64,000 nucleotides of DNA. It comes from Lepidodermella squamata. Lineage: Eukaryota > Animalia > Gastrotricha. A program made the position numbers and the translations under genes. Shown piece after piece: positions 1-64,000 of this stretch. Below the pieces are notes generated by a model. That model was not told the DNA's origin and did not search any database. It saw only the letters and a list, made by a program, of their open reading frames with translations. Each line of letters starts with the position of its first letter. Within the stretch, counting starts at the first letter, position 1. The stretch is from NCBI GenBank assembly GCA_047495785.1, contig JBLDXI010000009.1, positions 2,294,001 through 2,358,000 on the forward strand, written 5' to 3'.

Positions 1-1844
1 TGCCACCATTGGTGGGCTCGGTGATGTTTGCAACATGTGGAGCGATGCGCCGCAAACAACATGCGGGTCAGGGCTTACCTGCTGTAAGAACTTGAATTAT
101 ATAATTGCCTCGCTAAGATTTTTTTCATCGATTAGTCAAATGTCCCGAATCATACAAGAGTTCAGTCGTCCAGGCTAAATGTGTTTGTAAGTGCTTTATG
201 AATTAACAAAAGATGTTTCATTCACGAATAAATTTTCAGCCTACGATTTGCCATCGAATAACTGCCCAAGTGGGACTCGAACTTGTGGTTTCAACGCGGC
301 TTGTAAAGTTATTGGGGGAGTTCCTGTTTGCATGTGCACAAAAGCTGGCCATATTCTCGACAGCAACTTGGTATTTTTACCTTGTCACACGGAGTTTCAT
401 TACTCTATTATGCCTTATCGACAGATTGATTGCTACGGATGGACAGAAACTAAAGGCTCGTGCAATGCGACATGTGGAGCTGGTTTTTATGAAGTCACCC
501 GAACTTGCGAAAAGGCGAGTGGATCAAAAGCTGTGTGTCCGGGGCCTTCATCCTTTACCGTCGCCTGTTCAACCGGTGTTGAATGCCCACGTAATCTAAC
601 TTTTTATCGCATAACTGTGGGCTTTATTATTCATCAAAAACAGTGCCGAAGGAGCAGCTTTCTAAATCTGTTTTCCTGGAGGTCGTCACGAAAGTCATCA
701 CAGTTGATCTATTTGATAAATATTTGGAATCACCAGTGAGACGCGTAATCGCATCTGGCTTGACGACGAACTGCGTCAAAAACTCAACCGCGTTTGAAAA
801 TCAATGCTGCCCTGGAAAAGTGTGGGCTGCGGGTATCACAGATACTGACTGCATAGGCGTCTCCAATGTTCAGCTGATAAACAAGTTCTACGATGGTGGC
901 AGACTCAAATTCTACATTAGCGCGCAAAACAGCGGAACCAGCAAATGCTGCTCGAACGCTGCGGCGAAAATGTCACGCCGAAAACGAGCGACGTCAGTCG
1001 ATATCGACCAGTCTACTCTCGCCTCTGTTGTTTCGAGTCAATCAGTGTAAGTATCGATCAAATTGTTTGAACTCAATTTCATGACATCATTTTCCCCAGC
1101 GTTAATGATATCACCGGTGAAGTACAAAAAGTGGACCCCGATGGCAAGGTTCCTGGAAGCTCTATCATTATAGCCTCCGCGGTCACAACTGCCTCTCCGT
1201 CCACTGCTGCAGCGGCTGGGGCTAACTCAGGGGCTAATTCGGGATCTGGGGCTTCGACTACTAATGCTGCGTCAGCCGTCACAGCTCAGGCTGTTGGTAG
1301 TAGTGGTTCCTCATCGGTAACCGTTTCCCCCATTTTTTGCATCTTGTATTTACACATCTTCAATTTCAGTCCTCAAGTGGCGGATTGGAAGGGTGGGTTA
1401 TTGGTGTTATTGGTGGAGTAATTGGTCTTGTCGTGGTTGGGGCTGTAGTCGGAGTGATCGTTTTCTGCATCATCAAGAAAAAGTAACCAGGCTTTAATAC
1501 AGCCTTTTTGGCCATTATTACATTTTTCTCTCAGGAATTCTGGTAAGGTGGCAAATGCATCAGATCCACCAACCCCTTATGACCATATCCAAGAAAGTAC
1601 TGAGAATCACAAAATAGCGTCAGCCCGACCTACTACAGTCGTGCGACCGGGAACAGTTGTCCAGCCTGAATCTGGTCTCAGGCCAAGCACCCGAGCTTTT
1701 CCTCGATCTGCTAGGCCGGATGATCATATTGCACCTGGCGGCGAACCACCAAATCCAAACGACCCGAATTATCCTGCCTACTTCGGCAGATATCCGTCTG
1801 CCAAGCCTGAAGCTTTGGCACCACAGTCAGTGCATGGACATTGA
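1..1844 (+). CDS. Array gene A (5'-truncated by window edge): Cys module + EGF-like + TSP1 + SEA-like domain (RRKR) + S/A/T linker + Gly-rich TM + Tyr-motif tail
   Basis: Hand-spliced exons ~1-83, 136-186, 240-370, 425-590, 644-1046, 1100-1316, 1370-1481, 1535-1844 with GT..AG introns. EGF-like CGFNAACKVIGGVPVCMC, TSP1-like GW..CNATCGAG..R.C..C..C..C, TM GWVIGVIGGVIGLVVVGAVVGVIVFCII-KKK, tail ..PNYPAYFGRYP..LAPQSVHGH. Paralogous to genes B, C and D. Confidence 0.85.
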
Positions 1845-2184
1845 CACTAGATCAAGTTCAGTTCATATTGCGAGAATTCTTAATTCTATTCTTTCCTATC
1901 TTTCATAATCAGCTGATGCCGCTTTTCTATTAATTCATTCTTTTGTTGATCTCTATATTCAGCGTTATGAAGTAAAACAAAAAACGTTGCTTCGATCGAT
2001 TGCTGAGTTTTTTCTCATCGATATGGGTCACACCTTCACCTAGAACGGTTTGGCGCGTTGCTTCGCGTCAGCGATAAGGCTGGTAAACAGTGGTGCCGCA
2101 GCTTGCATAATGAAGTTTTGCAGTTCTCTCTAAAATCTAGGGGACATTTAATCGAGTCATTTTCTATCTCATGGAATTTTCGAG

Positions 2185-5100
2185 ATGAAAGTAACGTTGA
2201 AGATACTTTTCCTGCTTTTTAATTCGTTAGCTGTCATCGGTAAGCAGACTAAAGTCTGATAAACCCTATCACCAGAGATCACATTTTTTTAAACAGGTCA
2301 AGAGACAACAACTGTAGACTCCTCGGCGTTGATAGTTTGCCAGTACAATGACTGCACGGGGAAAGTCTTTCTCTCCTTCTCAGGCGGATATTTTCTTCAG
2401 CATTGCATGACCGCTGACGATACCATTCAGACTTGCGATACATCGACTGCAACCTTCGTTCCGCTGACAGATGCCAGCTTACCGAGCATAGCCTGCAAAG
2501 GAGATTACAAGTTCACCGTTCTCAGCACGGATTACTGGCTCGATGTCTATGACTTCAAGCGCTTTGATGGCACTGTCTGGGCAACTGTTGACTTGGGAGA
2601 GGCTTTCCACAACTATTTGTCGCGGCTGCGCGAGAATGAAGGTAAAATTATTTGATCAATTCACATCAAACTCAAAAATATTGCCTGATGTCAAGGAACT
2701 GGCTCATTTTACTGCAGCGCTCTAGTCAGCTCTACGCCTATAACCAGTACGACTGAGCTGAGTTACGAGAATGAAGTAGCTTGGTTCTACAATGGAAGTT
2801 ACTATGACATCGGGACTGACTCCACTGGTAACTTGGTCCAGCAGCCACAAGCTGTTGTGCAGCGTTTCTTGTACACCTACCCATACATCTCGCGAGACAT
2901 TGACCCCGCATGCGAATCCTCGGTGTGCTGCTGGTTCCAGGATGATATGCAGATCCTCTACAACGGGGAGTATCAAAATGTGCCTGCGGACTTTGTCTAC
3001 AATGGGACTAAGTGGCTAGTATGGGATAACGACCAATATAACCTGTATACAGGGGTATTCAATTGGGGGTAATTTGTATTTTCGATTTATTTCGGCGTTC
3101 ACAATTGAATTTCACAATAGGATTCTCGAGTGTTCCAACCACCTCTCGAACCTGGAGGTCTCAGATTCTGACGGGACTAAATACAAATTTATCAACGCAA
3201 CTCTGTGGGTTTTGGATAGCTCAGGAGAGCCAATCACTCTGGCGGCTCATGACATCCCATATTGGAACCTCGTCGACAGTGATTCGAGCGCTACCGGTGG
3301 CTATTACTACACACCAGATGAAGCGTCACCTGTAACCATGTGGAAAAATCACAGGTTTGTTCAACAAGCAGAAATGTTTAGACATTAAAGTAAAACCTTT
3401 CTCCCCAGTGGGATTTACTCTGTTTCGATTATCGATGGAGATTACGATTTCAAAGTGACAGACCAAACTACGGTAGCAATGACAGATGGTACAACTATCG
3501 GTGGAGATGAGACCTCGGCAGCTACAACAGCGAATGCAGCCACCACTGAGCCTGATTCAACCAGTACCCAATCCACATCTGAGCCTGATTCAACCAGTAC
3601 CCAAGCCACTACTGAGCCTGATTCAACCAGTACCCAAGCCACTACTGAGCCTGATTCAACCAGTACCCAAGCCACCAACCAGCCTGATTCAACCAGCACC
3701 CAAGTTACTACGCAGACAACGACACAGCCCAGTTCAAACACTGTCGCAACAGCAGCGACGACTACGACTCAGAGCAGCGCCACCTCCACAGTAACAGCCA
3801 CCACAGCAGCCCCTACTGCAACCACCCAGCCTTCTGAAACATCATCGACGGCAACCCAGGCCCAGACGACTCAGCCTACTACAACATCAAGTAGCACAAC
3901 TACCACTACTACCCCCACAACTACGACCACCCCAACAACAACTTCTACGACTACTACGACCACATCAACAACAACCACGACCACGACTACAACTACAACT
4001 ACTACTACACCACTGACGCCCCCTCCTTGCGTTTATGATGAAATGGATTTGGACCAGCCGAAAGATGCCGTATGCGCTGCACAGGCTGATGCGAACAAAG
4101 TCACTGGGATAACACTGTGCGATCCAAAAGATACAGAAGACGTTTGTGGACAGTATTACTACTGTTGGACGGTTCCCGACATTTTTGAAATGACGTGCTC
4201 TATGGGCATATGCCTTCCTGGTAAGCCACAATTCTCAATGACGAAATGATACTATTCTTAGTTTTTTTCTGAAAGCTTATGCAACTTTTTGCCCTGGGTT
4301 TTCGAATTCTTCGACAACGACTCAAGCTTCATCACTAGCGCGCAAACGTTCGATATTCAATTTTTGATTCAGCAATTTTAGTAATAACCTTTTCCTTTTC
4401 AGCATACAATTCGGCTTGCTCCTCGGACACCGAATGCTACACAGGGCGTTGCGATGGTGGGAAATGCTTATGTTCCTCTTGCACAAAGCTCCTCGCGGAG
4501 ATTGCATTCGATAAAATTCGAGGGGTTCCTTACTACCGCGAAAGATGCATTCGTATGTTCTCGTCTGTTTTGATTACCAGGGAATTAATCATTTATTTAA
4601 CAGCATCAAATAGCACGATTAATGAAGTTGGCGACACCTGCGATATGTTGAGCGATTCTCCGGCCAGCGCTTGCCAAACAGGCGCTACTTGCAGTTAGTT
4701 GAATGGTTTCCGTTTTGAATTTTCAAGCTGGAATATTTTTCTTGCAGTGAAGTGCCCGGAAGCATGGAAAAGTTCTGTCTTACCAGCAAAGTGCACAGGT
4801 ATATTGTCCTTTACCATTTTTTGATGTATTATCAGTTGTGAATTTCAGCTCTGAAAATCACAACGGCGGCCTGTTCCACTAATTCTTGCGGCTATCAGGC
4901 AGGGTGCAAAATGGTTGATGGAATATCTTTATGCACATGTACCAAGTCAGAATATTCTCTGGAATCAAATAAGGTGAGTTGATGATGATGATGCTGATGA
5001 ACCTCCTTATCCTGTTGCTTCACTAGATTGACTGCTACGGCTGGAATATTGTCAATCAAACAGAATGCAACGCAACGTGTGGCACTGGGTATTATCAAAT

Positions 5101-6388
5101 TACTCGAGTTTGCGATAAGAAATCCGGATCTAGCGCTGAGTGTGATGGCGACACTGTCATCTATGTCCCCTGCTCCGCAAGTGTTGAATGCCCCGGTAAG
5201 TGTTCCTCGATCCAGCTTTGATCTCCATAAACGATTTCAATCTTAGTACCGGCTGAGAAAAAATCGTCCGTAGTTTTGGTTGAAATTGAATCCAGAGTTA
5301 TCACGATTGAAATATTCGAGGAGTACCTCGAAAGCACCATCAAGTCTCTGATGGCATCTGCTCTGTCGACTAAATGCACGAATGACAGTGCCATGTTTGA
5401 GGGGCAGTGTTGCCCTGGCAAAGCCTGGTCTGCGGCTGTAGCTAAATACTCGGACTGTGTCAGCCAAACCGACGGTATCGAAATAATCAACAAATACTCA
5501 ACCGGCGAGAAGTTCAGATTCTACTTCAGCGCAAAAGGCGATCCAGCAAGCCAATGCTGCTCAACGGCGAGCGCAAAAACTCGACGAAAGAGAGCTGCTG
5601 ACTTTGATCAAAGCTCTTTAGCCTATATTATGGCGTCTTCGGGCGTGTAAGTGTATCCTAATCCAGCGTGACTAGACTTCACCCTTTGTCTTTGTACAGG
5701 CTCAATTCGTTTCAAACGGCGGTCCAAACTGTCGACCCTGATAGCACGTTGTCAGTTCCAGCAGCGACTACGACTACCGCGGCAACCACAACCACGGCAG
5801 CTTTAGCAGCGGGCGCGGCCACAAGCTCTGCAAGTGGAGGATCAGCAACTTCTTCTGTTTCCGCAACAACTACAACTACTGGCGTAGTTTCCGTCGCCCC
5901 TCAACAATCAGGTGGTAGTTCATCATCTTCGGTAAGACTTGCAACCAAAATAATTTGTAGCCGTTCCTTACCTTAATTTTCCCAAGTCTTCGGATGGCAA
6001 TGGAGCTCTCATTGGTGGTGTCGTTGGAGGAGTTCTAGGTGCCGCAGCGATTGGTGGAATCATCGGCGGCGTCGTTTATTTCATGAAAAAGAAGTAAGTT
6101 TCAAGCTAAAAATTACCCTTGAGTCACAATTATTCCTTTTTTATCAGGAATTCACCCAAAATATCGGATAGCAATAGGCCACCTAATCAAATCGCCACAC
6201 AGCGTATTTCTGAGGATACGATGATTAGAGGCCCCGCTCATGTCCCCATGGACCAAGATTCTCCTCGATTTATTCATGCGAATGTTGTGACGACGAAAGG
6301 GCCCCACCCAGAGTATCCATCTTATTACGGCCGTTACACTCAAGTTGGACCCAACAAGTCATTGGCCCCGACGCAGCCCTACGGCTAA
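2185..6388 (+). CDS. Array gene B: type I membrane mucin-like protein (signal peptide, unrecognised aromatic/Cys N-terminal domain, Thr-rich mucin, Cys modules, EGF-like, TSP1, SEA-like with RRKR, TM, Tyr tail)
   Basis: ATG 2185 gives MKVTLKILFLLFNSLAVIG (signal-peptide-like). ORFs 2329-2655, 2833-3072, 3074-3388, 3455-4249, 5276-5650, 5668-5976 and 6119-6388 join through short introns. TM ALIGGVVGGVLGAAAIGGIIGGVVYFM-KKK; tail PEYPSYYGRY..LAPTQPYG. Confidence 0.85.
3545..3709 (+). repeat. 33-bp coding tandem repeat x5 encoding (TEPDSTSTQAT)n mucin
   Basis: Unit actgagcctgattcaaccagtacccaagccact repeated about five times with few substitutions, followed by ACN-codon poly-Thr to ~4010. Confidence 0.9.
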
Positions 6389-7742
6389 TGAGAGCCTTGA
6401 AGGCGATGTGATCTTTCCGATGTAAAGAGATGACAGATCATTCTGAATGATTTACCAATATATCTTGCGGCAATCTCTTCTGGCTATAGCTTTACTCAAG
6501 ATATTCGCCCGGTGTTATTTTTGTTGCACTTTCTGAGTGTAAAAAGACTAATATAAGCTGACTCTTTTCTGCAGTGACATTTTCGAATAAATAATTTTTG
6601 TTCGGCATGTTTTGATTTGGCATGTTTCGAAGTATTATATCTTGCATTCGCATGTTGAAAAATACGACCAGGTGTTATCGAGACGAATTTCGACCCTCAG
6701 ACCGTCTGATTATTCGCAATTCGCAGGGTATATTTTTAAGCTCATGTATTATGCATGCTGCTCTATTTATTGGAATTTCTACATCGCATTCGTGACTCGT
6801 GACCTATTATTGTGTATCGCCTCCAGAATAAAATGCGGTATTAATGCTCTATCGGTGTTTGGAAATTCGATCGAATTGTCATTAATGTTAAAAACAAGTG
6901 GTATTGCCTTATCATTCAATTATCGAAATCGAAACGATTTTCAGGCCATGGGAAGGAGGATACAATTGAGAGGACTCATTGCCGAAAGGCTAAGCTAATT
7001 ATAACACTCGAGTTTGTGACCCATTGGCGCATCCTACAGCTAAAGGATTAGTTATCAGTTAGTTGCTGAACGCTACATAGATTCAAGTCAAATACTTATT
7101 TATTATTTTTTACTTCGTTGAGCTTAATCATGCCAGGTTATCGTCTATATTCATTGCTCAGGTGGATACTAACACTTATACCTCTAACTAATCCTTCTCC
7201 ATTTGCTGGTGCTTATGATTAAGATAAAGATATGATGCAGATGAGGGTTTCGATTTTTCGATAATTCGCTGGGAGATACATATTACGTCAGCAGGAGTTA
7301 TTTGATGAACATCCAAGTCTGTTGCTAATCAAACGTGGACCCGGCAACCCGGTGCATGTTGGATAAAGTTGGCGGTGCACCCATGCAGATCGCAATCACC
7401 CACGTGTAACATCGCATTTCCTGGCTACTCTCGCCTCAGCTGCTCTTCAAACTGTGCATCGACAATATCGCACCTGCGAACAACGCAAACAAGCCGTAGA
7501 GGTCCCTTATCGATAGTTCTTTATCGATCGTATGATCTTTCCAGAACAATGAATCATAATTTGTTTGGTGGAGGTGAAATAATGATTAAATTTGATTCTG
7601 GCATATTATACCTCACCGAAAGCTTATTGCTCTGTGCGTAGCAATGAAACGACCCACCAAGGGAAAGATAAAATATTCTGAAAGCGAGCCATAAATTTGC
7701 TTTTATTGATTCTCACCAAAGACAATTTATTGCCGATATCTG

Positions 7743-8403
7743 ATGGCTTCTTCTCTAACAAGCACCAAATCATTCAACTCCACAACGTTGGTTAGGAAAA
7801 ACTCTTTATTTTAGCTTGAAATAACGCTGATTTTATATATTTTATTAGCCCTCATCGAATAATAATCAAAACAGCGATTCTCAAATCGGGGCGATCATTG
7901 GAGGAACGATCGGGGGAATTGTCTTTATAATTCTTGCTGTTGGGTTAATTACTTACGCGATTTCATGGAAATCGTAAGTCAAAGGTCTTATATATTAACT
8001 CATTAAGAAAATTAATCAAAATTGCAGTAAGAGGCGAAAGGTAGCTGCTGGACAAACTGCTAAAAAGATGTTTGCAATCAAAGCGTTGGTTGCGGCTTCC
8101 AGACCAACTCGTCCAACTGCAGCTCGAATCGGCACGAGACCAGCAACGAGACCCATCATAGATCTACCGCAACCTCACTTTGAGTCGTCAGAACAACACG
8201 GAAACCCAAACAAAATGAAAGCTGCAACTCGTGTAATCATGCTTGGAAGCTCAATAACCTCGCGACCGGGTCAAGGTGTTGCTAACTACCCTCCGTCATC
8301 CGAACACCTGTTTCACGGTGGGAGCCAGACTCACTTCAATCCGTATTCCCAACCTGCTTTCGTCGAGCCAGTTTATGCTTCAGCGCCACCTTATGGTAGA
8401 TAG
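7743..8403 (+). CDS. Array mini-gene E: ectodomain-less TM + tail paralog (or alternative 3' exon pair of gene B)
   Basis: Exons 7743-7790 (MASSLTSTKSFNSTTL), 7849-7973 (PSSNNNQNSDSQIGAIIGGTIGGIVFIILAVGLITYAISWKS) and 8028-8403 (KRRKVAAG..RPTRPT..NYPP..PPYGR) are in phase. TM exon has the same phase 0/phase 2 borders as in genes A-D. AATAAA at ~8559. Confidence 0.65.
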
Positions 8404-8894
8404 GCCTCTTTATTTTTGCATCCATCTAGCGTTCTAGAATCCACCTAGAAGGCTCATATGCGATGTTTCCATGTTTCCATGTTTCGTATTCCCGATGTCC
8501 ACAGCGACTTTTTATACTCTCTACTTATTGTTATACAGACGAATAGTAATTACTTATTAATAAAATCATTCTTTCAGATGGAAGATGGCGTTGTTTGAGC
8601 CATTCTTCCACTATTTTTCTTTCAAGCGATCTCAGCCAACGGCTGTAGTCGCCCTGGCAGCTCTGTAAAATCAGCCAGAAAAAACCACTTGTTTATGTAT
8701 CGGAATTCGTTGAACGCGGTATGCTTACTTACGCTGCCTAGCAAATCATCATCGACAATATGAATTATTCAGCGGCTACAAGAAGAGGATTTCACCCTCT
8801 TGAAGGGTGTAGCACTTTTACGGCAAACAATTTCTCGGTTGTGTAAAATAATTTATTCTTAGCAGTGAAATCTAGCACGAGATCAGCAAATGAC

Positions 8895-11800
8895 ATGACG
8901 AAGGTAAGCCTCTCAAAGTCAGCATGGTTCTTCTGTTAAAGGCCTTCGTATAGGGAACATACAGAATCCTAATATCATGCGCCTTACTGAGCGCAATGAT
9001 ATCTTTGATTTACGGTGGGTAATTACGCTAACAGCTTTGATACGGTAAAACTGAGTTTCAACTCATTCAGGTCAAAATAATGTTACAACATCAGCTAACG
9101 CGACGGCATCGGCTACTACTACGTTAGCCGCGACCACAGTCAAGTCGAATACTAGTAAAAATCTTCACAACATGGATATATTTCTTTTTAAATTGTAAAT
9201 CTCAGCAAATACCAATGCAACTTCAAGCTCGGCTTCAAACTCTACGTCCACGAGTTCGAATTCCACATCCTCAAATGCTGCAAGCTCGAACAGTTCTGCC
9301 ACTGCAGCTGCAGGTAATTACTGCGAATGATAATTTAATGATCTATCAGATTCTCCCTCTTTCTTAGCTAACGCTGGTGAGTTGACGGCTAGCGAGTATG
9401 ATTTTTATACCTTATTTTCTGTTGAAAGCAACGACTGCAGCTACAACTGCGGCTGCGGCTGCAACTACAGCTGCGGCTGCGACTACAGCTGCAGCTGCTG
9501 CTACAACAACAGTCGCAGCAACGACACAAGCCGCGACTACAACAACAGCAGCGACAACTACAACTACAGGTTGATGGGTCTCACGTTGATTGCTATACTT
9601 ACCGAAGATTATTTTACCAATAGCTTCATCGTCAGATGGCACCCCTGTGAAGCCAACAAAGGTATACTGCGGCAACACAACATACTGCAATGGGACAGGA
9701 TTCACTGACAGCTTGGGCACAATTTATTGCATTACCAGTGATCTTCAGATACAAGAATGTGATCCTGATACAGAAGATTTCGATCCGGTTGCTGCGGGCG
9801 CCTTGGCATACTTGCCATGTTTTGGAAATTTCACATTCACTGTTTTGAGCACCAAGTTTTGGCTGAAAGACATCTACCTGCTCAAACACAATGGGGTGAA
9901 ATACGTCTATACTACCTGGCCGTCTTTGGATTCAATGACCAGGTACTTGTCGCGATTGAGGCAAAATGAAGGCTCGGGGTGGTTCTATTGCGCCGCTTCG
10001 GTTTACACAAAGCTTAATAACGGCACATACACATCAACGAAAACCGTTGCTTTCTACTACAACGCAACGAACTATTACGATGTAAAAGTCAACGCTTCGG
10101 GTTACTTGACGTTGGCTACTCAGGAAACTAAACAATCAGCGCTGTACACTGTCCCATTCGTCACCAAGGACATCGACGGTTGTGCCTCGACAGTCTGTTG
10201 CTGGTTCCAAGATACTTACAATGTTTCTAGTACCGAGAAAGGCGTCACTGATTTCGTGTTTAATGGCACGAAGTGGACTTACTACGTTAGCAACGCCTAT
10301 ACCGTCTACACGGGTGATTTTAACTGGGGGTAAGGATGCATTCCGTTAACTTGGATTAGCTTAGATTTTGGATATAATTTTTTATTCAGGATTGCGAGCT
10401 GCGCTGCTTATTTGTCTAATTTCGCTTACAAAATGGCAAATGGTACCAAATACAAGTTTGAAAATGGATCTGTTTATCAGACAACCAGCAGTGGAGCCGT
10501 AACAGGGCCTGCTAGAGTTGATACTAAGCACGATGAACTGATCGACTCCGATCCTTTAGCCAGTGGAGGCTATTACTTCACTTTGCCATCAAGTACCTGG
10601 GGCATGTTCAGAAATCAGAGCGGCAATTACAGCAGCACTGTCAAGAACGGAGACTTCTCCTTGAGCAAAGTTCCTCCCAGTTGTACCGAGGGTGGTAAAA
10701 GGCTGTGGCAGAACGCGTCTCCAAGATGTACGGCGTCCACCGATGTGATCAGGTTGACGAGAAACATACCTTGTGATCTTCAAGAATCTCCTAGTATCTG
10801 TGGGACTGGTTACAAGTGCATACCTATACCCACGGTGTTTAGCATATCATGCAGCATGGGCTTTTGCATGCCTGGTAAGCTACGAAATTTCGCTAACCTC
10901 TGATAATCGGAACTATGTATAGATTATGAAAAATGCACGCCAACGACTACAACTTCTACTACAACTACTAGTACAACAACAAGCACCACCACCACTACCG
11001 CGCCTACGACCACAACAGCAGCTACGACAACAGGAGTAACAACAACTGCTGGCACGACGGCAGCCCCCACGACAACCCGTCCGACAATTACCGGCTTGCA
11101 AAGTGAGTTTTTGTATGGTTTCATGTTGCTGGCTCAACCAAAACCTGACTATCATAGAATATGGGTCATATTGCTACGTTAATTCTGACTGCTTCACCGG
11201 CCTTTGCGTCAACAACACCTGTTCTTGCTCTTCGTGCTCTCAAATTCTTGCTGGTTTCGACTACGATTACACGAAATCGTCGCTGTACTACGTCGAACGA
11301 TGCATCCGTAATGACTTTATCTTTACTTCGGGAATTCATTTTAAATTTTTCATAACAGCGAGTAACAGCACAATTGGTGGTCTGGGTGACACTTGCGATC
11401 TCTGGGCCGATATGAAATCAAAAGCCTGTGGCAATGGGCTTGTTTGTGGTATGTGCGTCATAAATTCTTGGTTATCGTGGTTCAAGTTTGTTGTTACTTA
11501 AGCTAAATGCCCGGAAGCGTGGAAGAGCTCAGTTACCCCAGCGAAATGCGTTTGTAAGTTCTTAACAAGGGTAATGTGCCTATCTTCGAAACCGATTTAC
11601 TATAGCTCTGAACATCTCTTCATCTTCATCATCGGAAACTTGTCCATCGACTTATTCCTGTGGATACAAGGCTACATGTAAAATGATTGGTGGAGTACCC
11701 GCATGCACTTGCACTTCTGCCGGATACGCACTTGAGTCGAACGGTGTTGATTGCTACGGCTGGAGCATTACCAGCCAAACCACTTGCGGAGTCACCTGTG

Positions 11801-13326
11801 GCAACGGAGCGATAACAATTAATCGAGTTTGCGACAAAAAGAACTCGTCCACCGCTGTTTGTTCGGGCAATACTACCCTTACCCAGTCTTGCAAAGCTGC
11901 ATCTGCCTGCCCTCGTAATATAGTAAACCTTCTTGAGATCCCTAATAATTATTTTTGATTAATCACAGTACCGGCCGAAGCTTTGCCTGCTTGTGTGCTC
12001 ATTGAAATCACCTCCAAAGTGATCACTGTCGACATTTTCGAAGGTTACATCGAGTCGCCCATCAAAACTCAAGTAGTTACAAGTCTTAACTCAAAGTGTA
12101 TCAACGACAGTTCAACCTTTGAGGGGCAGTGCTGTGTAGGGAAGGCTTACTCTTCTAGCATTACAGCCACAGACTGCATCAATCCTACAACTGGAGTCAC
12201 ATTTCTGAACAAATTCAGGTGAGATTAGTGGAGACAGTGTAGCGATTTCTAAGATGTATTTATCAGCACTGGAGAGAAGTTCCAGTTTTACATGATGGCT
12301 ACAGGCGACAAAACCAGTGATTGCTGTTCAAAAGCATCGGCCAAATCAAGTCGCAAAAAGCGAGCTGCATCAAGTGGAGCTTTTGATCAAAGCATTTTGG
12401 CTGCTATCGTCTCCGGAACTACTGTGTACGAAAGGAGTATTGCGATATTACTATAATTTTTGTGAAATATTTTTCATTAGGATGGACGCGATCAAAACAG
12501 CGGTGAAAAATGTAAGAGCCTGCCGAATCGAATTATTGTTATGATTATCGAGCAATTCTGTGATAGGTCGATCCTAGCGCTGTTATTCCAGCTGATGCTG
12601 TTTCTATTGCAACAACTACAACAACGACTACCACTGCGGCAACAACCTCGAGCAGTTCTGGTTCTGGATCCGCTGTGGCAGCGGCTGTTGCGGTAATTTA
12701 GAAACTGCCTCACTGAAGCATTTTAACTAATTGCGACTTCCTTTATTATAGACAGCTGCTCTGGCTGTGTGGGTGTACTACGCAATTGGAGGTGGCTTAG
12801 GCGGATTGGCGTTGATAATCATTGTTGTCGTGATTATTGTGGTGATGCAGAAAAAGTACGATTTCTCGCAAATTATATCTCCCACCTTAATTTGTGCCTT
12901 TTCAGGAAAAATGCAGCTACCAAAGTTGCAGCATTCCCACAGGACCCGAATGATCCCGGTGTTCGACCCATGGTCAATTTACAAGTACAGCAGGGTGGCC
13001 CAGCAATGGCTCATGGTCACCTAGAACCAGTCGCTGGCTACAACCAAAGCGCCGTTGGCTACCATCAACCCCAAAACGGAGGGTATGGTGAAAATGCTGC
13101 CTACGGGGGTCAAGATGCAGCCAATGCGTACCCTCAGCAAGGCACGTATGATCAAGCAGCTTTCGACTACGCCAGCTACTACGGTCAACAGGCTGCCTAT
13201 GACCCTAATGCTGCAGCTGCTTACGGGCATGCGGGTGCCGCCCCTGATTACCCACCATATTACGGCCATTATCCGCAAGCTGCGGATGTACAAGCGATTG
13301 CTCCTCAGCCAGCTCATGGCTATTGA
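8895..13326 (+). CDS. Array gene C: type I membrane mucin-like protein, same architecture as gene B
   Basis: Spliced start MTK|GTYRILISCALLSAMISLIYG|QNNVTT (signal peptide), several small S/T/A exons, ORFs 9590-10333, 10412-10903, 11103-11501, 11683-11958, 11983-12222, RKKR at 12352-12363, TM VWVYYAIGGGLGGLALIIIVVVIIVVM-QKK, tail 12906-13326 ..PDYPPYYGHYP..IAPQPAHGY. AATAAA at 13491. Confidence 0.85.
9430..9570 (+). repeat. Low-complexity coding repeat (Thr/Ala mucin tract of gene C)
   Basis: Repeating acgact/gcagct/gcggct codon pairs encoding TTAATTAAAAATTAAAATT. Confidence 0.75.
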
Positions 13327-13709
13327 AAGGAGTATCCATTATATCAAACCTAGTCCCATTTTATTATCCCGATTGGCTGAATAGCCCGTGATTATTAAGG
13401 CTGACTTGCATACACCATTGCAATATTTTGCGGTCCTTGACCTTTCTTTGCAGTAATATTTTTTTCTGTTTAAACTGTGCTGTGAATTACAATAAAATGT
13501 GATAACTCAAACTTGGTATAATCTTCTTATTTACGACTTCTTATGTATGGAAAAACCTGCTAACAAACAACTTATATTGGCGGTGTTTGTTTGAAACGTG
13601 TTTGTTTTGAGGTTTTCATTTCTGCTGTCACGTCGTCGCAAACAAGTAAACTCAGTGGCTGCAATGAATACTGCGAAATTATGATAAATTCCTATATATC
13701 TAATATACG

Positions 13710-16700
13710 ATGATCGTGTTCAAATTTCTGGCTTATCTCTCCTTTCATTCTGCATTTTGCCAAAGCCGAATCAAGTATTTTAAGAATTTCGAAATCCCGG
13801 CTACAACAATTTGGCCTTTGTTCGAAATAACCGAAGAATCAACAACCCCAACTACAACAAACTCGACAGAGGAATCGACCACTGTTAGGGAAATCAGCGA
13901 AATCCACCCAAGAGGTAGCGATGGGGCGAAATCCTTCTTCCTAGGGATGGATTTCAGCTTCCCACATTGCAAACCATCCGCCTGTCACGGCTTAGCGTTC
14001 GGTTACCAATACAAAAGCTGTTTACGATCGGATTACCAGCTTCAGGAATGCAAATTCGAGATAAGGACCAACACGACCTCGAAATGGTCCTACCAGCCGT
14101 TGACTTGCCTGAAAGCTGTATCAAGCGTGCCATGCCATGGCCATTTCAACTTCTCAATCCTATCGACAAGATATTGGCTCAACAGCACGATATTACTTGC
14201 ATGGAGTGGTTCAAACTGGAAGAATGTAGATATCTCACCCTACACGTATTACCTCGCCCGTTTGAGACCTAATGAAGGAAACGGGAGTTTGTATTGTACA
14301 GGGTTTCGATCACCCTCTAGCAGTTTGGTCTACAGCGCTTTTAGCTATTTTTACAATGGTAGTTACTACGAGTTATCTACCGATAACGGAGGCTATATGT
14401 ACAAGGCTAAAATTATCGATGATAGCGGGTATAGGAAGTTGGCCTTCTTCACGAGGAATGAAACTGGTTGCCAGAATCCGATGTGTGTCTGGTTTCAGGA
14501 TGAATACACGGCCACACTGCCGAATGGAACTGTCTCGGCTGAGTTGACAGAGTTCAGATATTCAAATAAATGGTTCGTATGGATTGCGGCGGAAAATAGT
14601 TACATCTTGTACACGGGTCCTGTAACAAAGAGGATGGCGCAGAGTTACGTGAAATACTTCTCCGACTACACATGGACTTTGACGAATGGAACGACTTACA
14701 GTTACATCAACGGAACTGTATTTCGGTTGGATGACGACGGCCAGCCGATTCGAAGTTGGTCTTCTATCGGGCTGTGGTGGTGGAATTACTGGGATTATAC
14801 AGCGTGCGACCCGCAAGCCACCGGTGGCTACTTCTTCACGTACCCAGGGTCAGATCGAACAGTTTATCGTAACAGCAGTGGAGAGTATGATTGCTCGATA
14901 AAAGATGGGGAATTTGAGTTTCTCAAGCAATACGAAACCGAGCATAAATGCAACGACTCGGCTGAATCAAGTGGCAACGGTCGGAAATTCTGGTCTTGCA
15001 ATGCAGCGGCCGACCAACCCGGTGATAATACCTTGTCTGGTAATTTAAATTAAATAAATTTCGATTATTTTTTATTTCGAATTTTTCTTCAGTATGCGAT
15101 CCTGAGGATGAATTCTCTTGCCCGCAAGGCTTTCGATGTGTCAAATTTCCGGAGGTGATTGAAAAAGTATGCAGCCTAGGCATCTGTATGTCCCATGATT
15201 CACCCAACTCCACTTACCAACCCTTGCTAAGTGAGTTTTTTCCACTCATTTATTTTTCATTTTTCAACCAACTTTCCTGCAAAATAAGAATACGGCGAGG
15301 TTTGTGAGCAGCATTCGGATTGCTTTACTGGGCTATGCCTTGATGGTAAGTGCTCATGTTCGAGGTGTACGAAAATTCTGTCTGCAATCGATTACAACTG
15401 GATGACGTCAAGCTATGAATACAAAGAAGCGTGCATACGTATGTTTTTCCGAATTGCTAACGCGTAGGTATATTAATTGAATTTTTTATGAACGTCGCAG
15501 CTATTAAAAGCGCGATCGGCGGGCTGGGTGATTCATGCAGCCTTTGGCCGATAGCTAAAGACAAGGCCTGCGGGCATGGTATGGTATGTTCTAAGTGCCC
15601 GGAGCATTTCGATATACCGATGATTGACGCAACATGCAGTGGTAACAAAAAATAACTTGAAATTGATGAAAAAAACGAGGCAAATTTTTTATAGCTTTGA
15701 AACTAGTCGACTGGAGCAGGTGTGAAGATGGCCACAGGTGTGGTTACAATGCTAAATGCGCTGTTATCGGTAATGTCTCTACCTGCATCTGCCCAGATGG
15801 TTACAATTTGGAGTCGAACATGGTTGATTGCTACGGTTGGAGGCCGTGGAGCGAGACGCCCTGCAGTGCAACTTGCGGCAATGGCGTCGTTCAATTAAGC
15901 AGGATTTGCGACAAATTGCCCCATTCATCAGCTGCTTGCGATGGGAATGCAACAGTGCTTGCACCATGTTCCGCAGCAGTTCCTTGTTCTTGTGAGTAAC
16001 CGCGAAAATTTCCGCATAATTTCCCATATATAGTCATTTTTAGTGCCACCCTCCTTAAAAAAATCAGCAGCTCATGTGAGAGTTCAGACAAAATCATTGA
16101 AAATGAGCCAGTTTGACGCGATTCTGCAACCTCAGCTGAAAAATTCTCTGGCAGAATTTCTCACTGATATGTGCCTTCAAGATAGTGATATTTTCGAAAA
16201 TCAGTGCTGCCCTGGGCGAGCTTGGATTTTCCCGCATGAAGCTTACGATTGCGTCAGCAACACTACGGGAATAATATTTGTCAACAAATTCAGCGACCCT
16301 GATCAGTCATCTTTCAGCTTTTACGTAACGGCGCAAGTCGATCAGAACAGTATATGCTGTAAAGGGGCTCCAGTGATAAGCGAAGATTCGAGCAATAGGA
16401 AGCCGAAGAAGACTGTAAAGATAGCTTCAAGCTTCGATGCAGAGATTCTGAGCGAACTTCTCGCAACTTCGAAGCAAATGTGAGATTTACCTTGTTATAA
16501 GGCTTTATATCAATTTAATGTGCTTTCAGGATGTCGACTTTAACTACGATTTTCAAAAAAATTGATCCAAAGTCAAAAATATTAATCATGTCAAAAAGCG
16601 TCGAGTCAAACCGCGATCAAGTAATTAAAAATTCCTCCTTAATTTTTTAAATTTTCGAATTTTTTACAGAAATTTTCGCACAGCGCGAACGATTTTTTTC

Positions 16701-17061
16701 TGTCCGCAAGTGGGATTCTCATAGCAATTACAGGCGCTTTGTCGGCGATTGCTATTTTAGCCATGACTGCATTGCTCTTCAAAAAGTTGGTTCAAAACTG
16801 AAATTTTACGATGAAAATTTGAGTTTGATTTTCAGGAAAACTTCGAGGACTTCGTATAAATTCAACTCATCGAACGAGCCCATTTTCAGTTTTGCCAACA
16901 TCTGCGGCTGGCGGCGCCGAGGTTCATCTACTGCTGAAGTCACGCCGAGCCACCCTGACATTCCGATTATCAACGCGTTCCATCCCACCTACTTCGAGCA
17001 GTATCGGCCGAAAAAAAGCAGCGTGCGAAAATCATCAGCTCTTTCCCTGAACCAACTCTAG
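13710..17061 (+). CDS. Array gene D: divergent paralog with intron-poor 5' half, short mucin tract and no furin site
   Basis: ORF 13710-15053 has a signal peptide plus the shared motifs CHGHFNFSILSTRYWL, YLARLRPNEGNGSLYC, CVWFQD, ATGGYF. Later exons give YGEVC..DCFTGLC, EGF-like/TSP1 (15697-15999), SEA-like (16043-16483), TM ~16695-16785 FFLSASGILIAITGALSAIAILAMTALLF-KK, tail with HPTYFEQY. AATAAA at ~17092. Confidence 0.82.
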
Positions 17062-17376
17062 AGGACAGTTAATTCTGTTTACGCGTATTTCAATAAATTG
17101 ATAAAATGTTGACTATAGACCCTTGGATTGTGTGGGTGAAACCTGAAATGGGTCAAGCATATAATGAACCTCGTGATGTTACTCCTTGGAAACTGCAAAG
17201 TTGTAGGAGGTTCAGCCGCCACCTCGTGTCGTCGTTAAAATTCTGGCTAAAAGCCTCTAATGCACTCAGCTTTGTGTTTTTCATTTTTTTGGTCGCCCGT
17301 TTGTTTTTTTTGGCGGTTGCATAGAGGTCATATCCACTGGGATTGCGCTACTAAAGTTGAAATTCCTCAAAATAAA

Positions 17377-18454
17377 ATGATCATGAAACACATCGCATCA
17401 ATATTACTGTTTTTTTCGATGAAAGCCTTGGCAACGGGTAAGAATATTTTGATTCAATAACTTGGCGTAATCCTAATCAACCACAGACCCAGAGATGTAT
17501 GCATCGAATGATCCGGATGGCTCAACGTAAATTCTTTTCCAGGTTTTTTGTGAATAAACCTCAATTTTTTTTATTTCACCAGCGCCGGGAATGTAAATGA
17601 GGAGAAAACCACAGTAAGCTAATCTACCATTTTTTATTTCCTGGTTATGATTTTTCCGCAATCTAAAAGCGATACATCCTTTCGAGAACAATGCCACCTG
17701 AGTAGGTCTCGAATTTGAAAAGTGGGTTCTTAGTTAAATTTGTTTTTGTTTCAAGAATCGCGAAGTTGAAAGCTGCTATGGAGAGTGGAGACGAGGACGA
17801 GGTTGCAAGGTTCCTATTTGGCCAAGAGATCACCACGGTATAGGACCGTGTAAAATGTTGAAGCATTATTTAAAAAAATATTTTTATTAGAAAAAAGACG
17901 TGAGTGATGGATCCCTGCCATCCTGGGCTATCGGGCTTATGAGTGCTTGTATCATCATATTTTGCGCGGTTTTGCTCATCGCCACGGGAATAGTCGTCGT
18001 CAAAAAGAAGTTCGCCTAATTTATCAGTTTAATTTATAAAAAGTCTATACCCTTTCCTCATCTATCAGCAATCATCCCGCTAAATTCCGTTTTATATCCC
18101 AGGTTGAAGATGAAAAGGTCGAAAGTTTCCTTTGTACCGCCTCCGATGGGCAACCTGCCAACTCATGATCAACTGATGAAATTTCAATACCAGCGAGCTG
18201 CAACAAGTCGAGATGGCAATAAGGCTTTAATCGCCGTTCAGGCTAAGGAATCAGCCCTGCCAAAATCAGCCCTGCCTTTGGCCGATAATCGATCTCAGCC
18301 GATTTTTGTCACTCAAACCGGGCACAGTGCTTTATCGGCTAGCTGGACAGCAACTGAAGCTGGGGTTCAGCGCGAAAAATCAAAAGCTGAACAGTTGATA
18401 CTTCCTCTAAGTGCAGACCCTTCGTTATCGCTGCGCAACTTGCACTTCAGCTAA
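17377..18454 (+). CDS. Array mini-gene F: small type I membrane protein with short ectodomain
   Basis: MIMKHIASILLFFSMKALATG signal peptide, several micro-exons (boundaries uncertain), TM exon 17891-18009 KKDVSDGSLPSWAIGLMSACIIIFCAVLLIATGIVVV-KKK with the same phase 0/2 borders as the other array genes, tail ORF 18104-18454. AATAAA at ~18492. Confidence 0.65.
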
Positions 18455-19436
18455 TTTCATATCTTATAATCAACTTGTATTTTTGAAGTGAAATAAAGTT
18501 AGTAATTTTTAACGATTTATGCAAAGATCACGGCTTTTATTTTTTTGCAATAAAAAATTTTCTGGCGACATTTATCATCAACAAATCGCACAATAAGCTT
18601 GCGCTAAACGCCGTTGGTAGTAATAATTCTTGTTATAATACAATAAGTTGTAAGTTTCAAGCGAGAAAGAATATATAACATAGGATTTGTGTCTTCTCAA
18701 GAATTTTATTTTCCATGGCTTTTCGCAATAATTTTTGCGACTAGGTCGCTGTTCAATTTTAAATTCGGCGAAAATCAATCATAGCACTTCGTCAAGCGGC
18801 TAAGTACGCCGAATTAAACAATACAATAGTAAACAATTACATTGCTAAAAAATCACGAAGGCTATATACCAGCGAGGTATAAGCAATCGATATAGGATAA
18901 AAATTCGATATTTACAACAGTCATTGTCATAATTATTTAAAGATTTGATTGAGGCAAAAAATAGTCAGCTGTTGATATCTGGCAGAGAGTTCGGCATGGT
19001 AGAGACACGCAATAGAAACACGCTGCTAGAAACGAGACTCTAATCAATAATATACCGAGATCAAGTTTTAGCGAAGTCAAAAAGATCTGCAGATTTCACA
19101 TGGCATTTAAACACCTCGAAAGCGGTAAATAAAAACGAAAATCCGATTAAATTTCACGGCCAAGTTCTTCGAGAATATTCATTCCTAACATCCTTAGTTC
19201 ATTAAGATTAACTTGCTATTAAAGGAAAAATTAATAAATCTTCAAAGGCCTAACGAACCTTAGATAATTAATTAAAAATTCTTATCATTAATTTCGATAT
19301 TTTAATAAAAATCTAAGAAAATTTCTAGAATTAACTGGCCAATATTATAAATTTCAGAGACATTTTTGCCATATATTCTGACGAGATTTTTCGATGGGAG
19401 ATCTTAGCGAGTAGTAATTCCATCTTGCCGTGATCG

Positions 19437-21315
19437 TTACCGCCGGAGAAGTAGCAAAATAGCCCCCAATACTAGACTTGTTGTCCTTGAGCAAATCCCG
19501 GCGCCATTACTGCTGGTCGGCATTGAAACATCGCTATCGGCCAGGTTACGTTTCCGCTTTTTCAGCGAAACCAGGGTGATCGGATTCGACGGCATCTGTT
19601 GCACCCCAGCAGCCGCGGCACCCATCGACGGTATAGCATCGCGCGGCGCATGGGCCACCTTTTGAAACAGCTTGCCTTCATCAGGCTGGCGGCGCTTCGA
19701 CGACGAAATGCCGGCCGAAGCGTTCCAGCGCGAAAATAATACGCAATTCTGCTGTAAAATCGTTTTAGGCTTTTTCGGAGGCGTAGACCCATTTGTAGCG
19801 CTATCGGTTGATGGTACCATTGTAACCTCAGTCCTCATTAGGAAAAAGTAAGAACAGTGTTGGTCTAGGGTGCAAGCCCTGCTGCAGGTTGCTTCGGACG
19901 AGTTGGCAATTGTCGCTCGATGAACGAGAATTTTCATCGAATCATCTGCGACTGCTACGTAATCTGCTCCCTCGCTCGGATTCGCTGGAAAATTTAAGAA
20001 ATATTCGAATTAGTTTATTCCAGCCAAAAGACTTACAGTAAGCTTCCCAAGGATCGTTCTCTCCAAGAGTCGACGAAGCGTAGCTTTGATGCATAGCTGC
20101 CGATGGCGAGTTGCTATTGTCGAAAAACACCATTTCCAGCGGGTTCGTTGTATTTTGATCCACCAGCACCGGCTGGTCGCGCTGTTGTTGGTCAAATGAG
20201 AAAATTTCATTGCTAGACATCGCCGGGTCATCGCCTCCGTCAAGGTGCTTCCGCGCCCGCTCGAGAGCGGCCGGCACCCAGTAGTCCTTACGGAAGTATT
20301 TAACCCAGGATTCGACTGCTAGCAAATCGCTAGGCATCGTTTCTGGGCACACCTGGGCCTTCAGATAACAGACGTCGCCTTCAAAGTCGTAAGTAAACCC
20401 GGAACAGTTAGCCATTGTCCGGCATGTTGATGCGCAGGATGTAACGTCGGTAAAAACTGGCGGTACTGCCAGTTGTCCAGGACATGAACCATGCATAGCA
20501 GTAAATCCCCATAATTCTAAAAAATTAAAAATAAATTATAAAATATCCCTGAAATTAAGAGCAATTTTTCTATGAATTTTGACTAGTGGACCGGGTAAAA
20601 TGGGACATTTTAGGCTTTCTGACTCTGTTCCTCATTTTCTTCAAACTTCGGCCCCAATTTTAAGAGCAATTTTAGAAACTGAGGGGGCCTTCTATATAAT
20701 AAGCTATACAATAAGCTTCCAAAATAAACCGCTGATCGTTTAATAACGTTATCCTATAGCACATTTCAAATTGCCAAAAATAATAAAAAAATTGAACAAT
20801 TCTCGATTTTTCCAGAAATATCAGGATTCATCTTCCCCGCCTCCAGTTCAAATTTTAGAATTTTCTAAAAATACTGAAATATGGCTCTGTCCAAAGTTAC
20901 CCTTCTATTACGGTACCCGGATTTTTTTCCAAAATTAATATAATTATTTTCCAACAAATTTACCATTTTTATAAAACACCACTGGGGTGTATCGAGCAGG
21001 TTTGATGCGGTCGCATAGGCCCCATTTTAGCCAACAATGCTGTTCAAGGTGATCAAAGGAAAACCCGCGACAGCCCGTATATCTCTGGCATTCATTCGCA
21101 CAGCCTTGTACGTCAACGGTAACTGGTTTCTCGTTTAAAAACATATCGGCGCAATTGCCGATCAGCATAGTAAATCCGCGAACAACTGTAAAAATATTTA
21201 AAAAATCACAGGAAATTAAAAAGCTCACTTCAAACTTACGAGGTCGCTGGCATTTCGCAAGGCTCGACAGGTAGACAAGGACGAAAAGCGCTGGTCCCAA
21301 CCTCTGAAGCATCAT
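19437..21315 (-). CDS. Secreted/GPI- or membrane-anchored protein with three PAN/Apple domains
   Basis: Signal peptide MMLQRLGPALFVLVYLSSLAKC; PAN signatures CANECQRYTGCRGFSFD..CWLK, CASTCRTMANCSGFTYD..CYLK, CSRACTLDQHCSYFF..CVLF; KKRKR followed by hydrophobic C-terminus SSNGAG..SLVLGAILLLLRR. Confidence 0.85.
20590..20915. mobile_element. Degenerate non-autonomous DNA-transposon remnant in PAN-gene intron
   Basis: gggtaaaatgggaca (~20593) and tgtccaaagttaccc (~20888) are imperfect inverted repeats; right end ..ttacggta resembles the CCGTA termini of the other MITEs here. The intron is much longer than the local ~50 nt norm. Confidence 0.35.
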
Positions 21316-24300
21316 GGAGGTGAGATCGAAAGCGAAAAATTAAATTATGTGACCCAATTATAAATGGCTATAAAACAAAATTTATTTATCATAGCGCGAT
21401 AGAGTCATTCGATATATTATTGTTATTGTTGTTTGCTGATAAAAGGCGTTGCCTTGAAAATTGCACGCCCGAGGCATTTCTTATTATATATATTGCCGTG
21501 CGAAATTGAATAAAACGATATAGAAAAGCTGAAGAAGAAGACAAAAACTGCGCGTCAAGAGGCGGCGCGCGTTATTGCGTCCAAGCTATGCCTACCTATA
21601 GTTGACGTTCCCAACGGGTGTTTAAAAATAATTTGTTTTTAAAAGCGCAACATAACACTCGTTTAATTACTACACATTAGTGCGCGCGAAGTTTAGCTAT
21701 ATCGAGAAGTTTCGCGTATTAGAAGCTTCAAGCTTTCAGGTACATGTGCCGCGTTTGTTACAGCATACAGCGTTATAGCCGAGCCTGTGTGTTGGCATCA
21801 AAAGTAAACAAGAAACGATGATGCGATGAGCAAAAATTTTGTCCACTTTCGGGCAGGCAGGCAGGCATCCGCCCGTTCATTCACTGCTCGCACGCGCGAA
21901 TAAATAACAGGGCCCGCGCGTTATACTTGCGCATATATGAGCGCGAGAGATGATGATGAGTTGAAGATACTATAATATAAAATCTGCGACTACTACTACC
22001 TGAGTTTGAACGATACGATGAGGAGACGCGCAGTATTTTAACAGCGCGATTTACACGCCAACGTATAATTGCTGTTGTTACTTTTGCCGCTTATTGTTGT
22101 TGTCATGGTGGCCGGGCGGCCAGGGTGAGCAGAAAATGCGCGCCTGAACAGACGCGCAAGTTGATAATATACTACTTTTGGATATTTAATAATATAAATA
22201 AGCGCGATTAGACGATACATACAAGCACCGCATACACACATACCTGGATATCGTAGGTCAATAATAGCCCGGTTTTTGCCAGACTAATGATAACAATAAA
22301 CAGCGCGGTGATGATGTTTTATTGTAATTCGCTGTGACGGCGACGCGCTTTACTGGTGTCGTCGCACACATTTCGCCTCTGATATAAGAAGGATGGGAGG
22401 AAAGTAACTCGCTGTCGTTGTAATATAGTAGTATCGTATTAATGTGAAGAGGCGCGCTCGTCGTTTTGGTGCCGGCCCAGGGCCATGCCAAGGACACGCC
22501 GTTTTAAAGCTGAACTGCGTAGAGGTATTTGCCGTGTAAATTGCTGAACGCTCGCTCGCGGGCGCGTGAGTTCGCCGCTATACTTTAGTGCAAGTACAAG
22601 TAAAATGTGGCTCCGGACTTTTATCATCGCATCATCATCATCATTGCGCACATTACATTATACAAAACGCGCATGCACGATGATGATGAGAAAGCGCCCT
22701 GCGGGCTTGTTCGCTTTTATAAACTTGTGATGGATATTTTGTCAACGATCTATCAACAACAAATAACGGGCGTGAAAACGTGCGCTGTGCATTTCATCGC
22801 CGCAAACGTTTGTTTTGCCAACCCCGGGCCAACCCAGGTTACACTGCGGCCGCGCGCGCACCCGCCTCTGCCCTCCGCCCTCTCGCAGGCAGATGAGCAG
22901 TTTTAATCGGAAATCGGCACCGCCTTTGTCTCGCCGTGTTAATTGGCAGTTAAAATAACAACAAACAATAGCATGTGCGAGGATCAATTTGAAAGGGACA
23001 TTTCAGGCGCGACCCGGATATTTTCATTATCCTCACCATATATTTGCCTTTCTTCCAAAGTAAGGAATGATGAAAAATTTTAATAATTATTTTAATAAAA
23101 TTTGAAAATCTATGCATGACGGTGAAATATATTAAGGAGACTGCGTTAATGACCAGACACCCTGTCGCAGTTTTTCATCGCATTTAATGACAACGTAGAC
23201 GGAAAAAAGACGATGACAAGGACTGCCTTTCATGTAGCGGCCTGGCGAAAAACTCGACAGTCAAAAACGTGTCTCTCAAGTGGCTATTACGATGTTGAGT
23301 ATTGTTTTAAATATTCCATCTCGAGCGAGCGCGCGGCTATTATACAAGGCGCGGCTCCTGCCGTGATGGATGGCTCTACCTGAGCGGGCGCACGCGCGCG
23401 TTTCATCAACAACCGCGCGCGCGCCAAAAATATGCGCGCTCATCAAAAATAGCAGCGCGCAAAACAATGCGCGTTTTTCGAAAAATAACGCGGCTAAAAA
23501 TATTAAATGAAAATGTTTATGCATAACAAAAATTTTGCGATGATGATTTTGACGGCGATCATGGTGTAAATGGGCTCTCGCTCGGTTGCGTCTATGCAAA
23601 TATTTTCACTATTGTTATTTATTTCTTTTTGGCGCTAAACAAAAATATATGGGACGCTCGTTTTTGCCCAAGGCACACCTTTTAGGGTATATTTACAATT
23701 AAGAAAAAATTCTTCAGTTATGTGTCAACAGACATGTATTGTTTTCTTCACCCAATAGAACGCCTCGCAGCCAAACCGAGGGTTGTTTTTCGCGAACTTT
23801 TAATTTACAATGCATATACCTAGTGCATTTCCGAACTGATCAAATATTCTCCTTCAAACGATCAGCCACTCGAGTGGCCTTTCTTACTACTTTTTTGTAA
23901 TCTTCTTTTCGTCCATTAACCAGTCCGGTTTTTTAATCAGATTTGATGCAGTATTCAACTTTTAGCAGGCTGAAAGGCTTTCGATTCCTCATTATAAAAA
24001 ATGGTAATGGGTAATGTATGTTGTCACGATTGACCGCGTTGCTAAGTCGGATATCTGGAACGCCATTGAAAAAGGGAAACATTCCATAAAAATGAATACA
24101 GCCAGCACTGTTCTACTTCTTAGACATCATCAAAGAAACTGCCCGCATTATTTTCAGGATTGTTGAATGAAAAAGTCGCGCGCATCACAGCTCCGAGATG
24201 GAAAAGCTTGTCCGTGATAAGCAGGGCGGCACCTAAAAGCAATCCTGGTCATCGATTGTGATAAAAACAAGTGCGTATCGGGAAAAATCAAGGCAAGTGT

Positions 24301-25008
24301 GAAATCTCGCTAATAATTGATACCAATTAGCACCGATGATTGTTTTAGCCGGACCAGTCTATCGGTTCGAAGGAGGATTGAGAAAATGAACTTAATCCTG
24401 AAGATGCAGCTATAAATTCTGGTTAATTACCATTGGAAATTTCATTTTATTGCGCAAATAATTTTTACATTTGATCATAATAAAATAAAAATGTATCATA
24501 CGATTAATAATTATAATTATATGCATATAACCTAGAATATCACAATAGAGTGCTTACAAAAAATGACATTTTTTGACGATAAGAATTGGAGAAGGTATCC
24601 ATGGCTAAAATAATCATAAATGCAATAGGTAAAATTCGATTGAAGATTAAAAAAAAATATTAAACATTAGGTTGCGCTACAACTACTCATTATTTGTCGT
24701 TTTCTTTTTCGTTCAGAATACAGCTATAACGATGAACTCAGGTCTCTAAGTTAAATTGCACGTTTTTTTTACGGGTAAGGGGCTTAAACGGAGAACTAAT
24801 TAGGAAAAAAAATTCATATCATTTTCACTGTTGTATATAAGTCTCACATTTTAAGGCGAGTACGCCACTAAATATCTTACTGACCGAAGCAGCAGAATCG
24901 AAAGATGGAAAGATCAAGGGATATAGTGGTGATGATGATAATCCGGCAGCCATCAACAACTTTCACACACAACTCAACATACGAACACACTTTTTCAGGT
25001 AAATTTCA

Positions 25009-25859
25009 TCACAGCTTTTTGGTCGTCATTTTAGCTTGATATGGCGCTGGCAATTTTTTGCCCGCGACCGTCGCACTGTCCAACCACCTTTCGACGCGTT
25101 TCATACTTTCAGATGGCCGCTCTGTATATTCAATTTCGCCATCATCGCCTGAAGTCCAGTTTGGAATGCTCACTAAATAGGTGGAAATGTTTTTCGAATC
25201 TTTATTAAGGTGGATCAAAACTTACCAATCGAGCGGCTAGTTAGAGGCTGGTTTCGGCCACTTTTCCGGCTGGCCTGGTTTTGCGAGGAGTTGTTGTTAT
25301 TATTGAGCAAACCGATGTTGGAAACTTGATGCTGGTTGTTGGGTTGCGATATCACCTCAGTAACAGCCGGCTCTCCGATGGCACCATCCTGAAACTCGTC
25401 GCTACTATTTACCCCGCTGCTGCCGTTGAAGGCCGCCGCACTTTGCCGCCGTTTCGGGTGCGCGGCCGATGGGCGCAGCGAGGGTGTCTGGGTGCCGCTG
25501 TTGTTGTGATGGCCACCCTCAACCGGCCGCGGATCCTCGCCGCCACCCGTCGAACTAGCGCTGTCGTCCGATTTCGTCGATCCGATGCTGTTATTTCGAA
25601 GCCCGACCCGGGACATCATAAGCGGGTGCGCGGTTGAAGGCGCGGCTAGTACCATACCAGAGGCCATGCTATTGCTATTTCGCTGCGATCGGCGGCTACC
25701 TTGCTCAGGCGTTGTACTGGATTCGGAAAAATTTTGGACCAACAACGAATTGAAAGGCTTTGTGGCTGAGCCGGGAGTTGAGTGGTTCACGATTTTAACG
25801 TGCCCTGCCCTAACGTGTCCGCGATTCGGCGCGGTTGCTTTTGAATCTGCGATCATCAA
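25009..25859 (-). CDS. Uncharacterised Ser/Asn/Gly-rich, probably disordered protein
   Basis: GC-rich 214-aa ORF 25215-25859 plus terminal exon ~25009-25174 (IPNWTSGDDGEIEY..RVERWLDS..TKKL) joined by a short GT..AG intron. No family recognised; the 5' end is uncertain. Confidence 0.55.
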
Positions 25860-28800
25860 AGCCGTGGTTTGGCCGTTTTTTTTATAAACACCCTACGCAA
25901 TCGAAAAAAACAACCTGAATGTGAATAGCTGTTAATGAATTAGCTCAATAGAGATAGAAAAGCCGGGTCGAAATCAAGGAGCTATTGAGGCGTGAAAGGT
26001 GTCCATGTTTTGAAGGTGGATTTTTTGTCTGCAAGTGGATTGCACCGCTTTCATCTATAAGGCTGTATACTATATAGCCACATCGCATCAGGGTGGGCAA
26101 TTAGCGGCCAAAGCCTATAGCAACCCTCCATCTAGCGCGACTGAGGTGCACGATGGATTTTTTACTCCGCTATTAATCCACATGTGTCTTCTTTTGCCGC
26201 TATATAGCAGATTTATTGGTAGGTAATCATTACTTCGCTCTTTTGTTTTTTATTATTTTTTTGCCTGCTTCACTTTCAAGGCTAGAGCGTCGCCGTCGAT
26301 ATATTCTTTCTATTGGAATCTGGTTGCGTCAATATACCGGCGCAGTGCGCAATTTTTGACCGCACCGCGCACTTTTTGCCTCATTAAAAATTCATATAAA
26401 ATAAAAGATACAGCAACATGTGCGGTAAATGTTGTGTCGCACGCAGTGTATAATATCGATGAACGATGCGCGTGATTTTTGCATTTTATATATACGGTCC
26501 CCGGCCGATGAAAGTGATCGTAATGACTAAAATGAAACACATCCCACGGTATTATTTTTGCATGATGCTTGGAGGTTCATGTCGCATTGTTGTCAATATT
26601 GATGAGAAAACATTTAATATACTCCACCACGTGATCATTATCTTAAGGACCAAACCCAAGTAATTACAGCCGATTTTAAAATTAAGGAAGGCTATCCGGT
26701 GCATTTTTGGATAATTCTCTCAAAAAAATGAAAAAACTGTGTAAGGTTGAAATGCATGATTCAAAATCCATCCCGAAAATTGAATGAAAAATTATTCGAA
26801 ATCGGCTGTGATATTTTTTTGGCAGTGGCCAACTTTTTTATTGCCAACTGCCTAGGGGCGGTTCATCGGTCTTGCTATACTGCCATCCAATCGAACTTTT
26901 TACCTGAAGACTCCTATACTTCAACTTCAAATAACTGAGGCGAAAATCTGGCAAAAAGTAAACAGCGTTCTGAGGCCTGAAAAATATTGCCAGAAATGAA
27001 TAGTATGTAAATACCGATGAGCGGTGATCAACAAGCTGTTATATACAACATGAAATCGGATGTTCGAATAATCATCAATCATAAATCAGCCGCCGGTGCC
27101 GAGAGCGGATCATAATCACTTGATCCCGGAATTAGAAACGCGTTTATTTTTGCAGTATTCCCGTAAACTCTCCTCTCGCATTTTATCCAGTTCGTGGGCG
27201 TTGGTTGCGGGCTTCCATAAACCCCAACACCATCCTTATATATAAGATGGGATCGGATATATCTAGCAGGGCTTTATCTCTTGATATGATTAATGGCTTG
27301 GCGTTTGTTCAAAAATAACAGCAGCAATTTGTATCAGAAGTTGCCATTCAGGTCGATGCTGGCCATTTCAAGGTGGCAAATTTGAGATTTAATCAACGGG
27401 CGATGTCAATTGCTGCCGTCGCCCATCAATAGCCGGCGGAGATACAGGTAACGCGGCCATGTGCCATTCAGCTATGAATGCTGATCTAATCAATAGAAGG
27501 GCATGTGCTGGTTAATTTTTTTTTAATAAAATTATAAAACCACTCAAGGACGCGTCTATCGGAATTCGTCTCCCGAGATGGGCAACAATTATATTGCGCA
27601 TTTTTTATTGGAGTCGAAGATGCCGCGCATTGTTTTTTCTCTGATTATTGGGTTATTAGCAGAAATAAATGCGCGCGATATAATAAAAAACAGTCTCTCA
27701 CCGCCTCTGTGACACACGCCCTCGTTATATTAGCGGCATTTTTTACAACTACATCCCCTCATCTTTATTCAGTGTAGTGGTATATGTACAAAACAGCTGC
27801 AAATCACGGCCAAATTAAGAGCGCGTACTTGCTTGTTGCAATATTTTTCCGCATCATCACATTTTAGCAACCAAATTTAGCAATAAAAATAGAGAAAGCG
27901 TTATAAACCATCACCAAATTTTATCATTATAGCTTTTCGTCAGGTTCCACCGCAAAATTTATTCGCGATACACATCAACACCGAAAATCATGCTAAAACA
28001 TAATGTTTTCCGATCCTACTCAAATTTGCAACGAAAAAGGCACTCGGAATCGATTTTTGCCGCGGAAGCTCACACCTGCTTCAATTACAATGTCGAACTA
28101 TAAGAGTTCTCGTCCATTTCAGTTCAAACTTGAAAGAAATTATTCTTCTCAGAGGAAATAATTTCCCTTACAACTCAATTTGATCACAGACTAACTAAAT
28201 GCATATATTAATTGTGTGAAACTAGGTCATCCGCCATTCTAGATATTTAATGAATAATATATTGCCATTTTATTTTCTAAAATATTCAAAGGCATTGGAT
28301 ATTGGATTGTCGGTTCATTGAACGACCCGTAAATTTTCCGTGATTGATTTTGTGGCAGTTTTACTGTCACAGCTTTGCTCTCACTTGTAACCATTCAAAG
28401 CGGAGCTATTTTGATTATTTTGAATATTCGTTCAGTTTTCTAGGTCAAAGTTTTATTCACTAGAGAGCTAATAACAAAAGCCCGTTAGCGCTTTCTTGAG
28501 TAAATTTCCAAGTTTAAGAGTATTTTTAGGGTCAACGTTTTCTATTTATTTAGTTTCAATTTTAGCTATAATCTATTTCTTACGATATCGATTTGTAACT
28601 AGCCGATTACCGACTTCCCTCAAAACGCGGTAATCGACGCTACATATAAACCTAAAATCAACTAAGCTTTAGTCATCAGAGAATCAACTTGGCGCCATTA
28701 AACGGCTTTTATTCAATAAGTAACTGCGAAAAGTCGCGTGTTTAGTTGCGCTAATCGGCTCAATTTACATGTTAACGCAAATATTTATATAATATCGAAA

Positions 28801-29529
28801 GCCGAGTAATAAAATTCGCATTAGTTTTCGTCGCAGCAACACGCTCTTCATTACAAACAATGGATAAGTATAACACACCCTAGTTTTCGCTTATTTTTTC
28901 CAGCTGGGATGTAGCAGCCGCGCAATGGTCACTTTTACGTTGCTCTCCATTCATCGGCGTAAATTAAATTTTTGACCGTGAAAGAAAATTTACTGACCAC
29001 TTCTGCGTTTATATTATAAATTGAAAACGTACTGGCCGCGAAACTTCACACGTCCCACAATATTTTGCCGATAATGCGTGCGCCGATATATATTTATATA
29101 CACTTTTTGTCTTCGTTTCTTGACCCAACGTACAGCGCTGATGCGTGGTAAATTTTTGCGAAGCACCATATAGCATGAAAAATTGATGATCAAGCAGAAG
29201 CCACTTGATAACATAATAATTGTTTTAATCACATTCATTATTCACGCTTATTCACGTATGGCCAGCGCACAATTTTCGGTAAAAATGCTCGAGCAAAGTA
29301 CCTTCATGGAAATACCGTGCAAATTTATCGAATATTCCTGGGATGGCTCTTACCCAAGTATTAAAACTAGAACTTATAGGGATTTCTCCTAGAACCTGTT
29401 TTCAGGATTTTCTAGAATTTTTTTATATTTTCCGTAAAATCCTGTAAGAAATCGAAATTTCGTGATTGGCTTAATTGACCCACCTTTATTTTAGGTAATA
29501 ATTTATCAAGGTCAAGTAACCGCAATAAA

Positions 29530-29787
29530 ATGGCTTACGGAGCCACTGGCGCTTTGTCTGCGCAACATTTTACGAAGCACATGCGTCAACCGACCATGAA
29601 AAAGCATTCACAAGGTAACTATCGAATATTCGGTTCGCGTTCTCAATTTATTACTAATTTATTACAGCTCGAAAATCGCAGATGGACCCAGAAGCCGTTG
29701 TCTTGCTAACGGGAAACTTCTTTCAGAGAACGGCGACTCGGATTCGAATGCAAATTAAAGCTTTGATAAATCGGGATTCAAAATCAA
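29530..29787 (+). CDS. Candidate alternative N-terminal exons (1a + cassette) of the KChIP gene
   Basis: aaaATG at 29530, 85-nt exon MAYGATGALSAQHF.. ending in a phase-1 donor (caag|gtaact), then a 120-nt phase1/phase1 open exon 29668-29787. Confidence 0.5.
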
Positions 29788-30366
29788 GTGAGATTTTTTC
29801 CTATCAAGTCTGTCTCTGTCCGTCTTTAGCTGAAATGCATGTCTAGTACGGGGCTAATTTCTCGGCAAGTGGACGTGATGGCATTTTGAGCGTTATAATC
29901 TCCAAAACTTGTAAACAAGTAAATACGCGATTTTCGTATAAAAATAACGTTATATGGAAATGAGAGAGAGCGGCAAAAAAGTTGCCGATTTGTGTTATTT
30001 TACTCTAAATGCCCGGCGATGGAAAAACAAAATTGCAACCACACCGGATGCGACGAAGCATTTCCGATCGTCGTGACTTGACTAGCGGTTGCTAATTTGT
30101 GTCCGCGCGCGCGCGTCTCGTTATGCGCGTATACTATAAAAATAATAACAAAGACGCGCGCGCTTTTTTGAACGCGCAAAATAATAAAACGAATACTACT
30201 TCTTGGTTTTAAAGCGTTTGTAATAACATCTCGTTCATAGCATTTCCATAAGAGCATCGACTTTTTTCAAGTTGGCAGCTCGAGTTACCTTAGCTGCACT
30301 TGCTAAACCGTGCCATTTCTTAAGCTATAATTATACAACAAATTTTGCGAAAAATATACCGCAAAA

Positions 30367-30868
30367 ATGTCGTTCGGGTTTAACGCTATGTACGGTATAC
30401 AAATGAAGGAGATGCCCGAGGTGAGGCGGTCACACTCGGTGCGTTCACGGGGTCAGCGGGCCGTGGCCGCGCGCAAGGCGCACATGGCCGGTCGCACCAA
30501 CTCAGCGCCTATGCGGCCGAACGCTTCAATGCCAGTTTTTTCGCACTTGCAAAAGCCGCTCAGCTCACTAGCCGAAGACGGCGACGGCTCAACAGGCGCG
30601 GAGGGTGTTGGTTACGACAGCATTTCTGACGCTGGTGGCGGTTTGGTTCTACTGCCAAATCGAACTCGCCATGTGTCGAGTGGTTCCAGTAATGACCAGG
30701 CGTTTGTGGCAGAACCTGCGCCTGGGCCTGGGGCTTGCTATTGCCGGAACGATTCGGCGGCGAATCAAAGCTCAGCGACGCGTGACATGGACTCAGTTGG
30801 CAAATGGCGGCGTCGATTCCGTCGCGTATGGGCCATTATTACGAGGCATGACCCAGAAAGTGATTTCG
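30367..30868 (+). CDS. Candidate alternative first exon 1b of the KChIP gene
   Basis: aaaaATG, 502-nt GC-rich open exon MSFGFNAMYG..WRRRFRRVWAII..ESDF ending ttcg|gtaatt (phase 1, matches the acceptor at 36489). Confidence 0.65.
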
Positions 30869-32325
30869 GTAATTTTTGAAAGGATCCTAAAATCATTTTA
30901 CGAATTTTAAGAATTTTATTGACTCATTTGAAATCGAATTAATGATAGACTGGCTATAATTTAATAAATTTTGAAATTATTAAATTATTATTGGATCAAT
31001 AATTCAATGAATTGAAATAATTGAAAATCGATTTCAACTATAGTTCCGGATTGTGAACACCAAGGTGTGTGATTCGCTGTTCATAGCCAATAAATATTTC
31101 TGCCCTTTGAAGTCTATTTGGCTGTACTTTCTTGAACGTCTTGTTTGGCTAGCGTTAAATAGAAAAAGTACTTACATCCTATATTATTATTGTATGTCCT
31201 TTTGTCACTTGATAGAAAAATACAGGGCTATTAGTTTCCAATATTTTGGCCGCTCTCATTCTATTATTTCGATTTATTATAAGCGTAGATACTGTTTCGA
31301 AGTTTCTCCTCACGCATGTGCTTGTGTAATAATAATTTACCAGCCATCCGCTACTTTTTAAAATATATACCTAGCCTCTTGTAGCCTGCTAATATCCGTC
31401 GCTAGGCAAATATAAGAAATCATCGGAAGTCGATATTCACAAAAAAATAAATACCTTTGCCTTCTGCAAACATGGAAACACGCAATTACCGGTTGGTTTT
31501 CTTCCGTCTTCAGTACTTTACTATAACCCAGCCAGACTTTCGCTTTCTTCCTATTATTAACATTCGGCGCACTAGGATCCTATTCCTAAATGATCGGCTG
31601 TCAATTTTTCAGTGCTGTTTCTCTCTCATATCAGCTCTTGACAGCAACTAGTATGATGAACAATCTGCGGTAGATACTGCTCGGTATTAATATTACAGCT
31701 CCGCATTTTTTCAGCGAAAAATTTGGCTATGCATGCATGTTTACGCCAGATATTCGTCTTCGTTAATAATTGCGACATTATTCAACTATTTTTTAATCTA
31801 TAACCAAAACTCGAGAGCGCATTCAAAGAGCTAATTTCCAAGGCAGAGGCGGCGGAAGATGCGATAATTTTGCCTTCTTTTCTTCCATCAATATGCGATA
31901 AAATTGTAGTATAGCGTTTTGATTGAAAGAGGCCCGGGCGTAAATAATAATAATAATAATGACTTACGCGCGCGCAATTTTCAAAGTGACCTCTATAGAA
32001 AAAGCGCGCTTTTCGCCTCACATCAATGTCAGACGGGCGCCGATGTGCGTTTCGCTGCCGGCAGTTGCTTTTAAGTGGCTGTCGCTTCATTATAAGAGGA
32101 ACCCGCGCGACGGGTTCTAATGACGCCGCTTCCGCGTTTGCAAAAATAACTTGACAACATTCAAATTACAGGTCCCAGGGCGCTGTTGTATTTAAAGCTA
32201 AGCCACACAAACTGTTATTTGCTTTATTTACCAGAAATCGAAGCTTCTTATTTTCTTTCGCTGTAAAAATCCGTTTTAATCTTTTCCTCCAGACTTTTTT
32301 CGTGTTGCACTGAAATAAAATAAAA

Positions 32326-32599
32326 ATGGCGTTCGGCATGGTGAGCACGGTGGATGTTGGCTCGTCGCTGCCGCCGATACCTATTTTTATAAGGAGTCCA
32401 AATTTTCCGGCGCGTCGTCGCCGATCAGCGCGCCGTTTTACGACCAATGAATTTGCTGTTGTTGTCGAGCACCAACAGCCGATACCGCGCCTTGTTGCGC
32501 ACGTGCGACGGGCCGCGACCAATGCGGTTAATTGCTTACGCGGACGGCCACCTATTAGCGACGAAACCACAACTGATGATCAGGAATCACCGACGAAAC
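32326..32599 (+). CDS. Candidate alternative first exon 1c of the KChIP gene
   Basis: aaaaATG, 274-nt exon MAFGMVSTVDVG.. ending aaac|gtaggt (phase 1). Confidence 0.6.
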
Positions 32600-32700
32600 G
32601 TAGGTTTTTCTATAACCGAGTCAGTGTCGAATCGCGGACGAAACGAGAGGAATAATCATATTAGGGTCATATTGTTACCAAATAGATAATTCGCCAAAAA

Positions 32701-32880
32701 ACGGTAACTGCGCAGAACAGCGAATGCGACAAAACAGCAACTTTTTTAATTCGCGACAAAGCAGCGATTACTTACTATTCAAAAGATGCAACGTGTTTCT
32801 GCTGTTATGTCGCAATTGAAAAATTTGCTGTTTTGTCGCTTTTGTTGTTTTGGGACATGGTTTTGGGTGCCAATGACCGT
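32701..32880. mobile_element. 180-bp MITE/foldback-like element
   Basis: Termini acggtaactg / caatgaccgt; internal inverted repeat gcgacaaaacagcaa (32726) vs ttgctgttttgtcgc (~32825); further gcgacaaa-type subrepeats. Confidence 0.6.
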
Positions 32881-34772
32881 TTTTAATATTCTTTCGTCAT
32901 TAATTATCAACAATCCAAACAAAAACTATAAAATAATGAATTTTTTCTTTTTTTTATAATTAAACAAAATCTTTTGAAAATTGCCATTTTTCATGGCTTG
33001 AGTTTGGTTCCGCTAAAGTGAATTTTGATCCAGCATCGGGCGAATTTGATTCCACTTGAAGATATTTTGATCATGTTATATCTGTAAATTTCTTTCGAAA
33101 CTACTAAACCCTGATTACCAGTCAAATTCTTTCGATTTTTTCGATAATATCCTTCATCCTTCTTGTTCAAATAAGTACTTATCGGCGGTCGATATTTTGC
33201 GATAAAAGTGTCTCTAAGCACTATGGGGTGATATTTCCTCGGCATCTCCCGCTGTTTTCATCATCTTCATCATCGTAAGACAGCCTCATTAAGAAACCGA
33301 TATAAAGCCTATACCTTGATAGGATTATATCGCTTCATCGATTTGAACTGCTCTTCACCTGGTTATAGCAAGCCTGTCATTATATAATTTGTACCGCGCG
33401 GCTCTAATATCATTTTTATTGCTTTATATTAATGTTATCACGAGCAATGCAGCGATTTTTGACTGTGATAAGCCTCGATACGCTTGATTTGAGCGTGGCT
33501 GGGTCAAGTGAAGCCGATATAACGCGAGTGCATTGTTCAGACAGCAACTTGAAGCCGATATCAGCGCTTGATTGTGAGCGGTTTTTTTTCGTTGTTGCTA
33601 TTATAATACGTGTATCATGGCGCATCATAACATTTCCATCTCGCTATAACAAGCATAACAACATTTTCTCTCGATATGTACAAGATACTTTCCTAATTGG
33701 TGCGATGTGCTAGAAATGATGCGTCGTCTGCGGAAAGGTAGTATTTTCTCCAAATTTCCATAAAAATTCCTAAATTTTACTGATTAAATAAATATTCGAT
33801 TGAAGGAACTTCCTGTTATTAATCGATTTTTTTGCATGGTCTTGCATGCACTTAACCATTAGATGAACGTAAAACTAACCTAATCTCTGCTCTAATATAC
33901 TTCGATCTTCAACTTTTTCAAGTTTCAAAATACTAAATTTGCATGTCTGGTGTTAGATTTTCTGGTGTGAAAACAATTTTTGCTATTATTCAAAACCTTT
34001 CGCAAGAGGTGCTATTGATTGAGATATTAATCGATTTTCGCTCTAGGCTAGACAGAGTCAATTGTCATAGTATCACTCGTTCAAATTAAACAGCTCCCCC
34101 GACGGCTATCGGCCATATAATCTAACTGATTAGCAATTTATATTATTTGAACGGCATAATTTAACAGATATATGGGTAATTTTATTCGAAGCATAAGTAT
34201 TCCAGCTTGACTTTTGCTAATGATATTAGGACAAACAACGCTTCCTTAATCAGGTGCTGAAATTAGGATTTGTATATTAAAGAATCGCGTCTATTTGGCA
34301 TTTTACTAACCGTAATAATATCTGTTGGCGCTTAGTATTTTTTCGACGTTTTGCTATAAAGTGCAATAATAGCTGTAATGATAACAAGCATTTGTTATAT
34401 GTGTTGTATTTAAAATCGAACGCTGTTAGATACGCGATGCGCGCGCGCGCGCGAAAAGCCGCGATCGCAGGCGTTTTTATCGCGCGCGTTCAGACAGACA
34501 GACGGACGTGATAAAGGGCTATAAAGCCGACACAGCTTAGTGCATCGATAGCCGCCGCCGCCGTAGCAGATTATATTTTGAAAACCGCATATAGCCTGTT
34601 TATCAAAGCGAAACACCAGCTTATAGCCGCGAAAAAATCCATCATTACTAAGGATCTTTTTTCAGTTTTCACTCGATTATCTGTGCGATTCTTATTTCAT
34701 CATCATCGATTTTAAATCGAACACCTTGTTTTGGCTTCTTTGAACGCAAACAGCTCGGAAAATTGATATTAA

Positions 34773-34815
34773 ATGGCAACCGTGGTGAAAGCTTCTGTTC
34801 GAATCACGAGCTCAC
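34773..34815 (+). CDS. Candidate short alternative first exon 1d of the KChIP gene
   Basis: aaATG, 43 nt MATVVKASVRITSS ending in a strong donor c|gtaagc (phase 1), downstream of a CGCG-rich patch with TATAAA (~34520). Confidence 0.55.
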
Positions 34816-36488
34816 GTAAGCAACTTGTACTTTTTTATCGCTAAAAATTCGCCGATAAGCTTAGCCTTGGTTTATAACTATAATAAAATATGGCCGATGA
34901 TGAAACAGCGTCCAATGCGACCTTCCGTGAGTTACATAGGCCTAATTTTATTAATTTCACACTAATTTCCGGGAAGTAATAGAAATTTTTGGTACAAATT
35001 ATTTCTTCGTTAGCAGTAAAATAAATAAACCAGTCTGGTACCTTGTGTAAAATAAATATTGCAATTATTATTATTTTATTGAGGTAAGCCACGTTTTCGC
35101 TTATTATGTTTATACTAGGGCAAGGCGCCACGCTGCATCCCATAAATATTTTAGGCTGCGTTACCTAAGGCTACCAAACTGACCGACTTCTAAGTTAAGG
35201 AATTCCTATTCAATAACAATATGATGTCGATATAGAAGGCGAAAGCTGCTGATATATTATAAAGGTACTAATATCGCTGCTTCTCATGAATATCAGATAG
35301 CCGAATAACACATTGATACATCGAAGATATTGAATTCGATATATCTTACTGTAAAAACACCGTTTAAAATAAATAAAAATGCGACTCGTGACATATGCAT
35401 TAAAGGCGTCAATCCACTCGACGGTGCAAATTTTCTCTTGATCCTATCGCTTCCTTGCTATATTGCGCATTTTCCGATGGCCTAAATGTGCGAGTATCAG
35501 TATTAGCTTTTTTTCTCTACATTTTCCGATTTCGCATGTCAAAACATCGCCTTTGTGGTATGTAGTTATCAATGGGCATTGGAGCATTAACTGCGCAATT
35601 GCCCAGGTTTGGCGAAAAACCGTCCACAGGTGTGTATTTCGTTTTTTTCTTTTCATCGCAGCTCAAGCGTAAAATTATTATTTACGCACCTTTGAGTAGT
35701 ATAGGGATATGCAATCAAAATAAGCTTGACCCAAAAAGTATTTAATTTCTTACATATACGTCCAATATTAGGTTTCAGGGATTTAAAATTTAAAATAGAG
35801 TGAGTCAAGTCTCAATCGATTACTATAGGATTTCAAAAATTATCGAAAAATTAATACCATTAATGGTCTGATTTGGATATTATTCGCGTGAGGGGACGCG
35901 TCGCTTGGGTGTTGAAAATACTTTGCCGCGACAAAAATGATCGGGTGAAAGTCTATACTTACAATGTGGCGTTTTGTTTCCCGCCACATATTATTTACTT
36001 ACAAACCCAGCAACCGAAACGGGCGGCTGTGTGCCGTCGCGTTTCGCGCGTTGCGTCGGGCCGGGCTCTATTTTTGACGCGCGTAAAATGGGCGCGCGCG
36101 CGCTTGTGCTAAAATGCGCGTTATAATAACATTATTAGCCGCGCTTTGTTATTTATTTGTTCTTGAATCATCAGTAGCGTTGTTAATATGCGTCCTGTGC
36201 TGATGCGAACGACAGCCCTATAGTTCTCTGGTTTTATTAGCTCTAATCATCGCCATCTTCTACAATTTCAATGCAAGAAAAATTTTCCGCATATCATTAA
36301 AAACCAGCAAATTCATTCATAAAAAAAATGCTGCCGGTTCTCCACTTGCCGAAAAATATGCCCTTTTCCCTGTAACCGAAATTTTCCGCTTTGAAAATGT
36401 GAGAATGTTTTTTCAATGTTTTGTTATTGTCTAATGATCGAATTTTTCCGCGGAATTTTACATTTTATTTTATCAATTTTTTCACCAG

Positions 36489-37353
36489 ACCTCGAGGCGG
36501 ACGATTCGGGGATGCAGACGAATCGCCATAAGCCCGAGTCGATCGATACGCTCGTGAAGATGACCAATTTCACTAAACAAGAACTGCAACTCATGTACCG
36601 CGGCTTTAAACAACACTGCCCGTCAGGCATGGTCAGCGAAGATACCTTCAAGGACATATTCGCGCACTTTTTCCCTCAAGGAGGTGGGCTGAAAACGTAA
36701 TTTACGCCTTAACTCGGGTTAATTTGAGCTTTTTTCCAGATTCTGATGAATATGCGCATCTAGTTTTCCGAATTTTCGACACATCGAAAACAGGAATGGT
36801 TACATTTGAGGTCAGCTTACAATTTTGATATTTTTTCGAAAATATTGAAATTTTAAATTAAAACTTATTTTTTTCTTTAAATTTTCATTCTGTTTGATTT
36901 TTTATTTTCGATGATAATTTAAATTTAATTTTTAAATTATAATTAAATTTAATTTTTTGTTAATTTTATTCATATAGCAATTTGTGATGGCGTTGTCGAT
37001 ATTGTCGCGCGGCTCAACGGACGACCGGTTAAGGTGGACCTTTACGCTTTATGACGTCAATAAAGACGGCTTTATTACGCGCGATGACATGCAACGCGTT
37101 GTATCGTCCGTTTATCACATGATGGGCAAGTGGTGCGCGCCTAACGTCGACGACAACATCATCGAATCTCACGTGGATTACGTCTTCCAAAAAATGGACC
37201 TAAATAAAGACGGCATGATCACGCTAGAAGAATTTATGATCAGCTGTAAACAGGTTTGCTGATATAAATTTTTTTTAAATTTACACGAATTTTTCTTTAA
37301 TTTAGGACGAAAATATTATTCGATCGATGACTTCTCTTGATACAGTGCTGTGA
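36489..37353 (+). CDS. KCNIP: Kv channel-interacting protein (KChIP/calsenilin-type neuronal calcium sensor), core EF-hand exons
   Basis: HKPESIDTLVKMTNFTKQELQLMYRGFKQHCPSGMVSEDTFKDIFAHFFPQG; YAHLVFRIFD; LSILSRGSTDDRLRWTFTLYDVNKDGFITRDD; MDLNKDGMITLEEF; DENIIRSM..DTVL. These are diagnostic of the KChIP subfamily. Exons 36489-36682, 36740-36810, 36978-37253, 37306-37353. Confidence 0.93.
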
Positions 37354-37781
37354 TGGAATAAGATCGTTGGCCATGCGGGATCTCTTCCAGGCGGTGCTTC
37401 GACCATCAAGACACCCTTCAACATTGATTTTATGCACTTGAGTGAAACCTCGCGAATAATTTTGAGAATTCTCTGACGGCAGAGCCAACAATAATTTTCA
37501 CTTGGAAACTCGAATCTTTCAAATTTGTAAAGAATAATTATATCAATTTGTAATCGTTAAAAGTTCTTGTACCTAGGTAATTACTGCCAACTTTTTTGTG
37601 TGCCTCTGATTAACTCGATTATTTTATTGTGTTTTATTTTGCTCGTTTCGTCTGCATTTCTCGTACAATAGAAAATTTGAGAACAATCTTATAGGCGCAA
37701 AAATTGTTTATTATATTATTATTTTATCGCTGATTATGAGGAAAGGAAATAAAGAATAATTCTCTTCATTTAATCGATTAA

Positions 37782-39283
37782 TTACGCGAGCGAGTTCCAC
37801 TCGGCGAAAATGTGGTTAACATTCGAAAGGATAGCCAGATGGCTAAGGACTGAATTAACGACCAGTTCCGTTAGTTTCAGCGACTCGAACGTGTACTTCC
37901 GATTATCGTCGACAAAGTAACTCGAGTATGACGGATCCATTGCGGAATTTAGACCCTGACCATGCAACATTGGCTGTTGCCGATGCGTCGCATGGGTGAC
38001 CAAATCCATTCCTAACAGCAGGTGATGTTTTATTTGCGCGAGCCGCGGTATCGCGTCTGCTTTTTCTAGAGAAAAAATTGGTGGAAACGATAAGACGAAT
38101 TATATTAAAATTTACCGTTGAAAAGAATTAAAGCTAAAAGGATAGCACTGTGGATGAAGTTAGGACTCCATTCTTCAATAGTTGCGTCCAGTTTCTCACA
38201 AAGTTCCCATGATTCCTATATTATGAAAAAAACCGCCTTAAATTTAATTCGAATCGAATTTTCTTTTTTTACCTGGAAGTGTGGGAAAACTTCTAGAAGT
38301 TTATTTTTAAAATGAGCGTGAACGCCGAAAAATGAGCCGTGGCTAGCACCTGCGACTTTATTTTGGAAAACGGCCCCAGATTTTGCTGCAAATCCACTCC
38401 TCAGGACATTCAGCTCATGTGGTGGAATGTTGAAGCGATCTATTCCCAAAATTAATCATTTTTTTCATAGCGGGGTGAAAAATCAACTTATACCTGCGAT
38501 AAAATTGCAATATTTCGAGGCAAACTGGACCCCTTCAGTTATATGAGCTGTGGTCTTAGTTATAATGTGCTTAAAAGACATCCAAGGTGGTATATCAGCA
38601 GCTCTTGAAAGTGGCAGCTGGAAAAAACGTTGAAAAATTGAATTTGATCAAAAATTGAACTTCAAATACTCACATGATGATATCCGTGTAGAAACGTGTA
38701 GGCTTGAACAACGGTTCGAAGGACATTTTCAACATCACTTCCTTCGAATAAAACAGGATCGCGAACCAATGTGAGGGCATTTGGTGATGGGAAGGGTAAG
38801 GACACTTCGGAGCTATTTGAGAAAGATTCGCTGGAATTAACATCCATAGCTGAGCTCGATTCGATATTCTGATTAGGCTTCGGCCATTTTCGCATCGCTA
38901 ATTGCCTGCCTATAAATCGAAAATTCGATGAAGTTGTTAAAAATTATTGATTTTCGCCAACTTGTCATGCCAGCTTCCAAACATTTGTGGAATCGGCACT
39001 TGGCGCAGTACCTCCGAGATGATTTATCGATGACGCATTGGTTGTCACCCTGGAGACATTTCAACGAGTCGCGTTGAGAGCAATAACGCCGAAAAAATTT
39101 CTATAAAAATCAGCTGTTTTCTTCCGATAATTTAAGGCTTAATCCTTACTTGACAGGCTTCGCAAACGTTTTGGTAGTACCCTCTCCTGGGTTTTACAGG
39201 AATTTCACAGACCTACAGGTAGCTTGATTATTAAGGTGGTGAATCAGCTAAAATTGATACGCACTTACCTTGCAAAGTTTCAT
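37782..39283 (-). CDS. Divergent nuclear hormone receptor NHR-A (CEACQ P-box) with degenerate LBD
   Basis: Spliced MKLCK|VCEIPVKPRRGYYQNVCEACQ|KFFRRYC..CLQGDNQCVIDKSSRRYCAKCRFHKCLEAGM (C4 zinc fingers); helical C-terminal exons ending HIFAEWNSLA. Confidence 0.85.
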
Positions 39284-39574
39284 GACGCTGCGTTATAACG
39301 AAAAATGACGGTTTCGTGCTCTGCTAATCGTCAAGAATACAAAAGCAACCCCGAGATAAGATATATTATCAAAGCTTAGGGGCGCAACGTCCGCGCTAAA
39401 GGTGCAAGATAACCTGCGCCAATTACCGCCCCTTTTATAGCAATACGCGTGACTTAAGCCTTAGGACATGGGATCAAAACACGGAAGGATTGTCTATTTG
39501 ACCCAATAAAATTGCCATTTATTTCAGCTCTTACGACATGCTATTCGCAAATAGAAAAAAAATAGTTTATTAAA

Positions 39575-40508
39575 TCACAAATTTCCAAATGTATTGAATG
39601 GAGTTGGAAGCGTCGATGATGAGCGTGAGTAATTCAGCGGCTGATTATTTTCTGAATTCGAGCAATATTGAGAAAACACAGCAGTGGGAATTTGAAATGT
39701 CTGAAACTGGTTCATCATCATTTGACTCATTGAGCCAGCCGTATTAGCTTCAAATTCGCGTTCATTTCGAACAGCAGCAGCAGCCGAGTTTGACGTTAAT
39801 AGTAACCTTGCTGCTTCCTCGGCTGTTAACATGAAGAGCCTAGCTATGTCGTAGGCGAGACGTGTTCGTAGAATCTCTATGTAAGTCTCGATTGGAGGAT
39901 CGCTGAGCAAATAACTTAAATCCATTCGAGGCATCGGCGGTCTCACAGGCGTTGGTTGAATGATTGAGCCATTGTTAACGCTCGACGGACTCGCACTGTC
40001 ATTAGTTGGGACATGGCAATTCTGAGAAGATGGCGTCGAGTTGGTCGATATTATTTCACTGCTGGTTCCTCGCCGAAGTACCGCCCGCCTGGCACTTAAA
40101 CTCAGATATTTACCTGGTAAATAAATTGAGAAAAATAACGAAAAATAAATTAAATAAAATGCGAACTTGTCATTCCGGCAGCAATGCATTTTGTAAAACG
40201 GCATTTAACGCAGTATCGACGCCGATTCGAGTTGTGAATAAGGCAAGAATCATCTCCAGCTAGGCATAGGAGTTCCGAATCTTTTTGGCGACAATACCGT
40301 CGGAAAAATTTCTTAAAAAATAATTATCACGTTAATATAGGATTTATCCCGGTCAAATTTTCTTACCTGACAAGCTTCACAAATACTTTGATAATATCCT
40401 CGTCGCGGTACAATAGCCGCGTCGCAAACCTGAAATTCAATATTTTATATCAAGATAAAAGCTTAATTTATTCTCAGGCACTTGTCATACCTTGCAAATT
40501 TTTTCCAT
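39575..40508 (-). CDS. Nuclear-receptor DBD-only protein NHR-B (CEACQ P-box, no LBD)
   Basis: MEKICK|VCDAAIVPRRGYYQSICEACQ|KFFRRYC..CLAGDDSCLIHNSNRRRYCVKCRFTKCIAAGM, then a single S/P/Q/M-rich exon to the stop at 39575 that lacks the LBD-like motifs of NHR-A/C/D. Confidence 0.8.
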
Positions 40509-41414
40509 GATCCAATTTAATGAAGCAGTTTTATTGCACGAAAAACCAACCCGGACCGTCCCGTTATTACTATTTTGTTATTTGAACGGACAAAAGAAAG
40601 CGTAGATAGCACAACAGACATTCGTATCAGTGGCCGAAAGCACTCTACATCGCGAATCGACAGCCCGGCGTCAACAGCTGCGTAGTGATAATTTTTTGCA
40701 TGATGGATACTAATGGGCCAGCTCTCGCGTCATGATAAAACGGCGAGCGAGAAACTAGGTTAAGTCCTGAAACAATGTTATACGTTCATTAGAGGCTGAA
40801 ATTATCGGACTTCTATTTTTAGAAACTAGGCTTTCCTTATCTCGCAGCTAAACACTGAAAAACATAGGTGCAAAGGGCAAAACTCGCGTGCCGATAAATC
40901 GATGGGCCAAACTAATATATATTCGCACCTATTTTTAGAATTTTACGGCCAATCGCAGATGTTCTGATCATGGCGTGTGGCTTATTTCAGTTATTTTTAA
41001 TATCACTTGTTCTATCTAGCACGCGCTTCTTTTTTTTTAAGCTTAAATAGGAATGTGACCTATATTTTAATGGACACTCTGGACAATAACCCCAATTTTT
41101 TGCCTGAAAACATTGAGATAGCGAGCCAAAGTCATTATCGCGTTCAATTAATCATTGTTTTGATGCATAGATCTCGGGCTTGAATAATATTTGGATTAGA
41201 GGATCAGGGAAACCATCGGCCAGCGAGAATCGAAAAACCTACGGCTTCAAGAGATCGAGAAAATCTCGTTGGACTTCATTTAAACTGCTAACCCGGGCTA
41301 ACCTTGGGCTAGAGGAGGAACCCCAAAAATTCACATTTTAATTAAAATAAATAAACTACTAAAACTATCCATAATCCATAATTGTGTTACTGCCATTTAG
41401 AGGTAAAGCAAATA

Positions 41415-41805
41415 CCGTATTTATTTTTTTCCGAACTCGAAAAATAGTGAAACAAATCGGGCAATTATTCGAGGGGGCTTTTATTCGAGGGAGGCAATTA
41501 TTAACCTGGAACGTCACATCGACACATTAATCAACCCCATAAGTTGATATAATCAGCCTCCAAAGGCTTTCCATAGGTTGGACTACCTCCCAAAGCTTTC
41601 AAGCAGTGATTTAGTGATTCCGCAAAGCTATCCCTAGTCATTTCAGGGCACATTATTTTCCAGGCTTCAACCTGTTTTTCCGCCGTATGGCTATTATTCG
41701 AGGCGGGCTATTATTAACCTTTGGACCCAATATTTTAGTGCATTTTTTGGGCTATTATTCGAGGGGGTTATTGTTAGAGGTAGGATACTATTCGAAGAAA
41801 TACGG
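41415..41805. mobile_element. Non-autonomous Tc1/mariner-superfamily (Tc2/pogo-like) element
   Basis: TA-CCGTATTT...AAATACGG-TA termini with TA target-site duplication; subterminal direct repeats ttattcgaggg at ~41466, 41481, 41695, 41755, 41789. Confidence 0.75.
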
Positions 41806-43308
41806 TAAGTAAAATTCGATAATATTTAGATTTTATACCAATTTGTAACTCGTGACCTCGATAGATAACGTTGATGTCTACTATATCTCCTAAAAAGTCA
41901 GGTTTTTTCAGGTGAGAACAGCCTTGGATCGGATTTGCATATGGTGCCATATCCGGGGTGGGCGACAGAACGACTCGCCTAGAATAGAAACAGATGGCTT
42001 AATGACGCACAGAAAATTCTGGCGATCTAGCGATCAGGCGACTGACTTGGCCGAGATGCAAAAAGTTAGTTATACGCCATTTACTTCTATTCTAGGCAAG
42101 TCGTTCTGTCGCCCACCCCGCGATATGACGCAGTCGTGTGACATCATGTGATTTTCTTCAAATCGCCTTTTACGCTGTTTTTTATTCAAAAAAATTTGTT
42201 TGTTTTATCTCAAGAGCAGCCCGCCCCAATTTCGGCCGCTTCCTAAACGTCCGCTGCGGCCTTATTTCGGCCGAAATTTGGACCACAAGTGCTCTGCAAC
42301 AGTTTTTTGGCACACAAAATAACTCAAGAAATTTGCATTGTTTCGCTAATCTGGTGATGATTTCTCAAGCACGTGATCGCAGCGAAATAATTTTTAATGG
42401 GCGAGGGCGCTAAGGTCGTTTCTGCAAGAGCTTTGCTACCGTAAACACCAAAGGTCCAGGGTAAAGCAACAAGACGGATTCTAAATTCAGCTTTTGGAGA
42501 CGAATCTGAAGATATCACACTCATGGTTCTCTTTTACCAGGCTGAGGCATGAGGCTGAGGTGGCCGAAAGTAGGACATCCGATTTCTTAGTATTGGCCAG
42601 AAGCCTAGGTGCTTCAAAATTAGCCATGAATCAAGGTTAAATCTTCTGGAATTGCGGTAACCAGGATTCGATAGCTCAATAACTCATCTATAATTCTGTT
42701 TTTGCCGATTTACTTCTAAAAATTCATCTCGCTGGCGAAGTAGGAAATACCTAAAAACTGGCCGAAATTAGGCCGGGGTGCTGCATTCCCTTAGCAAAAG
42801 ATACCTACACCAAATTGTGCACAGTGAATTAGGATTATTTTTGTTGTATATTGTTGTAACTTTTTTACTTATAGGCTGAAGATGATAGACATCGATTGGG
42901 TGCATCTGCATCAGGGAACGTGTGCAAAATAAGGTTTTTCGGGAGATCGCCAGTGAAAATGGCGGAGTAAAAATTGCCTTTTGCACCATTTGTCCTATTG
43001 AATTCACAAATTCTGCTTCAGGTCTGCTTATTGAGGAATATGTAATATTGTTATTTTCGAAAACAAAGTCGGTGCTGGTTCGGAGCTACAAATCAATTTT
43101 GGTGCTATTCATGAGATCAGAAAAAGGTTCATACTCAGAAAGTTTCAGAAAGGACTCTCCACTTCATCAGTCTGTGACAATTTCAAACAATTTTCCCGAT
43201 CCCTTGTTGCCCCCACCGCGTGCTTTTTCACGCGTTCATTGCTATACAGATAGGGTTTTTATTTACAATTTACAACTTTTTCGAGGCAAATATATATGTA
43301 GGAACAAT

Positions 43309-44904
43309 TCAGACTATGGCATTCCATTCCATGAAGGCTGGCTCGCGATTAGCTTCCATGGCCATAATGTTTCGAGCCATTTGTACGAGTCTCTCCGTAA
43401 AGTTGACGGTCTCCACCATTTTTCGCCGATTTTGCTCAACATCTAGGCTGTTCGATCTCGGATAATCCTGCCTATTTAGATTCTGCTGAGTTGCTAGGTT
43501 GAGTGCTGTCAATAAGCAGTTTCTAATCCCCCTCAATTTTGCGGAACCATTGCAGAAATTTTCTAAAAAAATACCAGAATTAATTTTGAGATAAGTTACC
43601 CGCAAAACTTGACTAACCCTCGAAATAAAGAAGAGCGACAAGTAAAGCGCTGGTCGTGAATGAAGGGTTCCATTGCGATAAGTTCGACCCAAGCTGTTCG
43701 CTGAGTTTCCACGGCGTCTAAAACAACTTTAAAAAATCAGCGAATGAAAGAAAAAATCGGCGGCCTCACCTCGAAATCAGGGAATAAAGCCAAAATGACC
43801 CCCTTGAAAGCAGGATTAATGCAGAAGAAGCATGAGCTATCAGCTGTTCCGGAGACTTTTTGAAAAACTGCGCCTGATTTGGCGGTAAATCCTCGCGATA
43901 AAACTTCCCTTTCGCCTTCGCTTATTGAGAACTGCTCTGAAATGAAATTTTATTCGAGATTAAATTCCGATTGCGATGAAAATTTTACCAGCTAAATAAT
44001 TGCCGTACATCGCTGCCACTTCAACCCCTTTGCAGATGTGAAGAGAGGCTAGCTGAACTAGAAACTTTTCATCAATATTCGCGGGAATTTCGAAGGGTTG
44101 GGATAGCGGCAACTGGAAAATAAATTATTTTTAAATGATCAAAATTTTGCTTTTTTGAAAATGTACGAACTCTATGATAGTCATGAAGGTGAGTAAAACC
44201 AGTGGCGGCGATTCTCATGACTTGCTCTGAGCCCGACAATGCGGGTAGCATAGGTTCTGAGGGGATTGAAATATGAGTAACACGGGGCCTATAGCGATCT
44301 GCAGTAATGTCTACGAATTGAGTTTCGCCATCGCTAAGCAGCGGGCAGAAATCGCCACAATCGCCTTCTTCAACTGAGATCGGAAAGTCGCTCCGACGCT
44401 TCACTTCCCCGGTAGACGATGATGGCATCGTCAAACTAGGATCCCATTCGGTTCGTTGCGAGTCTCCCAAGGTTATTACGATTGGCCCCTGATGTTTTCG
44501 CCTTTGAGTTACCAAGGAGCGACCTAAAATCGAAAGCGGAAATGCTAACTGTTGCCTTCCATGTCGAAGATTTTACTCTTCATCCCGGCCGAGATGCATT
44601 TCTCTAAGCGACATTTTTGGCAATATCTCCGGTTTGAAATGTCGATTACACATGCATTGTCCCCGACGAGACATTGCAGCTGATCGCGTTTACTACAGTA
44701 CCTCTGGAAGAATTTCTATGAAAAACAAAAATTAGTGAAAATAATTTAGCAATTTAAATGTTATATTACCTGACAAGCCTCGCAGGTATTCTGAAAATAT
44801 CCCCGCCGAATAGGGACACTGCATTCACAAACCTGTAAAATTATAATTTCTCAGTTACTCAGATGCATAAAGGAAGAGTCTGACGTTACCTTGCATAGTT
44901 TCAT
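43309..44904 (-). CDS. Divergent nuclear hormone receptor NHR-C (CEACQ P-box)
   Basis: MKLCK|VCECSVPIRRGYFQNTCEACQ|KFFQRYC..CLVGDNACVIDISNRRYCQKCRLEKCISAGM; hinge ORF 44072-44515; LBD-like exons ending PAFMEWNAIV (compare NHR-A IFAEWNSLA). Confidence 0.85.
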
Positions 44905-45478
44905 TATTGCAACACTATTTTCTGGACAATGCTTGCCATTGAGAATTGGCTAGAACTAGGCTAGTTGTTATTAGTATAGTGCTTCATGGAAATAATACGC
45001 TATTCTAGAGCATGTAAGCATAAATTGTTATCAGTGTTTTCAGTTCCTAATGCACGCCAGATGAAAATAGGTTAAAAATGCGATAACGTTAAGAGTTGTT
45101 TATAAAATTCATGCTTTAGCCATCTGTCAGTACCCATGATCGGCTTTTAGCTATCTCCGCCTTATTTGCTTGTAAACTTTTAATCGAATATTTTTGTTTG
45201 ATTTTAATATCAAGTTGCAGTGAAATAATAAAATTCAAAAGCGAGCTTGCGATGAGGTCACAGGTGAGAGCAAATATCCCGAGTTACTTGACAGAGAGTT
45301 ACGAATAAAAAAGCACGTCAAAGGGTACTTTTGCATTGTGTCGCTCATTATCATGTGAAAGGAATAGGAAAAAAACCTGTATGAAAAACAACTATAGCAA
45401 TTCATTATAATAGTAGATAACAAGAAAAGCACTGCAGCATACCTTGGCTTCAGAATTCATGTCTCCTGGTTTTATTCA

Positions 45479-47349
45479 ATGAGCTCGAAGCCAAAGAAGC
45501 TCGTGGGTCATTGCAAGGTTTATTTTTACTGATAAATTCGTCGTTGAAAATCGATTTTTTGCTTTACATTAGGTTTGCTCCGTCGAAGTTCACAGGCGCA
45601 AAGATTACCTTCCAAGCACTTGCGAAGCTTGCCAGGTAAATAACATAAAACATTGGCTTACATTAAAATTATTGAATTTTTAGAGATTTTTTCGCCGAAC
45701 ATGCTTGACTAGTCACGACAGGCTGAAATGCATCAGTGGCACCGGAAAGTGCGCTATTGATACCAAAAATCGCCGATTCGGCTGCACGAAATGCCGCTTT
45801 ATTAAATGTCTTTCTGTCGGAATGCAAAGTTCGCTTTCCTTAACATGAATTTTAAAATGAATTCACAATTTTTCGAATTTTCCAGGTAAACACTATAAGG
45901 AGAACCCATCGGATTCGAAGCCGCAATCTGAAGATATTCCCGACAGGGCGGCGGTCGAAAAATGCTTGCAATCAGTTGTTCAAGCTTATACTATGCTGCA
46001 CAGCTACCACTTTATGTCAGTTAAAAATCTCCAGGAAACAGCGTTAACAACTCCGGAGAGTATCATCCAAATCGGAAATCACGATATGGCAATGACAATT
46101 AATGCATCGATTAGTTATTGTAAATTTTTATCAGGTAGTTTCTTTCGATTTAAAACAGCTGTTTAGATTATTTATGAATTACAACATTATATTTAGAAGC
46201 GGAAGGGTTGTCTGAGGACGAAAGGAATCTGCTGCAAAAGCAATTTCAATTGAAATCTTTGAGCATATTCCAAATAATGCCTCAAAATGGCGATGAGCAG
46301 TTTTTTGGAATTCCTAAAGAACTCAAGCAGGCCATACTCCAATGCTACCCGGAAATGATTGTAATTAATCAGCATTTTGCTCAAATTGTATCACTATCAT
46401 ATATTATTGCAATAGGAACCCTATTCAGTTAGCGAGCAGCTTCGAGAAATTTTGATCGAATGGTCGCCATCCTTCATCGAATCCGCTATCCTAATCGGCC
46501 TGCTGTTTTTCAACGGTGAGTGGCTTCATAGCATATTAATAATAATTAGTAACCATAATTAATAATGCCAGAAAATAATATTAGGGTAGTTGAATTTACT
46601 GAATTTGCTTCTGGAAATTTCCTTGTGAACTCGTCAATTTTCGGAAAAGATAACGGTAAATCTTCGCCCACCGACAACCGACTAAATTCCTAAGCTCAAA
46701 TGAAGTTCATTTCGCCTCAAGCTTAAGTTAAAGCTTAAGTTTAATCCTCTGAAACACATAACACTCCCAGAAATCAATAGGGCCAGCTGATAAGGATCCC
46801 TCGAAGAGTCCTCCAGGGAATCTAATCATCGATTGAACGATACTCCACTTTTAAAACTGGATCCCAAGAAGGTTCCAAGACTCTTGGAATCTCAATCGAT
46901 TCATTGTATTGGTTTTTATAAAATCCAAGCCACTTTCCCATTTCCTAACCTTGAAGTAAACTCGGCTCATTCAATTCATTTTGGTCGAATTTTCGGTCAT
47001 TTTGTCGGTCAAAAAGGTGTAAAAGTTGCATCCAATGGAAAATGCCTTTCAATTTGGCCACATACTAATGATTCTGTTCATCATTTTTACAGAAAAGGCC
47101 CTGATTTCTGCGAAACTTGCCCGATCGAGACGAAGACTATGGCAGGCATTCAATCACTCTCTGTCGAAAGACTTCTCGTCTGGAAACGAAGAAAATGATA
47201 TCAAAGCTCGCGTTGAGTCAAGGCGGCGGTACCTCGAGACAAGCCTGGCTCTCACTGAAAAACTTTGTCCTCTCTTCCTGGAGAGCATAAAGAAAATGGC
47301 CGAGAAAATACCTGGTTTCTCGAGATTTTATGAAATTTTGTCAGAATAA
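45479..47349 (+). CDS. Divergent nuclear hormone receptor NHR-D (CEACQ P-box), head-to-head with NHR-C
   Basis: MSSKPKKLVGHCK|VCSVEVHRRKDYLPSTCEACQ|RFFRRTC..CISGTGKCAIDTKNRRFGCTKCRFIKCLSVGM; LBD-like VVQAYTMLHSYH (NHR-A VVQAYTFLHGYH), YCKFLS..LSEDERNLL; stop at 47349. Confidence 0.82.
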
Positions 47350-49123
47350 CATATACGTGCTTTCGTAATCCGGTGACAATTTCTTCAAAATAAAAACAAC
47401 AATTCGACTGCGAATGCGTTACATTTTTTATTATCCATAAATTCTGTTAATAATACATCAAAAAACGATGACAAAAACGCGCTCCTCCGAATGACAGAAG
47501 ACATGAAGATGATATATAGATGCTAGATTATAATATAGCGATCGCAATTACATATACAAGAACTATAATAAGCATGGGCAAATATGCAATTGGTAACTGG
47601 TTCTATCCTAATCAAAACTGAGAAGAAGTCTGTAAAATAGAGTAATATCATTTTTCAACATTATTATTTTTTACAAGAAGGTCAGGAGCAATTTCCTCAC
47701 TAAAGGACAATTGTTATTTTCCTTAGCTATTAAATCGACCGATAAACAAATATTATTTGAGACATCATCATAACAGAAGTATCAACAACGACCGAGAAAA
47801 AAAACGCCCGAAAATTAAACAAAATGGGAAGCCGAATTTTGTGTGTGCTTTGTTTTCATTAGCAAAAATAGTATCTAACTACCGTCGCGAAAAAATATTC
47901 TCGATATTTTTTGAGGCAGGCGTTTTCACTAAAATTAAGCGGTTCGAATATTTTGAATATTAGTAGCGGTAAAGGTAGGAGTTTAAAGGTAGTCTTAACA
48001 ACTTCTTTTCATACAGCGTCAAAGATTAAATGTTTCGATTACAAAAAAAATAAATGAACAACAAGGAAAAAAATCGATAACAAATATAAGAGAAAAAATA
48101 TATAGGTTAAATATTATATAAGCGTAATAATATTGTTGATACAAAAATTTCTATTTACAAAATAACCGGGTATGTCGCTCTTTCATCCTTATTTCCGAAG
48201 GCTGAACTTGAAGTTCGCAAAATTTCATCACATTTTGTACTATATCCCATTTTCTCATAGAAAAAATATCGCCTATTTACAAGAATAACCGTGTTTAAGG
48301 TGCTTCGACACCGATATAGATATGTGTTCTACTTTTCAATCACCGAGCCTTATTATAATCATCAAATTGCAACTTTTGTCATGTCAGATAAATCCTATAG
48401 TACGTATAAACCGGTTTATATAGCTCATTCTGATTTAACACAGACGAAGAAAACCTGAACCAAAAATTTAATTTTCAAGCTCAGATTTTTTGTTTCACTG
48501 CTAATAAACTACCCTGATGCACACGTAGAAAATATACAAATTTTTTGCATATTGTAATGATGGATGGGTTGTTTTTTTTCTATTACTCGAAGTAATATTA
48601 TTATATTGGCAATGATGTTCTGGTATAAATTGTCTATTATAAAAGCCGAAATAGTTCATATGATTGGCGGTCGATTCAGAACGGGCTATACAAGAACAAC
48701 AACAACAGCGTACGATGCAAACATATCAGCACAGAGAAAAAACCACGAGAAAATTTCCGAGCCAAGGTGAAAATTTTCATATCTTCCCATCGTCATCATC
48801 ATATCTTCTTCTTTCTCTCATCAATTCACCTCGACTAGTCTTTTCATTTCATTTCGAAAAGAGAAATTAAGAAAGACGTTTTCGCAGAAAATAACAAGCT
48901 CTAAATATTTAAAGGCGATATGTTATTATAAATTCGCCGTCTCAAGAAAAAATAACCGGTATTTTAGAACAATAATAGCGGGGAGGAAAAAATTATAGAT
49001 ATATGTTTTTGTTGTCTGACAAGAATAATTAAGGTCGTTTTAATATATAGGATGGTTAATACAATTTTGTAACCTCAATAGGTTCGCGCTGTCTTTGGTT
49101 TATTCTCTTGTGTTTTTTTCCTG

Positions 49124-52100
49124 TTAAGGTAAATCGTTGACATTGACCGATGGAAGATCGTAGCTTTGGTCGCCGCCTAATAGGCTGAAAGTCGACGCCG
49201 AAAGAACAGAACTCGGGTTGCCGGGCGACGGCTGGTCAGTCGCCATTGTCGAGCTGGACTGGGCGGAATTTGACGAACCAGGGCCGCCGTTATTGTTGTT
49301 GTTGCCATTTCCTCCTCCGTTGTTGTTGTTGTTGTTATTCCAGGAATTATACGGCATCATCTGCGCGGCCATCATCGAGCGGTGCTGGCGGAAGAGCTGC
49401 TGCGCCGCCGCCAGGTCTTCGTCGACGCCGGGCGGCAGCGGGCCGGTCGAGTAGTACGACGCCGCGTTGTTGCTGATCGTCGGCGTCGCCGCCGTGTCGT
49501 TCGGGCCCGACAGCTTGAGCAGTTCGCGCATCAGCGGCTTTATGGCCCATTGCTTGAGAAATGGCACAACCGTTTCGTACGTCGTCGATAGGCTGCGAAG
49601 TTCGCGCAGCTTGACGATCAAATCCGCAAACAACACCCCGCAATTACTGAAAAAAATCAGAATTAAATTTAAAATTAAATTATTGAAAATTTAAAAAAAT
49701 CGAAAATAATTTGCTTATGTGTGTTATCGAAATATTAAAACGCAATGTTAGCATCTATCGAACAGAAACGATTGCTCGTGTACGGAAATTGTACAAAAAT
49801 CTTAGTGGATACCGTTGCTTTATCCAAATTATCTGAGGATTTTGAAACCTGAAATTTAGAAGGCAACTATATCTTGATACTGGAACTCGAGCTTTTATAA
49901 AATAATTATATCGCCACAATTAAGGTTACAGCACTTTTCGTAATTTTTGTAATTATAAATTTTTTTCATAATTTTCCTTTTCTATTTCAAAAAGAATGCC
50001 CTATTATTTTCATTTTATTAACCTGTTATCCTAAGGTATGTGGCATAATTTTCAATGTTGGCCTCTCAGACTGCTAATATCGGAAAAATCACTGATTTGT
50101 GAAATCGGTCTACCGACCTTATCTTCCCGACGGTTGCGCAAACCGGCTACTTTTGTTTGCCGACTTTTTCACTCCGTCAATTCATTATCGAAAATTAATT
50201 ATTCTTCAACATTTTCCAACCGACGACTGCGCATTAACATTTCAATTAACAATAAATTTTTTATTTGCGACATTTTTGGACCGACAAAATTTACCCGGCA
50301 TTATCGCCCCGTCAGTCTTTTATCGACAATAGATTCCCGACGGTTGGCAAGTAAATATTCAATCAGCACTTCAACCCCGTGGCAAACCCCGCGGCAAATG
50401 AAAGCAAATGAGTTGAGTAAAAGGGCCGTTCATTCATCAGGCCGTTCGGTCATATTGTTTTTACCCACTGCCTCGGCGACCTTTCGTGGCGCCTGCATGA
50501 CTGTTACTAAGGACTAGCCGGGCCGGAAACCGGCTTACGCTAGTATCGGTTCTCGGACTAGGTTTTCCAACATTGTATCGGGTTCAGCCCGGCATTCGTA
50601 AAAACGAAAACCATGTTAAGTTATAGAGCGCGGCAGCAAGTCATGGATCAAAGTTCTCGTCCTGGGTCATCAGATGGCGATTGGTCGCCTCAAATTGTTC
50701 AACATGTCGGCTGGAGTCTCGGAAAGCGTTGAAAAGCTACCTCGGAAACCTTAGGTCTAAAATCACGAAATTAGACAGTTTCGTCAATTATAGATCAAGT
50801 AAGTTGGGCCCTGGGTCGTTTTTTTGGGTCCTAGGTCTTGGACATTAAGTTCTGCGAGAGCGCTCATCCTTATACCAGTAATAATCACCCCAATTCATTT
50901 ACCGAAAGCATGAATTCAGATACCAAAACAGATTTCATGCTTTCGGTAGATGAATTAGGGTGATTTGTGAGCAAGAATTCAGATAAATTTTGAAAATCGG
51001 TGTATTAGGATACTCCCAAAGCCCCAATTGGGGGAATTCAAAAGCTAACAGCCGATTAGGGTGATTTTTTCTGGTGTAGGCTGAATGTGGCCACAACGCG
51101 TTGCGAAGGGAGCTGAAGTAAACTTCTTTGCATGTGGAGCAATCACCGGCGATTTCGTCGGGCGTCGGGCTAGTTCCCAAGACCCAAGAACTTCTAGCGC
51201 GATGGCAATAACGTCGCGGCAATAAGTACGCAACTGTTTGGCGACTTGGAAATTATGAAAAATTACCGTAAACTACAGTATAGAGGCCGCGGCGATTATT
51301 AAGGTGCGGCGATTATTCGGGTGCGGCCTTTATTCAGGATGCGGCCTTTATACTGTAGTTTACGGTATTTCGAATTAATAATTATTTTTATCTAATGAAC
51401 AACTGTCGGAGGGGAAATGCCGTATTGAAAAAATATAAAATTACGAAAATTGACGTTAAACAAAAGTCGGGATGCAAATTTCAAATGAATAATTCGGATA
51501 AATATATTTTCTATAATTTAAATCTGTGCGGAAACATCGAATGCGCAAAAGTAGCCGGTTTCAAAAAACGTCGGGAAGAGATTGACGCTACACGGTGAAA
51601 TCGATAATGAAAATCGATATCGGCACTCAAAGCGTAAACTGCCAGCAAAATACGCGTAATAGTGAGTGCATTCGGTTAGGCATGACATTTATAAAAAATT
51701 AATCCAAAAATAGAAATGAAAATCGAAAAACTCTAATTTAGGAAATTTATAGCGCTGACGCCTCAAATTTAGTACTAGAACCACACTATTCACAAAAAAG
51801 TAGAACGTAGACATTAATGATTTTAGCACTTCCTCCACGTTATGCGTGGTTGATACAAAGTCTTGGACTTTTATGAGAATATATAGCCTTTTAGATATCA
51901 AGTGACATCAAGGAAGATCAATAAATTCACGACGGCAGATGAGTAAACATAAAAATGTCCTCAACTACCAACTTAAGGGTCATGGGATTAAGTGCACATG
52001 TTGGTCCTAAAAATGTTGAGCAGCAAAATCGCTCGCTCAAATTATTTTAAGGTAAAATGAGAGATTTTGGCAGTAAAAATTGCAACAAAAATTTACCAAG

Positions 52101-55100
52101 TTGCACGCATCGTTTGAATGTAATGCTGAAGTGCAGTTGTGTATCGTTCCTGTACGCGGGCAACGGCCGGTCGGTCGATAAGTTCGGCTCGGTCGTCGCT
52201 GAATAGCGTCACCAAAAGCAACAAGATGAGCATCACATCATCCACCTTAATTTAATAAAAATTTCATTAATTTAAATTTTTTGAATATTAAAATTTCAAA
52301 CTGACCTGCAATTTAAGTTTGAGAGTTTCGACAAGCTTGACAAGGCCATCGACGATGATGCTGTCGACCATGCGGCGCAGTTCCGAGCTGTGGATGCCAA
52401 AGTAGTTTGGGTCATCGGTCGGGTCTAGGAACATGTGCGTCTCCGGGTTGTAGGTCAGCGCCGATCGCAAGATGAGCAGGTCGAGAGCGCCGCCGCGCAA
52501 CAGCGACTTTTGATCGTCCAAATTCAGCGAGCGGAACAACTGAATATTCTTGAACATGGATACCATGCGGCGGAAGCTAATCTCGGACACGTTCAGCAAA
52601 TCTTCCTGGCACGTCACGCCGTTGCCGACTGTTGTCGGTGTACTGCTCACATCCTGCATTACTAGCAGCGAATTTTTCCACGCAGTTACGGCTTCATCGA
52701 TTAGGTGACAGTCATCCACCGTCAACTCGTTGGCACTCGGCGGGATGTAATAGCCCTGGATGAAGCAAAAGCAAATGTGTTTAATAACAGCATCTCGAGC
52801 GAATTTTCTCAAATTCTGAACAACTTGAGTCAAAAATGTATTTTTCGAATACTCTAACTAGACACAAACAAATTTGACGACTTCAACTCAGGTTTCCTTA
52901 AATTTGAAAATCATTTTAAAATAGTAAATTAATTTTTAATTATTCAATTATTTTTTTATTCAAATTTAAAATTGTCAAAAGTTAAATCTCTACCCAATGA
53001 GTCTTGCCGCTTGAATTTTTGAATGGATAGCGAGATTCCTCGCCACAGAATACCTAAATTAGAAAACGAATCAGTGTTTGAGATTGACAGCTAATTTTCA
53101 AGTGAGGCGGCAAAATTTTTGAATTTGAAATTCTCAATTTTGCACAATGAAAATTGGTTCTCAAAACACCTTTCTGAGTGATCGACAATTTTTCAAAAAT
53201 CGATGATATATGAAAGTATTGGTAGCGCTGAAAAGCCCAAGAGGCGATCCATTTTTCAGTGAAATTTGCCAATTTTTATTAGTCCACTAATGGATAATCA
53301 GGGCCCAAAACTCAAAGTGTCCACTTTTGGGGTAAATTTTCAATTTTTCGAGGGTAAATTTTTCAACTCATTTTTCAGCGATCTTGCTGGCTATCAGCCT
53401 CGTTTTTAATGTTTCAATCATTCATTGATCTTGAAAATTACACAAGACTAAAAATGTTGCCAACCCCTGATTTCCAAAATTTAAAAACAAGGTGAAATAA
53501 TGCGATTAGATCCATTTTCATTAAGACGGATTTTTTTCGAAGAAAATGGCGAAATGTGAATAAAATCAGCTGATGTATTGTAATATGATAAGCTCCCCTT
53601 CCAAGAAAATCACGAAATGCGTGATTTGAACGTGATAAAATTCAAAATTCTGAACTTGTCCCTGAAAAACCTCGCACGCAAATACGTCGTGAATTTCTAA
53701 ATCTAAAAGTTGAGAATCAAATTAATTAAAAACGAAATGAAAGTCCTATACTTTAAATTTCTGAATGATTTATTCAAATGCAATGACTCTTACCTGTTGG
53801 TCGTACTGCATCGGCTCTGACTTGTATTGTTTACCGGCCCTATCGTAGCCAGCCGAGCCCGGTTGAGGTGAGACGTTTTGACTACGATTCGCCGACTGGA
53901 ACGACGAAGCTGAAGGGCTGCGTTTTTTCCCACCAAATCCGCCGCTTTCGTGCCCGCCAAACGCCTGCGAGCTGCTCGCGCTGTTACCGTCCGGGTACGT
54001 GTCTTCATCCTCCGACATGTGGCTCGACGTCGACAGCACAGAGCCGTCCTTGCTCTTGGTCGAACCGCCGCCTGTCTCACGTTTGCGTTGCTTCTGCTCC
54101 TCGCTCTGAATATACTCGATTCGCATGCCGACGCGGAAGCACTTGCGCAAGCGACACCGGCGGCACAGCTTCCGGTTCGCCTTGTCGATTTGGCAATTAT
54201 CGTTGTACGCACATCGAAGACTTGACTACACAATTAAACAAATTAATTTAATTTGACTTTAATTAATTAATTAATTAATTTAATTTAATTTAACTATCTA
54301 TTTGTTCAGAATTGCCTTACGACAAATAAATTAAAGGAAAAATTTGTCCGTTTAAAATTTTCGTAGGCGACCCTGCCAAGCTGTCCGAGGATGACATGTT
54401 TTCATGATGTGATGACATGATTAATTTAACAAAACCACAAAAATTGCTCGTATATCATAATAAATGTGAGGTTTGAAAAGTTCACGTGAAAGCTGAGACT
54501 AGATTAGAGTATCAAATTCCCTCCGTTTTTACGAGAGCCATTCAACGCGTAAATAAAAAGTCCGACATCGACAATTTAGTGAGTACAAAAAATTATTATT
54601 ACCAGTTTTTGCGCATTCCTCCTGAAGAACGCTTTGCAGGACTCGCAAGAAATTGCGTCGAAATTATAGCCGAGCGCTTTATCGCCGCAAACCGTGCAGA
54701 TTTTTGCGTATTTCCGTTGCGTATGCGGCTTCGGCGGAACAACCGACCCGTCTGATGAGTGGCGCGGCACTTTCTGCGGCGTCGACCCGGTCGAGCTCGG
54801 CACAGCACTGGTCGACGCCCTGGCCGAGCCAGTAGGCACGGGTAGTGACTGTAACGACGAAAGCCGCGAGTGATTTACGGCGATGTCTGCCAGGTCTAGC
54901 AGATGCGTATGCGCGACCGCGCTCAGATCCGACAACTGCGGCCTGGCCTGGCCGACAGGCAACGAGGCCGAAACTCGTAGCGGGTTATTGTTACCTGACT
55001 GGTGGTACTGATGTGCCTGAAGAGCCGCTGTGAAGCTGACCTGCTGCTGCTGGGATATGAACGCTGACCCGGGCTGATCGTTGATATTCTGGGCCTGCGC

Positions 55101-55167
55101 CTGGGCTTCGTCACTTGTCTGCCGGTTGCTGTTCAGCATCATCTCGACGGCATGCAAACGACGGCTG
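49124..55167 (-). CDS. HR96: NR1J-group nuclear receptor (HR96 / NHR-8 / DAF-12 / NHR-48 family)
   Basis: [32 protein letters not shown] (CESCKA P-box typical of NR1J) and [30 protein letters not shown]; [38 protein letters not shown]; AF-2 PLMRELL. Exons ~54603-55167, 53794-54225, 52306-52756, 52097-52245, 49124-49646. Exact orthology within NR1J and the true 5' end are unresolved. Confidence 0.9.
50883..50965. repeat. 83-nt near-perfect hairpin (32-bp arms, 19-nt loop) in HR96 intron
   Basis: aatcaccccaattcatttaccgaaagcatgaa vs ttcatgctttcggtagatgaattagggtgatt: 30/32 complementary. Confidence 0.8.
51266..51365. mobile_element. 100-bp MITE (Tc2/pogo-like CCGTA termini) in HR96 intron
   Basis: 25-bp TIRs ccgtaaactacagtatagaggccgc / gcggcctttatactgtagtttacgg (1 mismatch), TA on both flanks, internal tgcggc..tatt direct repeats. 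Confidence 0.9.
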
Positions 55168-58100
55168 ACAAATTACAAAATCCACTCTTATAATTTTTTG
55201 CTTTAACTAAAATGAGTAAAAAGTATAGGTAATTCACAGGTTACAAGGTCAAGCGTTATGATAAACAAAAAAAACGCGCAACACCACCGGCGGAATAGAT
55301 GAATTTAAAATGAGCATTTAACTGATGAACGACGAACAAAAAATGCGACGTTTAATACAGCGAGGTGAAAGATCAAATCACTCTGGGTAGGTTTAATGGA
55401 AAAAGCGTGAGAATTATTCACGCGACGGCTTCGTTTCCGTCACGCCGTAATTTTCCATTTTTCCCTCAGAAGAATATAATTGCCGTCCAGGTGGATACGC
55501 GATGACGGATATAGCAAAGACGTGGATTCGATTTTTTCGCTACAATAAAAACGAGCCCACTTTTTTAAGGAATTGCAGGTTATTTTATCTACCTATAGAG
55601 GCTAGGAGCTCAAGAACAATCTGATAAGACGGGGTCACAGATAAGTAATAATTATTATCACTATGGGAGACGAATCATCCCAGAAGCCGGTATCTTAATA
55701 ACACGACGAAGAAATCGAGGGTGAAAATAAATAGGAAAAATCGAATTTCCCCAATAAAACCGGACTGGATTATTTTTAATACTGCGACGGAAAAGTTTGA
55801 TTACTATGGGATGGAAATGAAGCAAACGAGAAATGTTATTAAAAATCTCACGTGTGAGCCAAATCTACATGTAGTAAGAAGTAAGAAAAATTCGGATATT
55901 ATTAGATGCAGCAGAGAGCTGTTCAACATCGGCGATCTATCGCGAACATTTTTTGTGTTCTCTGCTATAGGGCAATAGTATAGTAATAATGACTGTATGT
56001 GGTAAAGATACTACTATGATGTCTTGTCTCGTTTTTTCTGAGATGGCTGATGCGTTTTTTCCGCAGCACACGACGAGGAACGGCATAGTATTGATCGGGA
56101 CCGCATGTAAGATGCAGCAACAGCACTGGGTATAATAAAAAACGAGCATGGCTAACAGAAAGGAGAAAAAACACAGCTATATGCGTGTGAGTAGAGTGAT
56201 ACGAAAAAAATCGATGTAATATAGCGGCAGTACTACGATTTATTCATAATAATAAGGCGTGTACATCGCAGCGGTTTCGTTTGCCAGAAGTTCAAACGAG
56301 TGCAAATGCCTGTGTAATGTCTCTATATTATACCTACTGAAATGAATAATGATAATGTTTTTGTTGCCTTTTTGCCCGGCCATTTTATTACCTATGTGCC
56401 TGCCTGTCAGCAGAAAAAGGTGAAGCACTGCCATTATTATATCAGTGTTATTATCAGCTACTCTCGCAAAAACCAAACGATAAAGAGGAGATTACGGCTT
56501 TCTCGGGTCATGTAATATTGCGTTATTAGATGAGAGTTGTTTCTACAGCTAAACAGGCGTGGGTTTGGGCTTGATTTCACGCGCCATGCGTCTTTCCTAT
56601 GCCAACCCCATGAAATTGAGCGCAATGAATTATTTTGGCGGTAAAGAAATGAAGAATTGAAGTAAAACAAAAGGGGACATTATGCCACACGTCCACTCAG
56701 GCCATCCAGGCGTAAGACGAGTGCACTTTAACGAAGAACTTATTCGGCCAGGTAACGGCATTATTATTAGCCCACTTTCCCACATATTTTACTGACAAGC
56801 GAAGCGCATCTGGTAAAAACGTGAAGTTGAAATAAATCTCGCTAGCAATGACTTTTTTAGCGCCAAGCCAACGCTGATACTACCGGCACCTCGTCATTTT
56901 TTTAAATCGCCAATAAATCATTTTTAGCCTTAATTGCTTTTTGATGGGCTGTCTAATAAATCATTAATACCGTGTAGAGCATGTGTCGGTGGACAAAATC
57001 AAAATAATCATCACCCACCTGCCACTTTTGTCGTTGAAAATGAAACAAAGCAAAACGTCTATGTATAAAGAAAGCCCTGGAAAATCGTTTAATATCCAGC
57101 ATTTCGCCTGGGAAATGAAGGTCGAATTCCAGCTAACTAATTTTCAAATTGGAACCTTTGTCCAGAGTTTTCTTTCAAATATTTACGCTGGCTCTTTTGC
57201 TGCAAAAGCCTTCCTTCATCAAACCAGAACGCCCTGACTTTTTCGTGTTCTAATCGTCCTATAAGACTGATATAGCTATGCCATGCATCCTGTGGTTTCT
57301 TTCGACTATCGACGATAAAACCTTTGTCCCAAAAAGTTGTGGGTAAGCTGGATTCTACTAGACATCGAACTCGTGTAGACTGAAGTCGCGGGGAAACCTC
57401 TCAATTATGACTCAGCAAATCCGCCGTCGATAGCTATTATTAAAACCACGCATGAAAAGTGACGCAAACATGGCAACAACTTTATCGTTTTATTTACAAC
57501 ATTTTTCTATCGATATTTTCTCTCTTGAAAAGAAATTGCGATTGGAGAAAATTCTTTCCTTCAATATCACGAATTTCAAGTTTTCAAGAATATTTTAAAA
57601 GTTTCGTCATCATATTATAGAGGTGGATAATTTATAGATCAATAAAAAATGTATAGATTTTTTCAACGAAGTTCGCACAGAAAAAGATGATAATGGACTC
57701 GGTTGAAAGGAGAAAGCGCTCATCCTCACCTCTCTGCAGTTTCAAGATCGAAAGAAAATAACAGTTATTTGAGCGGTTTGATTCGAGGGAAGCGTTGGCA
57801 ATAACATCACATCAGAAATAGATTAACCTGCGCTCATTAAACGCACATTTCGCCCTCAAGATTTTATGACATGGAAGAAAAATAAAGCTGACGTAAATAA
57901 TACAACTACAACGAGATGATGTTACACGTGTGCACACAATATATTTCAATCACATAAATCAGTCAAAATTTTTGCACATTTTTTGTCCTATAATCCCCGT
58001 TTCAGAAAGGTCATGCAAAAATTGCTAAAAAAATACTACCCCCGTTAAGAATAACTTCGGCTCTACGACAGTAAAATTGAACTGAGGGAAAGCCTAGCAT

Positions 58101-58204
58101 GACCTTCCGAAATCAGAGAAGAACTACTATTACTGCTCATTTTATAGTTTTTAAAATTTTAACTTTTCTAAAAAAAATGGAGAAAAAAAATTGAAAGCGC
58201 CTTG

Positions 58205-61200
58205 CTAAATCATGCGATTTGAAGGTGGTGGAATGTTGGGCGTGCGTTGGCCCCGCCACAAGGTATCGACAGCCGGCAGCTGCCCGGCAGCGCCCATCAA
58301 CAAGGTGCTGCTGTTGCCATGCGCCGGGGGTGGTTGCTGATACGCCTGATTCGCTGCAATCGCAGCGACAAACGACGAAATGGCGTTGTCCGTGCTGAAA
58401 TCCGCCGCCCCGCCGTCGTCGCCGTTACAAATCGCCGATGCCAACTCATCGACCTGTTCGTCGGTGATGGATATCGATGCAACACGTTTCCGCGTCGGCG
58501 TCACGTCCGGCAGCCGGTAATTATTAGCCGCTTGAAATCGCTGTTGCTGTTGTTGCTGCTGTTGCTGCTGATTCGGCGCGTTCGACATCGGTGGGAAATA
58601 AACGCTTAAATTTTGCTGCTGGTAAAACGGCAACGCCGTGGTAGTTGGGCGTTGGTAGGCAGGGTGGTAGAAAGACGGGGCCTGGACGCAGACGTTAGGC
58701 GGTGCTGGAGAGGGTGCTGTAGCTGCTGGGCCGTACAAATTGTAACCGACATAATTAGACGCCGGTAGTTGAGTTTGCGCAAAAAATCGACCAGTGGCAG
58801 TCGGTGCGAACATTGACACCCCTTCCGGAACCTGGAGCCACGACGCCCCGCCTGACCACGGGTTGTAAGCCGTATGAGCAGCAGCGACTGTTATCGGCCA
58901 GCCAGCATTTTGAGTATCGCAATAATTATTCGCCCCACCCAGGTCTTGTTGATAACTTTGAAAACCCTGCTGCTGCTGCTGCTGGAAACGGCCGTACTGT
59001 TGAGCGTCAGATTGCTGCTGCTGTTGGCTATGGAGGGCAGCGTCGCTTTCGGGTGATCGAATGTTGGTCAGCGTTGCATCGAATGCGGTTGGCGGGTCGA
59101 AAATTGAGGCCGCGCTTCGGTCGTCGTCGTTATTAGCAGCGACAAGACTTGCAGCAACATTGGCCGGCATCAGTCCGCTTATTGAAGGCGTCATGCAATC
59201 ATGAATTTCTGCAAAAAAACAATAAAAATCATGTACTGTAAAAGCTCTTATTTTGGAGAAAACCATGTTTTTCTCGGGTCCAGAATATGTCAGGAAAAAA
59301 TCATAAAAATTTAAAACTTTCAGGATATGGTTGCCGATTTCCAATGGCTGTGCAAATTTTGAGAATTTTATTTTTCTTATTTTTTATTTTATTTCAAGAA
59401 ATTCGGAATTCGGAATTCGGACCGTAGTTTTAAAAATGTAAAATTGCCCATCTCATTTTTTCCATCAAATCATTTTTCACTGTCATAAAATCGAAGCAAT
59501 AAATTTTACCAGGATATGGGTCAATTAAAAATTCAGAGAGAAACGCAAAAATTGAATAATCTTCGGAAAAAACAGAAACATGGACTAACCATCAGTCGGT
59601 GATCCCAGAGGGTCATTAATGTTTTCTCGGGGTTCGCCAACACCATCATTTTCATAAGACGGCAACGTAGCATTTGTGGTCTTTAAATCAGCAGGGATGC
59701 TCGAACTTGAGCCATGCCTCGAACCAGCCCCGCTACTGTGAAGACTTGCGTGAGACCTAGGAGCTTCATCAGCAGCTGAATTCTTGTTAACATTCGTAAG
59801 ATTCACACCGCCGCTATCAGTTGCATTTGACTCGGTTCGGTTGCGTCGCAAATCCAGATGGACGCCGAAGTCGTCGTCGCCATTAGTCGCCGAAACAGAA
59901 TGAGCATTACCGATTTCATCATTATTCGTCGGATTTTCCTGAAAATTCGACATGGCAGTCTCTTCGTCATTCTGATGAGTTTGACGTTGCTCTTGCTCTT
60001 GATGCTCCATATGGCAAAAGCCGTTATCGATACCGTTCATACCAGGCGAGGGTGTCTGCTGGTAAGTAGGCTGTTGATAAAAATTCGGAATCGTAGCGAA
60101 AGTAACATCGTCGGACGAGGCGCCCAGAGTGCGACAGAAATCAGCATAGCCGTCTTGACCAACACTGCCACAGCGCGGGCGAATGGGCTGCTGTTGAACC
60201 ATACTCATCCGGCGACCAGTGCTGCCGTTGCTTTGCTGACCGCCTGGCTCAGGCGCCGGAGTTTGTTCGCACGGTATTTGCTGATTCATCATTTCCTCCA
60301 TCGATATGTTGTAGCCGAGTTCTTGCAGCAATTTGTAGTACTCGGGCAGCGTGTTTTTCAGCTGCAGGATAAAATCACTGCTCGATACCGTTATACCCTC
60401 GGCTAAATCGATCGGACTTTCGTCGGGCACTGGGCTGTTGATGACCTGCTCGAAATGCTGCACCATTCGCGGGTCGTCCAACGGCGGCGGCGCACTCGTT
60501 TTTATTGCTAGCTTATGATAGGCATCGGCCCAAAATTGAGCAGTCGCACGCAGTTGCATTAGTCGAAAATGGCACTTGTTCAATAATTGCCGCATTAGCT
60601 ATAATAAAAAAAAATGGCAATTTAATGAATGAAAAATCTTCCTTAAAAAAATACTATCACGCACAAACAACAATAACAGAAAAAATAATACCATTTCTTC
60701 CTGCTTTTTCTTATCACGTGACCGCCTGGCTGCCTCGTTGTTTTTCGCCCGGCGTACCAGGTACTGCCGACGACTTCGCTCATCGGTAAACACGCGGTTG
60801 GCACTGCTTTGAGCGCTCGACGGCTGTGCCGACCCGTTTTGGCTACTTGCCGGCTCTGACGGCGACAAATGCGGGGTCGTCTCGCCGCTGGCTAACGAAG
60901 ACATGGCTGGCAAATCGCGATCTGCCGCCATTGGCATGGGAGGGCGGCTCAAATTGGCCACCATGCCAAGATCGCAAGTCGACGGCAAACGCTGCTGGCG
61001 GTAATAGTCATTTTGATTAAGACGCGGGGCAGTTAACGGCAAGCCTGAACCAGCCTGATCGAGATCGACCATAAATCTATAAATCAGACAAATGTCAGAT
61101 TTTATTATTTCATGATTCGAGAGCAGACCTGTCGTCATTATCACTGGTATCATTAGCAGGCGTCAAAGTGCAGTGATTCGAGGATCGGAACGGCGATGAC

Positions 61201-61466
61201 GGTGTTTGATTTCGAGCTTTCGTGTAGCGGCCTCGTTTGCCCGGTTCCCGGCTTTGGAACAAATTCTGCCTAGCCGATGATGGCACCTTTTTCGGAGTTT
61301 CGGTAAGACCATGAGGCCTGGATGAACTGTTGATCGAGCTACCGGTCGCCGAGCTGGCACCGCCTAAAGACGAGATCGAAGCTGGCGGAGTGACGGCGTA
61401 AGACGGTTGAAAGACAACGGGCTGTGCTTCCATGACAGAAGACTCCATTTCAGGAGATTTCAGCAT
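58205..61466 (-). CDS. Large bZIP transcription factor with PAR/CES-2/Giant-like basic region and Gln-rich low-complexity regions
   Basis: Basic region YLVRRAKNNEAARRSRDKKKQEE; in-phase exons ~61128-61466, 60692-61077, 59588-60598, 58205-59209; poly-Q tracts. Confidence 0.8.
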
Positions 61467-62327
61467 TACTCCTCAGGAAAATTTAATAATCAAACGAAAA
61501 TTCCTCTGAAATTTCGCATTTATTTTCAAATTAAAAATCGCTAGGAAATAGGGAACTGAAATTAAGGAGATTTTAGAAGATAGGTGGAAATCACGAGTTC
61601 GTCGGGAATCAAGTAGTAGTGCGTAGTGGTTATTGCTGAATAATTAGGAAATCATTCAAAACACAAGACGAACTGAGTTCTTGGGAGCACGTCATCTTGA
61701 ACCGAATAATAAGACCACTCGCGATGGGCGACAATAAAAAAAAACAAAAAATGACCGCAATTATTGATTGACACGCTCTGGTTCGAGGCGCCCGGAAGGC
61801 ACGCGACTTGCAGCCGATGGGCCGGTCGAAAACGCCATTTTATACGTAAACAAAGTAATAAAAAATCATGTGGGTCGATTCCGTGGATTCGCAAAAGCAA
61901 TGCCAGAAATAGTTAAGGTGAAAGTACAAAGACGATTAAGAGGCTCGTATCTTCGTGCTAATTCTAACCGCTTTGCTGCACATTTTCAATTCAATTTTTG
62001 CATGAAAAATCAGAACGTTATGCTGTGGCCGAGGCTATAAGCTTGCTTGCGAGAGTTATCGGGACTCACAGCAGCATTGTTACGCAAGAGGCTTCTGAAA
62101 TGAATCACGTGTTTTTTAGTCATAAACATGTGTCTTAGCATAATTTTTTCAAGTCCCTTTATGAACTCAATATTGTGCCATATTGGGAGAATCACCCAAT
62201 TTTTAACTTGAATCAAACTCATAACCACGTGATATTTTGTCGATTGTCTGCAATAACGAAAAAAATCACAAAAAAACAGTAAAGCAAGAAAAAATTCGCA
62301 AAAATGATTTATTTATTTCATAACATT

Positions 62328-63956
62328 TCAAATTGCAAGAAATGCCACTATCATTACTAAGACTGATGCTAGTTGAGATTGATGCAAAATGTCAGCTGAA
62401 TTTTTTTTCGGAATAACCGCGGACGGGAACCTCGTTACAGACTTGAAGCTTTCCAGAAACGTGTTCAGAGTCGCATCGACCTCCTCGCCCCCGAAAACAT
62501 CCGCGGCAGGAGCTGCTTTTATGCCAGTCACTATTGCGTCTTCAATGTCCGTTTTCGACAAGGCCAGGTCAGAATTTACCATGGACGCAAACATCAGCTG
62601 GAATTTGTCATTTCTGGAAAATAATCGAATTAATTTCAAATTGTTATCCTAAAAACGGGGTGGCTTACGTGTAAGTTATAGTTTTCAAGTCGACTTTACT
62701 CGCAGGCAAACCACCCGCTGCTAAAATAGTTCCCATTTGTCGTTCAAGAGTGCCACCGAGCGCCTTTATGACACCGTCAGTATTTTGCAAATCGCTGCTC
62801 GAAACTACGGTTCCATTTGGATAGACGAGTTTCGGTGCGTTCAAAATTGCCTCAACTTCTGGTAAAAAAAATAGGAATTAAGGTGAATTTTCATAAAATT
62901 ATGATGACTCACTTGATGTAACAGATGGGAAAGTAACTCCAGGTCGAGTTGAGGAGCGGAAAAATGACGTTGAAGGTGATTTTGACATGATGGCTTTTGT
63001 AGAGGTCGAGGTCAAGGTTGCCCTAGTCGAACTTGAGATAATTGTGGTTGTGGTTGACTGCGCTTGAGATGATGTGGTCGTTGAAGTAATCGAGCTCGTC
63101 ATATCTGGTCACAAAAATTGTTAAAAAAAAGGTCACAATTTCAGGAGAATTCAAACATACCGTAAATTTTAGCCGAGCAAGCCTTTTCAATTTTTTTGAG
63201 ATCTTCAACGCCGAGAGAAATCGAATAGATAGCGAGGCTCGAGATGGAAACACCAGGAATCAAATCGGAAACTTCTGGCGTTCGTCCAATCGCGAAGCTG
63301 TTCGAATTTTTGTAGAACGCCCCTCCGTTGATTTTTGTCGATGCCTGAGTCGCGGTATTCAAGTCGAGTTGAAGCGTTAGTTGTTGATTCGCCTCGTCGT
63401 AGGTGATCGATACGAAATGCCACTGGCCCGGAATCATCGCAATTTCTTTGCCAACGCTGAAACGCGTGTTGTCGTAGTTGAAGTAGTTCAAACTGATGGT
63501 CGGAATTCCGGCCGATGTTACGCTGATGGCGAGAGACAACGCGTATTTCGCCGAGCTTGGATCATTGACGGAAACGATGCTGTACTGCTTGTTCACGGTG
63601 GCTGATTTTGTCTCGGTGTATCGCAGGTAGAACGTCATGGTGAATGGTCTGTTATTCGCGAAAAGTGACGAAATTCGTTTGGTGTTATCCGAATAGACAG
63701 CGATAGGTCCCGGGTCAGATTTCAAGGAGATTGATCGACCAGGTTCCTGCGACGGACCAGAATCGGCATCAATTTGATAGTTTCCATTAAGGGCAGGTGT
63801 TTCTCCAATTATGACATCAGTGGTCTTCGAATTTTCGTCCAAAGGCCAAAATGCTAGCAGGTAGGATTTCAGTGGCATATCCACTGTTGTCGGATTGATA
63901 GCGGCCATTGTGTAGACCAGGCCGAGAAAAGTCAGGAAGATAGAGTTCGGAGACAT
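62328..63956 (-). CDS. Secreted/GPI-type surface protein: LamG/ConA-like jelly-roll domain + Ser/Thr stalk + membrane-proximal domain
   Basis: Signal peptide MSPNSIFLTFLGLVYTMAA; LamG_3-like motifs AFWPLDE, FTMTFYL, GQWHFVSITYD, FAIG..ISSLAIYSISL; S/T-rich exon 62913-63105; terminal hydrophobic LASVLVMIVAFLAI with no cytosolic tail. Confidence 0.82.
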
Positions 63957-64000
63957 TTTTTCTGCTAATCGCTGAGAGAATGATGATTTCGGAGCGCTTC

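Follow-up and report, generated by a model that had tools for sequence, protein, structure and literature searches.

Furin-nicked SEA-like domains are at the core of Notch maturation, and membrane-adjacent ferredoxin-like domains have been proposed as general proteolytic or mechanical switches. The furin consensus is R-x-[KR]-R. In Notch, the furin site S1 lies in the HD domain, in a poorly conserved loop that joins strands 3 and 4; cleavage there leaves the fold intact and produces a non-covalent heterodimer (PMC2726630), and loop-less or uncut forms of Notch still fold. A second described case is KIAA1549, a type I protein with heavy O-glycosylation, in which the SEA-like domain nearest the membrane is reported to contain a furin site (PMC13570299). 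In mucins (MUC1, MUC16; Pfam PF01390), the SEA domain is a ferredoxin-like alpha/beta sandwich next to a mucin-type region of a membrane glycoprotein; its cut is autocatalytic, in the beta2-beta3 turn, and the two-chain product is held together non-covalently. Lastly, the membrane-adjacent domains (MADs) of PCDH15, CDH23 and CELSR form the last extracellular module of single-pass proteins. The cadherin MADs follow cadherin repeats and join the transmembrane helix directly, and MAD12 of protocadherin-15 (PCDH15) has kinked helices and a beta3* hairpin in common with Nup54 (10.1101/460097). Here, we compare with these systems four genes, A to D, from a 64,000-nucleotide stretch of the genome of the gastrotrich Lepidodermella squamata (the window). 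Three of the four proteins are probably cleaved, with the two resulting chains remaining associated, because these three carry a conserved furin-type motif in a loop of a domain that is predicted to be floppy at that point.

Gene organization

Genes A to D are neighbouring tandem paralogs on the + strand, in an animal with small introns; all features given below are on that strand. With a gene A exon as query, tblastn located one domain exactly four times in the window: at 646-1047 (gene A), 5249-5647 (gene B), 11971-12426 (gene C, where an extra intron interrupts it) and 16076-16453 (gene D). The domain has ~150 residues and six cysteines, with EGF and TSP1 modules before it and a stalk, a transmembrane helix and a tail after it. 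RNA contigs were checked over 644-6600, hence for genes A and B, and both are transcribed and spliced as modelled; the confirmed introns are 1047-1099, 1317-1369, 1483-1534, 5195-5246, 5932-5986 and 6094-6147.

In gene A, the EGF-like and TSP1 exons (240..590; Pfam TSP_1 at E 0.0036, below the curated cut-off) lie directly upstream of the main domain exon (644..1046), which encodes beta1, alpha1, beta2, beta3, the site loop and the first half of alpha2. The start of this exon had been placed at 644 in the first-pass annotation and is correct; at the other end there is an RNA joint (1046 to 1100/1101). The rest of alpha2, V-D-P and beta4 follow in a second exon part (1100..1185), based on the spliced model and on alignment to P0002, an intron-less relative from the databases. 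Next come an S/T/A-rich stalk (1186..1316), a transmembrane exon with KKK after the helix (1370..1482; RNA joints 1316 to 1370 and 1482 to 1535) and a cytoplasmic tail with P-N-Y-P-A-Y-F-G-R-Y (1535..1844), the stalk and tail being read from the translation. Gene B has its main domain exon at 5247..5646 (RNA joint 5194/5195 to 5246/5247), a second part at 5700..5770 in the spliced model, and a transmembrane exon at 5987..6093 bounded by RNA joints. In the spliced model of gene C, the domain is spread over exon 1 (11969..12218), exon 2 (12267..12425; beta3, a CC pair, the site loop and the start of alpha2), exon 3 (12481..12511; alpha2) and the start of exon 4 (12567..12611; V-D-P and beta4). 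In gene D, EGF-like and TSP1 modules (15697..15996; Pfam TSP_1 at E 9.4e-09, EGF_3 at E 0.0015) are again directly upstream of the main domain exon (16044..16479), where all six cysteines are kept, and a second exon (16530..16620) carries alpha2, I-D-P, beta4 and a short linker; both domain exons are those of the spliced model.

Gene D has an N-terminal signal peptide, and KKK follows the transmembrane helix in all four genes; the domain is therefore extracellular. The products of genes A to D are best explained as type I membrane glycoproteins located at the cell surface. They would begin with a signal peptide and an N-terminal domain of unknown type (~400 residues), continue with a mucin stretch, small Cys modules, EGF and TSP1 up to the six-cysteine domain, and end with the stalk, the transmembrane helix and a Tyr-rich tail. 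The domain had been described as juxtamembrane. It is indeed membrane-proximal and is the last folded extracellular module, but a low-complexity stalk of 45-75 residues, rich in S/T/A (~30 residues in D), separates it from the transmembrane helix. The tail motif of gene A is kept throughout A-C.

Relatives of the family

Which known proteins are related to this family? In a profile search covering 1.84 billion proteins, the only relatives were seven unannotated metagenome fragments. Word-index protein searches found no match for the gene A domain exon in its length range, and none for the 447-residue N-terminal ORF of gene D. An hmmscan against Pfam-A (E up to 1) with A, B, D and all 15 members of the alignment gave no SEA match; no member of the family matches PF01390. 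Likewise, the domain had no match when its profile was compared with PDB sequences, and Pfam scans detected no sequence homology with KIAA1549. Among language-model neighbours, the SEA and KIAA1549 clusters appear at 0.78-0.80 (KIAA1549 at 0.78), which is below the trust level and serves as a lead only. Judged by these searches, the family is lineage-restricted and without named relatives.

Fold of the domain

AlphaFold models were made of P0002 (residues 155-322; pLDDT 90.3, pTM 0.86) and of the gene A exon alone (pLDDT 86.5, pTM 0.80), with a shallow alignment of 14-15 rows behind them. Both confident models give the order beta1, alpha1, beta2, beta3, alpha2, beta4, with alpha2 at 128-149 and beta4 at 156-162 in the P0002 model. 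This is the secondary structure of a classical SEA domain and the ferredoxin/SEA-like fold that had been expected from the first-pass annotation. A Foldseek search of the PDB, suggested there as a second check, gave no match at E<=0.001, and a search of ESM Atlas structures returned weak bacterial rows only; the fold assignment therefore rests on VIA-align. The best match there is PCDH15 MAD12 (Z 10.9, 2.7 A over 108 residues). Others are ACE2 residues 610-727 (Z 8.2-8.9), Nup54 (8.5-8.8), CDH23 MAD28 (7.9), CELSR1 (7.7), and IA-2 and phogrin (6.3-6.8). In one VIA-align search, Z values of 8 or above were reached by only 6 of 48,161 chains, all PCDH15 or Nup54. The gene A model has the same top matches in the same ranking, clear of unrelated rows. 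MUC16 SEA is a modest match (Z 4.7-4.8), and the Notch2 NRR is a weak one (Z 3.2) that is absent from the best 50 for the full model. Hence, the earlier proposal of a SEA/Notch HD-like fold stands for its SEA-like part, with MAD-type domains matching best, but not for a particular closeness to Notch HD or to the classical mucin SEA domain.

That the domain is ferredoxin-like, of the SEA-like or MAD class, is a well-supported structural annotation of these models. In the models, the domain shares two features with MAD12 and Nup54, a kink in each of its two helices and a short hairpin that follows beta3: the helices are interrupted at residues 48/50 and 135/138, and the loop lies between bridge residues. 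The domain differs from PCDH15, CDH23, CELSR and Nup54 in sequence (identity of 8-11%), and from the MADs in its three probable disulfides and its enlarged hairpin loop; in the literature, we found no report of a furin motif in the membrane-adjacent domains of PCDH15, CDH23 or CELSR, or in Nup54. The ACE2/collectrin-like neck and the mature ectodomain of IA-2/phogrin are also membrane-proximal ferredoxin-like domains of single-pass proteins, although these proteins are unrelated to A-D. Classical SEA autoproteolysis was rejected because there is no GSVVV motif; the pattern G[ST][VI][VI] is absent from all four domains. Unlike the mucin SEA cut, the A-D motif lies after beta3 and is one for an external protease.

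The furin-type motif

Translation confirms the basic motifs of the first-pass annotation: SRRKR|AT in gene A (R-R-K-R at 976-987, with a predicted cut after 987, before Ala-Thr), TRRKR|AA in gene B (R-R-K-R at 5582-5593) and SRKKR|AA in gene C (R-K-K-R at 12352-12363). In a MAFFT alignment of the spliced models, the three fall in a single block of columns, 8-10 residues downstream of the second CC pair, and conservation resumes past the site (D-Q-S-x-L-A ... [VI]-D-P). Gene D, as had also been pointed out, lacks R-x-[KR]-R and even R-x-x-R: it reads NRKPKKT at this position (16394-16414), so that a degenerate basic cluster, N-R-K-P-K-K (16394..16411), is aligned with the loop. The background frequency of R-x-[KR]-R in the window is ~1 per 1000 codons in any frame; the domains of A, B and C contain exactly one each, in the same place. 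The motif is encoded by CGC CGA AAA CGA in A, CGA CGA AAG AGA in B and CGC AAA AAG CGA in C. The arginine codons thus differ between paralogs, and the motif is therefore kept at the protein level.

Six of the relatives, from another animal, include the loop, and all six carry the motif (RAKR, RKRR, RRKR, RRKR, RMKR and RKKR). The length and flanks of the loop vary around this constant R-x-K/R-R, and in one paralog of that animal the entire loop is deleted. The AlphaFold models place the site within one domain, as had been claimed, in a low-confidence loop after beta3; in the gene A model, the motif falls inside the block with the lowest pLDDT (residues 111-120, mean 63). Luminal exposure is indicated by the signal peptide of gene D, by the topology of the transmembrane helix with KKK and by the position of the motif in the lowest-confidence loop, exposure of the loop being judged from pLDDT and DSSP strings only.

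Could the cluster serve something other than furin? It might be a surface patch for a glycosaminoglycan or acidic ligand, or be cut by a non-furin protease. In favour of this, the basic residues of gene D (RKPKK) persist although the furin consensus is absent, as expected if charge mattered rather than cleavage. Yet the exact spacing of Arg at P4, Lys or Arg at P2 and Arg at P1 recurs in nine of nine loop-bearing members other than D, with small P1' residues (Ala, Ser, Thr), within a disordered loop that otherwise varies. Convertase sites, unlike charge patches, typically show such spacing, and the deletion of the whole loop in one related paralog also counts against such a role, which we consider very unlikely.

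Consequences of cleavage

All six cysteines of the domain precede the motif, and the C-terminal piece has no extracellular cysteine. Chains produced by a cut could therefore be held together only non-covalently, as at Notch S1. Our preferred explanation combines a MAD-class domain, a furin-type cut in its loop, a non-covalent heterodimer and a single-chain D, and as a whole we rate it at slightly better than even. The R-x-K/R-R motif would sit at the tip of the hairpin loop, after beta3 and before alpha2, in A, B, C and all loop-bearing relatives, where a furin-type proprotein convertase may cut it in the late secretory pathway. The N-terminal piece would consist of beta1-alpha1-beta2-beta3 with the whole ectodomain and the six cysteines, and the C-terminal piece of alpha2-beta4, the stalk, the transmembrane helix and the tail. 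After the cut, the chains would presumably be held by domain packing alone, in a heterodimer like that of Notch S1 or of the mucin SEA domains. Separation of the chains would release the ectodomain. Gene D and the loop-less paralog of the related animal would be single-chain versions.

Alternatively, the cut might itself be the release step: alpha2-beta4 would leave the fold, the mucin/EGF/TSP1 ectodomain would be secreted into matrix or glycocalyx, and the membrane stub with its tail would be left over as a by-product or would signal on its own. The cut would strip a small domain of one helix and its edge strand, no disulfide would bridge it, and the ectodomain is made of matrix-type modules. 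Furthermore, low mechanical strength is reported for MAD12-type domains (10.1101/460097), and SEA-like domains without a stabilising neighbour were shed constitutively in the SNAPS assay (PMC6586460). Such release would resemble that of ZP-module proteins, with their consensus furin site and external hydrophobic patch; here, Pfam scans of the domain family gave no zona pellucida match, and membership of that class was rejected because there is no ZP module and the fold is ferredoxin-like. The strong conservation through alpha2 and beta4 (D-Q-S-x-L-A ... V-D-P) is what would be expected of a piece that stays in a folded domain, and the tail motif kept in A-C argues for a working membrane-bound receptor. 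Moreover, furin-cut Notch keeps its fold, and mucin SEA domains remain associated after cleavage. Hence, release by the cut itself seems unlikely.

How close is the proposed heterodimer to Notch? Both carry a furin consensus in a disordered loop of low conservation, placed after beta3 of a membrane-proximal domain with a ferredoxin-like fold; in both, a cut would leave N- and C-terminal halves without a covalent link, and loop-less or uncut versions exist, with gene D and the loop-less paralog as the counterparts here. In contrast to Notch HD, to which there is no sequence similarity, the A-D domain has no LNR-like capping repeats, its neighbour being a TSP1 module; it has six cysteines in its N-terminal half, and a long mucin-like stalk parts it from the membrane. 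No S2-type site was identified in the family. KIAA1549 differs in having three tandem SEA-like domains, an R-M-W-R motif, and another ectodomain and tail. A two-chain product like that of the mucin SEA domains is predicted for A, B and C.

Gene D

Is gene D a purpose-built resistant variant? Loss of the motif in D is plausible in view of the decayed basic cluster that is still there; on this question, a maximum-likelihood tree of 11 domains gave no resolution at all. "Cleavage-resistant version", the earlier term, would suit D as a description rather than as an established function. D may instead be a paralog that has diverged as a whole, under relaxed constraint or through neofunctionalisation, with the decay of the motif as one change among several; we give this an even chance. 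Its branch is the longest in the window (end branch of 2.98 versus 0.13-0.79 for A-C), and its identity to A-C is only 28-33%. D also lacks the S/T stalk and has a degenerate tail motif (HPTYFEQYRPKK) and a weak donor (GTTGGT). However, all of its modules lie in open frames and the domain cysteines are intact, and D is therefore not an obvious pseudogene. In addition, the loop-less paralog of the related animal is a second, independent site-less case, which suggests that uncut versions are tolerated or useful.

Functional implications

What might such an arrangement do? The products could be pre-nicked mechanoreceptors or adhesion receptors, with furin turning a weak MAD-type domain into a load-sensitive two-chain latch; load would free the ectodomain, the stub with its Tyr-rich tail would signal, and site-less paralogs would be non-releasable. 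We regard this role as decidedly unlikely. If it were true, Notch-S1-like logic would have arisen in a MAD-type domain without detectable sequence relation to Notch.

The kind of system is already known from Notch S1 and KIAA1549. What is new is a lineage-restricted, predicted member of that kind, a well-supported structural annotation and not a new mechanism. On the models, the domain of this orphan family folds like MAD12 and carries, in the loop equivalent to that of Notch S1, a convertase motif that is strictly conserved; the family also includes natural variants that are predicted to stay uncut. Confirmation of cleavage would make the family a further example of the nicked-domain design, one that shares no detectable sequence relationship with the other cases. 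Its domain, small at ~150 residues and modelled with confidence, could then also be used to study what keeps a nicked ferredoxin-like fold together.

Gene array and protein architecture

In this animal genome, the region belongs to a tandem gene array on the + strand; EGF, TSP1 and nuclear-receptor genes are found here, and introns are ~50 bp long. Queried by tblastn with the gene A exon, the window yields four copies of the six-cysteine domain, all on the + strand: 646-1047 (gene A), 5249-5647 (gene B), 11971-12426 (gene C, with one intron more) and 16076-16453 (gene D). C-terminal spliced models of all four paralogs were built on GT-AG junctions and on comparison among the paralogs; RNA joints cover genes A and B (interval 644-6600), and the models of C and D are sequence-based. 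RNA contigs from two public sequencing runs, X1 and X3, skip exactly the modelled introns of gene A (1047-1099, 1317-1369 and 1483-1534) and of gene B (5195-5246, 5932-5986 and 6094-6147); the sequences of a third run (X2) are unspliced DNA. Thus, genes A and B are transcribed and spliced as modelled. One RNA joint in gene B, at 4346-4403, has CG..AG ends and one additional letter between its sides, and is probably an ordinary GT-AG intron displaced by a variant. At 3612-3758, in the gene B mucin repeat, X1 RNA contigs carry 37 other letters in place of the Thr-rich stretch, which indicates repeat-length polymorphism among individuals or strains.

The proteins share an order of modules. A signal peptide (seen in D) is followed by an N-terminal domain of ~400 residues, then, in B and C, by a Thr-rich mucin stretch, and next by small Cys modules. 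Pfam recognizes an EGF-like and a TSP1 module upstream of the domain studied here, which is joined to the transmembrane helix by an S/T/A-rich stalk of 45-75 residues (~30 in D). The helix is followed by KKK, and the tail ends in P-x-Y-P-x-Y-[YF]-G-[RH]-Y. The N-terminal domain (2329-3388, 9590-10903 and 13710-15053) has no Pfam family, and a word-index search of 5.8 billion proteins with the gene D copy returned no homologs. Immediately 3′ of gene D, a small gene at 17100-18450 (+) encodes an unrelated single-pass membrane protein in which KKK follows the transmembrane helix and the tail is long and Ser/Pro-rich; the domain shared by A-D is absent from it.

A conserved basic motif in a variable loop

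The first-pass annotation placed furin-type motifs at 976-987 (RRKR), 5582-5593 (RRKR) and 12352-12363 (RKKR), at a shared position after a CC pair, and all three are where it put them, in one alignment column block 8-10 residues past the second CC pair. Sequence conservation picks up again after the site, as had been proposed, with D-Q-S-x-L-A and, in the following exon, [VI]-D-P. The four genes keep all six cysteines, arranged as C, CC, C, CC, and these lie N-terminal to the motif; they probably form three disulfides. The fragment C-terminal to the motif has no extracellular cysteines. The motif matches the furin-type consensus exactly and is followed by small P1′ residues; it is extracellular, lies in a flexible loop within one domain, and is conserved where the flanking loop sequence is not. 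This conservation is at the protein level because the arginine codons vary between paralogs.

A word-index search with the domain gave no matches. A profile built from the domains of A-D and run against 1.84 billion representative proteins gave only seven (E 5e-40 to 6e-12), all of them unnamed fragments of ORFs in ENA metagenome assemblies. On their contigs, genes of this type are again arranged in tandem, and their source is evidently a related animal with fewer introns. By sequence, the family is an orphan, restricted in the databases searched to the window animal and this close relative. Each loop-bearing relative has one R-x-K/R-R at the equivalent place (RAKR, RKRR, RRKR, RRKR, RMKR and RKKR), and the remainder of the loop varies in length and sequence; hence, the motif is what stays fixed in a loop that is otherwise free to change. 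In a very divergent further paralog of the related animal (contig L004, 2076-2543; also L005, 2128-2544), the loop is deleted and there is no basic motif; CCPGKTW is retained, as are the fold elements. Two of the relatives, P0005 and P0008, carry a Thr-rich, mucin-like insert of ~30 residues (about 64-95) in the alpha1-beta2 loop, which makes this a second surface loop able to accommodate large insertions.

Predicted fold

An AlphaFold2 model of an intron-less relative (P0002:155-322; 15-row alignment) has a mean pLDDT of 90.3 and a pTM of 0.86. Its strands are beta1 (12-17), beta2 (79-86), beta3 (90-98) and beta4 (around 156-162), and its helices are alpha1 (23-48/50-57) and alpha2 (128-135/138-149); between beta3 and alpha2 come a short turn helix, where the CC pair lies, and a loop (108-127) containing R116-K-R-R119. 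The loop is the lowest-confidence block within the domain. A model of the single gene A exon (134 residues, ending inside alpha2) has the same elements (pLDDT 86.5, pTM 0.80), with the motif at residues 111-114 in its weakest block (mean 63). The models have helix breaks, and bridge residues on either side of the loop, like those described for PCDH15 MAD12 and Nup54 (10.1101/460097).

Foldseek found no significant matches to the domain model; its highest-probability rows were the membrane-adjacent domain MAD12 of PCDH15 and Nup54. An exhaustive VIA-align comparison with 48,161 PDB representatives ranked PCDH15 MAD12 first (Z 10.9, rmsd 2.7 Å, 108 residues), followed by Nup54 (8.5), CDH23 MAD28 (7.9), CELSR1 (7.7) and IA-2 (6.8), with Gpr126 SEA (5.5), dystroglycan (5.0) and MUC16 SEA (4.7-4.8) lower. 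In a second-look search, the collectrin-like domain of ACE2 (residues 610-727) also matched, at Z 8.2-8.9. The gene A model returned the identical top group at Z 7.3-5.7, versus 4.4 for unrelated rows. PCDH15 MAD12, the Notch heterodimerization domain (HD), dystroglycan, IA-2 and mucin SEA have been grouped as one SEA/SEA-like membrane-proximal class (PMC6586460). The modelled domain therefore belongs to this structural class, with the MAD12/Nup54 subtype nearest, an assignment that is very likely correct. Of the proposed SEA/Notch-HD-like fold, the SEA-like part holds, but the likeness to Notch is distant (Notch2 HD, Z 3.2 with the gene A model). Pfam scans do not place the domain within SEA as defined by sequence, and no SEA autoproteolysis motif was found in it.

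Gene D

Gene D had been singled out as lacking the site, and it indeed reads NRKPKK at 16394-16411, without R-x-[KR]-R. The basic cluster that remains at the motif's place suggests a decayed former site. In a tree built from 11 domains no branch is supported, so D may have lost the site or never had one. Taken with the loop-less paralog, motif-less versions either arose at least twice or are old. Every module of gene D is in open frame. The gene is divergent overall, with no S/T stalk, a degenerate tail motif and a weak donor after the transmembrane exon (GTTGGT at 16786; GTAACC, GTAAGT and GTACGA in A-C). Gene D is best seen as an intact, divergent paralog that probably cannot be cleaved.

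Functional implications

What would a convertase site in this position do? Kexin/furin-type convertases are general in animals, and A, B and C would be cut directly after the motif. The ectodomain chain, comprising beta1-alpha1-beta2-beta3 and all of the disulfides, would then remain packed against alpha2-beta4 in the membrane chain with no covalent link. Cleavage is reasonably likely; whether the product persists as a heterodimer is an even call. It is only by analogy with MAD12, which is reported to be mechanically weak, that one may speculate that the domain is force-sensitive. The design itself is already known. For example, a convertase cuts Notch at S1, in an HD loop of low conservation that joins strands 3 and 4, leaving the fold undisturbed and the product a non-covalent heterodimer (PMC2726630), and KIAA1549 has a furin site within a membrane-proximal SEA-like domain (PMC13570299). 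What is new here is the family itself: a sequence orphan with a predicted MAD12-type fold and an adjoining TSP1 module.

Follow-up and report, generated by a model that had tools for sequence, protein, structure and literature searches.

A candidate lineage-restricted family of tandemly duplicated, mucin-like membrane proteins in the gastrotrich Lepidodermella squamata

Invertebrate lineages commonly have their own expansions of surface glycoproteins. Layouts that join a mucin-like region to a membrane-proximal processing domain are exemplified by dystroglycan, which combines a globular N-terminal domain, a mucin-like region, a SEA-like processing domain, a transmembrane (TM) segment and a tail that is rich in Pro/Tyr and carries a PPxY-type motif at its C-terminus. 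The general design, in which an O-glycosylated stalk is followed by a SEA-like juxtamembrane domain harboring a furin site, a TM segment and a tail, is already known from KIAA1549, Notch, MUC1 and ADGRG6 (PMC13570299, PMC12038025). KIAA1549 and Notch undergo furin processing in their SEA-like domains (PMC13570299), and the FBox, MAD and SEA folds have been linked, with furin sites present in some SEA domains (PMC12038025). The genes described here do not form a novel type of system; they add a surface-protein family that has not been described before and is strongly expanded, from an animal lineage that has received little study. We favor, with a probability of roughly 0.6, the reading that they form a family that is restricted to its lineage, was expanded in tandem and comprises about 23 type I TM mucin-like glycoproteins, which likely act in cell-surface adhesion or recognition, or as a protective coat.

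Extent of the array and structure of its genes

The window, a 64,000-nucleotide stretch of L. squamata DNA, was originally predicted to open with a tandem array of six related receptors. The four large genes (A to D, all on the + strand, at window positions 1-17061) are real, but six is wrong as the size of the array: a run of 11 tandem full-length paralogs (C9:2.259-2.311 Mb) extends into the window with its last 4 members, and further family clusters lie at C9:3.30-3.34 Mb and C73:0.207-0.230 Mb. The juxtamembrane domain is present in about 23 copies genome-wide, distributed over these three clusters, and the number of head (N-terminal) domains varies among paralogs, some carrying two and some none. 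The same architecture, tail motif and clustering were found on two metagenome scaffolds from a related species (L024 and L025, from ENA), whose flanks share about 70-73% nucleotide identity with the host. The nematode host implied by the prediction was not borne out, as Pfam/Rfam searches of the host genome, run without a positive control, returned no SL1, Col_cuticle_N or Str receptors, TTAGGC repeats were absent and TTAGGG repeats were abundant (752 matches vs 2 in the control). A search of the host for arthropod cuticle proteins was blank.

Paralog comparison across A to D confirmed a common module order of N-terminal domain, Ser/Thr/Pro-rich tracts, three Cys modules, EGF-like module, TSP1 module, juxtamembrane alpha/beta domain, TM segment and Tyr/Pro tail, with the N-terminal part of gene A located, as anticipated, upstream of the window (C9:2292.3-2294.0 kb). 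The claim that all six genes in the window have a phase-0 intron on the 5' side of the TM exon and, on its 3' side, a phase-2 intron within the basic cluster also held, based on RNA joints for gene D and mini-gene 2 and on predicted borders for A, B, C and mini-gene 1. The proposed check of splicing by RNA thus succeeded in part: RNA contigs from a related strain confirmed mini-gene 2 and the 3' half of gene D, and stopped short of gene D's N-terminal exons. Sequence searches and folding were performed exon by exon rather than on joined spliced proteins. Pfam searches of all exon translations and of each of the 18 rows of the N-terminal alignment (A1) yielded only TSP_1 and weak EGF matches. 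For TSP_1 (PF00090; cut-off 21.6 bits), genes D (35.8 bits) and C (23.8 bits) scored above the cut-off, gene B (21.5 bits) just below and gene A (17.4 bits) below, while the EGF-like module reached 13-19 bits for EGF_3 against a cut-off of 28.5, with a cysteine spacing that is EGF-compatible by eye. A match to HTH_ABP1_N (E 0.003, under the Pfam cut-off) was judged spurious.

The 3' part of gene A (1-1844, exon structure predicted) comprises CysC (2-83), the EGF-like (about 257-373) and TSP1 (about 419-586) modules, the juxtamembrane SEA/MAD-like domain with an RRKR site (640-1046), a Ser/Ala/Gly-rich stalk (1100-1316), the TM exon (1370-1482) and the tail exon (1535-1844). Gene B is present at full length (2185-6388), with borders predicted by combining GT..AG sites with the reading frame and with homology to paralogs. 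Its signal-peptide exon (2185-2239) and three exons for the N-terminal domain (2297-3354) are followed by a mucin tract with 11-aa repeats (3455-4010), CysA (4040-4220), CysB+CysC (4403-4693), a CPEAW mini-exon (4748-4798), the EGF-like (4849-4973) and TSP1 (5027-5195) modules, the SEA/MAD-like domain with RRKR (5247-5646), the stalk (5700-5931), the TM segment (5987-6093) and the tail (6148-6388).

Gene C (about 8977-13326, start uncertain) is likewise predicted and contains an N-terminal mucin tract (9055-9570), the N-terminal domain (9636-10329 and 10390-10720), CysA (ending at 10874), a mucin exon (10923-11102), CysB+C (11158-11448), CPEAW (11503-11553), EGF+TSP1 (11606-11914), the SEA/MAD-like domain with RKKR (11969-12218 and 12267-12423), the stalk (12567-12692), the TM segment (12752-12855) and a tail that includes YPPYYGHYP ... 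APQPAHGY (12906-13326). In gene D (13710-17061), exon 1 encodes the signal peptide, a short Thr tract and the N-terminal domain (13710-15039), followed by CysA (15093-15230), CysB (15289-15438), CysC (15501-15641), EGF+TSP1 (15695-15991), the SEA/MAD-like domain (16044-16479), a non-mucin linker (16530-16620), the TM segment (16670-16785) and the tail (16836-17061). Five introns of gene D were confirmed by RNA contig joints with GT..AG ends (15641|15695, 15991|16044, 16479|16530, 16620|16670 and 16785|16836). Comparison with diverged strains revealed 19 synonymous and 1 nonsynonymous differences in the 3' exons (run X1 RNA contigs), and 8 synonymous and 3 nonsynonymous differences in exon 1 (run X2 contigs, of a kind not recorded). 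Gene D is expressed and under purifying selection.

Two small genes on the + strand accompany the large ones. Mini-gene 1 (7743-8403, predicted) consists of a 16-codon, Ser/Thr-rich first exon lacking a signal peptide (7743-7790), a Gly-rich TM exon (7849-7973) and a tail exon with the C-terminus ...APPYGR (8028-8403); given that it has no RNA evidence, it may be the leftover 3' end of a paralog. Mini-gene 2 (17383-18454), defined by spliced RNA contigs and loose ends, encodes a small type I membrane protein with a signal-peptide exon (17383-17437), an ectodomain of about 85 residues spread over small exons (17487-17526, 17583-17613, 17670-17701 and 17756-17837), a TM exon (17891-18009) and a tail exon (18103-18454). 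The description of both mini-genes as ectodomain-less is therefore incorrect for mini-gene 2. It carries the family's L-x-x-W-A-I-G juxtamembrane motif, and its tail has no significant similarity. Against the family TM-exon profile, among 1639 window segments, the TM exon of mini-gene 2 scored E 0.019 and that of mini-gene 1 E 0.57, with mini-gene 1 reaching E 0.0045 in phmmer with the gene B TM exon. Position, intron phases and these weak profile scores make the two mini-genes candidate members of the family.

Head domain, juxtamembrane domain and tail

The N-terminal domain spans about 330 residues and is modeled with good confidence as all-beta (pLDDT 86, pTM 0.80). No relative was found in Pfam, among PDB sequences (alignment A1 profile, E up to 10) or in the ESM Atlas, where searches by features and by shape gave nothing usable (TM <= 0.29), and the model matched none of the known folds. 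Its profile retrieved only 5 unnamed metagenome/Logan ORFs from 1.84 billion representatives, and the only return from word-index protein searches, queried with a 383-aa single-exon ORF and with a 3-row profile (A4), was the metagenome relative itself. A candidate internal repeat in the head (hhalign, best probability 47%) was rejected. Across the whole protein library, profile searching covered the N-terminal domain; the C-terminal half was searched with length- or word-limited tools, which distant relatives in annotated proteomes may have escaped. Mean column identity is 21% in the head vs 39% in the juxtamembrane domain, and the paralogs differ mainly in the head. The view that the architecture belongs to no named family is upheld, in that the family is lineage-restricted and neither its N-terminal nor its juxtamembrane module has a named relative in Pfam, PDB, the ESM Atlas, the word-index search or JGI contigs. 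The head is accordingly a target for structure and ligand work.

The juxtamembrane domain is modeled as a ferredoxin-like alpha/beta sandwich with two conserved CC pairs. The original designation of this domain as SEA-like stands at the level of fold but not of sequence: Pfam SEA (PF01390) gave no match in the juxtamembrane exons at E up to 1 (A and D) or up to 5 (B and C), and the G/S-V-V-V autoproteolysis motif expected between strands 2 and 3 is absent from all 15 aligned rows. The alignment A2 profile of the domain found nothing among PDB sequences at E up to 10, and 449 pattern matches in JGI metagenome contigs yielded 0 confirmed relatives. Homology to SEA is unproven; the model places the domain in the SEA/MAD/FBox structural class. 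The convertase consensus R-x-[KR]-R occurs in 11 of the 14 aligned paralogs and a minimal R-x-x-R in two, and in the model the basic site falls in the loop between strand 94-102 (strand 3) and helix 127-137 (the last helix). Only gene D, with NRKPKK, has no such site, so that the sequence part of its description as a non-cleavable variant is correct; it might offer a built-in control in working out the purpose of the predicted cleavage. At least 8 loci with a P_proprotein convertase domain are present in the host genome. The tail ends in Y-P-[PAS]-Y-[YF]-G-x-Y-P ... A-P-x-x-[HY]-G-Y, a motif conserved across clusters and species.

Possible functions of the family

These features suggest a mechanism in which the proteins would reach the cell surface, become glycosylated and be cleaved, with the N-terminal domain serving as a head that binds a ligand or partner. 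During secretion, a furin-type convertase would cut the juxtamembrane domain at its R-x-[KR]-R loop, the cut ectodomain could then be held non-covalently and shed, as in Notch S1, KIAA1549 and SEA-cleaved mucins, and the tail motif may recruit cytoplasmic adaptors or sorting machinery.

The alternative that fares best, although we regard it as unlikely, is a structural one in which membrane-tethered mucins build a glycocalyx or apical matrix, with the tail used for sorting or endocytosis only and the head acting as a matrix cross-linker. The Ser/Thr/Pro tracts are long and vary in length and position, with one sitting inside a juxtamembrane-domain loop of a C73 paralog, EGF and TSP1 modules are commonly found in matrix proteins, and the tandem copy number is large, all of which is consistent with a coat. 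However, gene D is nearly devoid of a mucin tract, and the retention of both the globular head and the tail motif between the host and the metagenome species suggests specific partners over bulk coating.

The original prediction proposed a signaling system of full-length sensors, a non-cleavable D and mini-genes serving as ectodomain-less modulators or decoys, as in paired or decoy receptor clusters. The conservation of the Tyr-rich tail motif would fit such a role, as would the maintenance of D, which is expressed and constrained despite its missing convertase site, and the location of the mini-genes inside the array, with the same intron phases and with TM exons that rank right behind the family in the profile search. 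Nevertheless, nothing shows signaling or such a division of roles, and we consider it improbable: mini-gene 2 is only weakly homologous and possesses a signal peptide, an ectodomain and an unrelated tail, and mini-gene 1 may be a remnant. Pfam detected no kinase, phosphatase, ITIM/ITAM or death-type module in the mini-gene tail exons, the tails of the long genes are, by eye, short Pro/Tyr-rich stretches, nothing ties the genes to one another in function, and most of the approximately 23 family genes lack an adjacent mini-gene. A bolder proposal, and a long shot, is that the head is a new extracellular fold binding a specific ligand and that the family performs Notch-like proteolytic or mechanical signaling, in which convertase-primed heterodimers would release the head in response to force or ligand binding, the Tyr/Pro tail would transmit, D would be uncleavable and the mini-genes would tune the response. 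Finally, fast-evolving recognition receptors (immune, symbiont, pathogen or mate/gamete) diversified in the head by tandem duplication would suit a narrow-lineage family whose head is the least conserved module and is doubled or missing in some paralogs, but are very doubtful given that the strain/allele comparison of gene D indicates purifying, not diversifying, selection.

Comparison with known systems

Dystroglycan has a layout similar to that of the array proteins; no homology was found, and Y-P-P-Y-[YF]-G-x-Y-P in the array tail fits PPxY only in some paralogs. Compared to MUC1, MUC16 and their relatives and to the SEA domain of ADGRG6/Gpr126, the array domain lacks both a Pfam SEA match and the G-S-V-V-V motif, and the array proteins add the N-terminal head, the Cys modules and the TSP1 repeat. 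PCDH15 MAD12 and CDH23 MAD28 adjoin the membrane, as the array domain does (10.1101/460097; PMC12038025). However, MAD12, MAD28 and CELSR1 FBox have 6-21% sequence identity to the array domain and no sequence-level match, and the array domain is preceded by TSP1 rather than by the cadherin repeats that precede cadherin MAD. It differs from them further in its two conserved CC pairs and in its convertase site; according to the CELSR1 paper, the FBox has no convertase site.

KIAA1549 and Notch share with the array proteins a type I topology, a large ectodomain that is glycosylated (presumably so in the array proteins), a basic R-x-[KR]-R loop in a juxtamembrane ferredoxin-like/SEA-like domain, a TM segment and a tail (PMC13570299). 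There is no sequence homology, and cleavage of the array proteins is predicted; KIAA1549 has three SEA-like domains where the array proteins have one, and the LNR and ankyrin modules of Notch are absent from the array proteins. The family would add one more example, separate and unrelated in sequence, of a design that recurs, in which an O-glycosylated stalk is combined with a SEA/MAD-like juxtamembrane domain that is predicted to be cleavable by a convertase.

Module order and expression of the window genes

Stop-to-stop translation of positions 1-19500 yielded four large + strand genes, A (3' part, 1-1844), B (2185-6388), C (~8977-13326) and D (13710-17061), with introns of ~50 nt carrying GT..AG ends. 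In phmmer searches with modules cut from genes B and D, an identical order was recovered in every large gene, namely an N-terminal domain (the head, ~330 residues), CysA, CysB, CysC, EGF+TSP1 and a juxtamembrane 'SEA-like' domain, bearing out the original prediction of four large paralogs with a common module order. The TM and tail exons lie downstream of the juxtamembrane domain, and Ser/Thr/Pro-rich tracts occur 5' or 3' of the head, with further ones separating the juxtamembrane domain from the TM helix. Pfam recognizes only two module types in the family, TSP_1 (D 35.8, C 23.8, B 21.5 and A 17.4 bits; cut-off 21.6) and EGF (weak matches only); the Pfam scan returned no match for the head, the Cys modules, the juxtamembrane domain or the two mini-gene tail exons scanned. 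Similarity searches and folding were run on unjoined segments, while joined spliced models served for frame checks in scripts only.

The tail carries the motif Y-P-[PAS]-Y-[YF]-G-[QRHN]-Y-P, followed ~15 residues on by a C-terminal A-P-x-x-[HY]-G-Y. This motif, which fits PPxY in some copies only, recurs in paralogs from all three genomic clusters and from the related species, and gene D retains only P-T-Y-F-E-Q-Y-R-P.

In one public run (X1), which comes from a strain differing from the window by ~3%, contigs join across eight intervals of 49-54 nt, each bounded by GT..AG. None of these joints was seen in contigs of a second run (X2, kind unrecorded), indicating that X1 contains spliced RNA. 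The X1 joints connect the last five exons of gene D (15695-15991, 16044-16479, 16530-16620, 16670-16785 and 16836 onward, + strand), which translate as a single open frame from EGF to the stop codon. RNA joints confirm splicing for the 3' exons of gene D and for mini-2, but the RNA did not reach D exons 1-3. X1 contigs cover 65 nt of exon 4 besides the last five exons and none of exons 1-3 (window 13574-15487), which could be due to low coverage, to a shorter isoform or to greater divergence of the head in the strain behind X1; because contigs cannot show transcript starts, the missing exons are uninformative on isoforms. Between X1 contigs and the window, 19 of the 20 listed differences in the D EGF/TSP1/juxtamembrane exons are synonymous, as are 8 of 11 listed between X2 contigs and the window in exon 1. 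These ratios mark gene D as functional and under constraint.

The six genes of the window, including mini-1 (7743-8403) and mini-2 (17383-18454), share a phase-0 intron before the TM exon and a phase-2 intron within the K/R cluster after it, as had been proposed, with phases based on RNA for D and mini-2 and predicted for A, B, C and mini-1. Mini-2 had been described as ectodomain-less; instead, X1 joints reveal a signal-peptide exon (17383-17437, + strand) and four small ectodomain exons ahead of the TM and tail exons. A profile of 13 family TM exons, built with the mini-genes left out and searched against the window's full set of 1639 open segments, ranked A-D first (their TM exons are among the building rows), then mini-2 (E 0.019) and mini-1 (E 0.57), ahead of all else. 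Mini-2 shares with the family an L-x-x-W-[AVI]-I-G motif at the outer membrane edge, and mini-1 shares a Gly-rich helix and an ...APPYG C-terminal ending. Kinship of both with the family is probable; mini-1 is a predicted gene.

Genomic clusters and distribution of the family

Across the genome, the D head query gave 30 exon-level matches and the B juxtamembrane query 26, the latter read as about 23 genes. Rather than an array of six, the window, which spans G000:C9:2294001-2358000, holds the last four of 11 full-length tandem genes at C9:2.259-2.311 Mb; further clusters lie at C9:3.30-3.34 Mb (minus strand, ~9 genes) and C73:0.207-0.230 Mb (3 genes), and family matches are confined to these three places plus one weak match on contig C13. 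The 11-gene array's first gene is closely preceded by an open frame of 505 aa that resembles a Helitron/Pif1-type helicase (G000:C9:2252101-2253615, in L023, minus strand).

In the second cluster, two paralogs each have a pair of complete heads in tandem inside one long exon (G000:C9:3307703-3314912, minus strand; L021:408-2057 and L021:5281-6888, open frames of 616 and 544 aa), which shows the head to act as a mobile module. Two copies at G000:C9:3320700-3325999 (cluster offsets 22.7-28 kb, minus strand) apparently lack a head, its place being taken by very long Ser/Thr tracts (e.g., an open frame of 349 aa); they could be variants without a head, or copies that have decayed. On C73, a single 383-aa exon (L026:622-1770; G000:C73:207122-208270) comprises CysC, EGF, TSP1 and the juxtamembrane domain, with a Thr-rich tract of ~60 residues inside a loop of the latter.

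A profile of 18 aligned heads, searched against 1.84 billion representative proteins, had no match in annotated proteomes and only five matches in all, each an unnamed ORF of one ENA metagenome assembly or of Logan contigs, in agreement with the prediction of a lineage-specific family. The C-terminal half had no match in a length-limited word-index protein search or in one metagenome-contig scan, both weaker tests than the head search. The two longest metagenome scaffolds agree with the window's genome in module order and tail motif, and they too carry a tandem cluster. Nucleotide identity to the window's genome is only ~70-73%, in a conserved gene flanking the C9:3.3 Mb cluster, implying that the scaffolds come from a related species with conserved synteny. 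At this same ~70-73% identity, a Somatomedin_B/SBSPON_C gene adjoins the family cluster in both genomes (L024:18541-19762, compared with the sequence to the left of the C9:3.3 Mb cluster), so the cluster position is conserved between the two species.

SL1, the cuticle-collagen N domain, Str chemoreceptors and TTAGGC repeats were looked for in the host genome and none was found; TTAGGG repeats are abundant, contig ends included. At least 150 zf-C4 nuclear-receptor loci occur among 438 candidates genome-wide, ~45 of them in a dense block on C54:2.52-2.67 Mb and another group in the window at 37782-47349, an expansion that is very large for a non-nematode animal.

The head domain and the nature of the family

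An AlphaFold model of the head, with the paralogs as sole alignment, was confident and all-beta (pLDDT 86, pTM 0.80; the five models span 75-86). The whole model had no domain-level match by Foldseek against the PDB (best E 0.003, TM ~0.1), by shape in the ESM Atlas (TM <=0.29) or among BFVD viral structures. Aligned fragments were single, propeller-blade-like four-stranded meanders, and no significant internal sequence repeat was detected in the head. Judged from these whole-domain searches with a predicted model, the head may represent a new fold.

The genes are most safely read as a lineage-specific family encoding mucin-like glycoproteins that are tethered to the membrane and serve in adhesion or recognition; their membrane-proximal part follows a known design and the head is unrecognised. 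The originally proposed scheme of sensors, decoys and modulators is possible but has no positive evidence. A structural coat and recognition receptors are candidate readings that stand on a par.

The juxtamembrane domain and a candidate convertase site

The juxtamembrane model (pLDDT 87) runs beta, long kinked alpha, beta, beta, alpha, and its best matches were PCDH15 MAD12 (7.7), the CELSR1 FBox region (7.4), Nup54 (7.1) and CDH23 MAD28 (6.3). MAD12 has been described as ferredoxin-like, resembling Nup54 (10.1101/460097). Given these matches and the published links among such folds, the label 'SEA-like' is fair at the fold level, but it does not extend to Pfam SEA membership, and the autoproteolysis motif is absent.

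An R-x-[KR]-R sequence is present in 11 of 14 aligned paralogs and R-x-x-R in two more; gene D reads N-R-K-P-K-K at this position, in keeping with its proposed status as a variant lacking the site. Convertase P-domains are encoded in the host genome. In the model, the candidate basic site falls in the loop that joins strand 94-102 to the last helix (127-137), and after a cut there that helix would still pack against the sheet. The two halves would be expected to remain associated, as do those of Notch S1 and KIAA1549 after cleavage (PMC13570299).
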